Positions 1-64,000 of a DNA stretch of 64,000 nucleotides are shown here, one piece after another. The number at the start of each line of letters is the position of its first letter. Position 1 is the stretch's first letter. The notes under the pieces are model-generated. The model was not told the DNA's origin. It saw only the letters and a program-made list of their open reading frames with translations, and searched no databases. The stretch is from assembly GCA_964372935.1 (NCBI GenBank), contig CAYJRF010000003.1, forward strand, positions 3,903 to 67,902, written 5' to 3'. Position numbers and translations under genes: made by a program. This DNA comes from an uncultured Candidatus Saccharibacteria bacterium. GTDB taxonomy: Bacteria > Patescibacteriota > UBA1384 > 2-12-FULL-50-11 > DASWYB01.

Positions 1-1
1 G

Positions 2-199
2 GCGATAGCAAAATACTGTCTGCTCGAGCCCCCGGCTCGCGACCTCATCGAGCGAGCGATTAACAAGCTCCAACTGTCGGCGCGCGGCTATCACAAAGTT
101 CTTAAAGTCGCCCGCACCATAGCCGATTTGACTGGAGAGGAGGCCATTTCGACCAATGCGGTGGCCGAAGCGCTTCAGTATCGTCCGATTTTAGACTGA
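2..199 (+). CDS. comM: 3' end of YifB/ComM-family Mg-chelatase-like AAA+ protein (partial, runs off window start)
   Basis: Frame 2 translates ...LSARGYHKVLKVARTIADLTGEEAISTNAVAEALQYRPILD*, which matches the conserved ComM C-terminus; stop TGA at 197-199. Confidence 0.6.
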   Translation, partial: AIAKYCLLEPPARDLIERAINKLQLSARGYHKVLKVARTIADLTGEEAISTNAVAEALQYRPILD

Positions 200-1129
200 T
201 TTACCCGCCGCGATTGCCCGACCGATTGCCCCAATAATCTCTTCCGAAGAGGCGTGGCGAGCCGACGTCATCCGTCGAAACCAGCCGCGTTGGCGGCGCA
301 TCAATTGACGAAAAGCGTGGATCATTCGCGGCTCCAGCTCATTTTTCGGCCATTGGCCGTCAAGCATGGCCAACACCAAACGATAAGACAAGCCAAGACC
401 GCCCAGCCACGATTTATTAATGCCGCTGTCGAGCAGTAGGCGAGTTTCGTCCACCAGCCCGGCGGCTAATCGTTCGCGGACCATGGCCGACGCAAAATCT
501 CGTTGAGTCTCCCAAGGATGATCCAAAATGTAAACAGCCGTGTTTGAAGTCAGGGGGCTATTAGTCGAAGCGTTGTCCGGTTCTATGGCAACTCGTTCCA
601 GAGCGCGTATGAGGCGTCTTTTGTTTCGCCAGTCCGTTGTTGCCATCCGCGCGCCACTGGCCTTGACCCGCCCTTGCAGTTGGGCGATGGTCAGATTATC
701 CCCTAACGCTCGCCATTCAACATCCGGTTTAACCGTGGGCTGATAACCTTCCGCCAGGGCTTGAAGGTAGAGCCCGGTGCCGCCAACAACTAAAGGCACC
801 TTATCACTCTGCCAACATGCAAGTATCAACCGACGAGCTTGGCTTAAATAATCCGCCAAAGAAAAGTTGCCATTGGGTTCGGCAATATCAATCAGAAACT
901 GCGGCACGCCGTCGGCAAACCAAACTGGCTCTGGCTGTCCGGTAAGAGTTGATTCAAAACCCGGGCAACCCACCTTGGCGGTTCCAACGTTGAGCAACCG
1001 ATATATTTGTCGCGAATCGGCCGACAGAATAGCCAGGCGCGGCTGAAGTTTGGCCAGCGTGAGAGCGAGCTTGGTTTTTCCACTACCCGTCGCCCCGCCC
1101 AAAAAAATAAGTGGTCGCGTGTTTGTCAT
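191..1129 (-). CDS. miaA: tRNA dimethylallyltransferase
   Basis: 312 aa; N-terminal P-loop LIFLGGATGSGKTKLAL and overall MiaA-like sequence; convergent 9-nt overlap with comM end. Confidence 0.88.
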   Translation of the reverse strand: MTNTRPLIFLGGATGSGKTKLALTLAKLQPRLAILSADSRQIYRLLNVGTAKVGCPGFESTLTGQPEPVWFADGVPQFLIDIAEPNGNFSLADYLSQARRLILACWQSDKVPLVVGGTGLYLQALAEGYQPTVKPDVEWRALGDNLTIAQLQGRVKASGARMATTDWRNKRRLIRALERVAIEPDNASTNSPLTSNTAVYILDHPWETQRDFASAMVRERLAAGLVDETRLLLDSGINKSWLGGLGLSYRLVLAMLDGQWPKNELEPRMIHAFRQLMRRQRGWFRRMTSARHASSEEIIGAIGRAIAAGKSV

Positions 1130-1218
1130 CTATACTATTATAGCATTCAGACGTTACCGCGAGGCAGAACTGGCTTATGGAAGCCGGAATTGACTGGTAT
1201 AATTCAAGAACCATCCTG

Positions 1219-1302
1219 GCCGAGGTGGCGGAACGGTAGACGCACTAGCCCTAGGAGCTAGCGGGGCAACCCGTGGAGGTTCGAATCCTCTCCTCGGCAC
1301 CA
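1219..1302 (+). tRNA. tRNA-Leu (type II, long variable arm; anticodon probably UAG)
   Basis: Acceptor gccgagg/cctcggc, discriminator A, CCA encoded; anticodon stem ctagc/gctag with loop cctagga; long variable arm; T-arm ggttcgaatcc. Position 33 reads C, so the anticodon call is tentative. Confidence 0.7.
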
Positions 1303-1463
1303 AAGAAACGATTGAAGAGAGATTGGAAAGAAATTCTCCGAGCGGTTTTCTTCGTTTCAACTTAGTTATTCTAGACATTTAAGCTAAGGTGATACTGGCA
1401 TCAAGTCCGCTTGTCGGGCTTAAGTAGTCCCTTTACAATAGAAATACACTGGAGGATGGCGAT

Positions 1464-2315
1464 ATGAATAGTCGAAACTTCAGGCGAATGCTGGAGAACC
1501 GATGGTCTCGTAACCGGTTTGTCTGTGTCGGACTCGACAGCGAGTTCGACAGGATTCCCGAATCCGTACGAAGGAGAATCAGTATCGCCGATATCATCGT
1601 CGCGTTCAATCGCGCAATCGTGGCAGCGACGGCGGACCTTGTGTGCGCCTACAAGCCGAACATTGCGTTTTACGAGGCGCACGGCGCGGCGGGCATTGCC
1701 GCACTTCAGCAGACCATCGCCGACATCCACGCCGTCGCGCCGGACGTTCCGGTGATTCTCGACGCCAAGCGCGCCGACATCGGTAACACCAACGCTGGCT
1801 ATGTGGATGCGGCGTTTGGCTTTCTGCGTGCGGACGCTATCACAGTGCATCCGTATCTCGGAGCCGAAGCGCTTCAGCCATTCCTCGCGCGAGAGGAGAA
1901 AGGCATCTTCGTACTCTGCCGCACGTCCAATCCGGGCGCGGGCGAGTTTCAAGGCTTGTCCGTAAACGGCGAGCCGCTCTATCGCCATGTCGCCCGTCGT
2001 GTGGCAAACGAGTGGAACAAGAACGGCAACTGCGCCCTCGTCGTCGGCGCAACGTATCCCGATGAACTCCGCAAAGTCCGCGAACTCGTCGGCGATATGC
2101 CGATTCTCATTCCAGGCATCGGGGCGCAGGGCGGCGATGTTGAGAAGACCGTTATCGCGGGTCAAGACAGGCACGGACGCGGCATGATTATCAACTCCTC
2201 GCGCGGCATCATCTTCGCCTCGAACGGCGCGGACTTTGCCCAAGCGGCTCGCCGCGAAACAGAGAAGCTCGGCGAGCTTATCAACCGGTACCGACAGAAT
2301 GAGACGAAGTCATGA
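1464..2315 (+). CDS. pyrF: orotidine 5'-phosphate decarboxylase (long type-2 form)
   Basis: 283 aa; N-terminus ...RFVCVGLDSE... typical of type-2 ODCase; overlaps pyrE by 4 nt. Confidence 0.8.
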   Translation: MNSRNFRRMLENRWSRNRFVCVGLDSEFDRIPESVRRRISIADIIVAFNRAIVAATADLVCAYKPNIAFYEAHGAAGIAALQQTIADIHAVAPDVPVILDAKRADIGNTNAGYVDAAFGFLRADAITVHPYLGAEALQPFLAREEKGIFVLCRTSNPGAGEFQGLSVNGEPLYRHVARRVANEWNKNGNCALVVGATYPDELRKVRELVGDMPILIPGIGAQGGDVEKTVIAGQDRHGRGMIINSSRGIIFASNGADFAQAARRETEKLGELINRYRQNETKS

Positions 2316-2947
2316 CCGAGCCAGAAGTTCAGCGAGTTCTCGGCCAAGTCGGCGCGGTCATTACCAACAGCCATTTCGTCTACACGTCCGGCAAGCACGG
2401 CCCGGGGTACGTTAACAAGGATGCGGTCAATCCGCACCCGGCGGTAATGTCCCGCCTCTGCCACGCAATCGCCGAGCGGTTTGCCGACGACAGCGCGGGG
2501 GTCGTCATCGCTCCGGCCATCGGCGGCGCGATCCTCGCCCAGTGGACGGCGTATCATCTCTCCGAGATGTTCGACCGCGAGGTGTTGGCAGTCTACGCCG
2601 AGAAGTCCGACGACGGAAACGCCTTCGTCATCAAGCGCGGCTACCACAAACTCGTCGCGGGCAAGAGAGTTCTGGTGGTGGATGACATTCTCACCACCGG
2701 CGGCTCGGCCAAAGGGGTGGTCGCGGCCGTACGATTATACAACGGTTATGTCGTTGGTCTCGGGGTTCTCTGCAATCGCGGAGGCATTGCGCCGCCGGAA
2801 GTGGGGGGCGTTCCGAAGCTCGAGGCTCTCGTCTCCCTCACGCTCGACGCCTGGGACGCGGCAGAGTGTCCGCTCTGCGCCCGAAACGTGCCAATCAACA
2901 CAGACGTCGGCCATGGACGCGAATTCCTCGCCCGTGGGGGAAGATAA
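2312..2947 (+). CDS. pyrE: orotate phosphoribosyltransferase
   Basis: 211 aa; PRPP-binding motif VLVVDDILTTGGS. Confidence 0.82.
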   Translation: MTEPEVQRVLGQVGAVITNSHFVYTSGKHGPGYVNKDAVNPHPAVMSRLCHAIAERFADDSAGVVIAPAIGGAILAQWTAYHLSEMFDREVLAVYAEKSDDGNAFVIKRGYHKLVAGKRVLVVDDILTTGGSAKGVVAAVRLYNGYVVGLGVLCNRGGIAPPEVGGVPKLEALVSLTLDAWDAAECPLCARNVPINTDVGHGREFLARGGR

Positions 2948-2980
2948 ATCTCCCACCGCACAGTCCCAACGATTAGAGTC

Positions 2981-3010
2981 GCCATCGCGGAGTGGCGGCT
3001 CATTTTTTTT
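2981..3010 (+). terminator. putative intrinsic terminator after pyrE
   Basis: Short GC hairpin gccat-cgcgga-gtggc followed by T8 tract (3003-3010). Confidence 0.45.
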
Positions 3011-3208
3011 CGGCAATTCGCCCTTCATCTAGCTCTGACAATTAGAGTGCGCCAGCTGACCAAAGACATAATTTACAACCTTTCACTTTGTCACCGCCGG
3101 CATGGTCCGCGAAAAATGCCTCCAACGAGACGCGCCCGATCACTCGCAAGATCCCGATGTCTGGTTTTGTTGGACTATTTTGGCTAAAATAAACTCGCGT
3201 TCCTCTTT

Positions 3209-3284
3209 GGAACCGTAGCTCAGTTGGCAGAGCGCTTCATTCACACTGAAGAGGCCAGAGGTTCAAGTCCTCTCGGTTCCACCA
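3209..3284 (+). tRNA. tRNA-Val (anticodon CAC)
   Basis: Acceptor ggaaccg/cggttcc + A + CCA; anticodon stem cttca/tgaag, loop ttcacac; T-arm ggttcaagtcc. Confidence 0.85.
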
Positions 3285-3293
3285 ATAATTGAA

Positions 3294-3722
3294 TTATATC
3301 GTTACCAGCGGACGCAGTTTGGCGAGGGTTTTGGCGCCGATGCCGTTCACTTTTGTCAGTTCGTCAACCGATTTAAACTGTTTGCCCGCGCGATAGTCCA
3401 TAATCGCTTGGGCTTTGGTCGGGCCGATTGATGGAAGAGATTCCAGTTCGCTTTGGCTCGCCGTGTTAAGGTTGATTTTTTGGGTTATCGGCGCCGCTAC
3501 GGCAGACGCTTGAACAGCCGGTGATCCGGCTGCGGACGACTTTTGCGCCTCGTCCGCAGAGACTGCCGACGGCGAGCTTGTCGAGGCCACGCCTTGAGAA
3601 GCGGTTACGCGCCGGTCAACGTAGTAAAAAACGGCGTCGCTCACCCCAAAAGCGATTAACCCGATCCCCAGAACTTGCCGCCAAGACGAGCGGAGAAACT
3701 TTTGCCACAACATATTCACCAA
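3294..3722 (-). CDS. comEA: competence protein ComEA (helix-hairpin-helix DNA-binding)
   Basis: N-terminal TM helix, then C-terminal LNTASQSELESLPSIGPTKAQAIMDYR...NGIGAKTLAKL HhH motifs. Confidence 0.78.
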   Translation of the reverse strand: MVNMLWQKFLRSSWRQVLGIGLIAFGVSDAVFYYVDRRVTASQGVASTSSPSAVSADEAQKSSAAGSPAVQASAVAAPITQKINLNTASQSELESLPSIGPTKAQAIMDYRAGKQFKSVDELTKVNGIGAKTLAKLRPLVTI

Positions 3723-3752
3723 GAATATATCATGAGTCGGGTGGATCGCAAG

Positions 3753-5801
3753 TTATTCCGGATGACTGGAACGCCAGAATCTTTCACACGCTTGCCGAAA
3801 TTCCGGCAAATCAATCAGTTCCCCCGCCACCTTTTGGGCAATTTCGACTTGACGCACATCCCGCAGGTCGGCAAACCGAAGTCGCGGCAAGCCAGACTGG
3901 GATTCGCCCGCCAGCTCCCCCGGCCCGCGCGTGTCAAGGTCCTGCTGGGCCAACGCAAAGCCGTCATCGGTGGCTTCCAGCAACTTGAGACGAGCGTGAT
4001 CTCTTTGACTGTCGACGGTGGGAAAGAGCAAACAATAACTCTGACAGTCGCTCCGCCCAACCCGCCCGCGCAATTGATGAAGCTGGGCCAAGCCGAAGCG
4101 TTCGGCATTTTCGACCACCATGATGGTCGCGCCGGGGACATCCACCCCAACTTCGACCACGGTGGTGCTCACCAAGATGTCAATTTCTCTTCGGCGGAAC
4201 GCATCCATGGTGGTTTTTTTTTCATTCGAAGCCATTTTACCGTGAAGCATTGCCACCCGACGGCGCGGGAAGACCGATTGGATAGTTTTATGCCAAGTGG
4301 TAACCGCCTTAGTTTCTTCTATCGTTTGAAACAGCGACCCAAAAACGATCCCTTCATCCAATTCCACCGGCTCGACTGCCGGACAAATAACATACACTTG
4401 TCTTCCGCGCGACACATGAGTATCGATAAAGGCGTAAGCCCGAGAGCGATTTTTTTCCGCCACAACCCGTGTAATTATTGGTTTACGACCGAGTGGCTTA
4501 GTGCGAATAACGGAAATATCCAAATTGCCGTAGAGCGCCAAGGCCAGCGTGCGGGGAATTGGAGTGGCGGTCATACTCAAAAGATGGACGGCGCCGCGCT
4601 GGCGCAGTCGCCCTCGTTGATTGACGCCGAAGCGGTGTTGCTCGTCTATAATCAGCAAGCCAAGCGGTGGGAGATCGAGGGAGTCGGCGAGTAGCGCGTG
4701 GGTGCCGATTATTAGGGCCATTGCCGCGAGCTGACCGGACGAGGCTTTTTTTATCCCGTGGTCGTTAATCACCCGCTGCGTCCGCGTCCACAAGCCAATC
4801 GGCCGATCTAAAATCGTCTTTCCAAGCAGTTTTGAAGCCGTGAGGAAATGCTGCCGCGCCAGAAGCTCGGTTGGCGCCAGCCAAACAACCGCCTTGCCAG
4901 CCGTCATGGTCTGAATGGCCGCCGCGAGAGCCACGACTGTCTTGCCGCTCCCGACATCGCCCTGAATCAAGCGATTCATCGGTTGGGGTCGGGCCAGATC
5001 GTGGTTAATCGCTTCAATCGTTCGCTCTTGATCGTCGGTTAAAATAAACGGCAGCGACGCGCGCCAAGACGCCAGGGCTGCGGGATTCGGCGGCAGGCGG
5101 TCTATCGTCGTTTTGTCCCACGTGCGACGATTAATCAGGGAAGGGGCCAAGAGGAGGAGGATTTCATCAAACCCCCATCGCCGCCGAGCCGTCTCAACCG
5201 CCGCAAGATTTTCGGGAAAGTGGAGATTATTCAGAGCTTGAGTAAGACTGCACAATTGGTGATCAACCAAAATATTCGGCGGCAGAAAGTCAGACATCTC
5301 GGCTATCAGCGGTTGAAGTTGGCCCATGAGAGCGCGGATTCGCCCGGTGGTTACGCCACCGATCGCCGGATAAACGGGCAGTATGGCCGGTTTGGCCAGT
5401 AGTGAAGGCGCCATCATGACCCGTTCGCCCGCGCCCAGTCGGCGGCAACGGCCGTAAAGCAACAGTGTCGCGCCGACATAAATTCGGTTGGCCAGAAATC
5501 GCGGATGGAACCACATGGCGCCGATAGTATCGGTCTCGTCGCCAATTGTCGCCCGCAAGTATGGCGTGCCGGAGCGCTGGCTTCGTCCGAGCTGAACTGT
5601 TAAGACTTTGACCCGGACCACGCCGATGACGTCCGGTCGCAACCGAGCCAACGGCACGACCGTGGTGGCGTCAAGCCAGCCGCGCGGCAAGAAGTAGCTC
5701 AAATCTTCCAGAGTGAAGACGAGGCGCGATTCAAAGACACGAGCCGTCTTCTCTCCCATGCCCCTAAGCACGCGAATGGAATCGGCCAGGCGCCACGTCA
5801 T
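3753..5801 (-). CDS. recG: ATP-dependent DNA helicase RecG
   Basis: 682 aa; wedge domain plus helicase motifs (GDVGSGKT, DEQHRFG, QLHQLRGRVGR). Confidence 0.9.
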   Translation of the reverse strand: MTWRLADSIRVLRGMGEKTARVFESRLVFTLEDLSYFLPRGWLDATTVVPLARLRPDVIGVVRVKVLTVQLGRSQRSGTPYLRATIGDETDTIGAMWFHPRFLANRIYVGATLLLYGRCRRLGAGERVMMAPSLLAKPAILPVYPAIGGVTTGRIRALMGQLQPLIAEMSDFLPPNILVDHQLCSLTQALNNLHFPENLAAVETARRRWGFDEILLLLAPSLINRRTWDKTTIDRLPPNPAALASWRASLPFILTDDQERTIEAINHDLARPQPMNRLIQGDVGSGKTVVALAAAIQTMTAGKAVVWLAPTELLARQHFLTASKLLGKTILDRPIGLWTRTQRVINDHGIKKASSGQLAAMALIIGTHALLADSLDLPPLGLLIIDEQHRFGVNQRGRLRQRGAVHLLSMTATPIPRTLALALYGNLDISVIRTKPLGRKPIITRVVAEKNRSRAYAFIDTHVSRGRQVYVICPAVEPVELDEGIVFGSLFQTIEETKAVTTWHKTIQSVFPRRRVAMLHGKMASNEKKTTMDAFRRREIDILVSTTVVEVGVDVPGATIMVVENAERFGLAQLHQLRGRVGRSDCQSYCLLFPTVDSQRDHARLKLLEATDDGFALAQQDLDTRGPGELAGESQSGLPRLRFADLRDVRQVEIAQKVAGELIDLPEFRQACERFWRSSHPE

Positions 5802-5806
5802 CTCAA

Positions 5807-6400
5807 CTATTCGCCCAAATGGCGCAACAACCAGGCTAAACGATCTTCCGGGCTCGTAAGAGTGCCGGGGATTTTCGGCAAAACGTCCGCGATTTCGGCG
5901 TTAGTGTAACCAAGCGACTGCAAGGCGACTACCACGTCTTGATCGCCGGGGACATCAACGGGCGTTGGCGCGGCAGTCCGATCACGCAGTTCCACCACGA
6001 TTTTATCGGCCAGCTTCTTGCCCACGCCGGTAACGAGACTTAGTTTATTGACATCACCAAAATTAATAATGGCGCGCAAGTCTGGCGAGGCGTAAAAGCC
6101 GATAATCGCCAATGCCAGCTTTGGCCCCACCCCGGAAACGCGGCGCAACAACTCAAAAATCTCCAGCGTTTCCAGCTCCAGAAAACCGAATAATTCGTAG
6201 GCGTCCTCTCTAATGGCTTCGCTGACGTACAGTTGGCAATCCTCGCCCGAGCGCATCGAGGCCAAGATGTTTAGCGGCACGCGCAGGCCGTATCCAACTC
6301 CCGCCACTTCCAAAACCACCTGCTGGCGGATTTTTGCCCGGATGCGACCGCGTAAATAGCGAATCATAGTTGCTGTCCCATTCAAACAGGCGCCACCCAA
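5807..6400 (-). CDS. ruvA: Holliday junction helicase subunit RuvA
   Basis: 197 aa; IRYLRG... N-terminus and HhH region LLRVSGVGPKLALAI. Confidence 0.85.
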   Translation of the reverse strand: MGGACLNGTATMIRYLRGRIRAKIRQQVVLEVAGVGYGLRVPLNILASMRSGEDCQLYVSEAIREDAYELFGFLELETLEIFELLRRVSGVGPKLALAIIGFYASPDLRAIINFGDVNKLSLVTGVGKKLADKIVVELRDRTAAPTPVDVPGDQDVVVALQSLGYTNAEIADVLPKIPGTLTSPEDRLAWLLRHLGE

Positions 6401-6404
6401 CCTG

Positions 6405-6899
6405 TCAATTAATTTCCGTTGAGCGGGCCGCGGCTAGTCGCGCGGCGGTCAAGTGATAGCCGGTGATCGCGATGGCGATAGCATCGATGGCGTCGTCGAA
6501 CCCGCCGATTTTCGTCACCCCGAGCTGTTTTTCCACCATGAATTTGATCTGAATCTTATCGGCGCGCCCATAGCCAGCCACGGCCATCTTAACCTGGAGC
6601 GGTGTGCAGGGCTGGATGTCGAGATGATGTCTGGCGCCACACAAAATCACCACGCCGCGAGCTTCGCTCACCTGCATCGCTGTCGTAATGTTGCGGTTAA
6701 ATATCAGGGTTTCAACTGCCACGACGTTGGGACGGTGGCGGGTTATTAACCCGGTAACCCCAGCCTCCAATTCCACGTAACGCTCGGGTAACGGCATGGC
6801 GCTGGGAAAGTTAAAACTCCCGCAGATCTCGAGGAGCGGCGTTGGCCCGAACGCAACCACGGCGTAGCCGCACCGTCCAGTGCCCGGATCAATCCCCAA
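6405..6899 (-). CDS. ruvC: crossover junction endodeoxyribonuclease RuvC
   Basis: 164 aa; N-terminal ILGIDPGTGRCGYAVV RNase-H-like fold signature. Confidence 0.85.
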   Translation of the reverse strand: MGIDPGTGRCGYAVVAFGPTPLLEICGSFNFPSAMPLPERYVELEAGVTGLITRHRPNVVAVETLIFNRNITTAMQVSEARGVVILCGARHHLDIQPCTPLQVKMAVAGYGRADKIQIKFMVEKQLGVTKIGGFDDAIDAIAIAITGYHLTAARLAAARSTEIN

Positions 6900-6929
6900 A
6901 ACGGTGATTTTCCCTCCCCGTCCGCCCGG

Positions 6930-7658
6930 CTAACATGGCGGGCTAAAATCAAAATTGGTATAGACGTTCACCACGTCGTCCAAATCCTCGAGTTGTTGGA
7001 CAAGGGAGCTAAAAGATCGCGCCTCGGTGGCGTCAAGCGACACGGCGACGCGCGGTTCCATGGTCAAATCCAGGTCGGTCACCGTCAAGCCCGCGGCCGT
7101 TAATGTCCGGGCCACCGCCGCCAGTTCCTTTGGTTCGGTTAAGACGGTCATGACGCCGTCGGGATTAACGACATAATCCGCCGCGCCACTGTCCAGAATC
7201 GCCAGTTCCGTCGCTTCCGGCGTTGGACCGAGTGCTGTCATCACGCCGCGTTGGGTGAAAAGATGGCTCACCGCACCCGGTTCGGCCAGTTTGGCGTTCG
7301 CCCGATTAAGAACGGATTTGATCGCGGCTAAGGCGCGAAGGCGGTTGTCGGTGGTTACGTCTATAAGGAGAGCGGCGCCAGCCGGCCCGTAAGCTTCGTA
7401 GCGAAGCGATTCAAGAGTAGCGCCCGCCAGCTCGCCCGTGCCACGCCCAATCGCCCGATCAACATTGTCTTTCGGCATGTTGGCGGCTTTGGCTTGTTCG
7501 ATGGCCAAGCGCAATCGAAAATTGGTCGCCGGATCGCCGCCGCCGTCTCGAGCCGCCACCGTAACCGCGTTACTCAATTTAGTAAACACCGCGCTCCGCT
7601 TGGCGTCCGTTACCCCCTTTTGTCGTTTAATTTGGGCCCACTTGCTGTGTCCGGACAT
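6930..7658 (-). CDS. YebC/PmpR-family transcriptional regulator
   Basis: 242 aa; MSGHSKWAQIKRQKG N-terminus diagnostic of YebC family. Confidence 0.85.
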   Translation of the reverse strand: MSGHSKWAQIKRQKGVTDAKRSAVFTKLSNAVTVAARDGGGDPATNFRLRLAIEQAKAANMPKDNVDRAIGRGTGELAGATLESLRYEAYGPAGAALLIDVTTDNRLRALAAIKSVLNRANAKLAEPGAVSHLFTQRGVMTALGPTPEATELAILDSGAADYVVNPDGVMTVLTEPKELAAVARTLTAAGLTVTDLDLTMEPRVAVSLDATEARSFSSLVQQLEDLDDVVNVYTNFDFSPPC

Positions 7659-7706
7659 GGCACAGTCATTCTACTACAATGTCGACCACGAGAGTAACCG
7701 CCAAGG

Positions 7707-8621
7707 TTATCGCCGAGCCGAGGAAGGGCGCTCCGCCGTAACTGTCAGTCGGTCGCCTTGAACCGTGGCGGTAACAGTGCCGTTTTGATCGGTGCGATAG
7801 GTCGTAATCCCGCCCTCGGCCAACTTGGCCACCGCGCTAGGGGCGGGATGGCCGTACCGGTTGCCGGCGCCAACTTCGATCACGGCATATTTAGGATTGA
7901 CGGCCTGTAGAAAATTAACGGCCAAGCCGGTTTTGGATCCGTGATGGGGCACTTTCAGGACATCGGCCTGAAGTGGCAGGCCGGCGTTAAGAATAGCTTG
8001 TTCCTGACCCTCGTCGAGATCGCCAGTCAAAAGAAAACAGTAGGTTAAGTAGCACGCCCGCACGACGATCGTGGCGTCGTGCTGATCGTCGGGCCGCGCT
8101 CCGACCATGGATTGAGTCGGATGAAGCACCGTCAGTGATACTTCGTCAATGACAACGCTATCGCCCTGCTTGACAATTTTCGTCGGTATTCCGAGCGTGT
8201 TAATGTTACCGAGCAACTTGAGGTACTCGTTGGTGGTATGGATCGCCCCGGACAGCCACATTTGGCGCACGGTGTAGCGCTCCATGACAGCGTTTAGGCC
8301 AGTAATATGATCGGCGTGGTTATGAGTCGCGATTACCAAGGCAAAGTCGTGGGCAAAAAATGGCATAGCCGCGCCGAGACGGGTCAGAATGGCGCTGTCG
8401 GGACCGCCGTCAATCAGGATCCGTTCTCGGTGAGGCGTGGTGATCAAAATTGCGTCGCCTTGGCCAACGTCCAAAAAACGAACCGTCACTTTCGGGACTT
8501 GGTCGCTGGCTTGAGGGATTAGACCAGCCGAGACGACGACAATCGCCGCCAACGCCAGCAATCCCAAACCGAATTTAATCAATCGGGACACGCCGCCTCC
8601 AATCGGTATAGAGCCAGACAA
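7707..8621 (-). CDS. comEC: ComEC C-terminal module: one TM helix plus metallo-beta-lactamase domain
   Basis: 304 aa; N-terminal TM (FGLGLLALAAIVVVSAGLI) then MBL motifs FLDVGQGDA, HNHADH, HHGS; overlaps the upstream comEC membrane ORF by 47 nt in another frame. Confidence 0.72.
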   Translation of the reverse strand: MSGSIPIGGGVSRLIKFGLGLLALAAIVVVSAGLIPQASDQVPKVTVRFLDVGQGDAILITTPHRERILIDGGPDSAILTRLGAAMPFFAHDFALVIATHNHADHITGLNAVMERYTVRQMWLSGAIHTTNEYLKLLGNINTLGIPTKIVKQGDSVVIDEVSLTVLHPTQSMVGARPDDQHDATIVVRACYLTYCFLLTGDLDEGQEQAILNAGLPLQADVLKVPHHGSKTGLAVNFLQAVNPKYAVIEVGAGNRYGHPAPSAVAKLAEGGITTYRTDQNGTVTATVQGDRLTVTAERPSSARR

Positions 8622-10062
8622 GAATCACCCCATACGCCCCCAACATAATCGACAGGGGAAACTTTCCCAGGGTTAAGGCCGCGAACGGCAAATCGCTCGC
8701 CCATTGAATTGGTTTGACCATGGCAACAAGCACCGGATAAGCCAACCACGACACCAGTCGACCCAACGTTACGGAAATTATCGCCGCAACCGCCAGCATG
8801 GCGCTTAGTCCCATTGCCAGAGGAGCCAGCGCCAGAACGGCGGCGTTGACCGGCAATGACACGACGGAAAAGATTCCGAACTGACGAAGCAGGAGCGGCA
8901 AAACCATTATCTCGGCCGCCAGGGTTTCGCCCAATGACGGTCCAATCACTAACAGGCGCTTCGCCCAAGGCTCTAAGAGGGGTTGGACAAAAACAATTCC
9001 GGCAAATGCCAAAAAAGACAGTTGCCAACCCAAATTGTACATCAGCCCCAAGGGAGTGACCGCCGCCAAAATTGCCGCTCCCACCAAAAGGAGTGGCAGG
9101 CGGTGAGTCAGTCGGCCCGAAGCCACCGCCAAGAGCGACAGAGCCGCCACGATCGCCGCCCGCAGAATTGACGGGCTGGCGCCAGCCAAAAGAATGTAGC
9201 CAGCCAAACTGCCCACCGCGCCCCATAGACCGATCTGCGGCGAAAATCGGCTCCCCAGGCGTCGCACCAGCAACGCCACAATCGTCAGATTATAACCCGA
9301 CACCGCCACGAGATGGGTTGTGCCCGTGCGTTGGAGGTCTTGCTTAAAATCAGCATCGAATTCATCATGAGCCCCAGTTAACAAACCAACCGCTAGACTG
9401 GCGTAGGGCTCGGGCAGACTGGCGCCGATACCGCGTTGCACCTTGGCTCGCACGGCGTCGAGCCCCATCGGACCGCTTAGCCAAGACACGTCGCCGACTT
9501 CGGTGGCCGTGCCCAGAATATTATAGCCCGCGTTCGCCCGCCGAATATTGGGCTGAACCACCATTTTGATCAACACTCGACTGCCCGGAGCGAATCCCCA
9601 GTCGTAGGTTAGGAGACGGACATCGGCTCCGCGGTGCGGCCCAGCGAGTAACCTTAAAATGACCCGCTCACGGGGCGCCTGGCTAAAACGCACCGACTCG
9701 ACACGCGTTGGTCCGGCGTAGTCAAGATCGGCCGGCAGGGTCAACTCGGCGGCGGCGCCAGCCGCCAGGATTAAACCGGCCAGCCCCGCTATCGCCGCCC
9801 CCAGAATCAATCCCGAAAGACGTTTAACGATTAACGCTAGACCCAGAGCGGCCATCGCTCCGCCCCACCAGTAATGTCCCACCGGTTGGGAGATAAGCGA
9901 ACCGCCGGCAATGCCAACCAAAAACGACGCGCTCCACACAATTAACCGAAAGCGTTTCGGAAAATGTCGGGACTCGACCATACCCAGACCATACCACTGC
10001 AATTGGCGGAAAAAAACTTTCGCCTTGCTTCGCTGACGTTTTTCCGGTATAACATAGGCCAT
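8575..10062 (-). CDS. comEC: ComEC/Rec2 N-terminal polytopic membrane (competence) domain
   Basis: 495 aa; many TM helices; competence-domain motif TGTTHLVAVSGYNLTIV. Confidence 0.72.
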   Translation of the reverse strand: MAYVIPEKRQRSKAKVFFRQLQWYGLGMVESRHFPKRFRLIVWSASFLVGIAGGSLISQPVGHYWWGGAMAALGLALIVKRLSGLILGAAIAGLAGLILAAGAAAELTLPADLDYAGPTRVESVRFSQAPRERVILRLLAGPHRGADVRLLTYDWGFAPGSRVLIKMVVQPNIRRANAGYNILGTATEVGDVSWLSGPMGLDAVRAKVQRGIGASLPEPYASLAVGLLTGAHDEFDADFKQDLQRTGTTHLVAVSGYNLTIVALLVRRLGSRFSPQIGLWGAVGSLAGYILLAGASPSILRAAIVAALSLLAVASGRLTHRLPLLLVGAAILAAVTPLGLMYNLGWQLSFLAFAGIVFVQPLLEPWAKRLLVIGPSLGETLAAEIMVLPLLLRQFGIFSVVSLPVNAAVLALAPLAMGLSAMLAVAAIISVTLGRLVSWLAYPVLVAMVKPIQWASDLPFAALTLGKFPLSIMLGAYGVILVWLYTDWRRRVPID

Positions 10063-10549
10063 GAATCAAGAAAAAATCGTCAAGAAGGTTTCAAAAACTA
10101 ACCCGCGCCTTCAAGAACTCGAAAATCAATTGAAGCGCGTCGGGGCGGATTTTGACAATTACCGTAAACGCGTCAACGAAGAAAACCAGTCGATTTCCAG
10201 CCTCTCTCGAGCCCAAGCCCTGCTGGCGTTGACACCGGTGCTGGATAATTTTCGCCGCGCCACCAACCATCTGCCAGCGGAATTAAAAGATAACAACTGG
10301 GTCACTGGCGTGCTCTATATCGAAAAACAACTGGAACAAATTATGACCGACTTTGGTCTAATTCGCATTCCGACCATTGGGCAAAAATTTGACCCCAGCG
10401 TGCACGAAGCTGTCGGCTATGAACCGACCCCCACCATCGAGGCCAATTGCATCACCACCGAGATCGAGAGTGGTTACACCTTGAACGGCCGCTTACTCAA
10501 ACCGGCGAAAGTCAAAGTTAGTTCGGGCCCGATCCCAAAGAACGAGTAG
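10061..10549 (+). CDS. grpE: nucleotide exchange factor GrpE
   Basis: 162 aa; coiled-coil N-terminus with ADFDNYRKR motif and GrpE-like C-terminal beta domain. Confidence 0.82.
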   Translation: MNQEKIVKKVSKTNPRLQELENQLKRVGADFDNYRKRVNEENQSISSLSRAQALLALTPVLDNFRRATNHLPAELKDNNWVTGVLYIEKQLEQIMTDFGLIRIPTIGQKFDPSVHEAVGYEPTPTIEANCITTEIESGYTLNGRLLKPAKVKVSSGPIPKNE

Positions 10550-10597
10550 ACCCGACGCAGTTTGAGCGACGCTGGGCGAGACGGTTTTTTTCGTGAC

Positions 10598-10627
10598 TTG
10601 ACAAAAATGTAAAGTTTACTTTACAAT
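10598..10627 (+). promoter_or_regulatory. sigma70-like promoter (TTGACA-18-TACAAT) for dnaK, overlapped by the palindrome TGTAAAGT-tt-ACTTTACA (10608-10625)
   Basis: Read directly; GGAGG SD and ATG follow about 30 nt downstream. Confidence 0.45.
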
Positions 10628-10662
10628 AGGAGAAAACTAAGTCGCATTCACGGAGGAAGCAT

Positions 10663-12558
10663 ATGGGAAAAATTATCGGCATTGATTTGGGAACTACTAA
10701 TTCGGTCGGGGCGATGATGGAGGGCGGCAAATCGAAGGTTATTCCAACCGCCGAAGGCGGAAATATTACGCCGTCCATGGTGGCGGTGAATAAGGCCGGC
10801 GAGCGATTAGTCGGTGTTCTGGCTAAGCGCCAGAGCATTACTAACCCCGAAAACACCGTCTATTCGGTTAAACGTCTCATCGGTCGTCAGTTCGAAGACG
10901 CCGAGGTTCAGCACGACCAAAAGATTCTGCCGTACAAAATCGAAAAAGCCGGCGATAAGGTTAAAGTGGCGATGGGCGACAAAAGCTACAGCCCCGAGGA
11001 AATTTCGGCTTTTATTCTCCAAAAGATCAAGGCCGATGCCGAGGCGTATTGGAGCGAAAAGATCGCCGACGCCGTGATTACCGTGCCGGCATATTTTAAC
11101 GACGCCCAACGCCAGGCCACCAAGGACGCCGGGACAATCGCCGGCCTGAATGTCTTGCGCATCATCAATGAGCCAACCGCCGCCGCGCTGGCCTACGGTC
11201 TCGACAAGGCCGACAAAAAAGATCGCAAAGTGGCCGTGTTTGACTTTGGCGGCGGCACGTTCGATATTACGATTTTGGATATCGGGGTGGTCGAAGGCGA
11301 GTCCAGTTTCGAGGTATTGTCAACCAATGGCGATACCCATTTGGGAGGCGACGATGTTGACCGCAAAGTCATGGAGTGGATTATGGCGGAATTCAAGACC
11401 GAAGAGGGCATTGACCTTTCCCTTGACAAAATTGCTCTTCAGCGCATTAAGGAGGCCGCCGAAAAAGCAAAGATCGAGCTGTCGCAAAGTTTGGAGACAG
11501 AGATCAACCTCCCCTTCATCACCGCAGATAATACCGGTCCGAAACATCTCGTCAAAAAATTATCGCGCGCCAAGCTCGAAGAGCTGACTCGCCCGCTCAT
11601 TGAGCGTGCCAAGCCGATTTGCGAACAAGCCACCCGCGACGCCAAAGTGACCGTCAAAGACATTGACGAGGTTCTTTTAGTGGGCGGTATGACCCGTATG
11701 CCCATGATTCAGACAATGGTGAAAGACATCTTTGGCCGCGAAGCGTCGCGGGGCGTTAATCCCGACGAAGTCGTGGCGATTGGCGCGGCGATTCAAGGCG
11801 GTGTTTTGGGGGGCGAGGTAAAAGATATTCTCTTGCTGGACGTCACACCGTTAACTTTAGGCCTGGAGGTCGAAGGCGGCCTCATGGCGCCGCTGATTGA
11901 GCGCAACACCACCATCCCCACCAACAAAACCCAGGTGTTTTCCACCGCCGCGGACAGCCAGCCGAGTGTGGAGATTCACGTTTTACAGGGTGAGCGGTCT
12001 ATGGCGTCCGATAACAAGACTCTTGGTCGCTTCATGCTCGACGGCATACCGGCGGCGCCGCGCGGCGTACCCCAAGTTGAAGTCACTTTTGATCTCGATG
12101 CCAACGGCATCCTCAAAGTTACCGCCAAAGACAAGGCCACCGGTAAGGCTCAAGACATTACCATTACCGCCTCCGGCACCCTGTCAAAAGACGAGATTGA
12201 ACGAATGAAAACCGAAGCCGAGGCTCACCGGGCCGATGACGACAAAAAACGGGCGCTGGTTGAAACTCGGAATCTCGCGGAACGGATCGTCTACATGAGC
12301 GAAAAAACCCTCAAAGACGCCGGAGATAAAACCAAGGACGAGGACAAACGCGCCGTCGAGGACGCCATCACCGCCCTTAAATTGGCCATGCGAAGCGACA
12401 ACGCCGACGAAATTAAAGCCAAAACCGACCAGCTGAGCGCGGCGGCGCAGAAGGTCGGAGCCCAGATGTACGAGGACGCCAAAGAGCCGAAGTCGCCCGA
12501 AGCCAACCCAGCCGACGAGACCGGCCAAGAACCGGCGGTTTCGGACGATAAAAAATAG
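10663..12558 (+). CDS. dnaK: molecular chaperone DnaK (Hsp70)
   Basis: 631 aa; [30 protein letters not shown] signatures. Confidence 0.95.
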
Positions 12559-12649
12559 GGCTTTAAGATAAACTATTATCCGCCAGCAATTCAATGGCGT
12601 TGCCCTCGCGCGGCGTCTTTGGGTTGTCCGGCGTTCTACCGGCCGTAGC

Positions 12650-13273
12650 ATGAACGATTATTACGACATTCTGGGAGTAAAACGGCAAGCGTCGCCAGAC
12701 GAGATTAAACGAGCGTATCGGAAGCTTGCCCATCAATACCACCCCGACAAGGCCGGGGGCGAACGAGCCGAGATGGAAAAGAAGTTCAAAGAGATTAACG
12801 AAGCCTACCGCGTTCTTTCCGACGCCGGTAAACGGTCTCGGTACGACCAGTTCGGCCGCGCTGGAGTTGGCGAGGAGAGCGCCAATCCATTTTCCGGTCG
12901 AGGCGGGTTTGGCGGTGTCCAATTCGATTTTGGCGGCGGTTCGTTTTTTGGGCGTGGCGTTGGGGGATTCGAAACCGTCATCGAAGACCTGATGGGTTCG
13001 GCCTTTGCCAACGTCAACGCCGAAGTCAAAATTTCTTTGACCCAAGCCGTTCTCGGCGATAATATTCAACTGCGCACCGGCGACGGTCAAACGATTGACC
13101 TGCGCCTCCCCCCGGGCACGGCCGATGGCCAAACCTTCGTGTTCCGAGGCAAAGGCAACCGCCATCGTCGAGGCTGGGGCAATTTGAGCGTCGTTGTCCG
13201 CGTGGTTCTGCCTCGCCGCTTAACGCGAGAACAACGCGAACTATTCGAAAAACTGCGCGCCACCGGACTATAG
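12650..13273 (+). CDS. dnaJ: short J-domain protein (DnaJ-like, lacks Cys-rich zinc-finger region)
   Basis: 207 aa; J domain DYYDILGV...HPDK, Gly/Phe-rich linker, no CxxCxGxG repeats. Confidence 0.72.
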
Positions 13274-13397
13274 CGAAGTCTTGCGTCGGTTCCTCTTTTT
13301 CCTCTATGCTGTAAGAGAGCTACGGACAGCTGTCTCTGCCGCGAATCACCCCTTGACGTTCGAGTAAGCAGGCGGGGCGGCACCATAACGGAGGGAG

Positions 13398-13928
13398 ATG
13401 ATTTTACTCCAATCAGCCCCATCTTGGGACTTGGTAGTTACCCTTGCATTCGTGATCGGTGTCACTTATGGGTTTATCATGTTACGGGATCGGGTTTTGG
13501 TTACCTTGCTTTCGCTCTACGCCGGCACCCTGGTCGCCAACCACCTCTACGAGCCGGTGCAGCGGTTTTTTAGCGGCGACGTGGCAATTCTCAATAAATT
13601 ATGGGTCGAAAGCTCGGTGTCGCCATTCGCCATTAAGCTCACCCTATTTGGTCTGATTATTCTGGTGGTTGGCGCAAAAAGCGGCCTGGCCGGACGACGC
13701 AGCAGTTTTAGCTTCTTTGAACTGATCGCCTACAGTTTTTTTAACGTCGCCATCGGCCTGTCGAGCGTGTTCTCGTTTATGGGTGCCGATCAGCTTAAAA
13801 CTTATGTCGAATCGTCCAAACTGATCGCACTGATCGTTTCGAACCAAACGTTGTGGTACGTCGCCCCGCTGGTAATTTTAGCCATCATGGGGGTTTCGCC
13901 GCGCGCTCGTTACACCGAAGATTACTAA
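13398..13928 (+). CDS. hypothetical integral membrane protein
   Basis: 176 aa with about 5 hydrophobic helices; no recognisable motif. Confidence 0.45.
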   Translation: MILLQSAPSWDLVVTLAFVIGVTYGFIMLRDRVLVTLLSLYAGTLVANHLYEPVQRFFSGDVAILNKLWVESSVSPFAIKLTLFGLIILVVGAKSGLAGRRSSFSFFELIAYSFFNVAIGLSSVFSFMGADQLKTYVESSKLIALIVSNQTLWYVAPLVILAIMGVSPRARYTEDY

Positions 13929-13980
13929 AGCGTTGTCCGCCTCGGGTGTTTCCGCTATAATTAACCCACCGCGCCACCGC

Positions 13981-14055
13981 GGGCCTGTAGCTCAGAGGTA
14001 GAGCAGGGGCCTTTTAAGCCTCGTGTCGTGGGTTCGATTCCCACCAGGCCCTCCA
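13981..14055 (+). tRNA. tRNA-Lys (anticodon UUU)
   Basis: Acceptor gggcctg/caggccc; anticodon loop cttttaa; T-arm gggttcgattccc; CCA encoded. Confidence 0.85.
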
Positions 14056-14062
14056 GCGAATT

Positions 14063-14086
14063 AACGGGTTAAATGCCCGTTTTTTC
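14063..14086 (+). terminator. intrinsic terminator after tRNA-Lys
   Basis: Hairpin aacggg-ttaaatg-cccgtt followed by TTTTT. Confidence 0.55.
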
Positions 14087-14185
14087 GTTCCCTGGATAGT
14101 GACGGGGGGGTTGAACTTGACTAGTATTACAGATTAAGCTCTCGTTGGACACTCGTGGCTTAACAACGCAGAAACGAGGTGAGAC

Positions 14186-15130
14186 ATGATACTCCGTGGC
14201 ACGGAGTATGGAAGCTGCTTTTGCGCCCCCGGGGCTCGCGGATTTTTTGGAGAGGGCTACCCCTTCCACCGGTACTGGGAATTGTTGCGCATGACGTGGT
14301 CAAGGACGACTTTCGTGGCCAAAACCACGACGCTCGATCCTCGGCTGGGCAATATGCCGCTCGGCGATGACCGCATTACACCGAAGGAATTAATCCCGAG
14401 ATGCATCGTAGTTAAACCGCTTTCCGGCCACGTCCTGAATGCGGTTGGGCTAAGCGGACCGGGCGCGAAAGCCCTTTTTGACACCGGCCGCTGGCAGAAA
14501 TGGCAAGAGCCGTTTATGCTTTCTTTCATGTCGGTGGCTCCAGGCATGGCTGAACGGCTGGAGGAGCTACGGGGTTACGTTCGGCTGGCTTCGGACTATC
14601 TGCGGCGCTTCCAAGCGCCGGTCGCGCTCCAGCTAAACTTTGCCTGCCCCAACGCAGGCCTTCACTTGGAGGAGCTCGGCGGAGAAATCACCCAGGCCCT
14701 GGATATTGCGGCGGCCTTAAATGTGCCGCTAATACCGAACTTTAACCCGATGATCCCGATAAAGCTGATGTGCGAAGTCGCTAGCCATCCGGCCTGCGAT
14801 GCCCTCTGGGTCGCTAACACGATTCCTTGGGGCACGCCGGGCATTGACTGGGTCAAGCTCTTCGGTAGCCGAGAATCGCCGCTGACAAGGCGTGGCTTGC
14901 CGTCGCCTGGCGGACTATCCGGTCCGGCCTGTTTGCCGTTCGTCCTCAAACGACTTCAGGAGGCTACGGAAGCCGGAGTTAAAAAACCAATCATCGCCGG
15001 CAATGGCATCCAGTCGGTTGACGCCGTTCGCCGCGTCCGGAAAGCCGGCGCCGCCGGCGTCGCGATCGGCGTAGTCGGCATCGTCCGCCCCTGGCGGATG
15101 AAAGCCATAATTGATGAAAGCCATAATTAA
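14186..15130 (+). CDS. pyrD: dihydroorotate dehydrogenase-family (class 1-like) TIM-barrel flavoenzyme
   Basis: 314 aa; motifs LNAVGLSGPG, NFACPN, GGLSGPA, IIAGNGI align to the PyrD family; start codon uncertain. Confidence 0.62.
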   Translation: MILRGTEYGSCFCAPGARGFFGEGYPFHRYWELLRMTWSRTTFVAKTTTLDPRLGNMPLGDDRITPKELIPRCIVVKPLSGHVLNAVGLSGPGAKALFDTGRWQKWQEPFMLSFMSVAPGMAERLEELRGYVRLASDYLRRFQAPVALQLNFACPNAGLHLEELGGEITQALDIAAALNVPLIPNFNPMIPIKLMCEVASHPACDALWVANTIPWGTPGIDWVKLFGSRESPLTRRGLPSPGGLSGPACLPFVLKRLQEATEAGVKKPIIAGNGIQSVDAVRRVRKAGAAGVAIGVVGIVRPWRMKAIIDESHN

Positions 15131-15470
15131 CATGGCCGCCTAACGGCGACAAAATCGCCTTCACCCCGGCTTCTATCGCGCTGATGGAAGCCGTTTTTCT
15201 TTCAGCAAAGCATATTTTATTGAATATATATTTAGAACCAAGTTATTAAGCACCCTGCTCATCGCTGGAGGTTCGCCGTAATTCGCCAACAGTCCCTCCA
15301 GACGAAAAGCGGCATTGCGGCGGTCGTCGTTTTCGTTGGGGTGGTGAAAATTAAGCGGCGTCGCGGCCAACGCCGCAATTAGGCAAACCACTGCTTTTTC
15401 GGTCGGAAAGCGGCCTGAAGCAATTGCTTGTCGAATTGCGATGGCGATTCACCCCGAGAAATGGGTGGCG

Positions 15471-15498
15471 TTGACGGACATAAAAATGATGTTAGAAT
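15471..15498 (+). promoter_or_regulatory. strong sigma70-like promoter TTGACG-16-TAGAAT
   Basis: Near-consensus -35/-10 followed by GGAGG SD and the ATG at 15516. Confidence 0.45.
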
Positions 15499-15515
15499 GT
15501 AATGGAGGATAGATT

Positions 15516-15695
15516 ATGACAACAGGCAAAAATTCGTCTCCACCAACCGATGACAACGGCGCCGCCCCCAACACAACCAAACCGGCGAATAGTTATAAAC
15601 TAAGTTGGATAAAGTGGCTATTGCTGTATCTGATTGCCGGTTTGCTGGTATATGTCGCTATTTATTACGCCTTTGCCGGTCGCTACAAGGCCTAG
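15516..15695 (+). CDS. small (59 aa) single-TM membrane protein, hypothetical
   Basis: ORF below the track cutoff: MTTGKNSSPPTDDNGAAPNTTKPANSYKLSWIKWLLLYLIAGLLVYVAIYYAFAGRYKA*; consensus promoter and SD. Confidence 0.45.
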   Translation: MTTGKNSSPPTDDNGAAPNTTKPANSYKLSWIKWLLLYLIAGLLVYVAIYYAFAGRYKA

Positions 15696-15726
15696 CAGTT
15701 CTGGTGTTTCGTAACCTCCGACCCGT

Positions 15727-17307
15727 TTAGCGCGCCCCGATTAATCCCGATATAAGACTCTCGCCCACCATATCAACCGATGGCGACAGTCCCATTACAG
15801 CCAAGATAGTTGGCGCGACGTCGGCCAGCATGCCGACTTGCGACATGAGCGCTAATTGTCGTTTGTCCGCGGCCCGAGGCTGTCTGAACGACGGATGAAC
15901 GACGACGAATGGCACCGGATTGACGGTGTGCTCCTTGTCAACCGTGCCGCTTCTTGGATCAATCATTTGCTCAACATTGCCATGATCGGCCGTGATGACC
16001 AGCCATTCTCGGTTGGTCTCGGCATGAGTGATCAGTTGCCCGAGCTGTTCGTCAACGCAACTTACCGCCAGACACGCCGCCGCAAAATTGCCGGTATGGC
16101 CAACCATGTCTAAGTTGGCGTAATTCATCACCACAAAATCCGCAGGGAGGTGTTTTTGGGCGTTCAAGTAGCCGGCGGTAATAGCCGACGCCGACATCGC
16201 CGGCGTCTGGTCGAATGACGCCACCTTGATCGACGGCACGAGGAGCCAATCTTCGTAGGGGTGTTTCGTTTCCAAATGGCCGTTAAAAAAATAGGTGACG
16301 TGGGCATACTTCTCGGTTTCGGCAATGTGGAGTTGACTTTTCCCGTTGTCGGCCAAAATGTCGGCGAGAGTTCCGCGAGGCTTCGGAAGGGGATAGGCGA
16401 CGTCAATGGCGTTCCCAGCTTTCAATGGCAAATCGGCCAACAAATAATCAGTCATCGTAACGACGGTCAGATCGTTGACGTTTGTTACGGCGAGCGCCAC
16501 CAATTGCCGGATGCGGTCGGGGCGATAGTTAGTAAAGATAACCGTCTCGCCCGGCTGGATCCAGGCCAGTGGACGATCATTGGCATCGGTCAAAATGGTC
16601 GGAGGCACGGTTTCGTCGCTCTCGCCTTGAACGTAGGCCCGCTTTAGCGCCAACTCCAGCGTTGAAGCGCGCAGGCGGCCTCGGCCAGTAAGAGCGCTGA
16701 AGGCTTCTTGGGTCCGATTGGTGTTGTTGTCGCGATCCATGGCAAAATATCGTCCCGAGATCGAGGCCATTACCCCGAAGGGGAATCTTTTCAAAACAGA
16801 CTCAATTTTGACAGCATCACTCAACGCCACTCGGGGGGGACTATCGCGTCCGTCGCTGATCGCGTGGACTGCCACCCGTTGAACCCCTTGGTCGCGGGCC
16901 CAAGAAAGCAACGATAGCATATGATCGATGTGGCCGTGAACGCCGCCGGACGAAATTAGCCCGACGATATGGAGTGTTCGGTTAGGTTGGGCGAGGATAC
17001 CTCGCAGGGCGGCGGCGATGATACGGTTGCGGCGAAAATCGCCACTCTTAATCGAGCCGTTGATGATTTGAAATGCTTGCGGCAAAACTTGACCGGTACC
17101 GATGGCGATATGCCCGACCTCGCTGTTGCCCGGCTCGCCATTATCTAGACCAACTTCCGTCCCAGCCGCCAGCAAACGTTGCGACGGATAGTTGGCCAAG
17201 ACGTAATCCAACGCCGGCGTGGCGGTTTGCAACAGAGCGTTGCCTTCGGATTCAGCCGATAAGCCCATGCCATCACAAATTGCTAATGTTACCCTTGCTT
17301 GAGTCAC
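15727..17307 (-). CDS. gpmI: 2,3-bisphosphoglycerate-independent phosphoglycerate mutase
   Basis: 526 aa; iPGM-like throughout (LAICDGMG, alkaline-phosphatase-like core). Confidence 0.88.
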   Translation of the reverse strand: MTQARVTLAICDGMGLSAESEGNALLQTATPALDYVLANYPSQRLLAAGTEVGLDNGEPGNSEVGHIAIGTGQVLPQAFQIINGSIKSGDFRRNRIIAAALRGILAQPNRTLHIVGLISSGGVHGHIDHMLSLLSWARDQGVQRVAVHAISDGRDSPPRVALSDAVKIESVLKRFPFGVMASISGRYFAMDRDNNTNRTQEAFSALTGRGRLRASTLELALKRAYVQGESDETVPPTILTDANDRPLAWIQPGETVIFTNYRPDRIRQLVALAVTNVNDLTVVTMTDYLLADLPLKAGNAIDVAYPLPKPRGTLADILADNGKSQLHIAETEKYAHVTYFFNGHLETKHPYEDWLLVPSIKVASFDQTPAMSASAITAGYLNAQKHLPADFVVMNYANLDMVGHTGNFAAACLAVSCVDEQLGQLITHAETNREWLVITADHGNVEQMIDPRSGTVDKEHTVNPVPFVVVHPSFRQPRAADKRQLALMSQVGMLADVAPTILAVMGLSPSVDMVGESLISGLIGAR

Positions 17308-19580
17308 GTCAAACCCCGTGGCGATGGATGAGCTTTCTTCTCCGAGTGGCCTTGTTCGGCGGGGGGTACTTTCAACCCCGAAGTCAGCGCCGCGCTGGGA
17401 ATGGAGGTCGGCCCCGGTTGAGGCAATGGCGGAGGCGGGGGATTGCTGGCAATCAATTCCGGAGTAGTCATGGGTACGGTGAATGTGAACGTCGAGCCCT
17501 TACCGACCTCACTCTCCACCGCCACTTGGCCGCCCATTAATTCAATAATTTTCTTGCTAATATACAGGCCCAACCCAGTGCCTTGAATCCCGGCGATGTC
17601 TTTGCGATCGGCGCGATTAAACTTCACGAACAAATGATTAATCATGTCTTTGGGAATACCAACCCCAGAATCCGCCACCTTAAACATCAGCTGCTTGTTG
17701 TCCGTCTCGGCAACATAGCACTTAACCCAACCCTTGGAGGTATATTTGATCGAGTTGCCAATAAAGTTAATCAATACTCGGTAAATATGATTCGGGTCGC
17801 CGAAGGCGTTCGGCAAGCTTTTGGCTGGGGCCACGAAGGATAAGTCAAGAGACTTTTTCTTGGCGTTGACTTGGAGCTCCTCTGTCGCTCGACTAACAAG
17901 GTCTGCGAACGAAAACTCTCGCTTAATAACCTTGAGGCGACCGCTTTCGATGCGCGAAACATTTAACAGATCTTCGACTAAATTGGCCAGCCGATCAGCC
18001 GAGGTTGAAACCTTAACTAAAAACTGGCGCGCTTTGGTGTCAACTTTGCCCATATCGTCATCAAGAATCATCGACAAGTACCCTTTAATCGCCGCCGTCG
18101 GCGTGAGTAATTCGTGCGACGCGATCGACACAAACTCCGATTTCATTTGATCTTCTTCCCAAAAACGAGCTTTTTCGATGGCGTTGGCGGTCTGGTTCGC
18201 CACGATCGTCAAAAACTCCACCTCGTTGCTGGAAAACGCGTCGCCCGACAGTTTTTCTCCCACCATAAATACGCCGATGGTCTTGGCGCCGATTTTAATT
18301 GGCAAGGCGATGGCGATTTTAAGATCGTCAATATTTTTGAGCAAACTGTGCAACGTCGAAACCGCCCGACCTTTGGCATCGCTCTTACCGTCATATTCAT
18401 GGCGCATTTCGTCGGCGATCAATATTTGAGGATTTTCCACAAAACTCTCCAGTAACGAACTGCCGCTTGGGAGTTGAAGAATGGACGGGTCAGCATAGCC
18501 GATCTGAAAGACCTGTTTAATCTCAATGCCTTTTTCGGTCTGATTAAACGTAATTACGCCAGCGTGGCTTAATCGCAATTCGGCCTTAATCAAGGTGATG
18601 AGTGATTGCATAACCTGTGCCAGGTCTGATGACCCCGCCAATTGCTGTGACAGCTTGGCCAGAACGGCTTGCGGCTCATATTCTCCCTTGAAGAGATATT
18701 TATCCGTCACGGTTGTGAGCCACCGACGCAAAGGTTCGAACCCTAGGGCGATAAAGAGCGCCGCGACCATGTTGGCGACAAATGTCTTCGCGTCGAGCAC
18801 CGTCCCACTCCCAAAAATTGTTGTAAAGAAGAACACGACCATACTGTATGTCCCAAGCGTAAAGAGCAACAGCCCGGAATAAACAACGGTCCGACGGATG
18901 ATGATCCGGATGTCGAATAGACGATGAGCCACAATGGCGTAAGCAGTAGCGGCGGTAAAAATAAGAGTATAAGTAGGGCCAAGAAAAAGCAACGACATAT
19001 TGTTGAACGCGACAACAAGAACAAAGTTTGTCATGAATGTAAGAAAAGCGCTACCGATTACCCCAACGATTAGATATTGTAACTGTGCCCGCTGCATACC
19101 CCTTGAGACTCTGTACCGCTTGACCAATAAATACATCGAACTCAAGACAAGAAGCCCTGTTGTCACCGCAAAAATAGTGATAGCAGGCCCAGGCACTGGA
19201 GTTGCGTCCTTACCAATTCCACGAATCGAGGAAAAGATTAAGGATGTTCTCGTGAGGAAAAGGACAATTGCACTCCACACTATCAAAAAGGTCAACAGAG
19301 ATTTCTTTAATAAGATTCTATTCTGGGGAAATGTATGTACCGTAAAGAAAAGAAAAAGAGCATAAAGAACGGCAAAAAACATTACCCATCTGATAGAATC
19401 AAGAGTCTCGGTTGATGAAATTTGGTGCAAGGAACTATAGTTGGCTATGCCCCACGCCGCCGAGGAAAAAGTAAGAGCCAGAAAAAACCGATGCGTATAG
19501 CTATTGGGCTTGTGATTGAAGGTGAAGACACCGACGACTATACCGGTAAAAACCGAAACTATAAGGATTGCGAGTTCCAT
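17304..19580 (-). CDS. sensor histidine kinase (multi-TM N-terminal sensor domain, GAF domain, HisKA, HATPase)
   Basis: 758 aa; about 7 N-terminal TM helices, H-box SIASHELLTPT, G-boxes DSGVGIP and GTGLGL; the 5' two-thirds of the gene is AT-rich. Confidence 0.85.
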   Translation of the reverse strand: MELAILIVSVFTGIVVGVFTFNHKPNSYTHRFFLALTFSSAAWGIANYSSLHQISSTETLDSIRWVMFFAVLYALFLFFTVHTFPQNRILLKKSLLTFLIVWSAIVLFLTRTSLIFSSIRGIGKDATPVPGPAITIFAVTTGLLVLSSMYLLVKRYRVSRGMQRAQLQYLIVGVIGSAFLTFMTNFVLVVAFNNMSLLFLGPTYTLIFTAATAYAIVAHRLFDIRIIIRRTVVYSGLLLFTLGTYSMVVFFFTTIFGSGTVLDAKTFVANMVAALFIALGFEPLRRWLTTVTDKYLFKGEYEPQAVLAKLSQQLAGSSDLAQVMQSLITLIKAELRLSHAGVITFNQTEKGIEIKQVFQIGYADPSILQLPSGSSLLESFVENPQILIADEMRHEYDGKSDAKGRAVSTLHSLLKNIDDLKIAIALPIKIGAKTIGVFMVGEKLSGDAFSSNEVEFLTIVANQTANAIEKARFWEEDQMKSEFVSIASHELLTPTAAIKGYLSMILDDDMGKVDTKARQFLVKVSTSADRLANLVEDLLNVSRIESGRLKVIKREFSFADLVSRATEELQVNAKKKSLDLSFVAPAKSLPNAFGDPNHIYRVLINFIGNSIKYTSKGWVKCYVAETDNKQLMFKVADSGVGIPKDMINHLFVKFNRADRKDIAGIQGTGLGLYISKKIIELMGGQVAVESEVGKGSTFTFTVPMTTPELIASNPPPPPLPQPGPTSIPSAALTSGLKVPPAEQGHSEKKAHPSPRGLT

Positions 19581-19616
19581 GCCCCTCTAATTAATCCTTT
19601 CCGCAAGTGCAGCCGA

Positions 19617-20732
19617 CTACTGTTCTCTACTATATTCTAGAGAGATAGCTCCTATGGGTGGGCTAAAGTCGTAGCCTACTACCATGCGTTTTTTCTCAGC
19701 TCCAGCCTTTACCATCATAGCCGTTAATTCTTCTTCAGTAAATCCGCTCTCATAAGAACGAATGCCAGATTCTGCTAACCAATGGCTCTCACGTACATAC
19801 GACTTGTAAAGATCGGAAATTTTTTGTCCACGTCTTGCTTTGAGCATGTGATTAATAAATACTGCCGCCATACCAACTTTACCCAATAAACGAAGACGCG
19901 ACCGGGCTCGTTTGAGTATTGTAGAATACCGTGTTGTATCAGCAACAATCAGTTTACCTCCCGGTCTCAACTTGCTCAATGCCGCAGCAAAAAACTCTAC
20001 GACCCGCTGATGAGAATGTTCATGTAGAGCCAATGTTGAAACTATCACATCGCACTCTTGTTCATCAATGGATTCTAAAATAATTCCGTCTCCTTGCACT
20101 AAAACTATTTTGTCTCTAACGCGGGAAAAGGATTTTTTGCCCAGAATCTCGATCATGTCTTTTGATAAGACGTGCGGCTCTTTTGCGATGTCAATAATCT
20201 TTATAATAAAATTATTTCCGATGAAATTCTGTAAACAATCGGCAATAAAATAACCTAAAACCCCAAAGCCACCAAACGGGTCACAAATGACAACTTTTCT
20301 TTGCTGACTCACCGCCTTTAAATGTCGAATTAGTCCTGGATCCAGAAACTTGGTGAGGATCTTATTGATGAATTCTCTATTAGGCCCAAGCTGTACCAAC
20401 GCCAGATCCCTCATAACACCCTGGCTAATAGACATAAGCCGTGAGGGTTCCAAAACAAGTGACCCTATGACAGCCGCCGTTGCTAAATCATCGTGTCGTA
20501 CAAACTGTTGAGCTATTTTTAGGAGTGGATGATGACTCTTGAGGAGAGCCGGATGTATGTAGCCCCCGTACCATCTACGTCTGACGAGAGCGACACGGAC
20601 TTCAGGATACTGTGTAAAAATGTTTTCATCAAGAACCACTACTTCCCCGCATCTATAAGGTTCCACCGGTCTGGGTCTTGCGTCGTCCCATAGCTCATCC
20701 TGCTTCAAACATAGCATCGGCCGAAAGACCAT
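19617..20732 (-). CDS. class I SAM-dependent methyltransferase with an N-terminal domain of unknown function of about 130 aa
   Basis: 371 aa; motif I VICDPFGGFGVLG, acidic post-I IIDIAKE, motif IV DVIVSTLALHE; AT-rich. Confidence 0.72.
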   Translation of the reverse strand: MVFRPMLCLKQDELWDDARPRPVEPYRCGEVVVLDENIFTQYPEVRVALVRRRWYGGYIHPALLKSHHPLLKIAQQFVRHDDLATAAVIGSLVLEPSRLMSISQGVMRDLALVQLGPNREFINKILTKFLDPGLIRHLKAVSQQRKVVICDPFGGFGVLGYFIADCLQNFIGNNFIIKIIDIAKEPHVLSKDMIEILGKKSFSRVRDKIVLVQGDGIILESIDEQECDVIVSTLALHEHSHQRVVEFFAAALSKLRPGGKLIVADTTRYSTILKRARSRLRLLGKVGMAAVFINHMLKARRGQKISDLYKSYVRESHWLAESGIRSYESGFTEEELTAMMVKAGAEKKRMVVGYDFSPPIGAISLEYSREQ

Positions 20733-21739
20733 TACACTATCCTTGGCGAACGTCGGCCAGAAATTTTGGTAAAATTCGGATTGAGAGGTCGGCCGAGACG
20801 GAAAAGGACTTGGGGTCGATACCTAGAGTCAATTTCTGCTCGGAGCCTAGGAGAGAGCGTTGGCACTTCAATTGGAGCAGCAGCGATACAGTGAGCAAAA
20901 TTATGCCTAGCCCCATCTAGAAGAACTCGCTCCATGAGACGGCCACTCCCTAACCAAGCTTCCGGGCCGTCGTACTCACTGCCAATGATTACGTGAAGCG
21001 GTGAACTAGAAAACGTTCCACGCCAATAGAGTGCTTCGGCTTCGGGATTGATGATTTCACCTAGCTTCCGATACGAAGAACGAGAGTTCGGCAACTTCTC
21101 AACTAACGCCCCTAGTGACATGCCAGTTTCAGGAGTATCAATCGGATCGATTAATTCGAATAATTCCCTGACCATCGGCTTCATTGACAATGCCAACTTG
21201 GTACCTTCGCCGACAAGTTCAGCTATCCTTAACCGAGCCTGGCTGTCAACGATTGAAAAAAGTTTTATTTCGGGTTCAGAGAATCTTTCTGCCTCATCAA
21301 GGAATGTGGAGCTCAGATCAGAAGAATAGTTACCTCTGTTGGTATGGCGTTTAGTCAAACCATCAAACAATTCTTCGAAGGGAAGTCGAGCGTTTACTGG
21401 AATGAATTTTACCGACGCTACCTTAATAGCATGGACAGTTTGGGCCATAATCTCCACTTTTCCGTCAAAACCCCAATGAGCCGCGGCCACAACAAGATTC
21501 TCAATAAAGGCGCCTAGCCCAATAAATGTTTCGCGCAGGGTTGGATCGCCCACAGCGAGTGTGTGTTCCGGATCGCGATAGAGAAACAAAGATTCACCCT
21601 TCACCTCAACAAGCCACGGTTGGGTGTTATGAGCCGAGGGAGCGAGAATTGCGTATCTAAGCCAAAATTTAATTTTCTCACTTATGTCAGCCGATACAGG
21701 AAAGTCCCGTTCGTCAATTTGCCAAACGGAAGTACTCAT
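20732..21739 (-). CDS. nitroreductase-superfamily FMN oxidoreductase (Acg-family-like / SagB-like dehydrogenase)
   Basis: 335 aa; signature APSAHNTQPW near the N-terminus; length fits double half-domain Acg-type proteins; shares a stop/start nucleotide with the methyltransferase gene. Confidence 0.7.
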   Translation of the reverse strand: MSTSVWQIDERDFPVSADISEKIKFWLRYAILAPSAHNTQPWLVEVKGESLFLYRDPEHTLAVGDPTLRETFIGLGAFIENLVVAAAHWGFDGKVEIMAQTVHAIKVASVKFIPVNARLPFEELFDGLTKRHTNRGNYSSDLSSTFLDEAERFSEPEIKLFSIVDSQARLRIAELVGEGTKLALSMKPMVRELFELIDPIDTPETGMSLGALVEKLPNSRSSYRKLGEIINPEAEALYWRGTFSSSPLHVIIGSEYDGPEAWLGSGRLMERVLLDGARHNFAHCIAAAPIEVPTLSPRLRAEIDSRYRPQVLFRLGRPLNPNFTKISGRRSPRIV

Positions 21740-21741
21740 AG

Positions 21742-22971
21742 TTAGTCCTTTCCAAAAAGGAGATCTGTACTCTCGATAAATTCCGCTTTTTGCCGAGATC
21801 GCGCTAATTTGGCCGCCTTGGTCATATACTCTGGATCAAATTCAGCATCAAAATGAATTTCGTAACGACCGGACGGCATAGATAGCCCCGCCAAAATACG
21901 TCTGGCGACGTAGGCAACCGTAGCCCCCGAAAGAGTAGCCGCCGTGCCCAACTGCGGCCAAGTAGGCAACTTTGTCCCAACTTGGGTCAAGGAAAGTTGC
22001 ATTCTGGGCACGACATCGGGGCCAACAATACGATTAGCTAATTTAACTTTCTCGGCCATTGTTGGGTTAGACGGCAAGTTGCGAAGACGATCTTCCGATA
22101 CTCGGCCATGAAACAGGAGCCGTTCGGGTTCAAGGTCAAATCGTTCAACGTCAATAATAGTGTTGTCGCCATTATCGGTTGCCATCACAACCGGGATTCT
22201 CAAAGCTCGAGCCATGAAACGCGACTCAATCTTTAATTTAATGTTGTCCATCTCTTCGATGAAGAGTTGGAGTTTTTCCCCCTTGCCTTCGCCCGAGACA
22301 AAAAATTTTTTCATGTTCGCCTCGGTCAATCCCTCGCTAAAAACCTCGAGTTCTTGGTAAGGATTCATTTCATAAACTCGACGCGCCGTCATGATTGATT
22401 TTTTTTGTGCTAAATCTGTCACTGAAGCCGAAAGTCGATTAAGGTTGGTAATCGATAACGTGTCCAAATCAGCGATACGCATTTTGCCGCCACCACCCGT
22501 GAGGATAAGCCCATTAACCACTGACGAACCAACACTTAATCCAGCTATGCCGATGCGGGACTGATAAAATTTTTCTTGCTCTTCCAATGTGATGAGAAAT
22601 TTATTGCGAGCTGTCCGTAGCTTAAAATAATCGCTTGGATCCGGGAGGTGGACCAGAGTCCAACGCCAAGGGAAATACACCCACAATCCAACCGTATCGA
22701 ACTCTCGTTCGCCAATGTAACGGTTCTTATAACGCGTTAAAGTCTGTTTGTACTCGGGACTGCCGGGAGCAACAAAAGGAAAGTCAATTTTAAACAAATC
22801 CTCGATAGCCTCGGCAAGGGAGTCAACGATTTCGTAAACTTCGTGATTTTTTCGCAGCTCAGAGACCCGCCTTCGGTCGGGTTCTTGGTCTAGGTCAAGG
22901 ATTTCCGGTTGCCATTTAGTTTCGCTTAACTTTGGATCAACACCGCTGTCCATGTTTAGCGTCTTATCCAT
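21742..22971 (-). CDS. E1-like ThiF/MoeB-family adenylyltransferase with an N-terminal extension of about 115 aa
   Basis: 409 aa; core from about residue 115: ...EEQEKFYQSRIGIAGLSVGSSVVNGLILTGGGGKMRIADLDTLSITNLNRL... and ...VMATDNGDNT...; extension of unknown fold. Confidence 0.72.
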   Translation of the reverse strand: MDKTLNMDSGVDPKLSETKWQPEILDLDQEPDRRRVSELRKNHEVYEIVDSLAEAIEDLFKIDFPFVAPGSPEYKQTLTRYKNRYIGEREFDTVGLWVYFPWRWTLVHLPDPSDYFKLRTARNKFLITLEEQEKFYQSRIGIAGLSVGSSVVNGLILTGGGGKMRIADLDTLSITNLNRLSASVTDLAQKKSIMTARRVYEMNPYQELEVFSEGLTEANMKKFFVSGEGKGEKLQLFIEEMDNIKLKIESRFMARALRIPVVMATDNGDNTIIDVERFDLEPERLLFHGRVSEDRLRNLPSNPTMAEKVKLANRIVGPDVVPRMQLSLTQVGTKLPTWPQLGTAATLSGATVAYVARRILAGLSMPSGRYEIHFDAEFDPEYMTKAAKLARSRQKAEFIESTDLLFGKD

Positions 22972-24455
22972 TTGTGTTTAATTTTAATTTCAAAATCCTC
23001 ATTACCAAACTCCATAAAGTGAATTATCGGATCCGCTCTTTCCTTAATTTCTTGGTATAGCCGATTATATTCGCTATTCTGGTCTTTTAAGTTACTAATA
23101 ATCGACTTTAGAATTCGATTTTTTATGCCCGCCAATGGAGAAACGTCTTTTTTTAACTCAATATACAGATGCAAGCTTTGCTCTTGAGTATGTTCGTCGT
23201 AGAGCGTCTTAACGATAAATTTTCCGGTGACAAAAGCGTCTGTCTTTGACTTTTCTATGCCTCTTTTGATGTTTTCGGGAAAAATATCCAAAGCGTAGAA
23301 AGTTGTTGAGACATCCATCCGATAGTACAGAGCCAAATGAGGCTGCTGGGCATAAACGAGCAGTGGCTTAGGTAATCGGCCACGCCAAGGAGAGATTAAA
23401 TCATTAAGTTCAACTGGGTTAATGACTCTGCCTCGATCTAAAATTTGATACCGGATAAGAGGCAGGGAATTATTAGCCGTAAAAATTAGGTCCTCACCGG
23501 CTTGCTCAAAATAGCGTAGCTCGGGGCGATAATGAACGAACGTCGGCAAAACTGTAGTGCCGGGGAAAAGGCTATAGAAAAGTTTCCGGTCGCGGTCCGC
23601 GATTCGACGCAACAGAATGGAAAGTGGATTTTCATGGCCAAGCAAACCAGCGTCTGCCGTGCCATAGATGCTATACAACGTTTTTTCTGGATGTCTACCT
23701 TTAATGTGTTTGATAACATAGTCACGCCAGGCCTCCGAAATAGATTCCCCAGCTACAACTATCTTAAGGTTTAGTAAATCGAAGCGAACCCGTTCTTCGA
23801 CCCCACTATCAATAACGTCCTTAACGAAGGGTGGATAGCCCATGAGTACAATCTGATCAAAGAACGGAGCAAGTACCTTAAAGATGTTGACAATCGCCGC
23901 TTTATCAATGCCTGGCGTAATCGCAACCAAACGATGTCCCTGATCGGCTAGTCCTTGTATCGCGCCGAGGGTGTAGGTTCCACCAATCCAAGTCCCCATG
24001 GCGAAAGCGATAATCACCAAGGTTTCTCTATCTTTGGTGGCGAAGCCCTGTAAAAAAATGTCCTCGTGAAGTTTTATTGACTCTGCCAGGCTTTGATTGC
24101 CACGAGGCCACAAATGCGATTGCCCGCTCGAACCAGAACTCATAGAAACAATGCGGACGCTTTCGGTACATCCGTCCCACAACATATCATCAAGAGGATA
24201 TTGTTTTAAATAATTTTCTTTCGTTACTGCTGGTAATAATCGGAAGTCTTCTGGGCTCTTAATATTTTCTGAGTTAACGCGATGCCGTTTAAGAAAATCT
24301 TTATAGGCGGGGACACGTTGAGCGGCTTCTTGAAAAGTTTTTAGGGCGTTATTGAACCCAGGCAAATCAACTGACTTCCTAGCTTCGAGCTTATTTGATT
24401 CCCTAGATTTAATCATTTTTGAACCTAAAATGAGGCGTGAAACCCCCAACAACAT
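22956..24455 (-). CDS. adenylate-forming enzyme of the PaaK / F390-synthetase / CapK family
   Basis: 499 aa; AMP-binding-like SSGSSGQSH and C-terminal ...GEDLIFTANNSLPLIRYQILDRGRV... matching the PaaK-family C-terminus; an internal Met giving a start at 24416 is equally plausible. Confidence 0.68.
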   Translation of the reverse strand: MLLGVSRLILGSKMIKSRESNKLEARKSVDLPGFNNALKTFQEAAQRVPAYKDFLKRHRVNSENIKSPEDFRLLPAVTKENYLKQYPLDDMLWDGCTESVRIVSMSSGSSGQSHLWPRGNQSLAESIKLHEDIFLQGFATKDRETLVIIAFAMGTWIGGTYTLGAIQGLADQGHRLVAITPGIDKAAIVNIFKVLAPFFDQIVLMGYPPFVKDVIDSGVEERVRFDLLNLKIVVAGESISEAWRDYVIKHIKGRHPEKTLYSIYGTADAGLLGHENPLSILLRRIADRDRKLFYSLFPGTTVLPTFVHYRPELRYFEQAGEDLIFTANNSLPLIRYQILDRGRVINPVELNDLISPWRGRLPKPLLVYAQQPHLALYYRMDVSTTFYALDIFPENIKRGIEKSKTDAFVTGKFIVKTLYDEHTQEQSLHLYIELKKDVSPLAGIKNRILKSIISNLKDQNSEYNRLYQEIKERADPIIHFMEFGNEDFEIKIKHKWIRR

Positions 24456-24490
24456 ACCAATTTAATCGGCTTCACACAACAACACTCCAT
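24425..24490 (-). CDS. candidate 21-aa Cys-rich peptide ORF (MECCCVKPIKLVCCWGFHASF), possible precursor peptide; speculative
   Basis: Reverse complement of 24425-24490 gives ATG...TAG with 5 Cys in 21 codons; ends 8 nt before the alternative start (24416) of the PaaK-like gene; no convincing SD; derived from an aca-repeat on the plus strand, so it may be chance. Confidence 0.2.
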   Translation of the reverse strand: MECCCVKPIKLVCCWGFHASF

Positions 24491-24547
24491 ATCGTTGACA
24501 GGCTAAGAGATACATTTAATCAGTCTCGTTGTCTCTTTTGATTTATT

Positions 24548-24580
24548 CAGCGATTCGGGCGCGGAACGCCCGAATCGCTG
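24548..24580. promoter_or_regulatory. perfect inverted repeat (14-bp arms, 5-nt spacer) cagcgattcgggcg-cggaa-cgcccgaatcgctg in the intergenic region upstream of the operon
   Basis: Read directly; no U-tract follows on either strand, so more likely an operator or RNA structure than a terminator. Confidence 0.4.
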
Positions 24581-24595
24581 ACAAGAAACCGCCAA

Positions 24596-24859
24596 TCACC
24601 TAAAGTGGCGGAGGGTAAGCTCGCAAGCTACCCTTACCACTGCCAGAAGCGTAAGCGGCAGCAAGATCGCCCCAAACAACAGAGCGATCCCCAGCGTTCC
24701 CTGATCGGCGCGGAACGCCAGCACCACAAGAGATATGGCGATGAGCGCCGCCAGCGCTTGGACGGCGGTATAGGCCGCCTTGATCAGGCGCGGCCCGATC
24801 AAGCGTTCCTCCTCAAACGTCCTGTCAAAAAGACAGGCGAGCCAGGTTGGCAGATTCAC
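24596..24859 (-). CDS. small hypothetical membrane protein (87 aa, 2 TM)
   Basis: Hydrophobic helices AALIAISLVVLAF and ALLFGAILLPLTLLAVV; no motif. Confidence 0.35.
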   Translation of the reverse strand: MNLPTWLACLFDRTFEEERLIGPRLIKAAYTAVQALAALIAISLVVLAFRADQGTLGIALLFGAILLPLTLLAVVRVACELTLRHFR

Positions 24860-24946
24860 TTTTCCATCCCCCCTTTCCCACGAGATACTCCCCGATTATA
24901 GTATTTATTATTCTTCAAAACAAGCTCCCGCCACCCCATGGGCGAA

Positions 24947-24975
24947 TTGACACCGAAACAAGAAAGGTATTATAT
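24947..24975 (+). promoter_or_regulatory. putative sigma70-like promoter TTGACA-17-TTATAT upstream of the receiver gene
   Basis: Followed by AAAGGAG SD and ATG at 24993. Confidence 0.35.
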
Positions 24976-24992
24976 AAAGGAAAGGAGCGCGT

Positions 24993-25379
24993 ATGGAGCA
25001 ACCACAGGGACAGTCTATCCTAATAGTCGATGATGACGATACTCTTCGAGACATGTACCAAGAATACCTTGAAGCGGCTGGGTTTAAGGTTGAAGCAGCG
25101 CGCGACGGCGAAGAAGGTTTGGAAAAAACCAAAAAAATTCGGCCGATTATTGTCTTGCTCGATCTAATGATGCCCAAAATGAACGGCATCGAAGTCCTGC
25201 GCCACTTAAAAGCCGATAAAGAGCTCAAAGAAATTCCAGTAATCGTGTTCACGGCCTTGATCCAGGATCTTGAAAAGCAGGAAAGCTTTGCCGCCGGAGC
25301 CTCCGATTATGTCGTTAAAACCGAAGTTACGCCCAAGGGAATTCTCGACCGAATTCGCCAATTCACGGCTAAGCAGTAG
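24993..25379 (+). CDS. stand-alone response-regulator receiver (CheY-like) protein
   Basis: 128 aa; LIVDDDDTL..., phospho-acceptor Asp in VLLDLMMP, conserved T and K positions; no output domain. Confidence 0.85.
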   Translation: MEQPQGQSILIVDDDDTLRDMYQEYLEAAGFKVEAARDGEEGLEKTKKIRPIIVLLDLMMPKMNGIEVLRHLKADKELKEIPVIVFTALIQDLEKQESFAAGASDYVVKTEVTPKGILDRIRQFTAKQ

Positions 25380-25450
25380 TTGGGCTCGCGCTTGGCGTTG
25401 CGTTCGAACGTACCGACTCAACTGGATGATTTAACAGGATAATATAACTC

Positions 25451-27049
25451 TTGAGCCCCCGTCGCGCCCCCGACGATATTGAGCCGTCACTTTTTCAGCT
25501 TCAACGCTCCACCGAGACGTTTTTTCCGGCATTTGATCGCCTTCATAACTGGTTGCGGATGCGCAACCGACCGTATTATCGTTGGCATATTCGGCCGTGG
25601 GCAACGGTCATTCACTGGTTGATTGTGATCGCGTTTTTATTTTTTCAGATTTTCTATGTCAGCTCGGTGTTGTTGAGCTACCCCAAGCTGGCCGCCGGTC
25701 AAGCGTCGCCGCCGCCGACAGAGACTCCCACCCCCACGCCGGAACCAACAAGCGACCCGACAGACACCCCCACCCCCACGCCGGATCCGACAAGCGACCC
25801 GACAGACACCCCCACCCCCACGCCTACTCCAACACCCACCCCAGCTCCGGCGGGGAGTACGCCAACTTCCACCCCAACGCCGCCACCCAAGTTACCGTCG
25901 GCAGTCACCCCAACCCCGGAAACCGGCACACGAGCCGCAACGCTCCGAACTGATGCAATTATTCAGCCCGCCTCTACTCCGGAGACGGCCATCAATAACC
26001 AGAACGCGCCAGAAAACGATAATAGGGGGATTATTGATCAAATTAAAACGTCCGTCGGTTTGTCGAGTTATCAAAAGTCCCGACGACAAGATTCAACCCC
26101 GAGCGGCCTTATCGAACAAGCGGCCAAGTCTACCGCCACCCGAGCCCTGGCGATCGCTGGTACCGGTTATCTCCTGATCGCCGGGCCGCAAATCCTCCAA
26201 ATCTTGGGGTCATTGCCTTCTGTCGCCCAAGTTTTGTGGTACAACTTTTTGGGTTTACTTGGGTTGCGTAAACGGATCATGCCGTGGGGCCGCGTTCTTG
26301 ATAGCATTACCGAAAAGCCGATCGCCCTGGCCACTGTTACTTTGCACGACCGAGACCACTATGGCCGTGTGGTCAACCGCTATGTTACCGACAAAACCGG
26401 ACGCTTTGCTTTCATGACCCAGCCGGGAAATTATTCCCTTTGGACACGCCGGTCCGGATACAAATTTCCGTCCCAAATTGCCATTCGCTCCTACCACGGC
26501 TGGACATTTTGGATTGGCCGAGAGGGAATGGCGGTATTCGATTTGTTTTGCGATCCGGTTGACTTAACTTCGCCTATTCGGCGCTACCTGCGACAATTCG
26601 CGAACGTTTTTGCCATATTACAAATTCCTCTTCTCGTCGCCGGCACGGTTGCGACAATATTTTATTACTCCCTCAACCCAAGTCTGGTGGCAATACTTTT
26701 CCTGATGCTCTACAGTGTCATGTGGTTTCAGGAGTGGACAAGGTGGCATCAAGGAAGGCACGTGTTGCGGATCGCCGACAACGCCAATGTCCCAATGTCG
26801 TTCGCGATCGTGCGATTTGTCAACACCAGAACCAATCAGACGGTACTGACACGCGCCACCGACACCAACGGTGAAATATATGTTCTTATTCCACCGGGCG
26901 AATATACCCTCAATATTACAAACCCTCATTCCGGCACCACCATTACCCGCCAAGCCAAATTACCGAGTGGTATTTTCCCAAACAGCGTCACTTATCGTTT
27001 TAGCGATCCGACGGTTTTAGAGCCAGCAAAAATACGTCTGTCGGTATAG
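25451..27049 (+). CDS. membrane protein with Pro/Thr-rich low-complexity linker and two carboxypeptidase-regulatory-like (transthyretin-fold) domains
   Basis: 532 aa; N-terminal TM, PTPTPEPTSDPTDTPTPTP repeats, then GRVLDSITEKPIALATVTLHD...TDKTGRFAF and a second similar module, plus extra TM helices. Confidence 0.55.
   Translation: MSPRRAPDDIEPSLFQLQRSTETFFPAFDRLHNWLRMRNRPYYRWHIRPWATVIHWLIVIAFLFFQIFYVSSVLLSYPKLAAGQASPPPTETPTPTPEPTSDPTDTPTPTPDPTSDPTDTPTPTPTPTPTPAPAGSTPTSTPTPPPKLPSAVTPTPETGTRAATLRTDAIIQPASTPETAINNQNAPENDNRGIIDQIKTSVGLSSYQKSRRQDSTPSGLIEQAAKSTATRALAIAGTGYLLIAGPQILQILGSLPSVAQVLWYNFLGLLGLRKRIMPWGRVLDSITEKPIALATVTLHDRDHYGRVVNRYVTDKTGRFAFMTQPGNYSLWTRRSGYKFPSQIAIRSYHGWTFWIGREGMAVFDLFCDPVDLTSPIRRYLRQFANVFAILQIPLLVAGTVATIFYYSLNPSLVAILFLMLYSVMWFQEWTRWHQGRHVLRIADNANVPMSFAIVRFVNTRTNQTVLTRATDTNGEIYVLIPPGEYTLNITNPHSGTTITRQAKLPSGIFPNSVTYRFSDPTVLEPAKIRLSV
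25739..25822 (+). repeat. 42-bp tandem duplication (2 copies, 39/42 identical) encoding the PEPTSDPTDTPTPT / PDPTSDPTDTPTPT repeats
   Basis: Unit ccggaaccaacaagcgacccgacagacacccccacccccacg followed directly by ccggatccgacaagcgacccgacagacacccccacccccacg. Confidence 0.8.
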
Positions 27050-28757
27050 ACACTCGTCCAAACTGCTTCATTCGTCGCTTGCCTTCTTTCTGTTTTTCCA
27101 GAAGCTTTCTTTTACGAGAAAAATCTCCACCGTATAGTTTAGCCGTTACATCCTTGCGAAGCGCTGGTATATCCTCTCTCCCGATTATTTTGCCGTCCAC
27201 CACCGCCTGAAGACTGACCTCAAACATTTGACGGGGAATAAGTTGTTTCAGGCGCTTGACTAAGGCCCGTCCCTTAGTTTCGGCTTGTTTGGCGGGCACG
27301 AGCTGGCTGAAGGGTTTGGCAATCTCTCCAGCGATTACCACGGTCAACTCAACCATGCTGCCTGCCCGATATTCCAAAAATGTGTACGCAAAGGTGGCAT
27401 AACCGCCAGAAAGACTTTTAAGCCGATCGTTAAAGTCAATAATAATGTCGGCCAACGGGAGCTCGCAGTGTAGAATAACCGTGCTGTCTTGGCCACCGGC
27501 TTTACTGCCCGGCTCCAGATAATCAAACGCTCGGAATATGCCGCGCGATTGCTCAATCAACGCCATCATCGAACCAACATGCCTCTGGGGCGTAACGATT
27601 TCTCCCATAACCCAAGGTTCCCGATACCCATCTTTGGCGGTGCCTTGTATGGCCACGACGGGAGTGGTAACGATCAGGTCGAGACCGTATTCACGCTCCA
27701 GCCTCGCCTTGGTAATTTCTAAGTGAAGCAGGCCTAAAAATCCCATCCGGAACCCGGCGCCAAATGCTTCGGAGACATACGGGTCGAAGGCTAAGGCGGC
27801 ATCGTTGGCCGCCAGTTTTTCCAGAGCTACGCGCAATACCGCCATGTCGCCGTCAGCGCGAAAAAACGAAGCATAAATCATCGGCTGGGGTTGACTGTAC
27901 CCAGCCAGCGGTGTCTCTGCCGAGTCGGACAGTAAGGTGACGGTGTCGCCAACCCGACAATCAGCGACGCGCTTAAATCCGGTGACGACATAGCCAATAT
28001 CGCCGGCGCTAAGTTCGCCCACGGGTCTCTGCCCCGGCGACAGAACGCCGACTTCCTCGGCAACGAACCGTTGGCCGCTGGCCATAGCGATAGCCGCGTC
28101 ACCGGACCGAAGCCGACCCTCCATAATCCTCACATATACCACCACTCCCCGATACGGATTATAAATCGAATCAAATACCAAGGCGCGTAATGGCTGGTCA
28201 GTTAATTCTGGCGGCGAGGGAACGTCGGAGATTATCCGTCTGATGATTTCCGCCACTCCCGCGCCGGTTCTTCCAGACGCCAGGATTACGCTGGCCGGAT
28301 CACAAGCAACTAGAGTTGCCAGTTCCTGCCGGGCGCGATCCGGCTCGGCCGTCGGCAGATCAATCTTATTCACCACTGGAATGATTGTCAGGTCGCGCTC
28401 CCGCGCGAGAGAGAGATTGGCCATTGTCTGGGCTTGGACGCCGCTCACCGCGTCAACCAGCAGAACCGCTCCTTCGACCGCCGCTAACGAACGCGAGACC
28501 TCATAGGCAAAATCAACGTGTCCGGGTGTATCAATTAAATTCAGTTCGTAGGTCAAGCCGTCCTGCCGATAGATCATGTGGACCGGTTGAAGCTTTATAG
28601 TAATGCCCCTTTCCCGTTCCAGCTCCATCGAATCAAGCATCTGATCGCGAATTTTATCCTTTGCCACTGTGCCAGTCAACTCTATAAAACGGTCCGCGAG
28701 CGTTGACTTGCCGTGATCAATGTGGGCGATGATACAGTAGTTTCTAACTAAACTCAT
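27000..28757 (-). CDS. lepA: translation elongation factor 4 (LepA)
   Basis: 585 aa; NYCIIAHIDHGKSTL, DTPGHVDF G-domain motifs and LepA C-terminal domain. Confidence 0.95.
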   Translation of the reverse strand: MSLVRNYCIIAHIDHGKSTLADRFIELTGTVAKDKIRDQMLDSMELERERGITIKLQPVHMIYRQDGLTYELNLIDTPGHVDFAYEVSRSLAAVEGAVLLVDAVSGVQAQTMANLSLARERDLTIIPVVNKIDLPTAEPDRARQELATLVACDPASVILASGRTGAGVAEIIRRIISDVPSPPELTDQPLRALVFDSIYNPYRGVVVYVRIMEGRLRSGDAAIAMASGQRFVAEEVGVLSPGQRPVGELSAGDIGYVVTGFKRVADCRVGDTVTLLSDSAETPLAGYSQPQPMIYASFFRADGDMAVLRVALEKLAANDAALAFDPYVSEAFGAGFRMGFLGLLHLEITKARLEREYGLDLIVTTPVVAIQGTAKDGYREPWVMGEIVTPQRHVGSMMALIEQSRGIFRAFDYLEPGSKAGGQDSTVILHCELPLADIIIDFNDRLKSLSGGYATFAYTFLEYRAGSMVELTVVIAGEIAKPFSQLVPAKQAETKGRALVKRLKQLIPRQMFEVSLQAVVDGKIIGREDIPALRKDVTAKLYGGDFSRKRKLLEKQKEGKRRMKQFGRVSIPTDVFLLALKPSDR

Positions 28758-28793
28758 ATATACGGCGCTGGCGTTGACTGCAGTGAGTGGCGA

Positions 28794-30473
28794 CTATACT
28801 AATCCTTCGCCGCCAGCAAGGGCTTCGCTATCTGGCAGTAGTACCGACCGGGCCGCCCGCTTAGGCCAAAGCCAAGTTAGTTCCGAGCGTTTCAAAAGTC
28901 GCGCCATACCAAGGTACGATCCCAGCCCCACCACGCCGGCGGCGACCAAGGCGATCGCTAATGGTACTATCCGGCTGGTGCCAAGACCGGCAACTGGCAA
29001 AAAAGCCCCGTCGCTCACTACCGACAAGGTAATCCGCGCGGCGAGAGCCGAAACAATCGCCAAGAGGGCTGTCGTTGCGATGGTCTCGCCCACGGACTTG
29101 AAAGACATGAGCCCGGGATATGCATAGCGGAAGACGACGGCCAAGACAACCGCTTCTAGGATGGCCCCAAAACTAAACCCGAGCGATAGCGAGGGGACGT
29201 CGGGTCGGAGCCGAGTAAAAAAAACTGCCGCTCCCACCGACACCAATCCGCCAAGGATCGCCACAAACATCGGTCGGCGCGTATCCTGCAGGGCGTAAAA
29301 GGCCCGAATCATAATAATCGAAAATCCTTGAACCGCGAGAGCCAGAATAAACCATGTGAAAGTGTCTATGGCGCGAATGGTGTCGCCCCACGTTTGATGA
29401 TTCAAAGCGAGGTACAGCCGGATAATGTGGGCTCGTACCACAAAAAGGATCGCGGTTGACGGGATCATAAAAAAGAACATACCTTTAAGGCTTTCCGTAA
29501 GAAGCTGGCGATACTGCTCGGTATTTCCTTCGCTCGAAGCTTTTCCCAACATAGGAAATACCGCCGTAGCAATTGACGCCGCAAAAACTGCCACCGGTGT
29601 CGTCTGAAAGTTATTCGTTAGAGTATATATTGATATAGCGCCGCTCGGCAGTCTAGACCCGATAGATGTAAATACTAATAGTATAAGCTGACTCATTCCG
29701 AGACTGATGGAGCGCGGCACCATTAGTCGAACAACTCGTCGGATACCGGCGTCTTTGGGCTGAAAGACAAAACTATAGCGATAACCCAGTTTCCGAACGG
29801 TCGGGATTTGGACCGAGGCGTGGAGAAAAGCGCCAATAACCACCGCCCAGGTAACGCCGTAAATACCCCAAATGGGTGTTAACAAACCGCCGATGATGAT
29901 TGAGACATTGTAAACTAACGGCGCGAGGGCGTAAGCAAAGAATTTTTTATTGGCGTTAAGCACTCCCCCCATGATGTACGAGACGGCAAAAAACAGGGGC
30001 GACAACAGCATCACCCGAGCCAAACTAGTCGTGAGGTCAATCGAGCCGACTAATTTTCCTGAAGCGATGGCGATTGGGGCGGCGTGGTGGAATCCCGGGA
30101 CAAAAACAGAGATCATCTGCGGCATAAGCCAGTAGAGCCCAACGCCCAAACCTGCGAGCAAAATCAGCGCCGATGTAATGAGATTGTTCGTCAGATGCCA
30201 CGCCGTCGAACTGTCGGTACTGGTTTTAAGGTCTAAAAATACCGGAATAAACGCCGAACTAATCGCCCCTAGAATGAAGAGATTAAACAGAAAATCGGGG
30301 ACTCGAAAAGCGGTGTAGTAGGTATCGAGCACCGCCAACGGGACCGTGTTCGCTAAAATAAGATCGCGCAAGAATCCCAAGACGTTACTCAACAACATTG
30401 TCACCACGAGCAAAGAGGCGGCGCTTTGCAAATCTTGCTCGCGATGCCACAGTTGTTTGATTCGCGAAACCAT
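28794..30473 (-). CDS. murJ: lipid II flippase MurJ
   Basis: 559 aa, about 14 TM helices; MurJ-like N-terminal region SAASLLVVTMLLSNVLGFLRDLILA. Confidence 0.82.
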   Translation of the reverse strand: MVSRIKQLWHREQDLQSAASLLVVTMLLSNVLGFLRDLILANTVPLAVLDTYYTAFRVPDFLFNLFILGAISSAFIPVFLDLKTSTDSSTAWHLTNNLITSALILLAGLGVGLYWLMPQMISVFVPGFHHAAPIAIASGKLVGSIDLTTSLARVMLLSPLFFAVSYIMGGVLNANKKFFAYALAPLVYNVSIIIGGLLTPIWGIYGVTWAVVIGAFLHASVQIPTVRKLGYRYSFVFQPKDAGIRRVVRLMVPRSISLGMSQLILLVFTSIGSRLPSGAISIYTLTNNFQTTPVAVFAASIATAVFPMLGKASSEGNTEQYRQLLTESLKGMFFFMIPSTAILFVVRAHIIRLYLALNHQTWGDTIRAIDTFTWFILALAVQGFSIIMIRAFYALQDTRRPMFVAILGGLVSVGAAVFFTRLRPDVPSLSLGFSFGAILEAVVLAVVFRYAYPGLMSFKSVGETIATTALLAIVSALAARITLSVVSDGAFLPVAGLGTSRIVPLAIALVAAGVVGLGSYLGMARLLKRSELTWLWPKRAARSVLLPDSEALAGGEGLV

Positions 30474-30521
30474 ATGGCCTTATAGTAACTTAGAATAACG
30501 GGCGCGAACAGCGCCTAACGG

Positions 30522-32435
30522 TTAGGCCGTGGCCGGTTTGGCGCCGCCCAAAACACGCCCGCGCTTAGGGACGCTTTTACCTTTCGGCGGCAATTTATCG
30601 CTTGGCGGTAATTTATCGCCTTGTTCACCAAAGAGAGCGTTAAAATCATCGCCCTCAATCGTTTCGACTTTCAGGAGCATCTCGGCAACTTTTTCCAAAA
30701 GTTTTCGGTGGTCAACCAGCAAATCACGAGCGCGCTTTCTTTGGGCCTCAATAATCTCGCGCACCGTTTCGTCAATCATCTGGGCCTGATTTTCGGAGTA
30801 GTTTCGCCACTCCGGACCACGACCTAAAAGACTATCCTGTCGTTCACCAAAAGATATCGGCCCGAGTCGACTCATGCCATATACTTTCACCATGTCTTGA
30901 GCGATGCGAGTCGCCCGCTCAAAGTCGCTCGACGCGCCAGTGGTAACTTCGCTAAAGACCAGCTCCTCTGCTTCCCGACCAGCAAGTAGCTGAGCGATCT
31001 CGTCTTCAAAATGACCCCGCGAGTGCATCCGCCTGTCCTCCGTTGGAAGACTCCAGGTGTAACCTAACGCCATCCCCCGCGATACGAGGGAAATTTTATG
31101 AATCGGATCACCTTTGGGAACAAGTTTTCCCACAATGGCGTGCCCGGCTTCGTGATAGGCGGCCACGCGTCGTTCGGCGGCATTCATCAGGTGGGACTTA
31201 CGCTCCGGTCCGATCATGACCTTCTCGATTGCCAGAGAAAAATATGGTTGGGAGATTATTTTTTTATCATCTCGGGCGGCGAGAATCGCCGCTTCGTTGA
31301 CGATGTTCTTCAAGTCGGATCCCGAGGCGCCGGGTGTTTGGCGGCTGATTATTGCCAAATCAACATCTTTAACCACCGGCTTATTGCGCAAATGAACTTT
31401 GAGTATATCCTCGCGTTCCTGTCTGTCGGGTAGGTCAAGAACAACCTTTCGGTCGAACCGACCGGGGCGCAGAAGCGCCGGATCGAGGACGTCGGGTCTA
31501 TTGGTGGCGGCTAAAACGATTACCCGTCCGTCGGTTTCGAACCCGTCCATCTCGACCAAAATCTGGTTGAGAGTTTGTTCGCGTTCGTCGTGCGACCCAC
31601 CCATGCCAACGCCGCGTTGCCGACCAATGGCGTCGAGTTCATCAATAAATATCACCACCGGGGCAATTTTTTTCGCTTTAGCAAAAAGGTCACGGACGCG
31701 CGCCGCCCCCACTCCCACGAACATTTCGACAAACTCACTCGCCGAGAGGGAAAAAAACGGCACCCCAGCTTCTCCGGCTACGGCTTTTGCCAACAAAGTC
31801 TTGCCCACTCCGGCTGGACCCACGAGCAAGACGCCTTTGGGTATTTCCGCGCCAAGTTTACGAAATTTTTCAGGATGTTTAAGGAATTCCACCACTTCCC
31901 GAAGTTCCTGTTTGGCATTAACCAAACCGGCCACGTCGCTAAAGGTTACTTTTTTATCGCCCGTTACCATGCGAGCGGTAGTTTTTGCGAACGACATCGC
32001 TTTAAGATTTCCGCCTTGAGCATTGCGGTACATAAAATAGACCAGTCCGCCGATCAGTAATATGGGCAGGATGACTTGAATTAGCTCCAGCCAAAACATC
32101 GTAGCGGTGTTATTCTTGACCGAAAGATTAATTATGTCCGGAGTAAACCCGTAATCGGTAACGCTAACGCCCGGTTCCTTGTCGGCTTTGAGAAAACGGC
32201 CGTCTTTGAGTTTGGCTTCAACTATATTGCCGTTGACGGTAATTTTTTCGACTTTCTCGCCTTTTATCTCTTCGGTAATCCGTGAGATCGGCACCGTCTC
32301 AACCTGTGAACGATTGGGATTGCCGAACGTCGTGTATATGACCGCCGCTAGAAAGATAATTCCAAATAAATAGAGTAAATTCTTCATGTGATCTTCGTTA
32401 ATTATGCAATCCCACTCTATCACAGACCACCCCAA
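30522..32435 (-). CDS. ftsH: ATP-dependent zinc metalloprotease FtsH
   Basis: 637 aa; Walker A GPAGVGKT, second-region-of-homology, zinc motif HEAGHA. Confidence 0.95.
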
Positions 32436-32497
32436 AAGTCACTCGTGGACTGTTCCGACGCCTTGACTCAACGACACAAGTTATCGTACAATGGGCG

Positions 32498-32574
<77 letters not shown>

Positions 32575-32712
32575 AACCGTTGTTGAGCGGTTTTTTGATG
32601 CCCAAAATTATCGCGCCGATTCGCCAAATCAAACACTTTGGGCTAAAATAACGGGTGAAAGTTGATGGCGCGATTGTTACGAATTTAAGCAAACGTCGGA
32701 GATAAATAACGT

Positions 32713-32787
32713 GGCTGCGTAGCTCAGCGGTAGAGCAGCGGACTCATAAGCCGTCGGTCGCAGGTTCAAATCCTGCCGCAGCCACCA
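32713..32787 (+). tRNA. tRNA with CAU anticodon (elongator Met or lysidine-type Ile2; cannot tell from sequence)
   Basis: Acceptor ggctgcg/cgcagcc + A + CCA; anticodon loop ctcataa; T-arm gcaggttcaaatcctgc. Confidence 0.78.
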
Positions 32788-32918
32788 CACAGAACTTAAC
32801 GTCTTTTTCAAAGCCAGAAGGTACTACGCGCGAAGCGCGTGGTGGTTTTGACTTAAATCATGCGCTTGGACAATCGCCCCGCCTCCGCTTTGGTGCAGTT
32901 CGTTTGAAAAAAATTCAA

Positions 32919-33920
32919 CTATTGTTTGTTTTTTAAATTTTCTCCGCTTGCTTCGGCGTCCACTTCGTAATTTGTATTTTGCTGTTCAAAAAAATTTACC
33001 AGTTCAAACACATCAGTGGCGGCACCCATCCATTTCGCTGGGTTGGTTACATTATAGTGTTTTGGCAATCCAAGTTCTCCTAGTCGGCGATCAGCGACAT
33101 ACTGTACGTATTGGTTTACATAATCCACGTTGAGGCCGAGTATTCCTGTCGGAAAAAGATCTTTGTTATAAGCCACTTCTTTATCGACACCCTCAATAAC
33201 AATAGCGCCTATCTCATTGGCAAAATCTTTGGTAAGAAGTTCCGAATTTTCTTCCAACGCCGTATGAATAAGATGGATGCCAAATTTAAGGTGCAAACTC
33301 TCGTCTCGCAGCACCCAATTTATCATCGAGCCGAAGTTGCGCAACTGGTTTCTTTGCCTGAACGATAGGGCGACCATAAAGCCACTGTAGAACCATAAAC
33401 CCTCCATAACAATATTTGTCGCGACAAGATTACGGATGAAATCTTTTTTCCCCTCAACTGATTCAATATCCAAGGCCTTATCAGTCATGCGCTTTAAATA
33501 CTTCACGACATAATCCTCTTTCGCACTCATTGACGGAGTTTCTAAATGCAAATTGAATATTTTATTCCGATCAAATGAAAATGTTTGCAGGACATATTCA
33601 AATGCGACACAGTGATTTGCCTCTTCAAACATCTGTTTCGCAAGGTAGAGATGACATTCAGGAGATTTGAGATACGGGTATATGCCAAGAGCGATTGATC
33701 GGTTGACAATCAGCTCAGCCGGATTAAAAAAAGCCATGAGAAACTTGACCGCATGGCGTTCGTCCTCGGTCATATTTTTCCAGTCCTCAAGGTCTTCCTT
33801 TAGAGCTATCTCGTGCGGAAACCAAGTGTTGCGCACGGCTTGATTATAAAGATCGTACGCCCAAGCGTAGTGTATTGGGTGTAAGTTCATGTCTTCCGGT
33901 GAGGCTTTTCCGAGGATCAT
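32919..33920 (-). CDS. nrdB: ribonucleoside-diphosphate reductase beta subunit (class Ia R2)
   Basis: 333 aa; di-iron/tyrosyl radical motifs (EEANHCVAFEY, MEGLWFYSGF); AT-rich gene. Confidence 0.9.
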   Translation of the reverse strand: MILGKASPEDMNLHPIHYAWAYDLYNQAVRNTWFPHEIALKEDLEDWKNMTEDERHAVKFLMAFFNPAELIVNRSIALGIYPYLKSPECHLYLAKQMFEEANHCVAFEYVLQTFSFDRNKIFNLHLETPSMSAKEDYVVKYLKRMTDKALDIESVEGKKDFIRNLVATNIVMEGLWFYSGFMVALSFRQRNQLRNFGSMINWVLRDESLHLKFGIHLIHTALEENSELLTKDFANEIGAIVIEGVDKEVAYNKDLFPTGILGLNVDYVNQYVQYVADRRLGELGLPKHYNVTNPAKWMGAATDVFELVNFFEQQNTNYEVDAEASGENLKNKQ

Positions 33921-33955
33921 AGTTTTTTGAATTATTTATTTGATAATTACTGGTA

Positions 33956-36418
33956 TCACTGGCAACTGTCGCATGCTAATCTTTCTTGCGGATCAATTGG
34001 ACAAACTTTTTCGATAGGAACTTGCAGTGTAACTTCCTCTGTTTGCTCGAATGCTTTTGCGAATCCGACCTTGCCCAGTTTCTCTGATTTGTTGACCGCA
34101 ACTGTACTCTGCTCAGCGGTGTGCCGGGGCTTCATGTGGAGATAGTATGTTGTTTTGACACCTTTTCTCCATGTCGAAGCATAAATATCCATTGCTTCGT
34201 CCACGTCTCTTGTTGCAAGATACATATTTCTTGAAAGAGCTTGATCAACCCACTTTTGGGCTCGCGCCGCAACTTCAACGTATGCAAGTGGCGGAATCGT
34301 AAAGGATGTTTTATACACGTCTCGGATATGTTGAGGTATATCAGAGATCGATGAGATATCTCCTTGAAGTTCAATAATCTTGTCTCGGACTCGTTCCCAC
34401 AAGTTGAGATTTTTGAGTTCGGTAACAAGATTGTGGTTAATATCAAGGTACTTACCTGAAATCTTGTTGCGTGAGAATACTTGGGCGAATCTCGGATCAA
34501 TTCCCGGTGTCGTGCCAGCAACCAGTCCAATGTTTGCGTTCGGTGCAACAGCAAGGAGAGTGGCGTTTCTCATTCCTTTTTTTACTTTTGCGCGCAGAGC
34601 ATCCCAGCCAAGCCCTTTGTGCTTACTTTTCTTATCAAGATCAAGCGTCATACCCCTGTCTTTTTCAAGCTCTTCAATCGTATCAATAGGCACTTTGCCC
34701 TTAGACCATCCCGAACCCTTGAAATGCTTGTAACTTCTGCGTTCCGTTGCTAGATTAGCGCTTTCATCAATTGCGATGAAACTTACGAATTCAAAAATTC
34801 CATCGGCAAAATCATTCGCGTGAGGACTGTCGTAAGGAATACCAAGCTGTTCAATCGTATCGGAAAAACCCATTACACCGAGACCAATAGCCCTGTTTTC
34901 TTTGTCTGACTTCACCGCCTCGGGGACAGGCAGTTCATTGATGTCAATAAGATTGTCGAGCTGGCGCACCGCGTAGCGCACGCTTTTTTCAAGTTTCTGC
35001 CAATCTACCTGCTTTTTTTTGAGGTGCGCGGCAAGGTTGATTGACGCGAGATTACATACGGCAATATTGTCCTTGTCTTGTGGTAAACATATTTCGGTGC
35101 AAAGATTCGACATGTGGATTGTGCCAGTGTTGCTATGAAGGGTACGCAGATTGATCGGGTCTTTCCACGTAAGCCATGGATGGGACGTTGTTTGGAGCGA
35201 AACGAGAATCTGTCTATATTGTTCTCTCGCCGGGACTTTATTGAATACTCTTATTTTTCCGGTCTCGGCCTTATCAATATATTCGGCATATCTTTTTGAA
35301 AATACTTTGCCGTAGAGTTCGTTAAGGTCTGGCGTTTCTTTTGGATCGAACATATACCAATCACCGCCATTTTCTACTCGCTTCATAAATTCGTCCGATA
35401 AAAATACGGCGGTGTTTGCTGTTCTCATGCGAAGGTAGTCATCGCCCGCGTTGTGTTTCCAATCAAGAAATTCCGGAAAGTCGATGTGCCAATTTTCCAT
35501 GTAGAAGCAGAGTGCGCCCTTCTTCTTCCCGCCCCGTTGAATGGCGCGAATGGCGGTATCAATAATTTTGGCAAAAGGAGTCGGCCCGCTTGATGTCGTG
35601 TTATCTGAAGAGAGAGGCGAGCCAGTAGCGCGCAGTTTGGTGATGGACGCCCCAATACCGCCGGATGCTTTGGAAAGTTTCATGACATCCGTAATTGATT
35701 TTGCGATATGATTTATATCATCGTGAATCTCAAGGAGAAAACAGTTAGAAAGAGCGGGTCGAGGTGTTCCCGCATGAATATTGGTTGACCCGCCGGCGAT
35801 GTATTCATGGCGCGACATTTTGTCGTAAAAACGGATTGCCCATTCCGTTGGATCTTTCTCATTGTATGAAAGCCCCATTGCAACGCGCATAAAAAAATAT
35901 TGAGGCACTTCAGCAGGGTTTTGGTTTTTATCCTTGATAGTGTAGCGATTAAGGAGAGTTGAAAGACCCGCGTAAACAAACAGTTCGTCCCGATTAATAT
36001 CAAGCGCGCCCGCAAGGCAAGAGAGATCAAACACTTTCTCCATACGAGCGTCGAGAATACCGTCTTTCACTCCATTTTTAACATAACGAACAAATCCTTC
36101 GTGATGAAGTTCTATTAATTCATTGGCGTTTTCATAATCGCCAACGACTCGTTTATAGATAGTTTTGAGTAAAATTCGTGTTGCGATTTTGTCGTATTCA
36201 GGATCATCTTTTATATTCTGTACTGCCGCATTTATTGTCGCTAAATCGAGCTCTTCCGTAGTGATACCATCGTACAAAATTATCTGCGTATCCGTTCCCA
36301 CTTGAGTGACTTTACTTATCGGATCGCTTAATCCCATGCTTGCCCGCTCAATGGATCGGTTGATTCGATCTGCGTTAAAAGGTTCTTTGGAGCCGTCTCG
36401 TTTTGTTATGTTGATCAT
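33956..36418 (-). CDS. nrdA: ribonucleoside-diphosphate reductase alpha subunit (class I, with ATP-cone)
   Basis: ORF is open to 36463 (TTG), but the Met at 36418 (MINITKRDGSKEPF, ATP-cone start) follows a GAGG SD; catalytic region includes NLCTEI and C-terminal CxxC; AT-rich. Confidence 0.9.
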   Translation of the reverse strand: MINITKRDGSKEPFNADRINRSIERASMGLSDPISKVTQVGTDTQIILYDGITTEELDLATINAAVQNIKDDPEYDKIATRILLKTIYKRVVGDYENANELIELHHEGFVRYVKNGVKDGILDARMEKVFDLSCLAGALDINRDELFVYAGLSTLLNRYTIKDKNQNPAEVPQYFFMRVAMGLSYNEKDPTEWAIRFYDKMSRHEYIAGGSTNIHAGTPRPALSNCFLLEIHDDINHIAKSITDVMKLSKASGGIGASITKLRATGSPLSSDNTTSSGPTPFAKIIDTAIRAIQRGGKKKGALCFYMENWHIDFPEFLDWKHNAGDDYLRMRTANTAVFLSDEFMKRVENGGDWYMFDPKETPDLNELYGKVFSKRYAEYIDKAETGKIRVFNKVPAREQYRQILVSLQTTSHPWLTWKDPINLRTLHSNTGTIHMSNLCTEICLPQDKDNIAVCNLASINLAAHLKKKQVDWQKLEKSVRYAVRQLDNLIDINELPVPEAVKSDKENRAIGLGVMGFSDTIEQLGIPYDSPHANDFADGIFEFVSFIAIDESANLATERRSYKHFKGSGWSKGKVPIDTIEELEKDRGMTLDLDKKSKHKGLGWDALRAKVKKGMRNATLLAVAPNANIGLVAGTTPGIDPRFAQVFSRNKISGKYLDINHNLVTELKNLNLWERVRDKIIELQGDISSISDIPQHIRDVYKTSFTIPPLAYVEVAARAQKWVDQALSRNMYLATRDVDEAMDIYASTWRKGVKTTYYLHMKPRHTAEQSTVAVNKSEKLGKVGFAKAFEQTEEVTLQVPIEKVCPIDPQERLACDSCQ

Positions 36419-36442
36419 GTTGTGCCTCACTTGATTAATAAA

Positions 36443-36466
36443 AACACTTGCACTACGCGCCAAGTG
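36443..36466. promoter_or_regulatory. palindrome ACACTTG-n10-CAAGTGT in the nrdA 5' leader, just upstream of the SD
   Basis: Read directly; ACAC...GTGT ends recall NrdR-box half-sites but spacing differs from the 16-bp consensus. Confidence 0.3.
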
Positions 36467-36814
36467 TTCTCATATTCCTTCACAGCTTAAGTGAGGCGAC
36501 TTGACGCGAGCCAGAGAAGGTGCCCGAGGGCACTAATATGAGGGGTCGGACTTATCCGCTTGATTAGCGAAATTACCGTTACGCGATAGCGAGGGAATTA
36601 CACCCTGCTTCACCTCATATCTTCTTTTTTTAAGTTGTACAGTATCAATATAGCACAAATAAATTATTTCCAATATTTTAGTGTAAAAATCAAAAGAGCA
36701 AGAAACTTTTTTGGGGTGGTGCCGAGCGAGGCGGTGGCGTGGCGATGGTTCGTGCATGGTACAAAAAAACAGTCCCATTCAACCAATTGGTTAAATGGTG
36801 TCGTAAGGATCAAT

Positions 36815-37222
36815 TTACCGTGGGCCGAAAAAGAGGCGCCACCACGCAAGATAGGGAGGAAGACCGGCGGAAGATTGGGGCTGGGCCGAGGCGTCAGCCA
36901 CTCCAAGGGTAGCGGCCGTGTTTGCTTGCGGTAGAGCGACCACGTGCTCATCTTTACCTTTAACTCCCAGCAACCGCCGCGCCTCAATTTCTTTATAGGA
37001 ATTACTGCGGTAGTACACCAGCGCCAGTTTGAGCAAGATGTTGCGTTGTTCGAGAGTTTTAATGTGATCTTTTTGAGTGTTGATTTCCCGATTCATCCGA
37101 TAATTTTGGGCCGTGCTCGTAACGACTAAAAACAGCCCGTAGCCGATGACGACAAGCCAAATTAAACTTTTGGTTAAAGACAGGGGAGTGGACAATCGGT
37201 TGGATGACGTCTCGGGAGCCAT
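36815..37222 (-). CDS. FtsB/DivIC-like septum formation initiator
   Basis: 135 aa; single N-terminal TM then coiled-coil (REINTQKDHIKTLEQRNILLKL...) and a short conserved C-terminal part. Confidence 0.5.
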   Translation of the reverse strand: MAPETSSNRLSTPLSLTKSLIWLVVIGYGLFLVVTSTAQNYRMNREINTQKDHIKTLEQRNILLKLALVYYRSNSYKEIEARRLLGVKGKDEHVVALPQANTAATLGVADASAQPQSSAGLPPYLAWWRLFFGPR

Positions 37223-37297
37223 AGCTCAATACTATCACACGCGAAAATCCCGCCAATTTTGACGGGATTTCGCGGCGACGATAGGGGATAGGGGAGT

Positions 37298-39508
37298 CTA
37301 CCAGCGCGCCTTGCGTTTGGGACGACGCCCACCTCGGCCACCGGGGCGGCGGCCGCGAGGCGGACTGGCGGGTTTTGACTCTGCCGGGGCTACCGATTTT
37401 GACGGTTCGGGCGTCGCCTTGGACGATGCTGCCGGCCCGCTACCCCCAGATCCGTTCTTATCCCCTCCTCTAGCGTCGCCCTGATACCAAGAGTAGGCCG
37501 CCAAACCGGTGCCGGCCAAGATCAGAAAAACGGCGATGGCAATAATCACCTTGGACCGATCCGGCACGGCGCCGGCTTCATCCGATGGCGTTGGGCTGGC
37601 TTGAAGATTCTCTTGAGAGTCGGGGATGCCGTTACCGTTTTTGTCCTCCTCCGGGCTAAGAGTACTGCCGCCGCCGTCTTTTTCGCCCGTTACCGCCATG
37701 GCTTGCGCCAAGATAAGCCGCTCCTTTTGGGCGGTTGGCATTTCGCGAGCGACGCTGGCCAAGACGATTGCTCGGGTCATGCCCCGCAGAGTGGTAATGC
37801 CGCTTTGGTTGCACGCGCCGTCAATCGCCGCGACGGCAAACTCGTATTCCACGCCGTTTGACACTTTAATATCGTGGCGACGGCCAGACGTGATGACCTC
37901 ACTCCACGGTTCGGTCCCGACTTGTCGCCAGCGCAAACGGTACTCGCTGGCGTCGCCAACCGCGTCCCAGTGAGGGGTGATCACGCCGCCGCTCGATTTC
38001 AACTGGAGATTTGGGGCGGCCGGAGCGAAGATGTCGTTGTCGATTGCGATAGTTTCGGTGTTGCCGGTGATGTCTTTCGCCACAAGATAAAGGCGGGAAA
38101 AACGGTTATCGCCGATAAATATCTCGTCGGTTCGGCCGTTGGTCGCCGGGGCGATTGCCACCAGATCGGTCAGGCTAAGCCCGGGATCGCGGTAAATAAA
38201 CACTTGGACCACGTCGGCGACGGCCGAGAGCGTGAACGAGTCTTGGTTCGGCGAGCACCGGCTGGTTACTGTGGCGGTTATCGGGCCGATTTTGGTGTCG
38301 ACGGTAAAACTCTGCTGGGCGATGGTGATTCCGTCCGCCAAAAGAGTAACCGTGACAGTGCCGTCTTGGGGACTGTTAGCTTTGACAACCGAAAACGGCG
38401 TCGCCGTTGTCCAGGTAACGCCGTCGGCCGCCAGGACCAAGGGAATAGTTTCGGCCGGCGTTGCTGGCCGTTCAAAAACCAGCGCCAGGTCGTAACCATT
38501 CAGGGCGTCGGCCGGCGTGGTGGTGACACTGGCGTTAACCGCGCCGATCCCAAAATTGGTGGCAACATCTTGGTCCTTAAAGACCATCGTCACCCCGATA
38601 GTGCCAAAAATAGTCGTCGGGGCTTTAGGAACGGCGGTTCGAGTAACGGTTTGGCTGACGCCGGACTCGTTTTTGGCCGTTAGTTTGACAGTGTAGCTCA
38701 CGCCATTAACCAAACCGGCGCTAAATGGCTGGCTGTAGCTGGCCGATCCAGCCAGAATATCGCTGACGGCGGTAACAACGCTGTCCGGGCTGGTGGTGTG
38801 GAGACTTAAATCGTAGGCGGTGGCGGCGGCGGCGGCTATCCACTCCGCCGTAATGGTCTTGTCGCCGGCGGTCAAGGTTAAAGCGGGGTCGGACGGCCGA
38901 CGGCGGGTGGGAGTGGGCGAGGCCGTAACGCTAAAATCGGCGGCGTTATTGTTGGTGTCGGTATGTAAGGCCGAACGAGTTAAGCTTTCTCCGGCCAGCA
39001 GTCCCCCGCCGACGTTCACGGCGCCGGTGGCGTCCGGCTCGCCCGCCGGAGCGACGTCGCCTGTCTTGACGTAGCCGACGGTATCAATTACCGCGCTGGC
39101 GGCGTCACGCAAGATTACGGCGTTGTTGCTGTTGACGAGCGAAATGGTGGCGACGACATCGCCGGGCACGGCCCCGGTGTAGCCGGAACCGACGACCAGA
39201 TAGTAGTCGCGGCTAAGAATGACGGTTCCGTCGGGAAAGGTGATGATATTATTAGTCGTTCCACCGCTCGTCAGCCGCTCCAATTTCCACCCGGCCAAAG
39301 CCACGCTGTCCGGCCCGGGATTGTACAGCTCGATAAATTCGTCGCTGATGGTGGCGCCTCGGGCTTGAATCTCGTTGAGAACTACCCCTGTGCCGCTGGT
39401 GTCGGCAAGAACTTTTGGCGGCGCGACCGCCCCTAATGGCGCTACCACCAAACAAAACAGACTGACACAGGCCAAAAACCGTCTCAAACTAGGCCGCAGA
39501 TCAACCAT
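37298..39508 (-). CDS. large surface protein: signal peptide, lamin-tail domain, FN3-like repeats, C-terminal TM anchor and Arg/Lys-rich tail
   Basis: 736 aa; LTD signature VVLNEIQARGATISDEFIELYNPGPDSVALAGWKL; FN3-like segments; C-terminus ...IAIAVFLILAGTGLAAYSWY...RGRRPGGRGGRRPKRKARW. Confidence 0.68.
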   Translation of the reverse strand: MVDLRPSLRRFLACVSLFCLVVAPLGAVAPPKVLADTSGTGVVLNEIQARGATISDEFIELYNPGPDSVALAGWKLERLTSGGTTNNIITFPDGTVILSRDYYLVVGSGYTGAVPGDVVATISLVNSNNAVILRDAASAVIDTVGYVKTGDVAPAGEPDATGAVNVGGGLLAGESLTRSALHTDTNNNAADFSVTASPTPTRRRPSDPALTLTAGDKTITAEWIAAAAATAYDLSLHTTSPDSVVTAVSDILAGSASYSQPFSAGLVNGVSYTVKLTAKNESGVSQTVTRTAVPKAPTTIFGTIGVTMVFKDQDVATNFGIGAVNASVTTTPADALNGYDLALVFERPATPAETIPLVLAADGVTWTTATPFSVVKANSPQDGTVTVTLLADGITIAQQSFTVDTKIGPITATVTSRCSPNQDSFTLSAVADVVQVFIYRDPGLSLTDLVAIAPATNGRTDEIFIGDNRFSRLYLVAKDITGNTETIAIDNDIFAPAAPNLQLKSSGGVITPHWDAVGDASEYRLRWRQVGTEPWSEVITSGRRHDIKVSNGVEYEFAVAAIDGACNQSGITTLRGMTRAIVLASVAREMPTAQKERLILAQAMAVTGEKDGGGSTLSPEEDKNGNGIPDSQENLQASPTPSDEAGAVPDRSKVIIAIAVFLILAGTGLAAYSWYQGDARGGDKNGSGGSGPAASSKATPEPSKSVAPAESKPASPPRGRRPGGRGGRRPKRKARW

Positions 39509-39839
39509 AACAGACCTCCAGAGTTTACTATTGATTCAGTTTTGCTTGACTTTACGCGTCGACTGCGGCCAAGTTGCGTTCTGGCCTCGCCGGTCCCTCC
39601 TATAAAAACCAAGGCGACGGCGGCGGTTGATGCCGCCAGCCGTATCTTCACGAAAAACTGTTACCATAGCCCTGGGGTGCGACGCTTCCTTCAAGTCGTA
39701 CCCGAACAAGCCATAGTGCTAACCAGAACCTAGCAAACACCGCGTAGGGTTGTCAAGAGACGCGGCGGCGGCAAAGTATCGTCCACTAGAACAATGAAGC
39801 CCTGGCAAGGCTTGAGAAGTTACTCCCCAGGTTTAATTT

Positions 39840-39915
39840 TGGTGGGCGCACATGGATTCGAACCATGGACCGGGCGGATATAAGCCGCCTGCTCTGCCAT
39901 CTGAGCTATGCGCCC
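39840..39915 (-). tRNA. tRNA-Ile with UAU anticodon (tentative)
   Basis: Reverse complement gggcgcatagctcagatggcagagcaggcggcttatatccgcccggtccatggttcgaatccatgtgcgcccacca folds canonically; anticodon stem ggcgg/ccgcc, loop cttatat (U33, UAU, A37); body resembles Ile2-type tRNAs. Confidence 0.72.
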
Positions 39916-40137
39916 GTGTCGCGGCTTACTTCGTCGCGGCAAGAGAATGGATTAAAGCGCTCCCACTATAACAAAAACGGGGGTCGAGCTCAATTGACTG
40001 GCCACGGCGCGGGACGGGTAGCGCGCCACTGATCCAAGATGGGTTAAGAGAGCCCCGGCGATATTTTTCCGTGGCCACCGCCGATCTGGCCGAGTTTTGC
40101 ACCTTCAGCTTGGCGCCAAGCTGGATTTTTCTCGGGT

Positions 40138-41355
40138 ATGGCGAGAGATAGTCGCCTGCCGTCTCGTTTTTTACCCGTGGCGAAACAGTGGACGACAATG
40201 TGCTACAATGGCGGCAGTTACCCGATGAACGAAAACCGCGAACTCGCCTTACCGAGTGACGAACCCCCAACGAACACGCGCCGGCCGGAAACCGTCGAGC
40301 GTCCCGACGGTGTTAGTTTGGAGTTTTGGGCGAAGTTGGGACGATTTCCGCTCGATATCCAAGAGGCTGTGGCCAGCCTTTCGCCCCCAATTCGCGCTCA
40401 AATTTTTGGCCGACCCGAGGCCAAGTCCCTGTCAACCAATTCGACCGCCGAAATAAGTCGGATCCTGCAATCTGTGGAAGCCGACAGAATCTACCTCCGC
40501 CACGAATATGAGTCTATATGGGAAGAAACCGAGATTGATTCCCTTGACAGAGTGGATCGTGAGACGGTGACACGAAACACCCTTGGTCGTTTTTTACGAG
40601 ACGTCAATATCCGAGACTCCGTGACGGATAACCCCGCCGCCGTGGGAGACATCATGGATTCGCTCTGGAGAAATCGCGGCAAAAAAGGCCCTGATGTCGA
40701 GCCGTACCGACGGGAGCACTTTGACAATCTTCGACGCGAGTTGGATGTCCTGCAAGCCGAAAAACAAGCCATCATTGACGAACTTAATAAGTTGGGAGCG
40801 AAAAAGAGCCTGAATCGTCGAGAGAGTCACCGTCAGGACGAGCTCGGTTCTATCCTCGCCCTAAATTATGACAATGTTTGGTACGCCAGCGCCGTGCGAG
40901 GTAAAGGAAATCCTTATTCCACTCCCGAAAAACAAAGACATATAAACGAACTAACGTCTGGGATACAATCGGGCGAGAAAGAGTTGGGTCGGCAAAGGAC
41001 GCTTGCCTTCGTTCTCCCGTACATGGATGCAACTGACTGTGCTGTCACCGTTATGGAGACCGTTTGTCGGGAATTGTATCGATTCCAGCGCCGAGACTCG
41101 GCGCTGATTCGAAAGATCGCTGCGCAGGTTGACGAATGGTACGAGCGCCACCAATACGACCCAGCTTTGAAGCAAGCACTTCAAAAAGACGCCTCGCGGG
41201 AGGTACGACAACAAAAGCTGGCCGAACATTTTTGGCGCTTATTTAAATCTTACGATCGATTGACTGAAGAACCGAACACCGAGCCGAGTCGGCTCGAAAA
41301 TACCGCTCGCGAAATAATAGTGGTGCTTCATTTACTGGACCCGCCAAGCCGATAA
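40138..41355 (+). CDS. hypothetical protein (405 aa), no recognisable domain
   Basis: Long ORF in host-like GC; Asp/Glu/Arg-rich predicted helical protein; the first gene after tRNA-Ile(UAU). Confidence 0.45.
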   Translation: MARDSRLPSRFLPVAKQWTTMCYNGGSYPMNENRELALPSDEPPTNTRRPETVERPDGVSLEFWAKLGRFPLDIQEAVASLSPPIRAQIFGRPEAKSLSTNSTAEISRILQSVEADRIYLRHEYESIWEETEIDSLDRVDRETVTRNTLGRFLRDVNIRDSVTDNPAAVGDIMDSLWRNRGKKGPDVEPYRREHFDNLRRELDVLQAEKQAIIDELNKLGAKKSLNRRESHRQDELGSILALNYDNVWYASAVRGKGNPYSTPEKQRHINELTSGIQSGEKELGRQRTLAFVLPYMDATDCAVTVMETVCRELYRFQRRDSALIRKIAAQVDEWYERHQYDPALKQALQKDASREVRQQKLAEHFWRLFKSYDRLTEEPNTEPSRLENTAREIIVVLHLLDPPSR

Positions 41356-41435
41356 CTCGCCGTTTTTGCTCGTAGGCGGCGTAAAAGAAAATTGACGCAC
41401 CGGCGCCTGTAAATCCTCGAGGGGATTTTTAGTTG

Positions 41436-41476
41436 CAGTGGGGGAGCGGCAAAAAGTATTTTTTCGGTTGTGAACA
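41436..41476 (+). repeat. 41-bp direct repeat, copy 1 (cagtgggggagcggcaaaaagtattttttcggttgtgaaca)
   Basis: Identical to 43710-43750; contains a -35-like TTGTGA, followed 20 nt later by an extended -10 TGCTAGAAT. Confidence 0.8.
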
Positions 41477-42141
41477 GTTGTGTAATCAATACTTTTGTGC
41501 TAGAATATCATTACCGTTTGTCTTGGCCAAGAAGGGGGGGCGATGTGGCCGCGACGACAGGTCTATCGCGTCTGGTCGGCGCGTGGCTGCGGAAGCGGCT
41601 ACTCGTGCCCGACAATTTGCCCGATCAGGGCATCTCGGTGCTGGCGGTGGTGGTTGTCCCGTTCGGGCTCCACCACGGCACGCTGGGACCGAAAACGGCG
41701 GCAGTGGTTGAGCGAGCGGTTGAACTGTGCCGCCAGTACCACGCCGTTAACGTCATCGCCATGGGAGGTTGGCAGTCAGTCGGCCAACGCGAAGGGCCGC
41801 TGATCGCCGCGGCGCTTAAAGGGCAAGTCCCCGACTCAACGAGCGTCGTGGTCGAGGACGCGACCCGAAACACCTTTGAGCAAGCCCGATATTTGCGCAA
41901 TATTGTGCCGACACTCAATGGTTGTCCGAGCGTCGCGATCATCGTCGTGGCCGACGAGCTGCACGCGCAACGCGTGGCTCTGCTGGCGACAAGACACCTC
42001 CGCGGTCTGGCAAAGGTACACCGCGCCAGCACCCGCGCCAACGATTGGGAAAACGACAAGTTGGCCCTGACTAACCCGATTATCTTTGGCTTCCGGGAAC
42101 TGGTGTTGCTTGTTATCTCCCGCCTCATCTGGTGTCTTTAA
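41470..42141 (+). CDS. DUF218 / YdcF(SanA/ElyC)-family protein
   Basis: ORF from 41470, but the likely start is GTG at 41545 after AAGGGGGGG SD; DUF218-like segment ...VNVIAMGGWQSVGQREGPLIAAAL...VVEDATRNTFEQARYLRN... Confidence 0.65.
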   Translation: MNSCVINTFVLEYHYRLSWPRRGGDVAATTGLSRLVGAWLRKRLLVPDNLPDQGISVLAVVVVPFGLHHGTLGPKTAAVVERAVELCRQYHAVNVIAMGGWQSVGQREGPLIAAALKGQVPDSTSVVVEDATRNTFEQARYLRNIVPTLNGCPSVAIIVVADELHAQRVALLATRHLRGLAKVHRASTRANDWENDKLALTNPIIFGFRELVLLVISRLIWCL

Positions 42142-42186
42142 ATCCTCCGCGGCCGACAGCGCGCCCGGAGGATTTTTCTTTTGGGG
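42141..42186 (+). terminator. intrinsic terminator after DUF218 gene
   Basis: 9-bp stem aatcctccg/cggaggatt followed by tttcttttgg. Confidence 0.6.
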
Positions 42187-42418
42187 CCGATACTTTTCCG
42201 TGGCCACCGCCGCGTCAATGAGCTACAACCACGCCAGCCCGACAATTCAAACTGGATGTGTGCGTTTTCTTAGGTGATCCGTTACGTTCCATTGTCTTTG
42301 ACATTATTACTAACATAAGCCTTCTTTATGCCAAACTAACCGCAGGCGAGTTTAGTAGGGAAAACTCCCCCAACATTTTCCACGCCGCTCTGTCGATCGG
42401 TTAGCCTTACCTACTTAT

Positions 42419-43363
42419 CTAAAATGAATGCGTAAAAGTGGCAAAGCTTTGGATATCTCGTTCTGGTGTGACTTGAATAAAGACCGCACCTGGAAGTTTG
42501 CGTTTCTTAAGGAGTTGAAATTTGCCTCCAATCCGAGCTTCAAGACTAATGGTGCCGTCTTTACGCGAGCACGCTTTCGAACCTCCCAAGTCGGCAAAGA
42601 AATGTTTCCACTCTAAGCGAAGTCGAAGCTTCCAAATAAATCGGCCATCATCCCAGCTAAAAGCATCGGTTAAGCCGATTCTAAAGTCTTGCTCATTTTG
42701 CGCCTTGCCCTCAATGTTTCCGCTTTCATCTTCCGGTATCTGCTCTAATTGTTCTTGTAAAAATAATTGATTCTCGCTGAAATGTTGTTGACTAAGTTGA
42801 GATTGGACATAAGTTTGAGCCAGAGACGTCGCTAATGTTCCAACGACACGGGCAGGATTGTTACTATTTACAAGGGCGGCACGCAGGCTGGGTTCAAGCA
42901 CACTATTATCTATAGTGTGAACACTGGAGTCCATAACAAAAAGATGGGCTTGGCCTTTGAGCGCGCTGTCGAGAGCTTGGTGGAGTAAATCGTTAAGTTT
43001 CTTATTTGGGCAGACCAGGGATGTAGGAGTGGGAGAGGATGTAGGAATGGGACTTGAGCAGTATATCGGTCCTGCCGTTCCAATTTCCAGCGATTTATTA
43101 ACTGAACTTTGATTATAGTTTTGCGAGGGAGGGACGTAGAAGTTTGTAGAGATCGCCGACGGTGAGAGCACGGGCGTTGGGGAATAGGTGTAAGTCGGTA
43201 AAGGAGAAGGAATCAAAGTCGGTGTTTCGGTGGGGCTTGGGGTCAATATAGGGGTGGGAATAATGCAACCAGGAGAAGTTACAAGGCTATCGGCAGTAAT
43301 TTGCAGGTAAGAAATAAACGTTGCGCCAGCAAGACCAAGCGCCAAGAAAATTGCTAATAGCAA
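42419..43363 (-). CDS. secreted/anchored hypothetical protein with Pro/Thr/Ser-rich N-terminal region (AT-rich gene)
   Basis: 314 aa; N-terminal hydrophobic signal MLLAIFLALGLAGATFI, PTPILTPSPTETPTLIPSPLPTYTYSPTPV linker; about 37% GC on sampled lines. Confidence 0.5.
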   Translation of the reverse strand: MLLAIFLALGLAGATFISYLQITADSLVTSPGCIIPTPILTPSPTETPTLIPSPLPTYTYSPTPVLSPSAISTNFYVPPSQNYNQSSVNKSLEIGTAGPIYCSSPIPTSSPTPTSLVCPNKKLNDLLHQALDSALKGQAHLFVMDSSVHTIDNSVLEPSLRAALVNSNNPARVVGTLATSLAQTYVQSQLSQQHFSENQLFLQEQLEQIPEDESGNIEGKAQNEQDFRIGLTDAFSWDDGRFIWKLRLRLEWKHFFADLGGSKACSRKDGTISLEARIGGKFQLLKKRKLPGAVFIQVTPERDIQSFATFTHSF

Positions 43364-43709
43364 TCTGTGAGTACGGACAAATTTAGTTAAGCGGGAGACA
43401 ATTCCCTCCTATCGTTATTCAATGATACACTACACAGAACTCACGTCTAGTTGCTGTATGCGTCAGATTTTTGCCACGATGGCCTCCTTTGACGGCTTGG
43501 TCAACATCGGTCCTAGTGTTATGACTCGCTTGTCCACGCGATGGTGGTGCCCAAATCGCCGCTAGCATTGCCTCAAAAGCGGGGCTTAAGACAACCTGTG
43601 CGTCGCCGGCGCCATGCTTCACAACGTGGGCCTTGTCCATAAAAGTCATCTAGGCAAGAAATTTATCGGCCGGCTCGTCTCCTGTCGCCCGACGGAAATT
43701 TTTTGACGA

Positions 43710-43750
43710 CAGTGGGGGAGCGGCAAAAAGTATTTTTTCGGTTGTGAACA
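43710..43750 (+). repeat. 41-bp direct repeat, copy 2
   Basis: Exact copy of 41436-41476; followed by GC hairpin cgcccg-ccct-cgggcg. Confidence 0.8.
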
Positions 43751-43853
43751 TTCGCCCGCCCTCGGGCGGCTACTCCCCAAGACGGCGGTAGCGGGAATCA
43801 GTCTTAGTTTGCTCCAGCGACCGCGGCCGCGCGATAGGGGAGTGGGAATATCG

Positions 43854-44096
43854 TCAGTCGATTAGTCGCAAAATATATTCTATTTGCTCTTTGGTCAGTC
43901 TGACGCCATCCCCTTCTTGTTCATAGCGTAAAAATAGCCCGACGTACTCCCGCCGAGCCCGCGCTAAGGCCGCCGACACGGCCATGAGTTGCTGCATCGT
44001 GGGAACTAAGCCGCGCTCGCTTTCGATCATCCGCGCCACGCCGCGCACTTGGCCTTCGATTCGGCGCATTTGGGCCAACAATTTTTCTTTGTCCAT
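43854..44096 (-). CDS. CsoR/RcnR/FrmR-family (DUF156) small transcriptional repressor lacking any Cys or His
   Basis: 80 aa; family-typical RIEGQVRGVARMIE and helical bundle length; no Cys/His for canonical metal or formaldehyde sensing. Confidence 0.65.
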   Translation of the reverse strand: MDKEKLLAQMRRIEGQVRGVARMIESERGLVPTMQQLMAVSAALARARREYVGLFLRYEQEGDGVRLTKEQIEYILRLID

Positions 44097-44256
44097 ACGG
44101 TTCCTCCAATATGATAAAAAACTCGCTGATTATCCCCAGCCATACCCCCGCGCTATCCCCCTCATACCCCCGCCCCGTATTATAGTAGGGAGGAAAACTT
44201 TTAACCAGCACACCAAAAAAGAGGCCCTCGCCTCTCTTCGGGGCGATTACTGCCGT

Positions 44257-44859
44257 CTAAACAATCGTCTGGGCGGTTTGGGAGACGACGTCCCAAGCCA
44301 GATTAGCGAAAAACGCCTCGATGTAATCGCCGCGCGCCGGACCAAAATCGGCAAAGTAGGCGTGCTCATAAACGTCCAGAGCCACCAGGACCGTGGCGTT
44401 CCATATTGGATAGGTGTTTTGAGCGTCGCCGAGATAATTAAACAACTTTTGGCTGTCGTGATCGTAGGCCAGCCAGGCCCAGCCACGAGCGGCCATGCCG
44501 GTGGCTTTGAGATCGGCCTTCCAGGCGTCGAACGAACCAAAATCTCGGGCGATCAGCTCGGCCAATTTTCCCGTGGCCGACCCGCCCGAACCGCCCAAAT
44601 GGCCAAAGTAGATCTCGTGATTTTTAACGCCGCCCACGGCAAAGCTCAATTCCAACTTTAAGGACCTGATGTCGCTGTAAGTCTGATTGGCGCTGGCGGG
44701 ATCACGGCTAACCGAGGTTAGTTTTTCGAGTATCTCGTTGGCTTTTTTTACGTAGCCCTGATAGAGCTTGTAATGGTTTTGCATCGTCGCCTTTGAGATG
44801 CCTTGAAGCTCTTTATCAACGCTGGTAAATTTTTTTTCGGCGTACATGCGACCTCCCAA
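44257..44859 (-). CDS. sod: Fe/Mn-family superoxide dismutase
   Basis: 200 aa; C-terminal domain ...WAWLAYD...DVYEHAYF... matches the Fe/Mn SOD signature D-x-W-E-H-A-Y-Y region; N-terminal helical domain divergent. Confidence 0.75.
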   Translation of the reverse strand: MGGRMYAEKKFTSVDKELQGISKATMQNHYKLYQGYVKKANEILEKLTSVSRDPASANQTYSDIRSLKLELSFAVGGVKNHEIYFGHLGGSGGSATGKLAELIARDFGSFDAWKADLKATGMAARGWAWLAYDHDSQKLFNYLGDAQNTYPIWNATVLVALDVYEHAYFADFGPARGDYIEAFFANLAWDVVSQTAQTIV

Positions 44860-44939
44860 TCATTTTATTGTCATGCTCGTTGTAACATAAATGCGAGCGT
44901 AAGGCGATCTTGGCGTCTCCCTTGATTGAAAACCAATCG

Positions 44940-45632
44940 CTATGTCGAGCGACGGTCGGGAGGTCGGGCTGGGACTTTGGGCGAAACTGGGGGCAGCCAG
45001 ATTGTCTCGCGTCCCCCCTCGGCAAAGTTCAGTCCGCGCGCCAAGGCGAATAACCAATCGGACAGGCGATTGATAAACATCAGGGCGGACGGCGCCACGG
45101 CACTGCCGCCCGAGTGCAAGACGACGATGGCTCGCTCGGCCCGTCGCACCACGGCGCGCGCCATATGAGCGTGGGCCGACGCAACCGAGCCCCCGGGAAG
45201 AATAAACTGTCGCAGAGGCGGCGTGGCGGCTTGCAGACTGTCAATCCACGTCTCATAGCGGGCGATGTCGGCCTCTTTAGGCAAGGCCGGAGTCGGCGGG
45301 TTTTGGTTCGGGTTGGCAAAGTAGGCCCCCAAGGTCAAAAGCCACGATTGGGTGGCGGCAATCTGATCCGTGACCGACTGGCGGTTGACAGTTTGGGCCA
45401 GCTGTTTTGAACCTTGTTTGGCGGCGCGGCGGGGATTCTTAGAGGCGGCAACGGTTGCCGCCAGCAAGCCCAGAGCGGCGGTAACTTCGTCGAGGGCTCC
45501 CAAAACCGCGATACGCTGGTCGGCTTTGCTCAAGACGCTCCCGTCGGCCAAGGTTGTTTGGCCGCGGTCGCCGGTTTTGGTGTACAGTTTCATGGTTATT
45601 GTTGTCTTACACCAGTTGTCCGCGCAATCCAA
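44940..45632 (-). CDS. PduO-type ATP:cob(I)alamin (corrinoid) adenosyltransferase
   Basis: 230 aa; N-terminus MKLYTKTGDRGQTTLADGSVLSKADQRIAVLGALDEV diagnostic of the PduO/MMAB family. Confidence 0.78.
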   Translation of the reverse strand: MDCADNWCKTTITMKLYTKTGDRGQTTLADGSVLSKADQRIAVLGALDEVTAALGLLAATVAASKNPRRAAKQGSKQLAQTVNRQSVTDQIAATQSWLLTLGAYFANPNQNPPTPALPKEADIARYETWIDSLQAATPPLRQFILPGGSVASAHAHMARAVVRRAERAIVVLHSGGSAVAPSALMFINRLSDWLFALARGLNFAEGGRETIWLPPVSPKVPARPPDRRST

Positions 45633-45668
45633 GCTCCGACGGCCAAAGTCTTTCCGTGGTCGGGTAGT

Positions 45669-46661
45669 CTAGTCTTGAAGCAAAACAACATCCGGAGCGG
45701 TTCGACCTTTCAGGACCGCCAGGATATTCGCCGCGGCTTTTTGGGCCATGGCCAGGCGCGCTTCGCGCGTGGCCGAGCCGGTATGGGGCGTCATGATAAC
45801 GTTGGTGAGCGATTTAAGCCCCAAAGTAACATCCGGCTCGTGTTCAAACACGTCAATCCCCGCGCCGGCGATTGCCCCACGGGACAGGGCGCTGGCCAAG
45901 GCGGCCTCGTCCACCACCGCCCCGCGGGCGGTGTTAATTAAAAAAGCCGTCGGTTTCATCAAAGCCAAACGCTCGGCGTTAATCAAATGACGGGTTGACG
46001 GCAACAACGGCACATGAAGGGTAACAACGTCGGCGACTTGAAGTAAATGGTCAAGAGAAAAGTATCTGGCATTGAAGCGATGTTCAAAGTCGCGATTCGG
46101 TTTGAGGTCGTTATAGCCGATGGCCATGCCCAAGCCAAAGCCGGCGATTTTCGCGACAGTCGAGCCGATGTGTCCCAACCCGACAATTCCCAATATTTTA
46201 CCGTTTAACTCCGGGCCAACGAACAGTTTTGGATCCCAGCCGCGATATTTTCCGGCGTGGACATAGGCGTCGGCCGGGATGAGAGATTTCGCCAGACCGA
46301 GCATGAGCGCGACGGTATGTTCGGCCACGGCGTTGTCGAGGGTGCCGGGGGTGTTGGCAATCGTGACCCCCCGCGCCTGGGCCGCCTTGAGGTCGATATG
46401 GTCGTAGCCGACCGACATGGTGGCCACGATTTTTAACCCGGGACCGGCGGCGTCCAGCACTTCGGCGGTGATCTTGTTGGTCAGAAGACAGAGAATCGCT
46501 TCGGCCCCTTTAACCAGTCCCCGCAACTCGTCGGCGGTGAGGTTCTTTTCGACGCGATTCACCGCCACCTGGGCGTGTTCGCGCAGGTGAGCGATTACCG
46601 CGTCGTCTACCGGCCAAGTGATAGCGACTTTCGGCTGACGAGCCACATCCGCGCTCGACAT
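45669..46661 (-). CDS. D-isomer-specific 2-hydroxyacid dehydrogenase (glyoxylate/hydroxypyruvate reductase-like)
   Basis: 330 aa; NAD-binding GIVGLGHIGSTVA and catalytic R/E/H arrangement. Confidence 0.82.
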   Translation of the reverse strand: MSSADVARQPKVAITWPVDDAVIAHLREHAQVAVNRVEKNLTADELRGLVKGAEAILCLLTNKITAEVLDAAGPGLKIVATMSVGYDHIDLKAAQARGVTIANTPGTLDNAVAEHTVALMLGLAKSLIPADAYVHAGKYRGWDPKLFVGPELNGKILGIVGLGHIGSTVAKIAGFGLGMAIGYNDLKPNRDFEHRFNARYFSLDHLLQVADVVTLHVPLLPSTRHLINAERLALMKPTAFLINTARGAVVDEAALASALSRGAIAGAGIDVFEHEPDVTLGLKSLTNVIMTPHTGSATREARLAMAQKAAANILAVLKGRTAPDVVLLQD

Positions 46662-47515
46662 CAGAGTATTTCTTGAGCTTTCATGGCGCTGCCGAACAGG
46701 GCGATTTTTTCCTTTACAACTTGGGTGATCGCCTCGCGCGCCGGGCCTAAAATTTCCCGCGGGTCGTAGAGCTTTTTGTCGGCTTTTAGGGTCGCGCGCT
46801 CGGCCGAGGCAAACGCTAAGCGAATATCGGTGTCAATATTGATTTTTGTAATGCCCAGACGGATGGCGTGCTTGATCGCCGCTTCGGGAGTTCCGGAGGC
46901 GCCGTGCAACACCAGCGGTTGAGTCACGACCGCGCTGATTTGGGCCAGACGATCTAAACGCAACCGCTCATTTTGTCTCGGCGGGCCATGGTTGTTGCCA
47001 ATGCCAATCGCCAGAGCGTCGCAATGAGTCTGTTGAGTAAACATCGCCGCCTCGGCCGGATCGGTTAATCCCTCTTTGGCGGCCACGTCGTCTTCCACGC
47101 CGCCAACCCGCCCCAGCTCGGCCTCGACGGATATCCCGCGTCGATGGGCTCGGGCGACAAATTTTTTCGTCCAATGGAGATTTTCGTCCAGGGGCAAATG
47201 CGAGCCGTCGAACATTACCGAGGTATAACCGGCTTCAAGGCAAGCGTAAATTAACTCGTGAGTGCGGCCGTGGTCAAGATGAAACACCACCGGCACGGGC
47301 GATTCCTTAGCCCGTGCGATGATCAAGGCCGCGAGCGGTTTTAAGCCGGCGTAGGCGATGGCTTTTTCGCTCGTTTGAACCACTACCGGCGCGCGCAACG
47401 ATTCGGCCGCGGCGATAATCGCTTCGGTAATCTCCAAATTGACGGTGTTGAACGCTCCCACGGCAAAGTGTTGCGCCTGCGCCACGCGCAGCACCGTCGT
47501 CAAGCTAACGAGCAT
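46661..47515 (-). CDS. fba: class II fructose/ketose-bisphosphate aldolase
   Basis: 284 aa; FHLDHG metal-binding motif and class II aldolase fold signature. Confidence 0.82.
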   Translation of the reverse strand: MLVSLTTVLRVAQAQHFAVGAFNTVNLEITEAIIAAAESLRAPVVVQTSEKAIAYAGLKPLAALIIARAKESPVPVVFHLDHGRTHELIYACLEAGYTSVMFDGSHLPLDENLHWTKKFVARAHRRGISVEAELGRVGGVEDDVAAKEGLTDPAEAAMFTQQTHCDALAIGIGNNHGPPRQNERLRLDRLAQISAVVTQPLVLHGASGTPEAAIKHAIRLGITKINIDTDIRLAFASAERATLKADKKLYDPREILGPAREAITQVVKEKIALFGSAMKAQEIL

Positions 47516-47774
47516 GCCGCTTCCGATGGCGACGCGCAGCGATATTTCGCGGGCGAGGACGCTCCGGCTTAACTAACGACGGCGGATAACTTTCCTTGAT
47601 TGCGGTCGGAGCCGCCACCGCGTCACTGTCTGATCTGGGATATAAAATCCCTTTCACCCGTCGGCTGACACTAAAAAAACGGTGGCGGGTTCTGGCGAGA
47701 AATTGGCCGGCCTGAACGCGGATATATCGCGGCACCCGAAAAAGGGAATTCAATTGACGCTTCGGCTGTTTCAT

Positions 47775-48755
47775 TTAGGCCGCCTTTCGTCCAACAACTC
47801 GGCGAGCCGCGGCCACGATTGCCGCGCGATCCAGGCCGTATTTTTTGAGCAGGGCCGGGGGATCACCGGATTCGCCGAAAGAATCGGCCATACCGACGCG
47901 CTCCAGCGGCACCGGATCGTACTCGACAAGCATTTCCGACACAGCGCCGCCCAGACCGCCGGTAATTTGATGTTCCTCAACCGTTACCACGGCGCGAGTT
48001 TTCGCCACGCTCGATAAAATGGTGTCTTTGTCTAAAGGTTTGACCGACGGACTAAAAATGACTTCGGCGGCAATATGGTGGTGTTTGAGGATAACTGCCG
48101 CCTGGAACGCCTCGTAGGCCAACGGGCCGCAAGCCACGATGGTAACATCGCCGCCGCCGCGGACCGTATAGGCCAGCCCGATGGTGAACGGATGAGTCAG
48201 GCGGGTAAATAACGGTGTCTTTTCTCTGGTTAGACGCATATATGCCGGGCCAACGTGTTCCGCCATCGCCAGCGTGGCCTGATAGGCTTCGTGGCAATCG
48301 GTCGGGGCTAGGACAATCATATTGGGCAAGACGCGAGTGATGGCGATATCTTCCAGCGCCTGATGGGTCGCGCCGTCCGGACCAACCGACAGCCCGCTGT
48401 GACAGCCCACCACTTTGACGTTGGCGTTGGAGTAACACACGCTTACCCGCAACTGATCCCAATTGCGGCCCGGGTTAAACGTGGCGTACGAAGTTACGAA
48501 CGGCAGTTTGCCGGCCAGGGCCAACCCGGCGGCCAGACCCATCATGTTCTGCTCGGCCACGCCCACTTCCACAAACCGCTCGGGATAGGCGGATTTGAAT
48601 CCGTCCATGCGGGTTGACTCGCACAGATCGCCGGTTAAACCAACGATTCGATCGTCGCGCGCCGCCAAATCAACCACCGCCTTGCCGAAGCCGTCGCGCG
48701 TCGGAAGCTGGACAAGGTTTTTTTCGTCACCGGGGTTATCAATAAGATAGGTCAT
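47775..48755 (-). CDS. tktB: transketolase, C-terminal (pyrimidine-binding + C-terminal domain) subunit
   Basis: 326 aa; split-Tkt C-terminal half with typical G-x-DG-x-TH region. Confidence 0.85.
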   Translation of the reverse strand: MTYLIDNPGDEKNLVQLPTRDGFGKAVVDLAARDDRIVGLTGDLCESTRMDGFKSAYPERFVEVGVAEQNMMGLAAGLALAGKLPFVTSYATFNPGRNWDQLRVSVCYSNANVKVVGCHSGLSVGPDGATHQALEDIAITRVLPNMIVLAPTDCHEAYQATLAMAEHVGPAYMRLTREKTPLFTRLTHPFTIGLAYTVRGGGDVTIVACGPLAYEAFQAAVILKHHHIAAEVIFSPSVKPLDKDTILSSVAKTRAVVTVEEHQITGGLGGAVSEMLVEYDPVPLERVGMADSFGESGDPPALLKKYGLDRAAIVAAARRVVGRKAA

Positions 48756-48762
48756 TGGATTT

Positions 48763-49047
48763 TCAGTAGTTAAAGAATAGAATCACCAGCACCAAAAGCG
48801 CTCCGAGCGAGATGAGGAACGGAATGTAGCTTAGGCCTAAACCGAAGGACGTCAGAAAGCCGCGTGGCAGTTTGGCCCGACGACGTAACACCAGCCAGGG
48901 ACCGAATCCCAAGACCACGACCCCCAAATAGCCCACGTTGGTAACCGGGCCGACTGTCGTCGAGCGTCCCAAAAAGAGCCCGGCCAGGGCCCAAACGAAA
49001 AACAGGAGATAGCCGTAAACCAGTCGTTGTGTCGCTTGAGACGCCAT
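48763..49047 (-). CDS. small hypothetical membrane protein (94 aa, 3 TM) between the transketolase halves
   Basis: Hydrophobic profile only. Confidence 0.35.
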   Translation of the reverse strand: MASQATQRLVYGYLLFFVWALAGLFLGRSTTVGPVTNVGYLGVVVLGFGPWLVLRRRAKLPRGFLTSFGLGLSYIPFLISLGALLVLVILFFNY

Positions 49048-49055
49048 TAGACAGG

Positions 49056-49967
49056 CTACTCATGCTCGCCGGTAATTTTGCCCCCCAGAGTCCGCAACTC
49101 TTTGAGGGCCAGCTTGGCTTGCTGGGCGTTCGGCGGTTTGCCGTGCCAGCGAAAATCATACTCCATAAAATCCACCCCCTTGCCCGGGATAGTATGGGCC
49201 AGAATCAGGATCGGCTTTTCGACGATGGCCTTGGCTTCTTCGCATGACGCGATGATTTCGCGCATGTTATGGCCGTCAATTTCCAGGACATGCCAACCAA
49301 AGGCTTCGTACTTGGCGCGAAGCGGTTCCAGCGCCATGACGGATTCTGTCGGCCCGTCAATCTGAATGTTATTACGATCCATAATCGCCGTCAGATTGGT
49401 GGGGCGATAGTGACCGGCAAACATCATCGCCTCCATGGTCTGGCCCTCTTGCTGCTCGCCGTCGGACATAATGCAATAAATGCGATGGCGCGCTTGGTCC
49501 ATTTTCGCCGCTAAGGCCATGCCGAGCGCTTGTGACAGTCCTTGGCCGAGCGGACCGGAGCTATTTTCCACCCCGGGGACGGCAAGACGATGGGGATGGC
49601 CTTGCAAACGCGTGCCCAGCTGTCGCAGGGTAGTTAATTCGGCAACGGGAAAATAACCGGCGTAGGCGAGAGTGGCGTAAAACACTGGCGCGAGATGACC
49701 GCACGACAACACCAAACGATCGCGCTCGGGCCAATGAGGCTCATGGGGGCGGTGACGAAGGACGGCAAAATAGAGGGCGGTAAAAATGTCGGCCATGCCA
49801 AGCGGGCCAGCCGAGTGGCCGGAGCCGGCGACCACGAGCATTTTGATTATCGTCTGGCGAACTTGAGCCGCCCGCGACTCAAGCTGTTTTACTGTCATAA
49901 GCGCCTCCGATGGGATCGCTAAGAGCCTCAAAACGTCGGTACGCCGCCGCGGGATCGGCCGCGCCAA
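49056..49967 (-). CDS. tktA: transketolase, N-terminal (thiamine-diphosphate-binding) subunit
   Basis: 303 aa ORF; likely real start at the Met at 49898 (MTVKQLE...); motifs GSGHSAGPLGMADI and SDGEQQEG. Confidence 0.85.
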   Translation of the reverse strand: MARPIPRRRTDVLRLLAIPSEALMTVKQLESRAAQVRQTIIKMLVVAGSGHSAGPLGMADIFTALYFAVLRHRPHEPHWPERDRLVLSCGHLAPVFYATLAYAGYFPVAELTTLRQLGTRLQGHPHRLAVPGVENSSGPLGQGLSQALGMALAAKMDQARHRIYCIMSDGEQQEGQTMEAMMFAGHYRPTNLTAIMDRNNIQIDGPTESVMALEPLRAKYEAFGWHVLEIDGHNMREIIASCEEAKAIVEKPILILAHTIPGKGVDFMEYDFRWHGKPPNAQQAKLALKELRTLGGKITGEHE

Positions 49968-50532
49968 AAATGGCGCTGCCCATCACGAGCGAATCGGCGC
50001 CACAGGCCAGAAGCTGGCGAAGATTGTCGCCGGCCACGCCTCCGTCAACCGTTACGGGAATGTCGGGGTAAGTGTCTTTGAGACGATCAAGGCGTTCGAA
50101 GGTGTCGGGCAAGAGCGCCTGACCCGATACGCCCGGGACCACGCCCATCAGCAACACGCCGGTAACGTCTTCGGGTAAAACAAGGTCGGTCAAGTCAGAG
50201 CTCGGGTCAATCGCCAACCAAGTGTTGATTCCTCGGTTAATAAGGGTGTCGTAAGCGTCTTGCCAATCAGGCAGTTCCAGATGAAGACACAGCCGATCGA
50301 CCGACAAACCGGAATCGAGAATCGCCAATGGGTCGTCGGACATGCAGTGAAATTCCAGCTTAAGACGGCCAAAATTCAGCTTACTCAATTCCTCGATCGC
50401 CAAAGAAGAAAACTTGTAGAGGCTGTTGTCGAGAATATCGATGTGAAGCCAACCGCCCATATGTTTCACGCGCTCAATCCGCTCGGCGGCCACGGTGGGA
50501 TTCGTCGTCAATAGGGCCGGAATAATCATCAT
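49879..50532 (-). CDS. rpe: ribulose-phosphate 3-epimerase
   Basis: 217 aa; LHIDILD / MGVVPGVSGQ signatures. Confidence 0.82.
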   Translation of the reverse strand: MMIIPALLTTNPTVAAERIERVKHMGGWLHIDILDNSLYKFSSLAIEELSKLNFGRLKLEFHCMSDDPLAILDSGLSVDRLCLHLELPDWQDAYDTLINRGINTWLAIDPSSDLTDLVLPEDVTGVLLMGVVPGVSGQALLPDTFERLDRLKDTYPDIPVTVDGGVAGDNLRQLLACGADSLVMGSAIFGAADPAAAYRRFEALSDPIGGAYDSKTA

Positions 50533-51143
50533 CGCCGCCGTTTTCCGACGATCACTTTACATGCCACCTTGCCGCGGTCGCGAACACACGATTCGTTCTC
50601 AACCATGGCAATGACTTTGGAGACAAGATTTCGGGGATCGGGATCGAACACCACTTTGCCGCGACCGCGGTTGGCGACCCCCAAAATGTGTTCAATCTCG
50701 TCCGCCATGCCGCCGGTTTCGGTCAAAATGCCGATGGGCTTGTGATCTTCAAAGGCAATCGTAAACTCATTGAGCGTGCCAATACGGCCGCACACAAACA
50801 CCAGGGCGTCGCAGGTTCGAACGAACAACAGATTGCGACCCGAATACTGAAAACCGGTGTAGATCACCAGATCCATGTCGTCATCGGGGAGGCGGTACTT
50901 TCTAATGTGTTCCTCGCGACTGGCCGCCGGAGAAATACCGGCGGTCATGCCGCCGGCCGATTTGGCGCCATGAGCCGCGCTTTGAGGCACGCCCTTGGTG
51001 TCGCCGGTAACACAAACCGCGCCAGCCAAGGCGATTTGGCGGCCAATTTCCCGCGCTTTGGCGTAGGCGCCGGGAGTGCAATTATTGACGGCTGACCCGG
51101 ACACGCCAACCTTGTAACGGTATCGGCTCTCGCTTTGCCCCAA
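50529..51143 (-). CDS. LOG/TIGR00725-family Rossmann-fold nucleotide-binding protein
   Basis: 204 aa; VGVSGSA...GAVCVTGDTKG...PGGIGTLNE-like motifs. Confidence 0.65.
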   Translation of the reverse strand: MGQSESRYRYKVGVSGSAVNNCTPGAYAKAREIGRQIALAGAVCVTGDTKGVPQSAAHGAKSAGGMTAGISPAASREEHIRKYRLPDDDMDLVIYTGFQYSGRNLLFVRTCDALVFVCGRIGTLNEFTIAFEDHKPIGILTETGGMADEIEHILGVANRGRGKVVFDPDPRNLVSKVIAMVENESCVRDRGKVACKVIVGKRRR

Positions 51144-51187
51144 TCTTCCTCCTTAGTATCGGCCAGTCGACCCCCGAGTCGTTTTCT

Positions 51188-51628
51188 CTATCCTAGCACA
51201 TCGAGCTTATTAAGGCGACGGGTGTGCCTTGACTCGCCGGCAAACGGCGTGGCCAGCCAAACCCGCACAAAAATTTCGTTCTCGGCAAGAGTGGCGACTT
51301 CTTGGCCAAGACAAAGGATATTGGCGTTATTGTGTCGCCGGCTCCGCTCGGCCATGAACTCGCTCGTCACGAGAGCGGCGCGAATTCCCAAGTAGCGGTT
51401 GGCGGCGATACTCATCCCGATCCCGGTGTCGCACATTAAAATCCCCAGCGCGCGATCGTTCAAAACGCCGCGACAAACTCGTTCGGCATAGTCCGGATAA
51501 TCATCCCCCGCCAGATAGCCGGCCGGGCCACAGTCGACGACATCGCAAGTTTCGGCCAAAATCTGCCCCAGGCGCTCTTTGAGGGCAAAGGCGGCGTGGT
51601 CGGCCCCTAGATAGATACGCTGACGCAT
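51188..51628 (-). CDS. rpiB: ribose-5-phosphate isomerase B
   Basis: ORF open to 51742, but the RpiB core starts at the internal Met (MRQRIYLGADHAAF...); CDTGIGMSIAANR motif. Confidence 0.8.
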   Translation of the reverse strand: MRQRIYLGADHAAFALKERLGQILAETCDVVDCGPAGYLAGDDYPDYAERVCRGVLNDRALGILMCDTGIGMSIAANRYLGIRAALVTSEFMAERSRRHNNANILCLGQEVATLAENEIFVRVWLATPFAGESRHTRRLNKLDVLG

Positions 51629-51663
51629 AGCCACTCCATTATTGACCGCGGGGCGAGAATTTG

Positions 51664-53451
51664 TCAAAAACCGGTTCGTTTGAACAACTTGGCCAGTTCC
51701 TCGGGCGAAATACGGACGTGGCTTGGCCGACCGTGAGGACAAGTAAACTGATTCGAGACGGTCGCGAGATCGCTGATAAGACGCCCTCGCTCGATCGGCC
51801 GGAGGGTGTCGCCGGCCTTGACCGCGGCCTTGCAGGCGAGAGTGGCGTACAAACGATGCTTGACCGATGTCAACTCCGGCTCCAGTCGGTCGGCGGCGTG
51901 TCCCAAGACGGCAAGGATCAGCGCCACCGGATCGGCTTGGCGAACGATTCGCGGAACCTCTAAGAGCGCCGGCGGCGAGCGATCGGTGAATTTGAAACCT
52001 ATGGCGGTTAAACCGTCTTTAAGTTCACCCAACCGCGCGGCTTCCGCCTCGCCCAGTTCCAACACGGCCGGCAGAAGCAAAGTTTGACTGACCGAGTTTT
52101 GTTGGCGATCGGCGGTCCAAAATTGCTCATAGAGCACCCGCTCATGAGCGGCGTGCTGGTCAATGATCACCAGATTATCGTCTTGAATCGTGACTAAATA
52201 GCAGTGGCCAAGAACCAAAGTAGTTGGCGCCTCGGTACTTCCCAATTCGGCGTCGCGCGGAAAAATGGCTGGCGACATTGGGCGTTTCTCGCGGTGATTT
52301 GCCAAGGAGAGCGCGGCGGCCGGCGACGCCGGAGAGAGACGGACGTCGGACGAGATGGCGATATTTTGGGGTATCTCTTCAAAGACGCGGCCGGCGCGAG
52401 CCACAGCGCCCTCGACGGCTTGAAACACAAAACGGAAAACCGCCTGCGGGTTGATAAACCGCACTTCTTCCTTGCGCGGATGGATATTAACGTCAACCAT
52501 TCCCGGATGAAGCGTTAACCGGAGAGCGTAGGCCGGCAACATTCCCCCGGGCAGGTTCGTGCCGAGAGCGTCTTTCACGCTGCGGGCGACGATCCGATCC
52601 CCTACCGGATGACCGTTAACGGCCAGGAATTGGGGCGGTTTACCCGAGTGTCGATGGCTGGCCTCCGGTTTCATCACCACGCCCTCAAGGGTAAGGTGAG
52701 GAACGGCGGCCCGAACATCCACCAGATCGGTCTGGGCGCAATGCCACAGGGCGGCGGCGCGCTCCATGAGGGTGTGAGAACCAAAATTCACCACCGTCCG
52801 CTCGTTATGTGTCACCCGAAAGCCCACCGACGGATGGGCCAGCATTTGTTTCGCGAGAACTTCCATACTGGTCTTCCATTCCGTGGCATCGGATTTGAGA
52901 AATTTTTGGCGCGCCGGCAGGTCGGCGAACAGATCGGCCACTTGAACCCGAGTACCCGAAATCGGCGGATGGGGCTGTGGTTCACCGATAACGCCGCGAC
53001 GAAACCGTACCCGCGTCCCGATTGTCGCTCGGGGCGGGGCAGTCGCTAGCTCGCCCTCGCCAGACACGGCAATCGCCGCCAGGGCTTCGCCCCGAAATCC
53101 GAGGGTGGTTAGGGTGAAAAGATCGTCGAGAGAGGTAATTTTTGACGTGCCGTGGCGCAGGAACGCCCGCACGGCGTCGGCCGGTTCCAGGCCACTGCCA
53201 TTATCGGTCACTTCAATAAAATTTTTTCCCCCTTGGCGGAGGGTAATCGTGATCCGCTTTGCCTTGGCGTCGAGGGAATTCTCAACCAACTCTTTAACCA
53301 CCGAAGCCGGTCGCTCCACGACTTCGCCGGCGGCGATTTTGATCGCCACGTCTTCGGGCAACTGGATAATGGTTCCCACGCTGTCGTTATAGCACGGCCC
53401 CTCGGCTGTGTCATCGATCCGCCACGGTGACGGATCAACGACCGACGACAC
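51664..53451 (-). CDS. mutL: DNA mismatch repair protein MutL
   Basis: 595 aa; GHKL ATPase N-terminus (IAAGEVVERPASVVKELVENSLDA, DNGSGL) and C-terminal dimerisation domain. Confidence 0.9.
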   Translation of the reverse strand: MSSVVDPSPWRIDDTAEGPCYNDSVGTIIQLPEDVAIKIAAGEVVERPASVVKELVENSLDAKAKRITITLRQGGKNFIEVTDNGSGLEPADAVRAFLRHGTSKITSLDDLFTLTTLGFRGEALAAIAVSGEGELATAPPRATIGTRVRFRRGVIGEPQPHPPISGTRVQVADLFADLPARQKFLKSDATEWKTSMEVLAKQMLAHPSVGFRVTHNERTVVNFGSHTLMERAAALWHCAQTDLVDVRAAVPHLTLEGVVMKPEASHRHSGKPPQFLAVNGHPVGDRIVARSVKDALGTNLPGGMLPAYALRLTLHPGMVDVNIHPRKEEVRFINPQAVFRFVFQAVEGAVARAGRVFEEIPQNIAISSDVRLSPASPAAALSLANHREKRPMSPAIFPRDAELGSTEAPTTLVLGHCYLVTIQDDNLVIIDQHAAHERVLYEQFWTADRQQNSVSQTLLLPAVLELGEAEAARLGELKDGLTAIGFKFTDRSPPALLEVPRIVRQADPVALILAVLGHAADRLEPELTSVKHRLYATLACKAAVKAGDTLRPIERGRLISDLATVSNQFTCPHGRPSHVRISPEELAKLFKRTGF

Positions 53452-53548
53452 CCACGGGCAGACGTTAACCCAGACAGATTGACAAAAAGTATCAAAGAGC
53501 CTATACTAGGCGTGTTGGCTGCTCGTCTCACGAAAGGGGGAGGGTGTT

Positions 53549-54268
53549 ATGGATGAAATTGAGCCGACCTTGGTGTGGGGGCTGGCTCTTAACGCCGCCG
53601 ATTTGGCCTATCTCCTAGGCCATACCGGGGTGTGTCAGGTGAGGATCTCAATCAGCGATGAGGCGAAGAGGCGCGGCGTCGTTGGGCAACAACGCCTCAC
53701 CGTATGCGGTGCGGGGAACGGAAACGACGAACCGAGAGAGGCCTGGATAGAAGGATGGATTGAAGTCCCGGGAGGTCGGGTATGCGTCCACGTCGCCGGC
53801 TGGGATCCCCGCACCGGAGAGGGTCGGGTCGTGTTTCCGCCCGGCGACATCTTCGACGCCCATGAGGTGGCCCAGGCCGAGCAACGGGAGAAAGCTAAAG
53901 CTACCGGCTCGCCGTCGGAGGGTGCCCGAGCTACCGCGATAACGGACGAACTAGACTTATCCAACAGAGAAGTGGCGAACATCCGGCGCCTGGTGTTTCC
54001 AGGGCCGAGCCGCATTCTCATGGAACTGTCTGGTGTTCTTGCCCCGGGGAACCGAGAGGATAGGGACTTTTTCGCGGTCACGGAGTACGGCTACACTGGG
54101 TTGAACTACGGCACCGACTACGTCGGTGGTTGTCTCTATCGCGGACCCCACCCCGGACAGACGCCGTTGAGAATCGTTATCCTGTCACCGACAGGGATTC
54201 CAGAGATCTGGGGGACAGAAACGTATCACGAACTCCTGCCGTTCTATTATGGCTGGCCGTGGAAGTAA
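53549..54268 (+). CDS. hypothetical protein (239 aa)
   Basis: GC-rich ORF with SD-like gggggagggtg before the ATG; no recognisable motif; sits between mutL and mutS on the opposite strand. Confidence 0.4.
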   Translation: MDEIEPTLVWGLALNAADLAYLLGHTGVCQVRISISDEAKRRGVVGQQRLTVCGAGNGNDEPREAWIEGWIEVPGGRVCVHVAGWDPRTGEGRVVFPPGDIFDAHEVAQAEQREKAKATGSPSEGARATAITDELDLSNREVANIRRLVFPGPSRILMELSGVLAPGNREDRDFFAVTEYGYTGLNYGTDYVGGCLYRGPHPGQTPLRIVILSPTGIPEIWGTETYHELLPFYYGWPWK

Positions 54269-54352
54269 CGCCGTCACCAGCCGCCGCGCCCGCTCCCGCT
54301 TTCGCCCCGCGGGAGCGGTTTTTTTATAGCTCGGTCCGGAGCGATGGCGACA

Positions 54353-56956
54353 CTACGGCGCGTTGGGGGGCAATTGTCCCTTGAGTTTAGCGAGAGCCGT
54401 CAGGGCTTCCAGCGGGGTAAGGCGATCAAGGTCGAGAGAGCGGAGGGTTGATTCTATTGCTCCCTCATGGGTCATGGCCGGTAAGGCCAGCTGATCGCGT
54501 TGGGCCGCGGGGGATTGTCGCGGCGGCGGCGCCCCCGCCGCCACTTGCTTGGCGCGGACGATAACTGATGAGGGCAAGCCGGCCTTCTCGGCCACCACCA
54601 GACCAAAACTGTCGTCGGTCGGGCCGTCCACCACTTTGCGCAAAAAAATGAGGTCGTTGGCGTCCATCACCGATGCCAGATGACTGTTAAAAACTCTTGG
54701 TTGGCTCGAAGCGAGATTTTTTAGATTATGAAAGTGGGTGGCGAATAACACCAAGCCGCCGGTTTTGGCCAGGCTTTCGGCGATCGCCCAAGCTAAGGCG
54801 TAACCGTCTTCCGGACTGGTGCCGCGACCGACTTCGTCGAGCAAAGTGAGACTGCGAGCCGTGGCGTTGTGGAGAATGCGGGCGGTTTCGAGCATTTCCA
54901 CCATGAACGTGGACTGACCGGCGCGCAAGTTATCGTGGGCGCCGATGCGGGTAAAAATGCGATCAGTCAGGCCGATAGTGGCGGACTCGGCCGGCACAAA
55001 CGAACCGATATGGGCCAGAATGACAATTAGGGCCACCTGCCGAATGTAGGTGGATTTGCCGGCCATGTTCGGACCGGTAATAAGCTGAAGCGATTGTTGG
55101 GGGTTAAGATTGGTGTCGTTGGCGACAAAAGCTTCGGCGTTCGCCCCTTCGATCACGGGGTGCCGGCCGCCTCGAATCGCGAGACCAATTTCGTTGCTCA
55201 CCGTTGGCCGAACATAACGATTTTCGTGGGCCACGCGGGCCAAGGACATCAGAATGTCCAGGGTGGCGATAGCCTGTCCGACATCGGCGATAGCGGCGGA
55301 AAAGGCGACGGCGGCTTTAACCTCGTCGAAAAAAAGTTGACGTTCCCAGGCGATCATCGCCTCCATTGCCTGCGTTGCCTGGCGCTCATAATCGGCCAGG
55401 GCGGGACAAATGTAGCGTTCGGCATGGACAAGGGTTTGTCGCGGGACGTAGTCGGGCGGCACCTGACTTTTATACGGTTTCGTCACTTCGACGGCGTAGC
55501 CAAAGGCGCGGCTGAAGACGACGCGCAGCTTGGGAATGCCGGTGCGCCGCCGTTCTTGGGCTTCAAAATCGCCCAGCCAAGCTCGATTACCGGAGGTAAG
55601 ACGGCGCAGGCGGCTAAGCTCGGGGTCGACACCGTCGTGAAAAATATATCCCTCGTCGGCCGTGGTCTTGGCCTCCTCTATCAGTTTGGCGCGCGTCGCC
55701 GTTACCCAGTCTCGCAGAGGCAAGGCGAGAGGAGACGCGCTGTCGCGCAGGCGAGAGCTCTTACTTTCGATCAATTGAGGCACGATGGCGCTATGCCAGT
55801 GCCACAAGGTGTCGGTTAAACGTCGCAGGTCGCGCGGCGCCCCCAAGCCCACGGCCAACCGCCCGACAAGGCGCTCAACGTCTCCGAGTTGACCCATGGC
55901 GGCGTGAACACCTTGGACGCGGCCGGCGCGGCTGACTAATTCGCCGATGGCGTCCTGACGAGTGATAATTTCCGCTCGGTCCGTCACTGGCTGAAGCAGC
56001 CACGTGGCCAATCGGCGTTGACCGGCGGCCGTGACCGTACGGTTGATAACCCCGAAAAGACTGCCGTCCATTTCGCCTTCACTGGTACGCAACAGTTCCA
56101 AATGACGCACGGTCGCGGCATTTAGGACAACGTGACCTTGAAGATGGAACTCCCGCAATTGGGTCATATGAGCCAATCGCCCCTTCTGGGTATAATGCAG
56201 GTAGCCAAGGAGGGCGGCGGCGGCGTGGACGGCGGCCGGCTTATCGCCCAGACCGAAGGCGTCGAGGCTGGCCACCCGAAAGTGGCGGCGAAGCATTTTG
56301 GTCGCTTCGTCGCTCGAGACAACCCAATTGTGAGCGCAGGTAATATTGACCGATTTTTCTTGTCGCAGAAGCGCCATAAGACGGCGATCGTCATACGTTT
56401 CCCGCGACACGACAATTTCTCGCGGGGCAAAGTGACTCAAAATCAGCGGCACGCTGTCCTCTGGCCGGCCGCCAAAAGCGAAAGCAAAAAACTGGCCGGT
56501 CGAGAGATCCGCCGCCGCCCCGCCGACGACGGCCGACCGAAAGACAAAACTAACGCTGTACTGCGACTCGGCTTCCATGAGCGACTCGTCGCGCAAGAGG
56601 GTGCCGGCGGTAACGACCCGAACGACTTCTCGTTCCACCAAGCCCTTGCCGGCTTCTGTCAGCTGTTCACAAATGGCCACCTTGTAGCCAGCCCCAACCA
56701 GACGGGCGACGTAGTTCTCGCTAGCGTGAAACGGCACGCCGCACATGGCGATCTTGCCATCGGCGCCTTTGTTTCGGGCGGTGAGAGTAATGTGAAGCAC
56801 CTCGGCACCAATTTTGGCGTCCTCGCCGAACAGTTCATAAAAATCGCCCAACCGAAAAAAAAGCAAACAGTCCGGGTATTGGGCTTTGATCGTTTCGTAC
56901 TGCCGCAACATGGGCGACGTCGCCATGGGGGCATTATAACACTGCCCCTCGACCAA
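54353..56956 (-). CDS. mutS: DNA mismatch repair protein MutS
   Basis: 867 aa; mismatch-binding N-terminus (GDFYELF) and Walker A GPNMAGKST. Confidence 0.95.
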   Translation of the reverse strand: MVEGQCYNAPMATSPMLRQYETIKAQYPDCLLFFRLGDFYELFGEDAKIGAEVLHITLTARNKGADGKIAMCGVPFHASENYVARLVGAGYKVAICEQLTEAGKGLVEREVVRVVTAGTLLRDESLMEAESQYSVSFVFRSAVVGGAAADLSTGQFFAFAFGGRPEDSVPLILSHFAPREIVVSRETYDDRRLMALLRQEKSVNITCAHNWVVSSDEATKMLRRHFRVASLDAFGLGDKPAAVHAAAALLGYLHYTQKGRLAHMTQLREFHLQGHVVLNAATVRHLELLRTSEGEMDGSLFGVINRTVTAAGQRRLATWLLQPVTDRAEIITRQDAIGELVSRAGRVQGVHAAMGQLGDVERLVGRLAVGLGAPRDLRRLTDTLWHWHSAIVPQLIESKSSRLRDSASPLALPLRDWVTATRAKLIEEAKTTADEGYIFHDGVDPELSRLRRLTSGNRAWLGDFEAQERRRTGIPKLRVVFSRAFGYAVEVTKPYKSQVPPDYVPRQTLVHAERYICPALADYERQATQAMEAMIAWERQLFFDEVKAAVAFSAAIADVGQAIATLDILMSLARVAHENRYVRPTVSNEIGLAIRGGRHPVIEGANAEAFVANDTNLNPQQSLQLITGPNMAGKSTYIRQVALIVILAHIGSFVPAESATIGLTDRIFTRIGAHDNLRAGQSTFMVEMLETARILHNATARSLTLLDEVGRGTSPEDGYALAWAIAESLAKTGGLVLFATHFHNLKNLASSQPRVFNSHLASVMDANDLIFLRKVVDGPTDDSFGLVVAEKAGLPSSVIVRAKQVAAGAPPPRQSPAAQRDQLALPAMTHEGAIESTLRSLDLDRLTPLEALTALAKLKGQLPPNAP

Positions 56957-57022
56957 AAAACCGACCAGCGGCGGGAAAATCGTTCTGGTCTGGCGGATTA
57001 GTTAGCCGGACGGCTTTACAGC

Positions 57023-57475
57023 TTGGCCGAAACTCGTTATAGCGGAAGTATGCTGTCCAAGTCGGCCATGAAAGTTTGCGGCACCTTCCTGTTATTGCTC
57101 GGCTATTTCGGCTACCTATTTCCCCATTGGAAAGGTACGGTCTTTACCAACAATGAAAATCTGTTCCATATTGTCATTGGCCTGACCGTCCTGATTTTTA
57201 GCGGCCTGGGAGTTGAGAAACGTCGGGCCGCGGTGGCGGCGCTGGCGGTCAGTTTCTGGACTTGGGGCGTTTTCGGCTTTTCGCCCGCCCTTCAAGCTCG
57301 CTTTCCGCTAAGTCGGCTCGACTGGCAACTAGACGATGTCGACAATTACCTCCACGTTTTAATCGGTCTAGCCCTGGCGTGGGTTTGGCTGGCCGGCTCG
57401 AGACGCCACGCCAACACTGCGGCGGGGAGCCGGTCGTTCGGTTGGGGATTTTTCCGCCGCGCCAGCCCTAAGTAG
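57023..57475 (+). CDS. hypothetical membrane protein (150 aa, about 4 TM)
   Basis: Hydrophobic profile only. Confidence 0.4.
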   Translation: MAETRYSGSMLSKSAMKVCGTFLLLLGYFGYLFPHWKGTVFTNNENLFHIVIGLTVLIFSGLGVEKRRAAVAALAVSFWTWGVFGFSPALQARFPLSRLDWQLDDVDNYLHVLIGLALAWVWLAGSRRHANTAAGSRSFGWGFFRRASPK

Positions 57476-57492
57476 CTCTTGTTGTTCGGGTT

Positions 57493-58746
57493 TTGTTTGG
57501 TTATGGTAAGGGCGTGCCGAATTTACCCCACCCGCGCGATAACCAGTGGTTATTTCTGGATATGAACGCCTTTTTCGCGTCGTGCGAACAGCATCGGCGG
57601 CCGGAACTGCGCGGTCGGCCGGTAGCCGTTACACCCTCGCCGGTGCCGAGCGGCTGCGTTATTGCCGCCTCGTACGAAGCCAAGCGACGCGGCGTTACCA
57701 CCGGCTGTCGCGTCGGCGAAGCGCGGGCGCGCATCCCCGACATTACTATCGTTGAAGCGGCGCCGCGTTACTACGTTGCCATCCACCGCCAAATCGCCAC
57801 CTTTTTGACCCAAGAAATCACCCCCGCGCCCCAGCCGTGGAGCATTGACGAATTCGCCCTGCCGCTCGACAAAAACGAGCAGTGGACCCCCCGCGCCCAT
57901 CAATTAGCCCGACGGATTAAAGCTCGCCTAGAAACGATATTTAGCCCGTATCTGCGCTGTTCTATCGGCATTGGCCCGAATCAATTTTTGGCCAAACTCG
58001 GCACCGAGATAGACAAACCTAACGGTCTGGTGATTATTCAACTTCACACCTTGGAAGCGGCCTACCGCCGATTGAGCCTGCGCGACATTCCCGGCATCAA
58101 CTGGGGAATGAGCCACCGCCTCCACGGATTGGGCATCGGAACGCCGGTGGATTTTTGGCGCGCGCCACCGGAATTCTTGCGTCACGCTCTTGGCCGCTTG
58201 GGCGACGCTTGGTGGCACAATCTTCACGGCTACGTCGTCGAGCGGACGACCACCGCGCCCAAAAGCTTGAGCCACTCTCATGTTTTGGGGCCGCCGTGGC
58301 GCGCCAAGCAGCCGGCGCGCAGTATTCTGTACAAGCTGTTTTGGAAAATCTTGGAACGATTGCGGGCCGAACGGTTGGCCACGACCCAAATTATTGTCAC
58401 GATCGCCGATTATGCCCAAGGCTGGGAGACAATCGTTCACACCCGACCAACCCAAGGCCAAGCAAGACTTTTTCGGGTCATCGGCGCGCGTTACGACGCC
58501 CAGTACCCAACAGCCGGACGGCCAATCAAAATAACCGTTGTCGCGCGGCCGCTCGGACCGGCCTCGTTTAAGGTTCTGCCGCTCTTTCGCGACGACAATG
58601 CCAAATACGGCGATCTCCTGAACGCGGCCGACAAAGTTAACCAACGCTTCGGTCGCTGGACAATCCAACCCGCCTCGCTCCTCTCGGCCGGACCGGCGGC
58701 GCCCAATCGTATTCCTTTCGGCGCGCCCGGTTCCGAGATGGACTAG
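57493..58746 (+). CDS. dinB: Y-family DNA polymerase (DinB / Pol IV-like)
   Basis: 417 aa; WLFLDMNAFFASCEQ catalytic start, SIGIGPNQFLAKL (SIGIA-like) motif. Confidence 0.82.
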   Translation: MFGYGKGVPNLPHPRDNQWLFLDMNAFFASCEQHRRPELRGRPVAVTPSPVPSGCVIAASYEAKRRGVTTGCRVGEARARIPDITIVEAAPRYYVAIHRQIATFLTQEITPAPQPWSIDEFALPLDKNEQWTPRAHQLARRIKARLETIFSPYLRCSIGIGPNQFLAKLGTEIDKPNGLVIIQLHTLEAAYRRLSLRDIPGINWGMSHRLHGLGIGTPVDFWRAPPEFLRHALGRLGDAWWHNLHGYVVERTTTAPKSLSHSHVLGPPWRAKQPARSILYKLFWKILERLRAERLATTQIIVTIADYAQGWETIVHTRPTQGQARLFRVIGARYDAQYPTAGRPIKITVVARPLGPASFKVLPLFRDDNAKYGDLLNAADKVNQRFGRWTIQPASLLSAGPAAPNRIPFGAPGSEMD

Positions 58747-58951
58747 CGACCATTAGGCAGATAACGATCTCTTCATAACACGCTGCGAGTTCTCTGTTAC
58801 TTCGTATCGTGCGCATATCATTTTAATCACCAGAAGCTATAGCAGGAGCTATGCATTACAAATCCCAGGTGTGACATAAAACGGTAGTGACAGTTATTTG
58901 GTATGCAATGTCAAAATACAGACAGTCATAACTACCAAAATCTCTCCATAA

Positions 58952-59407
58952 ATGGCTAACCAATCCGACCTACGACAACTCTCCCGTGCAAGAGTTAAAA
59001 CGGCAAACACTCTTATCAAGGCTAGCGATTGGGATGCGGCTGCATATATGATGGGGTATGTTCTGGAACTGGCGCTTAAGGCGGCTTCTTGTAAAGCACT
59101 TAAGCTCAAAAATTACCCGGTAAATACACGACTCCAAAAAATCGATGACTGTTTTCAATCTCATAGGTTCGATCAGCTTATTGTCGTTAGTGGATTATCG
59201 GACCTATTTAGCCTCGACGGGCCAGCTGAATCATTTGGAAACTGGTCGTTATTCGTTCAGGAATATCCTGGAAATTGGCCGGAAATACGTTACGACCCCA
59301 ATATAATTATTAGATTTAACGAGAGTAAGGTTCATAGTCTATTCCAGTATCTTTATGACGACGACAACAGTATCATCAAAACGATAGCAGGAAAACGACG
59401 ATGGTAG
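58952..59407 (+). CDS. HEPN-like domain protein (putative RNase/toxin), tentative
   Basis: 151 aa; N-terminal helical pair ...AAAYMMGYVLELALKAASCKAL... and a C-proximal R-x6-H (RFNESKVH), consistent with but not proof of HEPN; AT-rich. Confidence 0.45.
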   Translation: MANQSDLRQLSRARVKTANTLIKASDWDAAAYMMGYVLELALKAASCKALKLKNYPVNTRLQKIDDCFQSHRFDQLIVVSGLSDLFSLDGPAESFGNWSLFVQEYPGNWPEIRYDPNIIIRFNESKVHSLFQYLYDDDNSIIKTIAGKRRW

Positions 59408-59790
59408 ATACAGAATTTATTCGAAAATTCAAAGAGATATTAGTTGACCTTGAAAAGAGAGGTACGGTTTTCCTGTTAGCTATTCTAAAAATGGATGATG
59501 CGACCGACAAGTGGACGGTTGTGCTTAGCGCAGAATGGCTAAAAACGACGACTCAATTGGAAGCTTTTTCAATAATTAGATCAAAATTGTTAGATAAGCT
59601 TAATGAGCAGGAAAGATCGACTATCGCAAGAATCGGTATTTTTACTGAAGATGACCATTTAGTAGAAATGATGGTAGACAAGCATAGAGCGGATGAATAC
59701 ATTGACAATGTAGAGAAAATAAATGGGAACCTCGTCCACGAGGGCTATGTGTTTGCGGCACAAAATCCCATTCGCTTGCGCTCTAGTTAG
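59401..59790 (+). CDS. hypothetical protein (129 aa), translationally coupled partner of the HEPN-like gene
   Basis: Start ATG overlaps the upstream stop by 7 nt (ATGGTAG); no recognisable motif. Confidence 0.4.
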   Translation: MVDTEFIRKFKEILVDLEKRGTVFLLAILKMDDATDKWTVVLSAEWLKTTTQLEAFSIIRSKLLDKLNEQERSTIARIGIFTEDDHLVEMMVDKHRADEYIDNVEKINGNLVHEGYVFAAQNPIRLRSS

Positions 59791-59975
59791 TAATCATTTT
59801 ACGTTTGCGGCACTTGTTCCCGGACTGTTTTATGGTTTAAAAATGAGACCCTGGAATAGTTTCTCTGTCTCTGAACGTGTCAGTCAACCTTACCTTGCCG
59901 TATGGCGTGTTATGAGGGTGCGGTTGAGCTCGGGCAAAACTTGACACTAACTGCCTCCCTGACGACAATAGGCCC

Positions 59976-60554
59976 ATGGATCGCTCAACCGCGTTGGCCG
60001 AAGTGGCTCAAGATTTGCGGGCCGTGTCGCTCTATCAAGACGCCAATTTTGTCCCGGGCGAGGGCAGCCCAAACGCCCAGGTGATGTTTGTGGGCGAGGC
60101 GCCGGGCCAGAAAGAAGACGCTTCGGGACAGCCGTTCGTGGGGGCCGCGGGGCGATTTTTAACTGAAATGCTCGAACTAATCAGCCTGAAACGAGGCGAC
60201 GTTTTTATCACCAACATCGTTAAGCAACGCCCGCCCGACAATCGCGATCCCTTGCCCGCCGAAATCGCCGCCCATTGGCCGTTTCTCGAGCGGCAAATCG
60301 CCATAATTGAGCCGCGGATTATCGTGATGCTCGGCCGACACTCGATGGCGCGGCTTCTTCCGGGCGTTGGGCCGATATCGCAAGTTCACGGCCGGCCGTA
60401 TCGTCGCCAAGACGGACGGGTTTACCTCCCCCTGTACCATCCGGCCGTCGCCCTGTATAACGGCAGTATGCGCCACGTCCTGATGGCCGATTTTCAAAAA
60501 ATTCCGCCAATTCTAAAAAAAATTAGCCCGGCCGATTCGACAGGTCTCGCTTAG
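59976..60554 (+). CDS. udg: uracil-DNA glycosylase, family 4
   Basis: 192 aa; motif GEGSPNAQVMFVGEAPGQKEDASGQPFVGAAG; TTGACA-17-GACAAT promoter just upstream. Confidence 0.85.
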   Translation: MDRSTALAEVAQDLRAVSLYQDANFVPGEGSPNAQVMFVGEAPGQKEDASGQPFVGAAGRFLTEMLELISLKRGDVFITNIVKQRPPDNRDPLPAEIAAHWPFLERQIAIIEPRIIVMLGRHSMARLLPGVGPISQVHGRPYRRQDGRVYLPLYHPAVALYNGSMRHVLMADFQKIPPILKKISPADSTGLA

Positions 60555-60572
60555 CTTTGCTACCATAAACCT

Positions 60573-61988
60573 ATGCGGGCCCACTTTATCGGCATCTGCG
60601 GCACGGGGATGAGCGCCGTCGCTAAATTACTGCGGGAAAGCGGCTGGCAAGTTTCCGGCTCGGACGAAGGTTTTTATCCGCCCATCAGCGATTATCTCGT
60701 GGAAAATAATCTCCCCTGCGCCCCCCGTTACGCCGCCGAAAACATCCCGAAAGACAGCGATCTTATCGTGATTGGCAAGCACGCCAAATTAGTGCCGGAA
60801 GAGAACGTCGAGGTCAGAGCGGCCATGGCCAGCGGCGTGCCGATTAAATCCTTTCCGGAAGTCTTAAACCAGCTCACGGCCAGCACGACCAATTTCGTGG
60901 TTGCCGGCAGCTACGGCAAGTCAACTTGCGCCGCCCTCGCGGCGTGGGCTTTGACGCGCGCCAACAAAGATCCCAGCTACTTTATTGGCGCCTTGGCCAG
61001 TAATTTGCCCAGCAACGCCCATATTGGGCACGGGCCGGATTTCGTCCTCGAGGGCGACGAGTACCCGGCCGCCAATTGGGACGCCAACGCCAAGTTTCTT
61101 TACTATAACCCTCGAAGCGTCCTGTTAACGAGCGGGGAACATGACCACGTTAACGTCTTTCCAACCTTGGAGGCCTACCTGACGCCGTTCGTCCAGCTCC
61201 TCTTGAGCTTGCCGCCGAACGGGACCGTCGTGGCTTGCCTTGACGGCGCGAATGTCGCGACGATTTTAGACCGCGCCGGCCGACAAGCCCAAACGTACAG
61301 TTTAGCCGACACCGCCGCCGATTGGCGCGCCGACAACATCGTCAAAGACGTCCAGACAACCGCTTTCGATTTGGTATACCGCACCGAAAAAATCACTGGC
61401 ATCGTCTCAACGCTCATGGGGGAGCACAATATCCAAAACATGATCGGCGTGGCGGCGTGGCTGCTGGGCCACAACCTTCTTTCACCAACCGAGGTTGCCG
61501 AGGCTTTCGGCGAGTTTCGCGGCGTTAGACGGCGACTGGAACTGCGCACCCCCAAGACAAAGATTCCCGTCTACGAAGACTTTGGCAGCTCGCGCGCCAA
61601 GGCCCTTGCCGGTCTGCGCGCCGCTCGAGCCCAATTTCCCACCCGACGACTCATCGTCCTGTTCGAGCCGCACACTTTCAGCTTTCGGAATCGCGATGTT
61701 ATCGGGTGGTACGATGACTTATTTCATGACGCCAATCTCGTGTTCGTTTATCAACCTCCCGCCCACGGCGCCGCCACTCACGACCAGCTCACCCAAGACG
61801 AAATAGTTGATCGCGTTCGACAGACCGGCAAGACCGTCTACCCCTTCGCGACCAAGGACCAGTTGATTGAACTCCTGGCCCCGATGCTGACGCCCAACGA
61901 CGCCATTCTCATCGAGACGAGCGGCGATATGGGCGGAACGATTCAAGCGGTGGTTGACTACGTTAACCAGACATACGCCGCGATTTAG
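60573..61988 (+). CDS. Mur ligase family: UDP-N-acetylmuramate--L-alanine ligase or murein tripeptide ligase (MurC/Mpl)
   Basis: 471 aa; N-terminus FIGICGTGMSAVA...GSDEGFYPPIS (MurC/Mpl type), central GSYGKST P-loop. Confidence 0.8.
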   Translation: MRAHFIGICGTGMSAVAKLLRESGWQVSGSDEGFYPPISDYLVENNLPCAPRYAAENIPKDSDLIVIGKHAKLVPEENVEVRAAMASGVPIKSFPEVLNQLTASTTNFVVAGSYGKSTCAALAAWALTRANKDPSYFIGALASNLPSNAHIGHGPDFVLEGDEYPAANWDANAKFLYYNPRSVLLTSGEHDHVNVFPTLEAYLTPFVQLLLSLPPNGTVVACLDGANVATILDRAGRQAQTYSLADTAADWRADNIVKDVQTTAFDLVYRTEKITGIVSTLMGEHNIQNMIGVAAWLLGHNLLSPTEVAEAFGEFRGVRRRLELRTPKTKIPVYEDFGSSRAKALAGLRAARAQFPTRRLIVLFEPHTFSFRNRDVIGWYDDLFHDANLVFVYQPPAHGAATHDQLTQDEIVDRVRQTGKTVYPFATKDQLIELLAPMLTPNDAILIETSGDMGGTIQAVVDYVNQTYAAI

Positions 61989-62332
61989 CTTCTAAAAGAG
62001 TGGCGCAGGCCTTGCACGATAAAATTCATCGCCCCTAAGAGTAAACTGGCCAGCAAGGCCGAAGTAAACCCGTCAACGACAAAGCCTTTGACGATGGTCG
62101 AAGCAAGCCACAGCATGAGGGCGTTGATTGCGAAGGTGAACAGCCCGAGGGTTAAAAAATTGACCGGGAGTGTCAGCAATAAGACAATCGGGCGGATAGT
62201 CAAGTTGATCAGTCCGAGGATAATCACCACCACTAAAGCGGTGTACAGGCCGCCCACGGCGACCCCGGGCAAAAGCCGATCAATGACCAACAAGCTGACG
62301 GCGTTAATAAGCCACAGTATCAGGAGCGACAT
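61985..62332 (-). CDS. DUF360-like (phage-holin-family IV-like) small membrane protein
   Basis: 115 aa, 4 TM helices with a pattern typical of the YvlD/DUF360 family. Confidence 0.55.
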   Translation of the reverse strand: MSLLILWLINAVSLLVIDRLLPGVAVGGLYTALVVVIILGLINLTIRPIVLLLTLPVNFLTLGLFTFAINALMLWLASTIVKGFVVDGFTSALLASLLLGAMNFIVQGLRHSFRS

Positions 62333-62425
62333 GATGCGATTATCTCCAGAGCGCTTCGATCGGACTCAAATTCATTTTAACCTCCTTTGGCAACCGGCAA
62401 ATTAGCCCGCCTTACCACCAAACCG

Positions 62426-62743
62426 TCAGTTGGCCACAAACCGCCACAGCAAACTTAGTTCAAGCCAATAGCACAGGCCGTTGATTGCCACCGCCTTGGC
62501 GTTCACCCCCCCAACGCGCCACATCTGGCCGTTGATGACCACATCGCGACCGTAAAGGGAAAGCGGAAAATGGCTTAGCCACGGCCCGCCGCCGTGGCGC
62601 GTCGCATAGAGCGCCAAAGCAACCAGCAGGGCCGCCGATATCCCGCCCCAAAACACCGCCGGCCAACGCCGCCGCCGATCGCGCCAGACAAACTGGTAGT
62701 TCAAGATCGACAGCACCCCTACCAATATGATAATCACCCACAC
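62426..62743 (-). CDS. small hypothetical membrane protein
   Basis: 105 aa, hydrophobic; weak. Confidence 0.3.
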   Translation of the reverse strand: MWVIIILVGVLSILNYQFVWRDRRRRWPAVFWGGISAALLVALALYATRHGGGPWLSHFPLSLYGRDVVINGQMWRVGGVNAKAVAINGLCYWLELSLLWRFVAN

Positions 62744-62940
62744 AAGGCTATTATAACCCTCGCCGGACGATTATTGCCAGCCGTCGGCCTTCACACTCTC
62801 CAGCTCGGAGCGCATAATAAAGCTATTCCACGGGAGGCGGCACGCCAATCAATGACCACCAGTTGGGGCTAAGCTACCAAGATATCGCCGAAAAGCGGCA
62901 GGCGAGTTTTATTTTTGGGCTGTCGCTAATTAGCCTAACC

Positions 62941-64000
62941 ATGCTGGCAACTTATGCCGCCATCATTATCTTCGTCAACCATCACTACAACGACCTGATT
63001 CAAATCAGCATTCTTTTCCTATTCTACCTTTTATTGGTTTCGGTCGTCCGCGAAAACAAGGTCCGAATTGCCGCCCTGCTCATCACCACCGTCGGCGGCA
63101 TTGGCTACTTTTTCTTGATCTACGGCGATCGAACGGGCGACTCCGGACTCCTTCTGCTGAACACCTACCCCATTCTAACCTTCTTCCTCCTCGGCCGCCG
63201 TCGGGGCATGGAGTGGTCGCTCGGCTTTACTGTCGTCCTGGCGATCGTCTTCCTGCTCGATCACTTTAACCTTATCCCCTTACCCTATGCCAACGAAGCC
63301 ATTCGCGACTTCGCGGTGGGTTATCTCGTCACGTTGATTATGATCTACTTTTACGAAGATCTCATTGTGACGGGCGAGCGCCTGATTCTCAATCGCGATC
63401 AACTCTTGGCAACCGAGCGCGATCAGGCCCAAGCCGTGGTCACCTCCATCGGCGAGGCGGTGTTCGTGGTCGATCAGAGCCAAATCATCACCTCGGCCAA
63501 TCCCATGTCGGGCGAACTCCTTCAGCGGAAGACGCCCGCCCTGATTGGCCATAAATTGGGAGCGGTTTTTCCGCTTTACCAAGGTCAAACCGCCCTCCGC
63601 GGCGCGGCCCATCCCGGGACCATGCCGCTGGTGACGCGCCACCTTGCCACCATCAATATTGACGATAATACCTACGCCGCCAGAAGCGACGGCAGTCGTT
63701 TTCCGATTACTTTAGTGGCGGCCCCGCTCGATCGCGCCGGCACCACTACCGGTACTGTCGTGGTCTGGCGCGATGTGACCGAAGACAAGGCCGCCGAGAC
63801 CGTCATCGAGCGCAAAGTTCGCGAGCGAACCCGTGCCATGGAAGAGGCCCGCGCCCGACTGCTGGCCTCGATCAACAGTCTGCGTCAGGGCTTTATGATT
63901 ACCGGCGAAGGACGCTCGATCACCATGCTCAATGCCGCGGCCGTGGCCATTTTTTGCGGCGCGCCGCCGGATACCAGCACCAAGGAACGTCGCGCCATTG
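62941..64000 (+). CDS. membrane-anchored PAS-domain sensor protein, probably a histidine kinase (5' part; runs off window end)
   Basis: Open frame from ATG 62941 with no stop to 64000; about 5 TM helices then PAS-like segment (...ERDQAQAVVTSIGEAVFVVD...GTVVVWRDVTEDK...); not in the ORF track because it has no stop. Confidence 0.55.
   Translation, partial: MLATYAAIIIFVNHHYNDLIQISILFLFYLLLVSVVRENKVRIAALLITTVGGIGYFFLIYGDRTGDSGLLLLNTYPILTFFLLGRRRGMEWSLGFTVVLAIVFLLDHFNLIPLPYANEAIRDFAVGYLVTLIMIYFYEDLIVTGERLILNRDQLLATERDQAQAVVTSIGEAVFVVDQSQIITSANPMSGELLQRKTPALIGHKLGAVFPLYQGQTALRGAAHPGTMPLVTRHLATINIDDNTYAARSDGSRFPITLVAAPLDRAGTTTGTVVVWRDVTEDKAAETVIERKVRERTRAMEEARARLLASINSLRQGFMITGEGRSITMLNAAAVAIFCGAPPDTSTKERRAI

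Follow-up and report, generated by a model that had tools for sequence, protein, structure and literature searches.

A conserved gene cassette of a Candidatus Saccharibacteria bacterium that may encode a ligase-type variant of the N-acyl-oxazolone pathway

What might a compact group of enzyme genes, packed against a membrane sensor kinase, be producing in an uncultured Candidatus Saccharibacteria bacterium? The genes lie in a 64,000-nucleotide stretch of contig CAYJRF010000003.1 (the window), where all six ORFs put forward by an earlier sequence-only reading were recovered at the coordinates that it gave, and profile matches upheld its family assignments (PaaK-like ligase, ThiF, Acg-family nitroreductase, SAM methyltransferase, GAF histidine kinase and receiver). 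Five genes are co-directional and as tightly packed as had been described: the ligase and ThiF genes overlap by 16 nt (or are 2 nt apart if the start is that in public gene calls), ThiF and the nitroreductase (NTR) are separated by 2 nt, NTR and the methyltransferase (MT) overlap by 1 nt, the histidine kinase (HK) follows after 36 nt, and HK in turn shares 4 nt, at its stop, with the start of a phosphoglycerate mutase (iPGM) gene. The neighbours of this cassette are housekeeping genes, and the cassette itself was confirmed to hold no YcaO, transporter or protease.

The region had been described as an acquired island, and its composition is indeed anomalous: GC content in 1-kb windows is 43–48%, against about 55–56% in the flanks, a drop that is real but smaller than the one first reported, for which flanks of about 60% had been given. 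The four enzyme genes have a GC of 0.45 and a GC3 of 0.43, compared with 0.558±0.048 and 0.624±0.079 in the remaining 43 long ORFs of the window, and HK falls between the two (GC 0.48, GC3 0.556). Three further low-GC patches occur within the window. However, a relative with a 57% identical iPGM keeps the order NTR-MT-HK-iPGM without the GC anomaly; the location of the cassette is therefore old, and its recent acquisition as an island is doubtful.

The ThiF-like ATP-dependent cyclase (21742–22971, minus strand) matches the model NF005901 'Rv1355c family' (1.2e-95, 321 bits, model positions 7–341 of 722), while every other ThiF model stays at or below 55 bits. It is 32–38% identical to named Rv1355c-family proteins (36–38% to annotated Rhodococcus and Mycobacterium genes), retains the invariant residues G141, G144, S146, G148, D168, D170, N176, N178, R179, K191, D242, K247, R251, D269 and R277, and contains no cysteine; among solved structures, TcdA and ThiF come closest to it. 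As judged from its sequence, it belongs to the small-molecule oxazolone-cyclase clade. The suggestion that its N-terminal extension is a clamp or RRE does not hold, since the extension is common to the whole Rv1355c family and PqqD/RRE models gave no match at E≤0.01. The nitroreductase-superfamily flavin-dependent oxidase (FDO; the Acg-like NTR, 20732–21739, minus strand) matches NF047509 'Acg family' with 200.2 bits (cut-off 199) and also the C-terminal half of the Rv1355c model, and Acg (2YMV) is its sole real PDB relative. When concatenated, ThiF and NTR are co-linear with the ~760-aa fusions over 90–97% of their length, and the NTR motifs APSAHNTQPW and RHTNR recur in fused FDO domains. 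We propose NTR as a putative Cα-Cβ desaturase. Two observations run against an oxazolone reading: NTR is closer to the Acg/Rv3131 model than to the C-terminal half of Rv1355c (200 versus 70 bits), and it is Acg-type by score and lacks, as split-cassette NTRs do, the ~20-residue insertion of TrzS-type FDOs. Grigg et al. hold that Acg-type (FDO-B) enzymes take no part in oxazolone synthesis (PMC10404671).

TrzS, TyzB/TyzC and OxzB have been shown experimentally to consist of an ATP-dependent cyclase and a desaturase that depends on O2, with N-acyl amino acids as substrates (PMC12856293, PMC10404671, bioRxiv 10.1101/2020.06.11.147165), and the TrzS/OxzB fusion is the 'Rv1355c family', which makes N-acyl oxazolones (OxzAB, TyzACB, TrzAS). 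In TrzAS (Rv1356c/Rv1355c), the mycobacterial and Rhodococcus pathway for N-acyl tryptazolones (Kleetz et al. 2025, PMC12856293), the TrzS fusion has a split, co-linear equivalent in the ThiF and NTR of the window, with Rv1355c as best family model; the Acg-like FDO and the conserved ThiF residues are likewise shared, although the residues tested in TrzS (D217, R540 and Q651) could not be placed by number on the window proteins. The window differs from TrzAS in its split enzymes, in a PaaK-fold ligase instead of a TrzA-type acyltransferase, in an NTR of a separate subgroup without the insertion, and in the presence of MT and a 7TM kinase; ligase-type cassettes are, moreover, hosted mostly by Patescibacteria, whereas TrzAS belongs to mycolic-acid bacteria. 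The same three-step logic (an N-acyl amino acid, ATP-dependent ThiF cyclisation and desaturation by an NTR-superfamily enzyme) is followed by the OxzAB oxazolone synthetase of Pseudoalteromonas rubra (de Rond et al., bioRxiv 10.1101/2020.06.11.147165) and by TyzACB of M. tuberculosis (Grigg et al. 2023, PMC10404671), in which TyzB and TyzC, like the ThiF and NTR of the window, are not fused. OxzA and TyzA, whose fold is AHL-synthase/FeeM-like, draw on acyl-CoA or acyl-ACP, whereas in the window an adenylate-forming enzyme would take that role; the window also has a sensor kinase, which is not reported for the OxzAB/TyzACB clusters. The clusters for stieleriacine, for thalassotalic acid and for kyonggic acid combine NasY, ThiF and a nitroreductase with or without a methyltransferase, and Stieleria clusters with a methyltransferase beside ThiF and NTR make methylated N-acyl dehydrotyrosines (PMC12479983). 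They resemble the window in having an N-acyl-amino-acid-forming enzyme, ThiF, nitroreductase and methyltransferase (the last alike by enzyme type), but that first enzyme is an N-acyl-amino-acid synthase rather than a ligase, and no kinase is described. The earlier remark that the combination could not be matched to a described system can be set aside, since ThiF and NTR (with MT) follow the OxzAB/TyzACB/TrzAS/stieleriacine logic (PMC10404671, PMC12856293, PMC12479983).

The PaaK-fold adenylate-forming ligase (22956–24416, minus strand) has no Pfam match and remote NCBIfam PaaK/F390-synthetase matches far under cut-off. Its start is probably M14 (24416), as in public gene calls, giving a protein of 486 aa; the longest ORF would begin at 24455. 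The adenylation motifs SxSSGSSG and YGTADAG and the C-terminal K480 are invariant across the family, and the AF2 model (pLDDT 84.6) is nearest in fold to PaaK1/2, AjiA1, ClxA and HCL, and then to GH3 amido synthetases. Enzymes of the PaaK-family/GH3 fold provide precedent for CoA-independent amide or ester bonds made directly from an acyl-adenylate (PMC7204872, PMC9400959, PMC12519233), and the window ligase shares the fold of NatL2/AjiA1 and ClxA (benzoxazole pathways) and GH3 amido synthetases, but with a structural-alignment identity of 14–16% and in another pathway context. We propose that this enzyme, with predicted amide-forming activity and substrates, makes the N-acyl amino acid in place of an OxzA/TyzA/TrzA acyltransferase; it could equally be an acyl-CoA ligase supplying an unlinked acyltransferase, and the fold search does not tell these two activities apart.

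Linkage was counted in neighbourhoods seeded from the ligase and, separately, from ThiF. ThiF was present in 29 of 80 ligase-seeded reference-genome loci, and among 22 well-flanked split-ThiF loci seeded from ThiF, 17 had the ligase, 15 NTR and 15 the kinase; the ligase and the window-type kinase were each found in 0/6 fused loci. Across 117 ThiF-cyclase loci, the ligase adjoined the cyclase in 71, and 18 had a different small protein, with no locus containing both, so that the two partners are mutually exclusive (an acyltransferase identity could not be demonstrated for the small protein). Ligase, ThiF and NTR occur together in 46 loci, and the gene set is conserved as a neighbourhood elsewhere, a test that the sequence-only reading had itself set; gene order varies between lineages while the set is retained. 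The closest fusions (L086 and L087) are flanked by a ligase homologue and 7TM kinases, and a ScyB-like dehydrogenase is encoded upstream in L086, L087, L089, L093, L095, L118, L120 and L162. In Nocardia, ligase and ThiF occur without NTR or kinase, and the pair can therefore function without desaturase or sensor. The kinases linked to the ligase are histidine kinases in the window cassette and Ser/Thr kinases in Nostocales.

The class-I SAM methyltransferase (19617–20732, minus strand) carries the SAM motif DPFGGGG; its N-terminal domain is conserved, and its AF2 model (pLDDT 89.9) resembles small-molecule methyltransferases. Its family counts nine representatives in 1.84 billion proteins and is linked specifically to the cassette, which forms the context in all three cases examined (the window, L169 with ligase-MT-ThiF and L172 with NTR-MT-HK); we propose it as a candidate cassette-specific tailoring enzyme.

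The HK (17304–19580, minus strand; Pfam domains HisKA_7TM-GAF-HisKA-HATPase) had been called an orphan, yet it is conserved as part of the cassette, whose tightest-linked partner it is. Searched with the 7TM region alone, the kinase was found in 33/46 ligase+ThiF+NTR loci versus 0/54 ligase-only loci, a specific linkage that holds, mostly in Patescibacteria, despite shuffled gene order. Similarity to the L003, L086 and L087 kinases covers the 7TM region, which is the conserved part; GAF is present in 6/38 cassette kinases. The ligase-less ThiF class has a link to another 7TM kinase family (7TMR-DISM), which is unrelated to the first. Autoinducer synthases and polytopic sensor kinases are encoded as gene pairs in CqsA-CqsS, LuxM-LuxN, LqsA-LqsS and AgrBD-AgrC, and the cassette may be analogous, with a putative synthase beside a co-inherited multi-pass membrane HK that lacks a large extracellular domain, although sequence homology between these pairs and the cassette is absent. 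We propose HK as a putative receptor for the cassette product: what adjacency shows is co-inheritance, and the kinase would, we infer, bind the product. HisKA_7TM is a domain with no known ligand.

A divergent, stand-alone CheY-like receiver (24993–25379, plus strand; Response_reg, 5.7e-26) is a possible partner of HK. Its linkage is weak (3/22 well-flanked loci); stand-alone receivers lie near the cassette in L007, L016, L017, L020, L086, L093, L109, L114 and L162, and those close to it have no DNA-binding output domain. The upstream cassette boundary is marked by a hairpin (24547–24581, minus strand), noted earlier as a 14-bp palindrome, which is a perfect inverted repeat with arms of 15 nt (24547–24561 / 24567–24581; RNA folding energy -34.6 kcal/mol, z = -5.5). 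It reads as the 3' hairpin of an 87-aa DUF4282 gene (24596–24859), because it begins 15 nt past that gene's stop; it has no U-tract and is absent from the terminator-scan output. The Cys-rich 21-aa ORF MECCCVKPIKLVCCWGFHASF (24425–24490, minus strand) does exist but is not conserved, having no counterpart upstream of eight related ligases.

We regard it as about an even bet (roughly 0.5) that the cassette serves both to make and to sense a small molecule of the oxazolone (or dehydro-N-acyl-amino-acid) type. The PaaK-fold ligase would adenylate a carboxylic acid and couple it to an amino acid through the latter's amino group, so that an N-acyl amino acid forms with neither acyl-CoA nor an N-acyl-amino-acid synthase. 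An amino acid is the probable source of that carboxylic acid, because about one quarter of related cassettes have the ScyB-like aromatic/branched-chain amino-acid dehydrogenase directly upstream. The ThiF-like enzyme would then adenylate the free carboxylate, allowing the amide oxygen to close a 5(4H)-oxazolone ring; the Acg-like flavoenzyme would desaturate Cα-Cβ using O2; the dedicated MT would modify the presumed product; and the co-inherited HK would detect this hydrophobic molecule in the membrane and signal to the stand-alone receiver.

The same chemistry might instead yield a membrane, stress-protective or antimicrobial metabolite, with the kinase only regulating the operon on another cue (redox or O2, for instance, via GAF or the membrane) rather than sensing the product, a possibility that we hold more tentatively. 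Oxazolones remain for the most part with the cells (Mtb, RHA1 and M. smegmatis) and are tied to responses to oxidative stress and antibiotics (PMC10404671, PMC12856293), N-acyl tyrosines, which are related, have antimicrobial activity (PMC12479983), and Mtb Acg-family genes belong to the DosR regulon under GAF kinases (PMC10404671), a domain that the window kinase also has. The rarity of GAF among cassette kinases argues against a GAF-sensed cue, as do output-less receivers against a kinase for regulation only; and a lipophilic ligand explains more easily than a common external cue why ThiF-FDO cassettes are linked, independently, to two 7TM kinase families that are not related.

E1-like and nitroreductase-fold enzymes co-occur in TOMM pathways, and this pairing, with the upstream Cys-rich ORF, would favour the RiPP or peptide/aminoacyl-nucleotide tailoring (MccB-, PaaA- or TOMM-like) suggested earlier, the E1-like protein activating a peptide C-terminus and the nitroreductase acting as a SagB/McbC-type dehydrogenase. 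This is now very unlikely: ThiF groups by score with small-molecule cyclases, has no cysteine and no RRE match, and its extension is family-wide; YcaO, protease and transporter are absent; and the candidate precursor is not conserved, a dehydrogenase gene filling its position in L086/L087 and neighbourhood clustering giving no conserved small ORF. Just as hard to credit is protein conjugation or modification, whether in an E1-like/ubiquitin-like or an anti-phage system or by ligase and ThiF modifying the kinase itself covalently. Weak PADLOC E1-E2 matches fall on the Rossmann core, the Nocardia pair adjoins CHAT, AAA, radical-SAM, FHA and PP2C genes, and the links of the ligase to histidine and Ser/Thr kinases would suit kinase modification; but a ThiF without cysteine makes an E1 thioester impossible, no neighbourhood contains Ubl, E2 or JAB genes, and the surroundings are housekeeping genes with no PADLOC system match. 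Least probable is cofactor chemistry, in which an F390-synthetase-like ligase nucleotidylates an Acg-held flavin or deazaflavin, or ThiF serves Moco or thiamin sulfur transfer. A remote coenzyme F390 synthetase match (5e-7) and the historical MoeY and MoeW annotations of Mtb homologues would speak for it; but that match reaches 29 bits against a cut-off of 459, neither a ThiS or MoaD gene nor a rhodanese domain or CxxC motif is present, and the MoeW/MoeY annotations have been overturned by experiment (PMC10404671, PMC12856293).

Our best reading is therefore that the operon is an undescribed ligase-type variant of the bacterial N-acyl-oxazolone pathway, itself a recent discovery, whose chemistry, product and sensing we infer. 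Replacement of the N-acyltransferase by a PaaK-fold ligase, the 7TM kinase linkage and the tiny MT family appear to be undescribed. A sensor kinase that travels with the enzymes suggests that oxazolones, molecules that are little understood, may be signals with a receptor of their own.

The cassette occupies the minus strand as five co-directional genes that overlap or are separated by no more than 36 nt. A PaaK-fold adenylate-forming enzyme (hereafter the ligase, 22956-24455; in public gene calls it begins at M14, position 24416, for a length of 486 aa) is followed by a ThiF-like (E1-like) cyclase (21742-22971), an Acg-like flavoenzyme of the nitroreductase superfamily (NTR, 20732-21739, 2 nt from the ThiF gene), a class-I SAM methyltransferase (MT, 19617-20732) and a HisKA_7TM-GAF histidine kinase (HK, 17304-19580), while a stand-alone receiver (24993-25379) lies divergent to the set. 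These positions are the same as those in the sequence-only reading. The kinase stop overlaps by 4 nt (17304-17307) the start of the gene for 2,3-bisphosphoglycerate-independent phosphoglycerate mutase (iPGM), and this adjacency is kept in a relative of ~57% identity (locus L172, 2294-6160), so that the cassette and a glycolytic gene appear to share one transcript.

The ThiF and NTR proteins connect the cassette to known chemistry. Pfam recognised the ThiF core alone in the second protein; against the N-terminal half of the NCBIfam model NF005901 (the Rv1355c family) it scored 321 bits (1.2e-95), compared with 55 bits at most for the next-best ThiF model in NCBIfam. It is 36-38% identical to annotated genes of the Rv1355c family, and when it was aligned to relatives of the split and of the fused type, all invariant residues proved to be kept (the nucleotide loop G141/G144/S146/G148, D168/D170, N176/N178/R179, K191, D242, K247, R251 and the DxERFD motif). 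By score, residues and identity alike, the protein falls in the clade of TyzB, OxzB and TrzS (Rv1355c, a ThiF-flavoenzyme fusion). The nearest solved structures are TcdA, a cyclodehydratase, and ThiF itself. The N-terminal extension (YFPW...RTxRNK), which the sequence-only reading had taken for a possible peptide clamp, is common to the whole family of small-molecule cyclases, including the actinobacterial TrzS-type proteins, and gave no PqqD or RRE match, which speaks against that proposal.

The NTR protein aligns over its full length with the Acg family model NF047509 (residues 26-331, covering model positions 2-314 of 319). Its score of 200.2 only marginally exceeds the curated cut-off, which is 199. 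The Rv1355c model is matched too, in its C-terminal half. Joined end to end, ThiF and NTR are co-linear with the ~760-aa Rv1355c family fusions along 90-97% of the query length, with 30-35% of residues identical, and the adjoining position of the two genes corresponds to the fused or adjacent flavoenzyme (FDO) of the oxazolone pathways. The flavin-site motifs APSxxNxQPW and RxTNR are common to NTR and the fused FDO domains; NTR belongs to a separate subgroup that is devoid of the ~20-residue insertion of the fused enzymes. Its sole PDB relative is Acg (2YMV), as has been reported for TrzS too. The TrzS residues that have been tested by experiment are D217 in ThiF and R540 and Q651 in the FDO (M. 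smegmatis numbering). The two invariant Asp columns in the vicinity of D217, represented in the window by D242 and D269, are conserved; NTR keeps RxTNR, and in its G-G-x-x-x-Q-R motif Glu stands in place of Gln.

TrzS catalyses the ATP-dependent cyclisation and O2-dependent desaturation that turn N-acyl tryptophan into N-acyl tryptazolones (Kleetz et al., PMC12856293), and the same reactions are carried out on N-acyl tyrosine or phenylalanine by TyzB with TyzC (PMC10404671) and by OxzB (bioRxiv 10.1101/2020.06.11.147165). A 2025 review (PMC12596934) describes oxazolone formation as the sole known case in which ThiF-like chemistry acts on a small molecule. The sequence-only reading had found no described system that matched the gene set; its ThiF and NTR core can now be placed in the oxazolone / N-acyl-dehydro-amino-acid family. 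A weak point of this oxazolone assignment is that NTR may belong to FDO-B and not to FDO-A; Grigg et al. did not count the Acg-type FDO-B enzymes among those of oxazolone synthesis.

In oxazolone clusters an N-acyltransferase gene would be expected where the ligase sits. No GNAT or Acetyltransf_5-type gene, the kind represented by OxzA, TyzA, TrzA and NasY, is present in the cassette, and none of the window ORFs matches the acyltransferase of locus L088 or the A4 protein. The ligase has no Pfam match and only remote similarity to PaaK and F390 synthetase; with the NCBIfam PaaK equivalog models it scores 37 bits (cut-off 700) and 30 bits (cut-off 646). We rejected a true PaaK phenylacetate-CoA ligase on account of these scores and of the lack of paa genes, the fold alone being in common, and the annotation that the family currently carries, 'phenylacetate-CoA ligase family protein', is probably misleading. 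The adenylation motifs are kept across the family. A confident AF2 model (pLDDT 84.6) has its best structural matches in PaaK1/2, BT_0428, AjiA1, ClxA and HCL, with the GH3 amido synthetases next; several of these fold neighbours join an amide or ester straight from the acyl-adenylate, without CoA (PMC7204872, PMC9400959, PMC12519233), and the ligase may alternatively be a CoA ligase.

A genome scan with the single ThiF protein gave no confirmed relative, and a rescan with an alignment of the ligase succeeded, finding relatives in at least 555 reference species; the nearest reference-genome ligase (49% identical) comes from a Saccharibacteria MAG. The neighbourhood comparison proposed in the sequence-only reading was positive, with a conserved multi-gene set recurring in other genomes. 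ThiF adjoins the ligase in 29 of the best 80 ligase-seeded loci, distributed over Patescibacteria (Saccharibacteria, Yanofsky-, Nomura-, Magasanik- and Nealsonbacteria), one gammaproteobacterium, Streptomyces and Nocardia. The loci from Patescibacteria add NTR and a histidine kinase, in at least five gene orders; the Nocardia loci hold the ligase and ThiF only, and this pair without NTR and kinase is a weak point for the full mechanism proposed below. When metagenomes were seeded with ThiF, split loci with enough flanking sequence (n=22) contained the ligase in 17, NTR in 15 and a kinase in 15, the kinase being present in every one of the 15 loci with both ligase and NTR, and neither ligase nor HK-type kinase accompanied any of the six fused loci in that set. 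The two fusions closest to the window (L086 and L087) have a ligase homologue as a neighbour (313 and 288 bits, respectively), along with 7TM kinases.

Across 117 ThiF-cyclase loci, 71 have the ligase, 18 have a different protein of ~230-270 aa, and none has both, an exclusivity that looks like one function replacing another. The smaller protein has no Pfam, NCBIfam or PDB match, and hhalign gave a probability of 0.2% against the classical Acetyltransf_5 protein that neighbours one Nocardia fusion. It marks a second class of loci, in which ThiF(-FDO) and this protein (motif CGLWNS...GYGIGS) occur with a 7TM kinase and a receiver-kinase hybrid and never with the ligase (L131, L139, L141, L147, L149, L152, L156-L159, L161, L163 and L166-L168; for example L157, 7349-11306). 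Other ligase-bearing neighbourhoods were also seen. Ligase homologues of the Nostocales (L034-L083; in L053, 7989-9746), from Nostoc, Anabaena and Calothrix, are 35-37% identical and stand without ThiF or NTR, in 27 loci beside a divergent Ser/Thr protein kinase of ~585 aa. In Nocardia macrotermitis (L004, 1-12516) the ligase and ThiF pair adjoins CHAT, AAA ATPase, radical-SAM, FHA and PP2C genes, which looks like a defence- or signalling-type neighbourhood.

The sequence-only reading had described the kinase as an orphan, a view that its linkage to the cassette contradicts. Cassette kinases are alike through the 7TM region, and residues 1-300 of the window HK served alone as a query. This 7TM query found a kinase in 33 of 46 loci with ligase, ThiF and NTR (many of the other 13 are on truncated contigs), as against 2/17 ligase and ThiF loci, 0/54 ligase-only loci and 2/45 ThiF loci without the ligase. 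The GAF domain is present in just 6 of the 38 kinases found. Taken together, these counts establish HK as a core cassette member with the 7TM membrane domain as its conserved sensor. The ligase-less class has kinases of an unrelated 7TM family: a ~715-aa protein with 7TMR-DISMED2 and 7TMR-DISM_7TM domains, together with the ~360-aa receiver-kinase hybrid, occurs in 14 of its 18 loci. What these data show is co-inheritance, and binding of the cassette product by HK is putative; the kinase may instead only regulate the operon. The literature searched contained no ligand for HisKA_7TM and no paper linking oxazolones or ThiF with a histidine kinase.

The methyltransferase is a class-I SAM enzyme from a rare family, whose members have an N-terminal domain of their own, and its model (pLDDT 89.9) has only a generic likeness to small-molecule methyltransferases (TM ~0.4). 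The family counts 9 representatives among 1.84 billion proteins (a word-seeded search had returned one), and all three contexts examined lie in the cassette: the window, L169 (ligase-MT-ThiF) and L172 (NTR-MT-HK-iPGM). An α/β-hydrolase takes the MT slot in L086, L108, L114 and L162. A precedent for the four-enzyme set is found in Stieleria, where clusters of an N-acyl-amino-acid synthase, a methyltransferase, ThiF and a nitroreductase yield O- or C-methylated N-acyl dehydrotyrosines (PMC12479983); theirs differ in having the synthase. About a quarter of cassettes, the window not among them, carry directly upstream of the ligase an amino-acid dehydrogenase (~350 aa, ELFV family) that is closest to the tryptophan dehydrogenase ScyB (279 bits versus 57 for any glutamate dehydrogenase model; L086, 4438-5490; L087, 4402-5466; also L089, L093, L095, L118, L120 and L162). 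This neighbour hints at an amino-acid-derived 2-oxo or aryl acid as the acyl donor.

Other explanations were weighed against the oxazolone assignment. The resemblance to peptide tailoring raised in the sequence-only reading would place the enzymes with RiPP systems such as TOMM SagBCD, microcin C MccB or pantocin PaaA. Inspection of ORFs and Pfam matches confirmed that the cassette has no YcaO, as that reading had noted; the Cys-rich ORF that it had pointed out does exist (21 aa), but it is not conserved and was rejected as a precursor; and with no PqqD or RRE match either, we do not retain RiPP tailoring. Ubiquitin-like conjugation or an E1-type defence was rejected too: the window ThiF has zero cysteines and so no catalytic one, there are no Ubl, E2 or JAB neighbours, and PADLOC returned no defence-system match, its weak hits being confined to the Rossmann core.

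The composition of the cassette is anomalous (43-48% GC against ~55-56% in the flanks, in 1-kb windows), so that the GC drop first noted is real but smaller than had been stated. The four enzyme genes have a GC3 of 0.39-0.48 compared with 0.62±0.08 for 43 other window ORFs, HK being intermediate, and lie ~11 GC points under the genome average. The sequence-only reading had taken the region for an acquired island. However, L172, whose HK and iPGM are 56% and 57% identical to those of the window, keeps the order NTR-MT-HK-iPGM with cassette GC equal to that of its flanks; the cassette thus already had this position at that depth of divergence and was not inserted recently, and we did not adopt the explanation by a recent horizontal island. 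The patchy and rearranged cassette family fits horizontal spread over longer times. In a plasmid search, no typical mobile plasmid carried the ligase or the complete cassette; the two ligase matches were very large replicons, an 11.85-Mb Nonomuraea record and one of 1.1 Mb from Gemmatirosa, and both were classed by prediction as non-mobilizable. Actinobacterial plasmids carried TrzS-type or ThiF and GNAT genes only: a split ThiF with a gene of the GNAT family after it on a plasmid of Streptomyces sp. NBC_01426 (L174, 4947-6721), and an Rv1355c-family fusion divergent from a cytochrome P450 on one of Mycobacterium dioxanotrophicus (L173, 2553-6154).

Between the receiver and the cassette lies a DUF4282 membrane protein gene of native GC (87 aa, 24596-24859, minus), which was not found beside cassettes in other loci. 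The perfect palindrome previously seen upstream of the operon is indeed there, as a hairpin with 15-nt arms (24547-24581, z = -5.5), but it begins 15 nt past the DUF4282 stop and lies at the 3' end of that gene, and was rejected as a cassette operator. Promoter and terminator scans did no better than shuffled sequence, and no riboswitch or other Rfam family was detected in the cassette leader. Elsewhere in the window, a second low-GC patch (32919-36463, minus, GC 0.42-0.44) encodes the small and large subunits of a class I ribonucleotide reductase, directly downstream of two tRNA-Met(CAU) genes (32498-32574 and 32713-32787), and two other low-GC ORFs (42419-43363 and 58952-59407) drew no match in Pfam. 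A tRNA-Ile with the anticodon UAU, uncommon in bacteria, lies at 39840-39915 (minus), and genes for a lamin-tail-domain protein, ComEC and a CarboxypepD_reg-domain protein lie at 37298-39508 (minus), 8575-10062 (minus) and 25451-27049 (plus).

The region is therefore a real, conserved multi-gene system, and the best-supported reading of it is a five-step mechanism. The ligase would make an N-acyl amino acid, whose carboxylate ThiF, by homology to TrzS, TyzB and OxzB, would adenylate to close the oxazolone ring; the Acg-like flavoenzyme, again by homology, would desaturate the Cα-Cβ bond, and MT may then tailor the product, for which the Stieleria clusters are a precedent. The predicted product class under the oxazolone reading is a 4-alkylidene/arylidene-5(4H)-oxazolone. 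Finally, the 7TM kinase would perceive this lipophilic product and signal to a stand-alone receiver, a step suggested by co-inheritance and by analogy with CqsA-CqsS. Synthase/sensor-kinase pairs of the CqsA-CqsS type are an established signalling arrangement. With a catalytic core of the oxazolone / N-acyl-dehydro-amino-acid family, the system does not form a category of its own. It does represent an undescribed variant that depends on a ligase, is coupled to a kinase, has a rare methyltransferase dedicated to it and is centred in the Patescibacteria; the literature searched contained no report of it.

Beyond this, we tentatively propose, with a probability of about 0.3, a new chemical-communication family in which a CoA-independent ligase-cyclase-oxidase autoinducer of the oxazolone or dehydro-N-acyl-amino-acid type is paired with a HisKA_7TM receptor; it would be widespread in Patescibacteria, with a parallel acyltransferase-type version using 7TMR-DISM kinases in other phyla. 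The literature searched included no paper on quorum sensing in Patescibacteria (CPR episymbionts). Bacterial N-acyl oxazolones were discovered only between 2020 and 2025. Their physiological role was called "a major unresolved question" by the authors of the TrzAS study, who speculated on signalling from chemical resemblance alone (PMC12856293). The cassette offers a genetically defined candidate receptor, a 7TM kinase that has stayed with the synthase while the gene order changed repeatedly; this co-inheritance, together with the unrelated 7TM family on the second class, makes the signalling hypothesis directly testable. If the communication reading is true, oxazolones gain a physiological role and both 7TM sensor domains a first ligand class. 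The route to the N-acyl amino acid would also be a different one, ATP-dependent and probably CoA-independent, which would suit hosts with reduced lipid and CoA metabolism, as Patescibacteria are generally described, and the host range of the pathway extends from Proteobacteria, Actinomycetota and Planctomycetota to Patescibacteria and others. The main value of the finding lies in a testable candidate receptor for this class of metabolites.

Follow-up and report, generated by a model that had tools for sequence, protein, structure and literature searches.

The gene on the minus strand at positions 39840..39915 of the window (the whole 64-kb stretch of DNA analysed here) is confirmed as a genuine, conserved tRNA-Ile with a UAU anticodon. 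We consider it probable that this is a functional, vertically inherited chromosomal gene of a Berkelbacteria-related member of the Patescibacteria (CPR), and that it replaces the lysidine-dependent system. The placement of the window organism in the Patescibacteria (CPR), near Berkelbacteria, follows from its LepA relatives and its gene content. The closest named LepA relatives are from Candidatus Berkelbacteria (55-57% identity), with other Patescibacteria below Berkelbacteria and other relatives at 60-66%, and the window encodes LepA, MurJ, FtsH, DivIC, an LTD protein, a split transketolase, ComEC, RecG, MutS/L, DnaK and a divergent MiaA. UBA1384, a name used below, is taken here to be Berkelbacteria, as deduced from eight genomes of Brown et al. 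2015.

Run as the predictor check that the initial annotation had proposed, ARAGORN returns the Ile isotype and the anticodon tat at 39840-39915 (-), for one of six tRNAs in the 64-kb window. Rfam model RF00005 matches 39843-39915 (-) with 66.2 bits relative to a gathering score of 29, across model positions 1-71 of 71. The gene is 76 nt long, CCA encoded, and its sequence is GGGCGCA TA GCTC AGATGGCA GAGC A GGCGG CUUAUAU CCGCC CGGUC CAUGG UUCGAAU CCAUG UGCGCCC A CCA; the RNA reading is GGGCGCA-UA-GCUC-AGAUGGCA-GAGC-A-GGCGG-CUUAUAU-CCGCC-CGGUC-CAUGG-UUCGAAU-CCAUG-UGCGCCC-A-CCA. All four stems are perfect, and the 7-nt anticodon loop CUUAUAU comprises C32 U33 U34 A35 U36 A37 U38. ARAGORN, Rfam and the sequence itself thus agree on the canonical minus-strand fold and the loop cttatat (U33, UAU, A37) first annotated. 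The description of an Ile2-like body also holds, as the window's anticodon arm and variable loop occur in 40 metagenome tRNAs with a CAU anticodon.

The Ile determinants C4:G69, U12:A23, C29:G41 and A73 can all be read in the window tRNA. Work by Nureki and colleagues in 1994 is said to have placed A38, A73, C4:G69, U12:A23 and C29:G41 among the identity elements of E. coli IleRS. A38 is the member of the E. coli set that is absent here, being replaced by U38 in the window tRNA and by C38 in its relatives L066 and L067. The TilS substrate base C34 is also absent, T34 being shared by the window tRNA, an independent assembly and the orthologues; because position 34 is U and not C, the window tRNA offers no substrate to TilS. 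Upstream, a consensus scan for sigma-70-like sites (1 site compared with 0.4 expected) gave a pattern match at 39965..39993 (-), consisting of TTGAGC, a 17-nt spacer and a TG-extended TATAGT, whose -10 element ends 50 nt before the tRNA 5' end. The tRNA may be transcribed from this promoter-like site of its own. Terminator-like matches show no clear excess (2, with a shuffled expectation of 0.8 +/- 0.8), and a weak hairpin with a poor T-run at 39797..39813 (-), located 27 nt past the 3' end of the tRNA, could serve at most as a weak terminator or processing signal.

A single base separates the UAU from the CAU anticodon, and the anticodon arm is otherwise equal to that of many CAU-type Ile2 genes. 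Both points would suit a sequencing or assembly error in which the true base 34 is C and the gene is an ordinary lysidine-type tRNA-Ile2, but the chance of this is negligible given what other assemblies contain. A 4868-bp contig (L065) from the Logan assembly of run ERR3478686, reached through a flanking hypothetical protein, matches window 36598-41465 at 99.92% identity (4 mismatches), and its tRNA, assembled from that other run, is 100% identical to the window tRNA, T34 included. We also compared the anticodon in relatives, as had been suggested, and found UAU in both of the syntenic ones. These relatives, found through their LepA homologues, are L066 (LepA 66% identical to that of the window) and L067 (63%; NCBI GCA_034680565.1). 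Both carry a tRNA-Ile(tat) at the syntenic position, between SOD/CsoR and the LTD-domain gene, with the anticodon stem of the window tRNA and a loop that differs solely at position 38 (C rather than the window's U). In a third relative, L068 (LepA 60% identical), the SOD-LTD context is missing and the nearest 10 kb contain no Ile tRNA. The LepA regions of named Berkelbacteria (L138, L140) have another synteny and no tRNA, which makes them uninformative. Assembly GCA_034680565.1 holds two different relatives, L067 and L068 (JAXOUH010041378.1 and JAXOUH010041772.1; 537 kb and 427 kb), and with contig numbers >41,000 it is by appearance a metagenome-type or host-associated assembly.

We extended the comparison with two scans in which positions 34 and 38 were left free. 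The genome scan was anchored on the acceptor stem and covered one genome per GTDB species; the window's own species is outside this collection and its tRNA is not among the matches. The metagenome scan used the anticodon stem and variable loop of the window tRNA as a pattern, AGAGCAGGCGGCU-N-AUA-N-CCGCCCGGUC. The genome scan retrieved 61 tRNAs, of which 19 have UAU, 40 CAU and 2 GAU anticodons. Records named as Patescibacteria (including Paceibacteria, Staskawiczbacteria and Nomurabacteria) contribute 16 of the 19 UAU tRNAs. The other three come from two records titled Gammaproteobacteria (L019, L030) and one titled 'bacterium' (L017), and their tRNA sequences are the same as those of Patescibacteria records L038 and L040. 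The 40 CAU tRNAs are from Desulfobulbales and Endomicrobia, and this tRNA family has no CAU member among the Patescibacteria records of the genome scan.

Position 38 follows the anticodon in these data. A38 is present in all 80 CAU tRNAs of the two scans, while 46 of 47 UAU tRNAs have a pyrimidine: C38 in 18 of the 19 UAU tRNAs of the genome scan, and U38 in 28 of 28 UAU metagenome matches that share the window's anticodon stem, which represent at least 6 acceptor-stem families and include high-GC soil contigs. In the metagenome scan, tRNAs with the window's anticodon arm always have A38 when they read CAU and always U38 when they read UAU, and the U38 of the window fits the UAU set. Since this second difference is present, a single sequencing error would not explain the window tRNA; T34 also recurs in the two diverged orthologues and in the 19 other UAU tRNAs of the genome scan. 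A pyrimidine at position 38 is not a universal rule for UAU tRNAs, as 16 of 27 distinct UAU tRNAs from viral contigs have A38, and A38 is likewise found in the B. subtilis delta-tilS suppressor tRNA. We hypothesize that the pyrimidine tunes the 32-38 pair or alters recognition by IleRS. The position-38 signature of UAU tRNAs appears not to have been described before.

Several other contigs encountered in the survey are of separate interest. Some 20 contigs from soil metagenomes, with 67-73% GC (for example L072, L093, L096 and L097), encode a tRNA(UAU) with the acceptor stem GGGGGAG and exactly the anticodon arm of the window, U38 included, and UAU decoders thus seem to be common in some high-GC soil bacteria too. 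On two contigs of 61% GC (L080:1460-1618 and L102:6868-7026), a tRNA-Ile(GAU) and a tRNA-Ile(UAU) are separated by 7 nt, and genes for tRNA-Asn, tRNA-Gly and tRNA-Arg lie a few kb from them; either a phage or a bacterium could be the source of these contigs. A human-gut contig (L115:720-747) has an AAU anticodon in an Ile2(CAU)-type tRNA that otherwise matches L070, L105 and L129; the probable explanation is either a sequencing error or a rare variant.

To assess constraint across the family, 19 distinct UAU tRNAs from the window, its relatives, the genome scan and the metagenome scan were aligned. All 399 of the 399 stem cells pair in the standard way, compensatory double changes are present in 16 of the 21 stem pairs, and C32-U33-U34-A35-U36-A37 is invariant. 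Full pairing, covariation and the invariant loop together indicate strong purifying selection on a functional UAU tRNA. It is accordingly very improbable that the gene is decaying or non-functional, or that the tRNA is charged with another amino acid. That reading could draw on U38, which is unusual for a tRNA-Ile, and on expression being backed by a consensus promoter match alone; it is opposed by the perfect cloverleaf with its retained Ile determinants, by the fully compensated stems and invariant positions 32-37 of the homologues, and by the occurrence of AUA at conserved Ile sites in LepA.

AUA codons are well represented in the window. The 41 confident genes contain 123 of them, a frequency of 7.5 per 1000 codons that amounts to 12% of all Ile codons, with 13 in ftsH, 8 in lepA and 8 in recG; the usage in E. 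coli is 4.9 per 1000 (PMC12514573). When the eight LepA AUA sites are compared with 119 homologues, the residues are Ile in 50%, Val in 18% and Leu in 16%, and never Met. This profile is the same as at AUU/AUC sites, and AUA site 54 is an invariant Ile. Judged from its use in these genes, AUA is a working Ile codon in the window organism.

The window contains two CAU tRNAs, both by ftsH and both of Met or initiator type by their features, and no Ile2(CAU) tRNA was found within its 64 kb. The first, an elongator-type tRNA-Met(CAU) at 32713..32787 (+) with the acceptor stem GGCUGCG, is kept beside ftsH in L066 and L067. It has U4:A69 and G29:C41 in place of C4:G69 and C29:G41 and is not Ile2-like; it would be the elongator tRNA-Met, the reader of AUG and a competitor of the UAU tRNA at that codon. 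The second, at 32498..32574 (+), is initiator-like, with A11:U24, a weak U1-G72 and C73, and is kept in L066, L067 and L068. Initiator tRNAs of bacteria usually have a C1xA72 mismatch and A73. The initiator-like tRNA of the relatives (L066:6157-6233; L067:6208-6284) has U1:A72 where the window has U1-G72. Neither TilS nor IleRS was found among the ORFs of the 64-kb window that were scanned for domains, and an ORF scan of all comparison loci for PP-loop (SGGxDS) and KMSKS motifs gave one spurious match, in an LTD protein. No ileS was thus found in the window or the comparison loci; an IleRS adapted to U34 would be marked by Arg or Lys in place of Trp at the E. coli W905 site, or by being of eukaryote type.

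In many other bacteria, tilS shares an operon with ftsH. In many Paceibacteria-type loci (L031, L016, L024, L004, L035, L049, L079, L122 and others), the tRNA-Ile(UAU) gene is directly downstream of ftsH. No TilS domain was found upstream of ftsH in the Paceibacteria loci. A conserved protein of 480-550 aa is encoded there; we considered it as a divergent TilS and rejected it, as it has no Pfam match, PDB match or PP-loop.

The gene could also be part of a redundant system, in which TilS and a tRNA-Ile2(CAU) are encoded elsewhere in the genome and the UAU tRNA is a supplementary AUA reader. The visible DNA is 64 kb only, so that tilS and tRNA-Ile2(CAU) could lie elsewhere, and both systems are present in Lactobacillus casei (L. 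casei), Cyanothece and Ferrimonas (PMC3575796). To weigh this we tallied the tRNA counts of 95 complete Patescibacteria genomes in Table S2 of PMC13011429, which are given by amino acid without anticodons. At least 2 tRNA-Ile and at most 2 CAU tRNAs are present in 40 of the 95 genomes, and 1 tRNA-Ile with at least 3 CAU tRNAs in 50. Five genomes are mixed (at least 2 tRNA-Ile and at least 3 CAU tRNAs), as a redundant system would be, and the combination of 1 tRNA-Ile with at most 2 CAU tRNAs does not occur. Against redundancy, 40 of the 45 genomes with two tRNA-Ile have just 1-2 CAU tRNAs, the single UBA1384 genome included; the Patescibacteria genomes scanned yielded no member of this tRNA family with a CAU anticodon; and tilS was not found by ftsH or elsewhere in the 64-kb window or in the comparison loci. 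We regard redundancy as unlikely, and replacement of the lysidine-dependent system as the better reading. The loss of tilS from this genome is probable, and AUA decoding in the window organism is likely to be lysidine-free.

The two principal states of the tally are distributed by lineage. The state with at least 2 tRNA-Ile and at most 2 CAU tRNAs comprises Dojkabacteria (7 of 7), Microgenomatia (12 of 12), Paceibacteria (14 of 20), ABY1 (2 of 4) and Gracilibacteria (2 of 5), as well as Doudnabacteria, WWE3 and the single UBA1384 genome. The state with one tRNA-Ile and at least 3 CAU tRNAs comprises Saccharimonadia (34 of 36), JAEDAM01 (7 of 7), Kazan-3B-28, Paceibacteria (5 of 20) and Gracilibacteria (3 of 5). 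The five mixed genomes are two ABY1, one Paceibacteria and two Saccharimonadia. Where two tRNA-Ile are present, we infer that the second gene is UAU.

The tRNA borders a block of hypothetical genes, as the initial annotation had stated, and this block (39916..43850, ~3.9 kb), which lies 5' of the tRNA, is lineage-specific. The window is collinear with L066 and L067 apart from two insertions; 39916-43850 is missing in both of these syntenic relatives, and the gap between CsoR and the tRNA is 226-400 bp in them compared with ~3.9 kb in the window. The block encodes a hypothetical protein of 405 aa (40138-41355, +), a DUF218 protein identified with Pfam (41470-42141, +) and a hypothetical protein of 314 aa (42419-43363, -). 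A perfect direct repeat of 41 nt, with copies at 41436-41476 and 43710-43750 that are 2274 bp apart, flanks the latter two genes. A second repeat of 25 nt occurs at 40059 and 42188, and Logan contig L065 terminates within the 41-nt repeat.

An insertion with internal perfect direct repeats that abuts the tRNA, together with the occurrence of tRNA(UAU) genes on viral contigs, might suggest an accessory tRNA delivered by a mobile element or prophage. However, the orthologous tRNA is at the same position in relatives without the block; thus the tRNA is ancestral at this place and the block a later arrival, and as the later of the two the block did not bring the tRNA in. In addition, Pfam matches in the block include no integrase or phage gene, and the sole viral contig with the window's anticodon arm bears a CAU tRNA, on which basis we rejected a phage origin. 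Delivery by a mobile element is therefore highly unlikely, and we retain vertical inheritance of the tRNA.

Other parts of the window also differ in composition or arrangement. The nrdB and nrdA genes for class I ribonucleotide reductase (window 32919-36463) have 42-45% GC against a background of 55-58%, lie between DivIC and the tRNA-Met, just past the tRNA-Met 3' end, and are absent in L066 and L067. Horizontal acquisition probably accounts for this insertion; a search for flanking repeats gave nothing convincing. A second low-GC region (window 19617-24455, 43-48% GC) adjoins a histidine kinase and comprises four genes, for methyltransferase-like, Acg-family FMN oxidoreductase, Rv1355c/ThiF-like and PaaK-like adenylating proteins; the relatives have a FeeM-like acyltransferase and ThiF there. 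ComEC (window 7707-10062) is encoded by two overlapping ORFs, one for the membrane domain and the other for the metallo-beta-lactamase domain. The split is probably genuine rather than a frameshift, and the same split is called in L068.

We propose the following scheme for AUA decoding in this organism. The tRNA-Ile(UAU) would most likely derive from an Ile2-type gene in which C34 changed to U34, and would be transcribed from its own promoter-like site. IleRS would charge it through the retained elements defined in E. coli (C4:G69, U12:A23, C29:G41, A35, U36, A37 and A73); charging is assumed here, and U38/C38 departs from the E. coli A38. U34 would then read AUA by U34:A Watson-Crick pairing, and the tRNA would stand in for the tRNA-Ile2(CAU)/TilS system, not beside it. 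Misreading of AUG would most likely be limited in the manner of the two characterised bacterial cases, by poor pairing of an unmodified U34 with G, by competition from tRNA-Met at AUG, and by a co-adapted ribosome and anticodon-loop context. The pyrimidine at position 38 is a candidate tuning element; the control that anticodon-loop context exerts over reading by unmodified U34 is emphasized in PMC3919564. The initial annotation had argued that a dedicated modification would be needed to avoid AUG. Such a modification is not required, because both chemically analysed bacterial tRNA-Ile(UAU), those of Mycoplasma mobile (PMC3575796) and of the B. subtilis suppressor (PMC3919564), have an unmodified U34 and prefer AUA over AUG.

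Bacterial UAU decoders are already known, in Mycoplasma, Bifidobacterium and Neorickettsia (17 genomes, PMC8450103), and the window gene is ordinary for its lineage. The description of bacterial tRNA-Ile(UAU) as uncommon and usually accompanied by loss of tilS agrees with the literature, where it is called rare and tied to that loss (PMC3575796, PMC8450103), but the rarity does not extend to the Patescibacteria, where ~45 of 95 genomes have two tRNA-Ile, or to the genome scan, in which 19 GTDB species have UAU. We tentatively suggest, with somewhat less than even confidence, that about half of the Patescibacteria decode AUA by an Ile2-derived tRNA-Ile(UAU) without the lysidine system, and that a co-evolved pyrimidine 38 tunes the loop or IleRS recognition for AUA and not AUG. 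The lineages concerned would be ABY1, Dojkabacteria, Doudnabacteria, Microgenomatia, WWE3, UBA1384/Berkelbacteria and most Paceibacteria. UAU as the default state in about half of the Patescibacteria seems not to have been described before: the main text of PMC13011429 nowhere mentions UAU/TAT, and our literature searches found no paper that joins Patescibacteria/CPR with lysidine, tilS or isoleucine anticodons.

TilS counts as essential, and ~98% of annotated bacterial genomes are reported to have it (PMC12514573). If the suggestion is true, no other bacterial group without TilS would come near these Patescibacteria in size, and what is regarded as a rare exception would become a major natural alternative. 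The group would provide many independent sequences for studying how U34 avoids AUG, through changes at position 38, in IleRS or in the ribosome. It would also bear on whether UAU or lysidine was the ancestral bacterial solution for AUA, and annotation and completeness checks that expect Ile2(CAU) or tilS would misjudge such genomes.

Among known systems, the window tRNA resembles the canonical tRNA-Ile2(CAU -> lysidine-AU)/TilS system in its anticodon stem and variable loop, which are those of 40 CAU genes, in its Ile determinants and in the codon read, AUA; it differs in having U34 rather than C34 and U38 rather than A38. Like the tRNA-Ile2(UAU) of M. mobile (Taniguchi et al. 2013, PMC3575796), it has an encoded UAU anticodon on an Ile2-like body. 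M. mobile also reads AUA without lysidine and has a reduced genome, although it belongs to a phylum other than that of the window organism (PMC3575796). In M. mobile the absence of tilS, the unmodified U34, the adaptation of IleRS at Arg865 and the rejection of AUG on its own ribosome were established by experiment. In Bifidobacterium and Neorickettsia, lineages reported to be without tilS (PMC3575796; 17 genomes, PMC8450103), UAU replaces Ile2(CAU), and a eukaryote-type IleRS is a feature of these UAU lineages. The B. subtilis delta-tilS suppressor, tRNA-Ile1 (G34U), is another case in which a UAU anticodon supports AUA decoding without TilS (Fabret 2011; Kohrer 2014, PMC3919564); its U34 is unmodified and its binding to AUA is far stronger than to AUG (PMC3919564). 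The suppressor, however, is a laboratory-derived mutant of the major Ile1(GAU) with the loop CUUAUAA (A38), whereas the window tRNA is natural, conserved and Ile2-like, with U38. In eukaryotic tRNA-Ile(UAU), U34 is pseudouridylated. The archaeal (Nanoarchaeum, Korarchaeum) and eukaryotic tRNA-Ile(UAU) belong to other domains and, as proposed for the window tRNA, read AUA with U34 and not with a modified C34 (PMC8450103, PMC3919564).

Follow-up and report, generated by a model that had tools for sequence, protein, structure and literature searches.

Several described systems combine short repeated borders with variable genes, and each resembles the locus reported here only in part; a literature search returned general background only. 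In the naturally transformable Neisseria, replacement islands, or 'minimal mobile elements', hold variable cassettes between conserved genes, and these cassettes are swapped by homologous recombination. The present locus shares with them a hotspot with lineage-specific, unrelated content and no mobility genes, in a genome that encodes ComEC and recombination proteins; this differs from the Neisseria situation, however, in that two alternative cassettes stand in tandem, separated by short duplicated borders, and in that the arrangement is known from one haplotype. As in a Campbell-type merodiploid (L-A-R-vector-L-B-R), two short direct homologies alternate around two inserts and a middle segment, and recombination between the repeats could reduce the structure to one or the other allele, although the homologies here measure 41 and 25 bp instead of the hundreds of bp used in the laboratory, the 'vector' is a host-like DUF218 gene without replication or mobility function, and the circular partner is unobserved.

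The remaining systems are also comparable in some respects. As in tRNA islands with attL/attR, direct repeats bracket lineage-specific, partly low-GC genes beside a tRNA, but neither repeat stems from the tRNA, the insertion sits on its 5' side, no integrase is present, the size is only 2.3–3.9 kb, and a second repeat pair is interleaved with the first. Integron attC cassettes likewise carry promoter-poor, unrelated small cargo in series between recurring short sequences; here, in contrast, there is no intI, no attC imperfect palindrome and no R'/R'' core, two distinct sequences alternate, and the cargo genes are oppositely directed. Unlike REP or MITE sequences, the 41-nt repeat has no palindrome, hairpin or terminal inverted repeats; its copy number refers to the 64 kb, in which two copies lie (up to three mismatches). 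Unlike non-autonomous elements of the IS200/IS605 type, the end hairpins differ between the units, the outside sequences are not shared, and no transposase is encoded in the window.

The window, a 64,000-nucleotide stretch of a CPR (Patescibacteria) chromosome, contains the features collected in Table 1. The 41-mer CAGTGGGGGAGCGGCAAAAAGTATTTTTTCGGTTGTGAACA (R2) occurs in two copies, R2a and R2b, identical at 41 of 41 positions on the plus strand and located exactly where a sequence-only reading of this DNA had placed them. No match was found in 100 shuffles, in agreement with a chance expectation of zero, and no third copy with up to three mismatches is present on either strand of the window. 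A search for a dispersed repeat, proposed genome-wide in that reading and run here on the 64 kb, likewise yielded just these two copies, and GTDB representatives, JGI metagenomes and IMG/VR contain no exact match to the core of R2; as copies were counted in 64 kb of the genome, more may exist. A second direct repeat pair of 25 nt (R1), identical at 24 positions, had been overlooked; pattern search of the 64 kb returned its two copies against none expected, and a search of IMG/VR gave no match. R1 and R2 are the two longest dispersed exact repeats of the 64 kb, and both lie within 3.7 kb.

Table 1. Features of the tRNA-Ile–csoR interval and its borders (positions in the window)
Feature	Position	Strand	Basis
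tRNA-Ile, anticodon TAT; conserved backbone, left islet edge	39840..39915	-	ARAGORN; Rfam tRNA 66 bits
tRNA-Ile sigma-70-like promoter, TTGAGC-17-TATAGT with TG	39993-39965		promoter scan
R1a, outer copy, CGATATTTTTCCGTGGCCACCGCCG; left islet border	40059..40083	+	repeat search, pattern search
Cargo A, 405-aa ORF, GC3 55%	40138..41355	+	
Terminator-like hairpin and T-run ending cargo A, directly before R2a	41411..41430	+	sequence, fold
R2a, inner copy of the 41-nt repeat	41436..41476	+	pattern and repeat search, Logan contig ends
Probable DUF218 promoter: TTGTGT, 17-nt spacer, TGcTAGAAT extended -10	41478..41506	+	read from sequence
DUF218-domain gene, GTG start, 198 aa; 'V' segment between inner repeats	41545..42141	+	Pfam PF02698, E 1.6e-12
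Strong terminator hairpin after DUF218 gene	42140-42175		fold
R1b, inner copy, CGATACTTTTCCGTGGCCACCGCCG; one T/C difference from R1a	42188..42212	+	
Cargo B gene 1, 314-aa ORFan	42419..43363	-	ORF list
Cargo B gene 2, candidate 76-aa ORF, weak ribosome-binding site	43419..43649	-	ORF list, called in Logan assemblies
Terminator-like hairpin and T-run directly before R2b	43682..43704	+	terminator scan
R2b, outer 41-nt copy; right islet border, 103 nt from csoR stop codon	43710..43750	+	
CsoR/RcnR-family metal-sensing repressor gene; conserved, right islet edge	43854..44096	-	Pfam PF02583, E 5e-15
Fe/Mn SOD gene, upstream of csoR	44257-44847		Pfam SOD domains

The two pairs are interleaved in the order tRNA-Ile, R1, 405-aa gene, R2, DUF218, R1, 314-aa and 76-aa genes, R2, csoR-sod. 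Around unrelated cargo, R1 and R2 keep the same order and the same orientation; the inner copies flank DUF218, and the outer copies, R1a (66 nt past the tRNA-Ile promoter) and R2b, abut the conserved backbone. The direct repeats alternate in an L-A-R-V-L-B-R scheme whose outer copies run on into the backbone. The edges of R2 are sharp: the sequence to its right differs between copies (GTTGTG and TTCGCC), as does the sequence to the left of R1 (CCCCGG and GGGGC), and the similarity of all four repeat-core flanks is at chance level (p 0.11–0.48), indicating that the edges are junction-like and not the remains of decayed long duplications. Extended homology decaying inward from the cores, as at element ends, is ruled out by the same four flanks, and the partial similarity claimed for the 20 nt upstream of R2 dissolves into 9 of 30 positions in register, with a local-alignment p of 0.48. 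Two further candidates were rejected: an inverted R1-like third copy at 39762-39781 is not significant, since unrelated sites reach its score of 24 as well, and a kinship between R2 and the reverse complement of R1 through a common GGC-A-run-GTAT gave an alignment score of 17, which is noise.

Chaining of two strain alleles via the short repeats, that is, an assembly artefact, is conceivable in a metagenome contig, and k=31 graphs cannot order paths through a 41-mer. Nevertheless, Logan k=31 contigs of runs ERR4904390, ERR4904391 and ERR3478686 match the window at 99.9–100%. In all Logan runs carrying the locus, R2 breaks the assembly, and the contigs stop precisely 30 nt inside each copy, the pattern that a repeat of 41 nt should give: at R2a, L084 and L092 run to 41465 and L003 begins at 41447; at R2b, L001 and L002 run to 43721, and L003 and L086 to 43739. 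An additional branch of the graph at 39756-39785 is present in ERR4904390 and absent from ERR3478686. R1, in contrast, is shorter than k, and each of its copies is spanned with unique flanks by single contigs (L084/L092 and L003, respectively), which establishes that tRNA-R1a-405aa-R2 and R2-DUF218-R1b-314aa-76aa-R2 are each real. The same breaks recur in runs of two studies, whose independent assemblies confirm every unique junction. Standard assemblers work with reads and k-mers longer than 41 nt; the 41-mer being shorter than these, the published path needed spanning reads, and an artefact is extremely unlikely. As a practical warning, such short exact repeats fragment k=31 assemblies and can hide circular or deleted variants.

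The conserved context was compared with the loci of three relatives (L087, L088 and L089), the SOD of which is 71–74% identical. All three keep the order ATR-SOD-CsoR-tRNA-Ile-LTD-DivIC, with tRNA-Ile(TAT) in the same CsoR-LTD interval, but the distance from csoR to tRNA-Ile is 46 nt in L088 and 225 nt in L089 vs 3,938 nt in the window, and in L087 the interval holds different genes and an inverted tRNA. Homologs of the four islet genes are absent from these loci, and the only dispersed exact repeats in the relatives' 20-kb loci are tRNA-derived matches. A PduO adenosyltransferase probe for close relatives in GTDB was uninformative, with a best match of 43% identity. The sequence-only reading had pointed to a tRNA-Ile 1.5 kb from the repeat, which is the minus-strand tRNA-Ile(TAT) of Table 1, and had suggested comparing the locus in related genomes; the bracketed segment is indeed missing at the syntenic site next to tRNA-Ile in the three relatives. 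Since all four genes are absent there, the whole 3.9 kb is lineage-specific, and not just the bracketed 2.3 kb; since the relatives also lack the 405-aa gene, which lies outside the bracket, the boundaries of the inserted DNA are not set by the 41-mer pair. The differing interval content of the relatives marks the site as a hotspot with lineage-specific content.

These data bear on the att-like ends contemplated in the earlier reading; on this view, a 2,274-bp R2-DUF218-R1-314aa-76aa element would be excised and integrated at the 41-bp core by a recombinase encoded elsewhere. Such an element would account for perfect 41-bp direct repeats around a segment that is missing in relatives and lies near a tRNA, and the R2 node of the k=31 graphs, with two entries and two exits, equally fits a chromosome plus a free circle; moreover, degenerate copies of the tRNA-Ile 3' end in L088 indicate past integrase activity at this tRNA within the lineage. 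On the other hand, no integrase, recombinase or transposase is encoded in the segment or among the ORFs of at least 180 aa in the window (the four islet genes were scanned with Pfam, PHROG and NCBIfam, the other ORFs with Pfam). Sensitive blastn of 39500-44300 against the window revealed no similarity of R1 or R2 to tRNA-Ile, the extra DNA lies on the 5', promoter side of the tRNA, and a dyad-symmetric core typical of recombinase sites is absent from R2, as read from its sequence. Within the segment, a host-like gene stands beside genes of low GC content, and the interleaved R1 pair, together with the lineage-specific 405-aa gene outside the bracket, would be left unexplained. The att-like reading is thus quite unlikely.

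The composition and content of the islet genes are heterogeneous. The DUF218 gene, which had been correctly recognized in the bracketed segment, has a backbone-like GC content of 62% and a GC3 of 73%, vs a GC3 of 41–47% for the 314-aa and 76-aa genes and of 41–55% for the cargo genes overall. The GC content of the 314-aa gene, given earlier as 37%, is 45.7% (GC3 41%), and the composition of the bracketed 2.3 kb is mixed. The DUF218 protein is identical to a 198-aa database protein (P0001); a word-index homology search gave self matches only, and exact look-ups in assemblies had no record of it. The 314-aa protein, which has a hydrophobic helix at its N terminus and a linker rich in Pro, Thr and Ser, gave self matches only in a word-index search of 5.8 billion proteins and no match in Pfam, PHROG or NCBIfam, and its single-sequence AF2 model (pLDDT 35) is unusable; the 76-aa ORF, uncertain as a gene, has no homologs. 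The 405-aa protein, the database copies of which have 385 aa and start from M21 at 40198, belongs to a small all-alpha family (36 relatives by phmmer, five of them below 1e-30) and has no Pfam domain. Its AF2 model (pLDDT 82) found no match in the PDB (best E 0.2, generic helical bundles only) and contains no recombinase-like fold. For locus finding, the family alignment A4 was too diverse, and the narrower A5 returned only two short loci, none in viral contigs. The islet had no match in plasmid and phage collections.

Two units with the same ends and orientation, unrelated cargo and sharp outer edges, both in a hotspot, might also represent a new non-autonomous gene cassette with R1 as left end and R2 as right end (40059-41476 and 42188-43750), moved by a trans-acting recombinase or by heterospecific-site exchange. 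The absence of a third end copy from the 64 kb, GTDB representatives, JGI metagenomes and IMG/VR makes this improbable, as does the lack of a recombinase, terminal inverted repeats, target-site duplications and conserved end hairpins at the units, the hairpins near the unit ends differing in sequence between the two; furthermore, homologs of the 405-aa protein elsewhere occupy ordinary chromosomal contexts. The more specific proposal that R1 and R2 are heterospecific sites of a hitherto undescribed CPR cassette-exchange system, with units swapped or stacked at the tRNA-adjacent slot by a recombinase encoded elsewhere, in the manner of recombinase-mediated cassette exchange or of an integron whose integrase is not local, is very improbable, even though such a site-specific system would, if real, be the sole reading amounting to a significant discovery.

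The position of R2 relative to the genes may also reflect a function in cis. Both copies lie 60–70 nt upstream of start codons (DUF218 on the plus strand, the 76-aa ORF on the minus strand) and follow a hairpin plus T-run, which leaves room for a cis-acting role: R2 could be an operator, UP-like or insulator site co-regulating DUF218 and the divergent 76-aa/314-aa unit, with R1 as a second such site. In particular, 68 nt separate the end of R2a from the DUF218 start codon, and the -35 of that gene lies right beside this copy; R2b begins 60 nt upstream of the 76-aa ORF, which is encoded on the opposite strand; and R2 carries A5-GTA-T6, a kind of tract characteristic of bent or UP-like DNA. However, 41/41 identity with sharp edges far exceeds the need of a binding site and implies recent copying, the two R2 copies face their respective genes in opposite orientations, R1 cannot be promoter-associated in both copies, since R1b lies downstream of a convergent gene pair, and the R2 sequence occurs in no other intergenic region of the 64 kb. 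The region upstream of csoR contains its own repeated motif, GGGGGTAT, which differs from R2 and is missing from it, ruling out R2 as a CsoR/RcnR operator via its G-tract. A cis-regulatory role is, in summary, unlikely.

A promoter within R2 is ruled out on either strand, no internal -35/-10 pair having workable spacing. We infer the DUF218 promoter of Table 1, which scores below the threshold of the consensus promoter scan, from its elements: the -35 that is correctly spaced from the extended -10 TGCTAGAAT, TTGTGT at 41478-41483, lies immediately beyond R2a, and the TTGTGA inside R2 is 27 nt from the -10. The -35 thought to lie inside the first copy and to feed TGCTAGAAT is therefore placed outside the repeat, and a duplicated promoter is likewise not supported, as R2b has no usable -10 on either strand. 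R2b does lie in a 200-nt gap without a plus-strand gene; the earlier reading, having noted no such gene downstream of it, had raised the possibility of a small RNA. Such an RNA, or another RNA element, would be encoded by R2 or begin there. In an Rfam search at E<=1 the tRNA was the only match, the predicted folding of R2 on either strand does not surpass that of shuffled sequences (z 0.16 and 0.27), and folding revealed no structure common to both R2 contexts. R2b has no promoter, and the plus-strand terminator lies upstream, not downstream, of each copy; that at 43682-43704 has no plus-strand gene upstream, and a GC hairpin (43754-43770) follows R2b. An RNA element is thus extremely improbable.

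The 41-mer is most likely a recombination scar and not an integrase attachment site, promoter or RNA gene. The explanation that we favor, to which we give about an even chance, is that R1 and R2 are scars bordering a variable slot in which a second allele was added beside the resident one, with deletions of 2.27 or 2.13 kb still possible. The slot would lie between tRNA-Ile(TAT) and csoR-sod, with R1 and R2 as its short conserved borders, and a second allele (R1-B-R2) would have joined the resident allele (R1-A-R2) without replacing it, giving L-A-R-V-L-B-R. The DNA may have entered when a circular R2-DUF218-R1-B molecule recombined by one crossover inside the 41 identical bp, in the Campbell-type, merodiploid-like manner, or when DNA acquired by uptake from a sister strain was integrated additively, on the basis of one-sided homology. 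Identical R2 copies and R1 copies one base apart are as expected of a crossover that fell in R2 and of R1 copies contributed by two alleles, and the presence of ComEC together with RecG, RuvA, MutS and MutL makes uptake and recombination available. The repeats would have no sequence-specific function of their own; being direct, they could still mediate RecA-dependent deletion: a deletion through R2 would remove 2,274 bp and retain the 405-aa allele, and one through R1 would remove 2,129 bp and retain the 314-aa allele.

Some observations count against allele addition. At 41 and 25 bp, the homologies are close to, or short of, the length that efficient RecA-dependent recombination requires, and the model explains neither the origin of the DUF218 segment nor the exact fit of a complete gene of host-like composition between the inner copies. 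Protein look-ups for single-allele forms retrieved this haplotype only and, as no genome with R1-A-R2 or R1-B-R2 alone was found, we infer the slot and its alleles from one haplotype.

If allele addition is correct, an ultra-small, competence-equipped CPR genome would stack orphan genes at a tRNA-adjacent hotspot without mobile-element machinery, and the 41-bp and 25-bp direct repeats would provide a built-in route to lose them again. The locus would then be useful for understanding gene turnover in Patescibacteria, yet it would establish no new principle.

The 41-nt direct repeat R2 (CAGTGGGGGAGCGGCAAAAAGTATTTTTTCGGTTGTGAACA) is present in two exact copies, as the sequence-only reading had stated, with no further copy at up to three mismatches on either strand of the 64-kb window and no match in dinucleotide-preserving shuffles (0/100); the feature is real and statistically unambiguous. 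R2 is not confined to one assembly: Logan k=31 contigs from the runs ERR4904390, ERR4904391 and ERR3478686 cover the region at 99.9-100% identity, and they break exactly 30 nt inside each copy, as expected of a 41-nt repeat in a k=31 graph. An assembly artefact is scarcely credible, given that these breaks are reproducible across studies and that each copy of a second repeat, R1, is spanned together with its unique flanks by single contigs.

R1, which had escaped the earlier reading, is a 25-nt direct repeat with 24/25 identical positions. No dispersed exact repeats in the 64 kb are longer than R2 and R1, if a coding tandem repeat at 25.7 kb is disregarded, and all four copies fall inside one 3.7-kb stretch; three relatives have nothing of the kind in their 20-kb loci, tRNA-derived matches aside. 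Both repeats are sharply bounded, with no similarity above chance on the four flanks (p 0.11-0.48), and the partial similarity described for the 20 nt upstream of R2 is no greater than chance would give (9/30 in register, p = 0.48). Neither a third, inverted R1-like copy nor an inverted-repeat relationship between R1 and R2 was upheld by a window-wide scan. The resulting order is R1-A-R2-V-R1-B-R2, where V is the DUF218 gene, whose domain was confirmed, and A (the 405-aa gene) and B (the 314-aa and 76-aa genes) are unrelated cargo. Two units with the same ends and different cargo could also mean that R1 and R2 are the ends of new cassettes or heterospecific recombination sites, but no third copy exists anywhere searchable, and this reading is quite improbable.

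Features of the islet and its surroundings, and Logan contigs matching the region (window positions)
Feature	Position	Strand	Remark
tRNA-Ile	39840-39915	-	own promoter at 39993-39965
R1a	40059-40083	+	
405-aa gene	40138-41355	+	
Hairpin plus T-run	41411-41430	+	
R2a	41436-41476	+	
Probable DUF218 promoter	41478-41506	+	
DUF218	41545-42141	+	
Strong terminator	42140-42175	+	
R1b	42188-42212	+	
314-aa gene	42419-43363	-	
76-aa ORF	43419-43649	-	
Hairpin plus T-run	43682-43704	+	
R2b	43710-43750	+	
GC hairpin	43754-43770	not assigned	
csoR-like gene	43854-44096	-	sod further right
L085	36597-39785		ERR4904390
L084	39756-41465		ERR4904390
L003	41447-43739		ERR4904390
L001	43721-54096		ERR4904390
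L086	42293-43739		ERR4904391
L093	36598-37888		ERR4904391
L092	36598-41465		ERR3478686
L002	43721-51093		ERR3478686

Several other readings of the repeats were weighed. A duplicated promoter is not tenable, as R2 has no usable hexamer pair and nothing lies on the plus strand downstream of the second copy; the -35-like element thought to feed TGCTAGAAT from within the first copy is instead a correctly spaced TTGTGT (41478-41483) just beyond R2a. A small RNA, also suggested earlier, is highly improbable, with no Rfam match at E<=1 and an unstructured R2 (fold z = 0.16 and 0.27, no fold common to the two contexts). Nor do the searches point to a dispersed repeat family, as far as they reach: the 64 kb holds two copies, and GTDB representatives, JGI metagenomes and IMG/VR gave none. 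Each R2 copy is 60-70 nt upstream of a start codon, as a cis-regulatory site might be, but the orientation of the copies relative to the genes is inconsistent, R1b is located downstream of the genes next to it, and a binding site would not require as much as 41/41 identity, which makes such a site unlikely. R2 was rejected as a CsoR operator since the csoR promoter region carries its own repeats: at 44120-44185 (minus strand), directly after a TATAAT box, GGGGGTAT / GGGGGATA recurs 3-4 times and is probably the operator of a CsoR/RcnR-family repressor. The leader of the 405-aa gene, for which database calls begin at 40198, contains a strong 9-bp hairpin with a TTTTT tail (40104-40130, plus strand), which lies past R1a and resembles a terminator or attenuator. 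The DUF218 5' leader (41517-41534) has an 18-nt exact inverted match, TTTGTCTTGGCCAAGAAG, in the RpiB coding region (51298-51315; blastn E 0.007), containing the palindrome CTTGGCCAAG; this may be chance.

The window is part of an 84-kb metagenome contig at NCBI. Its SOD has its named relatives chiefly in Patescibacteria/CPR (Saccharimonadales, Doudnabacteria, Berkelbacteria), with some in Armatimonadota, and GTDB representatives include no close relative. Three relatives' contigs (L087, L088 and L089), with SODs 71-74% identical to that of the window, share with it the backbone MutL-RpiB-LDcluster4-Rpe-Tkt(N)-Tkt(C)-FBA-(2-HADH)-ATR-SOD-CsoR-gap-LTD-DivIC. The gap holds tRNA-Ile(TAT) alone in L088 and L089 (46 nt and 225 nt past csoR, respectively) and two unrelated genes plus an inverted tRNA-Ile in L087; in the window, where the nearby tRNA-Ile(TAT) was confirmed, it lies 3,938 nt from csoR. 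The csoR-LTD interval is a hotspot whose content differs from lineage to lineage. Homologs of the four islet genes are all absent from the L087, L088 and L089 loci, and therefore the lineage-specific DNA is the entire R1a-to-R2b block; the proposal of an inserted segment holds as to its absence from relatives, but not as to its extent, which exceeds the 2.3 kb between the 41-mers. A tRNA-Ile with UAU anticodon is kept in 4/4 genomes (L087 11918-11992, L088 12285-12360, L089 11218-11292), while in most bacteria AUA is read by a lysidine-modified CAU tRNA and a genomic UAU tRNA-Ile is uncommon. Downstream of this tRNA in L088 (12400-12530) are T-arm-like fragments, among them an inverted T-arm copy and a degenerate copy of the tRNA-Ile 3' end (TTTGATTCCCTGTGCG, 88%); they look like scars that old integrase-type events left on the opposite flank of the tRNA. 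In L087 (11240-12696) the inverted tRNA-Ile lies between genes for 179-aa and 220-aa proteins; the latter has a paralog (28% identity, E 1e-15), a 232-aa protein abutting a tRNA-Met (16173-16871). Both paralogs have a helix-turn-helix-like N-terminus, and they may represent a tRNA-associated mobile gene family.

Within the islet, GC3 is backbone-like for DUF218 (73%) and not for the 405-aa (55%), 314-aa (41%) and 76-aa (47%) genes; overall GC of the 314-aa gene is 45.7%, not 37% as first reported. The protein encoded by the 314-aa gene is an orphan that has a hydrophobic helix at its N-terminus and a linker rich in Pro and Thr. A small all-alpha family, with members of about 370 aa (36 phmmer matches) that occur elsewhere in ordinary CPR-like chromosomal surroundings, includes the 405-aa protein; the family (P0126-P0160) has no Pfam model and conserves the motifs LWxNRGK, KKxLNR, TLAxxLEYxDAxDF and HFWRLFxSY. 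Structure search with the confident model of the 405-aa protein (pLDDT 82) returned no solved fold, and thus no hidden recombinase or Rep. The window encodes ComEC, RecG, RuvA, MutS and MutL, and no integrase, transposase or recombinase among its ORFs of at least 180 aa; no known plasmid or phage resembles the islet. The k=31 graph is also compatible with a chromosome plus a 2,274-bp circle, and thus with an excisable element having R2 as att core and a trans-acting recombinase, but the missing integrase, the mixed composition and the R1 pair, left unexplained, make this distinctly unlikely; nor are R1 and R2 tRNA-derived by sequence comparison, contrary to the idea of att-like ends near a tRNA.

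Other irregularities were noted in the window. At 39756-39785, just upstream of the LTD promoter -35 (TTGACA, reverse complement of 39752-39757), L085 and L084 break with a 30-nt overlap and L092 runs through unbroken, and therefore ERR4904390 contains a third path here, where the hotspot begins on the left; this path would be a structural variant or else a repeat. Contigs of all three runs (L085, L092, L093) end at 36597/36598 (36598-36627), between the ribonucleotide reductase (RNR) genes and DivIC, which implies either that a repeat has another copy beyond the window or that the population is heterogeneous at the border of the low-GC RNR block. This class I block (32919-36463; small subunit 32919-33920, large subunit 33956-36463; about 44-45% GC) lies between a tRNA-Met pair and DivIC; in L089, DivIC is directly followed by two tRNA-Met genes and FtsH, so the block looks like a second tRNA-adjacent insertion. 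A further low-GC cluster (19617-24455, about 45%), adjoining a 7TM-GAF histidine kinase and encoding ThiF-like and weakly nitroreductase-like proteins, a weak methyltransferase match and a 499-aa protein without domain, may be a horizontally acquired small peptide- or cofactor-modification cluster.

The explanation that we favour, at an even chance, is that R1 and R2 are border sequences of a variable slot, left after a second allele was added. The outer copies, R1a and R2b, are continuous with the conserved backbone, and the inner ones would be a 41-nt right border (R) and a 25-nt left border (L) stranded either side of DUF218. Adding a second slot allele beside the first would give exactly the L-A-R-V-L-B-R layout. 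This might occur if a circular R2-DUF218-R1-B molecule entered through one crossover within the 41-bp identity, or by one-sided-homology additive integration of sister-strain DNA anchored in csoR-sod. The R1 copies differ by a single T/C and the R2 copies are identical, which fits a crossover in R2 and R1 copies from two alleles. No single-allele haplotype was found; we infer the allele-addition history, entry by competence and the capacity for deletion. The repeats would be scars, their only latent function being deletion as direct repeats (2,274 bp or 2,129 bp), each event giving back one allele, and their meaning is most likely historical, not functional. They would record how a CPR genome built up a small islet of orphan genes at a hotspot next to a tRNA; the locus is a fresh example of an already known kind of structure.

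Follow-up and report, generated by a model that had tools for sequence, protein, structure and literature searches.

The question raised by this locus is what two small, overlapping genes are doing in an AT-rich islet between dinB and udg of a Candidatus Saccharibacteria genome, and whether they form a toxin-antitoxin or abortive-infection-type module. An earlier note on this DNA had described such an islet in GC-rich surroundings, and GC profiling of the window (the whole 64-kb stretch that was analyzed) bears this out. In 200-nt windows, GC content was 0.325-0.465 within 58700-59899 compared to 0.55-0.675 on both sides, and among 1-kb bins the one at 59001-60000 (GC 0.424) was the joint minimum over the 64 kb. 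The low-GC islet extended from approximately 58750 to 59850, with GC falling right behind the dinB stop codon and regaining the host level at about 59850-59900. The gene pair itself was found to have a GC content of 0.41 compared to 0.58-0.59 for its flanks, a contrast among the largest detected in the family.

All features of the islet are on the plus strand. A non-coding, AT-rich leader of 205 nt (58747-58951), presumed to be the promoter region, precedes gene 1 (58952-59407), which encodes a 151-aa protein with a single-domain HEPN fold, a putative RNase toxin. Gene 2 (59401-59790) encodes an acidic α/β protein of 129 aa (pI 5.2) from an undescribed family, a putative antitoxin or immunity partner, and is followed by a non-coding spacer (59791-59975). 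The two ORFs overlap by the 7-nt sequence ATGGTAG (59401-59407), in which the Trp151-stop of gene 1 is superimposed on the Met1-Val2 of gene 2, as had been claimed. Both ORFs are real genes, with intact homologs at about 95 loci, low dN/dS and high pLDDT. The flanks named in the earlier note also agree with Pfam: the gene to the left (57493-58746, +) encodes a DinB/IMS-family translesion polymerase (IMS, E 2e-35) and the gene to the right (59976-60554, +) a UDG-superfamily glycosylase (UDG, E 4e-35), both of them host genes outside the module. Farther out, MutS is encoded upstream of dinB and a Mur-ligase gene lies downstream of udg. Scanning the islet for promoters and terminators yielded matches not above those of shuffled sequence; no sigma-70-type consensus match was detected on the plus strand of the leader, and a promoter-like site for udg was found at 59941-59969. 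An Rfam scan of the islet returned no matches at E<=1, leaving an RNA antitoxin or RNA element unsupported.

Three other features of the window were noted. A low-GC stretch at 32498-36463 (GC 0.42-0.45), possibly a further acquired island, carries the large and small subunits of a class I ribonucleotide reductase on the minus strand, directly after two tRNA-Met(CAT) genes (32498-32574 and 32713-32787). In a four-gene minus-strand operon at 19617-24455 (GC 0.43-0.48), the gene for a ThiF/E1-like protein (21742-22971) is joined by three whose products have no Pfam match. The PADLOC models E1-E2 (E 2e-7) and mad2 (E 9e-11) were weakly matched; this may be a defence operon of the ubiquitin-like-conjugation type. 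A tRNA-Ile with anticodon TAT is encoded at 39840-39915 on the minus strand. This tRNA is uncommon in bacteria, where AUA is mostly decoded by a lysidine-modified CAT tRNA.

The dinB-udg slot and the spread of the gene pair

The closest relatives of the host DinB, at about 60% identity, belong to Patescibacteria. In these relatives, the gene order MutS ... DinB - slot - UDG and/or Mur ligase - holin-like gene is kept, and the cargo of the slot differs from one relative to the next (L100, L101 and L102 included), being a β-propeller protein, an unrelated 317-aa ORF, a set of DCD, NUDIX and NYN genes or a 163-aa ORF. The site between dinB and udg is a variable slot. The earlier note had proposed looking for the pair at this junction in related genomes; both gene 1 and gene 2 were absent from the loci of the syntenic relatives, with other cargo in their place, and the pair is therefore not universally conserved at the site.

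Genome matches to the pair were almost wholly from MAGs of Patescibacteria/CPR, in which the pair was found in Microgenomates, Berkelbacteria, Saccharibacteria, Roizmanbacteria, Levyibacteriota, Kaiserbacteria, Paceibacterota, Woesebacteria and Andersenbacteria. Outside of CPR, it was detected in one Acidoferrum MAG and one Pseudomonadales MAG, with a distant relative in a Bacteroidetes MAG. The 248 flanking ORFs fell into 188 clusters, 147 of them singletons, and no third gene was conserved. Recurrent neighbours included a large serine recombinase (six loci), an IS1595 transposase (four loci) and a DNA methylase (four loci), and UvrA, UvrB and other housekeeping genes also recurred beside the pair. 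The UvrA/UvrB neighbours were observed at L011, L008, L035-L037, L051 and L090, one UvrB containing an intein; they echo the MutS/DinB/UDG surroundings of the window, which may be coincidence.

In 58 of 59 loci the pair was AT-richer than its flanks (mean difference 0.079). The GC content of the pair also tracked that of the host (r = 0.82), which suggests that many copies are long-resident and not recent arrivals. Signs of a bounded mobile unit were sought at the 67 loci, and neither terminal repeats nor target-site duplications were found: the longest flanking inverted repeat averaged 8.25 nt (8.22 in shuffles) and the longest direct repeat 8.94 nt (8.26 in shuffles), without excess. In the window, a perfect 11-nt inverted repeat, TCATAACACGC / GCGTGTTATGA, is located at 58773-58783 and 59905-59915, near the composition boundaries. 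It brackets the islet but was rejected as a terminal inverted repeat and may well be due to chance, its length only equalling the maximum in its own shuffles and such repeats not recurring in the other 66 loci. At one metagenome locus (L036, pair at ~865-1212), a 25-nt exact direct repeat was observed around the module; in its relatives L035 and L037 the repeat is just 11 nt. A phage or plasmid origin was not indicated, as tblastn gave no matches in 50,697 phage records and 72,556 plasmids, and IMG/VR viral contigs held no relatives of the pair. The sole phage-family match was remote, to phrog_5737 of unknown function (E 5e-9). The varied contexts at about 95 loci, the AT-richness relative to flanks and the other cargo in the slot of relatives support the view, already taken in the earlier note, that the pair is an accessory, acquired-looking module and not a set of core genes.

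Gene 1 and its HEPN fold

The AlphaFold2 model of the gene 1 product (pLDDT 92.7) displays an all-α HEPN fold with a four-helix up-down core. At the sequence level, the protein scored 16.6 bits against PF05168 over residues 8-46, compared to a Pfam gathering threshold of 22 bits. This family was matched at E<=0.1 by 25 of 28 gene 1 relatives, three of which scored above 22 bits (23.0-26.0), and the match within the gene 1 family was confined to helices 1-2, i.e., model positions 4-46 of 117. Fold and this weak, consistent Pfam similarity thus agree in placing gene 1 among HEPN-like proteins, as had been suggested from the letters of the sequence. The gene 1 family profile gave no sequence-level link to solved structures, and gene 1 was not matched by PADLOC.

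When the 28 gene 1 sequences were aligned, residues E39, K43, C47, H71, S80, S99 and Y114 were found to be invariant and R113 to be at least 90% conserved, and the C-terminal W151 was also among the conserved residues. E39 and K43 form an Ex3[KR] motif (E39-x3-K43, invariant in the 28 sequences), which is carried by many HEPN families (PMC3710099). The Rx4-6H motif was absent from this alignment, with no His located 4-6 residues past R113; the invariant H71 is instead N-terminal to R113. A C-proximal R-x6-H motif had previously been pointed out in the protein. This spacing (R121...H128) exists in the window protein; neither residue is conserved across the 28 members, so the spacing is due to chance and R-x6-H was discarded as a nuclease motif.

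Related residue patterns have been described for other HEPN proteins. In AF0298-type HEPN-T and AbiV proteins, the His of Rx4-6H is lost and the basic residue is kept, and a second strongly conserved His that is N-terminal to the motif may form an alternative active site (PMC3710099). Class II (PF05168-class) HEPN toxins, too, are without RX4H; they retain a conserved Tyr and proved toxic in tests (PMC7641770). Based on the fit of its residues to this published HEPN-T/AbiV/Class II pattern, gene 1 was filed as a divergent HEPN-T-like domain, with E39/K43, H71 and R113/Y114 as candidate catalytic residues. Judged by residue order and fold, H71 and R113 may be equivalent to the AF0298-type site. 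Since the canonical Rx4-6H is absent, gene 1 could also be non-catalytic, as are some HEPN domains (PMC3710099).

Gene 2 and its coupling to gene 1

The gene 2 product had no match in Pfam, NCBIfam, PADLOC or PHROGs. Only seven relatives were recovered by word-indexed search, compared to 512 representative clusters at E<=1e-3 (108 at E<=1e-10) by exhaustive profile search. Near-invariant residues in the family are W38, R77 and N108-G109, with E71 and an acidic D/E32 common (105-131 aligned members). The GS...DxD signature of MNT, which the earlier note had reported missing from the window protein, was likewise absent from the 105-131 aligned family members, as was hG[GS]. PF01909 was matched by none of 105 family members and no other Pfam family was matched consistently, in agreement with the earlier statement that gene 2 is not a canonical MNT.

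Gene 2 had also been described as without a recognizable fold. This held in part: the AlphaFold2 model is a confident α/β structure (pLDDT 90.2) of topology α1-β1-β2-α2-β3-α3 followed by a small β-meander, and its similarity to MafI2, BolA and MNT-type folds is weak. Foldseek returned no significant match (best E 0.018, TM at most 0.44 to 0.46) and the gene 2 family profile gave no sequence-level link to solved structures. With structural matches that are weak, the modelled fold is taken as a generic two-layer α/β sandwich for which no solved structure is a convincing relative. The β1-β2 hairpin, at the place of the β1-helix-β2 of the nucleotidyltransferase (NTase) core, together with the lack of catalytic motifs, argues against membership of gene 2 in MNT. 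A DNA-binding domain for autoregulation was not evident in gene 2.

Longer forms of the family were also detected. Six proteins of 250-300 aa (P0129, P0135, P0155, P0157, P0171 and P0174) carry an N-terminal gene 2 domain, then 8-residue NPxxNxxI units in tandem and, toward the C-terminus, a β-rich region in which W[IV]G[FY] motifs occur, with no Pfam match. A Rosetta-stone search found no HEPN domain in the gene 2 fusion proteins. The gene for the 299-aa P0174 is preceded by a HEPN gene of 143 aa, again with a 7-nt overlap. In another member, P0146, the gene 2 domain is duplicated in tandem.

Pairing of the two genes was examined by HMM searches over all ORFs of 17 genome and 80 metagenome loci, for which a closer subset of gene 2 relatives (A4) was used in place of the overly diverse broad alignment (A3). 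By this approach, gene 2 was found right behind a gene 1 homolog in 94 of 95 loci. A same-strand gene 1 homolog was directly upstream of 92 gene 2 homologs, two more pairs were masked by a mis-called start, and for two gene 2 homologs the sequence upstream was too short for a call. The HEPN gene came first in all ~94 pairs, and the overlap was exactly 7 nt in 78 of 92 pairs. Among the 67 non-identical pairs, the junction was ATGGTAG in 61 and ATGGTAA in five, gene 1 ending in [KR]-W and gene 2 beginning with M-V-[ED]. From its sequence, the ATGGTAG overlap is read as a signature of translational coupling. Among the pairs, 34% had a Shine-Dalgarno-like element 5-18 nt before the start of gene 2, compared to 11% of control windows.

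The two genes also co-diverge. Divergence of gene 1 and gene 2 was correlated (r = 0.63), with none of 999 Mantel permutations as high, and median dN/dS values of ~0.12 for gene 1 and ~0.14 for gene 2 revealed purifying selection on both. The proteins are of opposite charge, gene 1 being mostly basic (median pI 8.55) and gene 2 acidic for 93% of the pairs (median pI 5.28). Gene 1 and gene 2 make up an obligate unit. The sole locus with gene 2 intact and gene 1 not is L029:1-1036, where gene 1 is 5'-truncated behind a transposase-like ORF and only its C-terminal '...MRY...KKW' part remains; this order of decay is one that a toxin-antitoxin pair can tolerate, in a single case. As a whole, the pair has the generic layout of a toxin-antitoxin system, with two small, coupled, co-directional genes, joint inheritance, patchy distribution and variable context.

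The distant gene 1 homolog of the Bacteroidetes MAG (L019:3930-4660) is 30% identical, with the Ex3K, His and Arg-Tyr residues retained. Behind it, and overlapping with it, lies a 107-aa ORF in which 'IWRVAVF' resembles the 'IARIGIF' of gene 2. The match of this ORF to the gene 2 profile was weak (hhalign E 0.0056, probability 6.5%).

Comparison to known systems and proposed mode of action

HEPN RNases are among the commonest effectors of toxin and defence systems, and the best-known small partner of these proteins is the MNT adenylyltransferase. The module was compared to several such systems. In RnlA/RnlB (LsoA/LsoB), the gene of the HEPN toxin leads and that of a small, fully folded α/β antitoxin, not an MNT, lies behind it, a layout that the module shares; RnlB binds the HEPN dimer and blocks both ends of the substrate groove (PMC8266594). 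RnlA/RnlB is the closest analogue for how the module probably acts. The RnlA-type toxin is multi-domain (TBP1-TBP2-HEPN) with a catalytic Rx4-6H, whereas gene 1 encodes a single 151-aa domain without the motif His, and no similarity to RnlB/LsoB was found for gene 2. A second analogy is to MafI2, which inhibits its toxin by charge-complementary occlusion (PMC9970974), a function that the module may resemble. MafI2 (PDB 8hhj) has 3% identity to gene 2 with a non-significant Foldseek match (E 0.044, TM 0.38-0.46), and homology cannot be claimed. The cognate Neisseria RNase MafB2 is secreted and has an RNase A fold, unlike gene 1.

Class II HEPN/MNT systems (PF05168 with PF01909, type VII) share with the module a PF05168-like HEPN without RX4H, the Tyr beside Arg, the Ex3K and a small operon of two overlapping genes. 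They differ in that gene 2 is without GSx10DxD and PF01909 similarity, has another core topology and follows the HEPN gene. Given these differences in motif, Pfam family, topology and order, AMPylation is not expected of gene 2. In the HepT/MntA system, the Class I toxin carries an RX4HXY motif (PMC7641770) that is absent from gene 1 alignment A1, and the MNT antitoxin gene is upstream of the HEPN gene, the reverse of the order in the ~94 pairs. The AF0298-type HEPN-T (PDB 2hsb) is usually MNT-linked, unlike the module. AbiV is paired with an RNA antitoxin, type III (bioRxiv 10.1101/2024.05.05.592566), by contrast to the protein partner under purifying selection found here; the AbiV model of PADLOC does not match gene 1, and the islet matched no Rfam or structured RNA family.

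Taken together, we consider it probable, on balance, that the islet is a mobile module of a HEPN toxin and a protein antitoxin with a non-MNT partner, in which toxicity and RNase activity are inferred. The islet would be a self-contained and horizontally mobile two-gene unit of the toxin-antitoxin or abortive-infection type. Gene 1, as a small HEPN protein of the PF05168-like (HEPN-T) branch, would dimerize and cut or bind RNA, at a non-canonical site where E39/K43 (Ex3K), H71 and R113-Y114 replace the classical Rx4-6H. Gene 2 would be made by termination-reinitiation at ATGGTAG, so that its synthesis is tied to that of gene 1, and its folded, acidic product may bind directly to the basic HEPN protein and block the RNA-binding groove. 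Such neutralization would be type II in style, similar to RnlB on RnlA and MafI2 on MafB2, and not an MNT-type AMPylation. The assignment of gene 1 as toxin and gene 2 as partner is likewise putative.

Other explanations were weighed against this module. The pair may instead be an RNA-binding, RNA-processing or regulatory complex of Patescibacteria with no role in conflict, its HEPN domain non-catalytic as in MtlR or human sacsin, which has a part in the physiology of the host and is passed on by ordinary horizontal transfer. Such a role would be in keeping with the lack of a canonical Rx4-6H in gene 1, the non-catalytic HEPN domains noted in PMC3710099, the lack of a PADLOC match for either gene, the GC content of the pair following that of the host (r = 0.82) and the location of the module at times amid DNA-repair and housekeeping genes (UvrA, UvrB and ribosomal protein S9). 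We regard it as rather unlikely, since the distribution is patchy and the context unconserved, syntenic relatives are without the pair, the pair is consistently AT-richer than the host, recombinases or transposases adjoin it in several loci, and invariant polar residues of active-site type (E, K, H, R, Y and S) are kept in gene 1.

Somewhat less probable still is that gene 2 descends from an MNT that has lost catalysis, the module being a decayed or repurposed HEPN/MNT (type VII) that neutralizes by binding only. GS and DxD are absent in all 105 family members, none of which matches PF01909, the β1-β2 hairpin stands where the NTase core has β1-helix-β2, and the gene order is opposite to that of MNT-HEPN. 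MafI2 and BolA-type folds, moreover, score equal to or higher than MNT, with all Foldseek matches non-significant (best E 0.018). We find it improbable, and the least likely of the three in our estimate, that roles are reversed or otherwise different, with gene 2 or its fused long forms as effector or sensor and the HEPN protein as regulator or adaptor. The fusion of the gene 2 domain to repeats and β-rich C-terminal regions does suggest extra functional modules, and gene 2 keeps the near-invariant polar residues R77, N108 and E71. Against this, gene 2 survives without an intact gene 1 at L029, as an antitoxin should, gene 2 is acidic with no enzyme signature, and HEPN is the toxic part in every characterized HEPN two-gene system cited here.

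HEPN toxins paired with a protein antitoxin are an established concept. What is new is the family of the partner, the strict conservation of the overlap and a distribution centred on Patescibacteria; no description of the gene 1-gene 2 pair was found in the searchable literature, and neither gene has a curated family model. We speculate, tentatively, that the ~500 gene 2 clusters (at 50% identity) are an unrecognized class of dedicated HEPN-binding partners that replaces MNT in a Patescibacteria-centred lineage, the long forms (NPxxNxxI, β-rich) also being sensors. The systems would then make up a new Abi/defence family, in which the His/Arg/Tyr site of the HEPN protein is freed when a phage or stress signal titrates the partner.

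The meaning of the module is thus one of extending known biology and not of overturning it. A different, uncharacterized family tied to a minimal HEPN through a conserved 7-nt overlap would add a new neutralization partner to the HEPN repertoire, and annotation pipelines would gain two family models. Patescibacteria/CPR have tiny genomes with few recognized defence or toxin-antitoxin systems, and are difficult to study by experiment; it is in these organisms that the module, at only ~840 bp, is concentrated.
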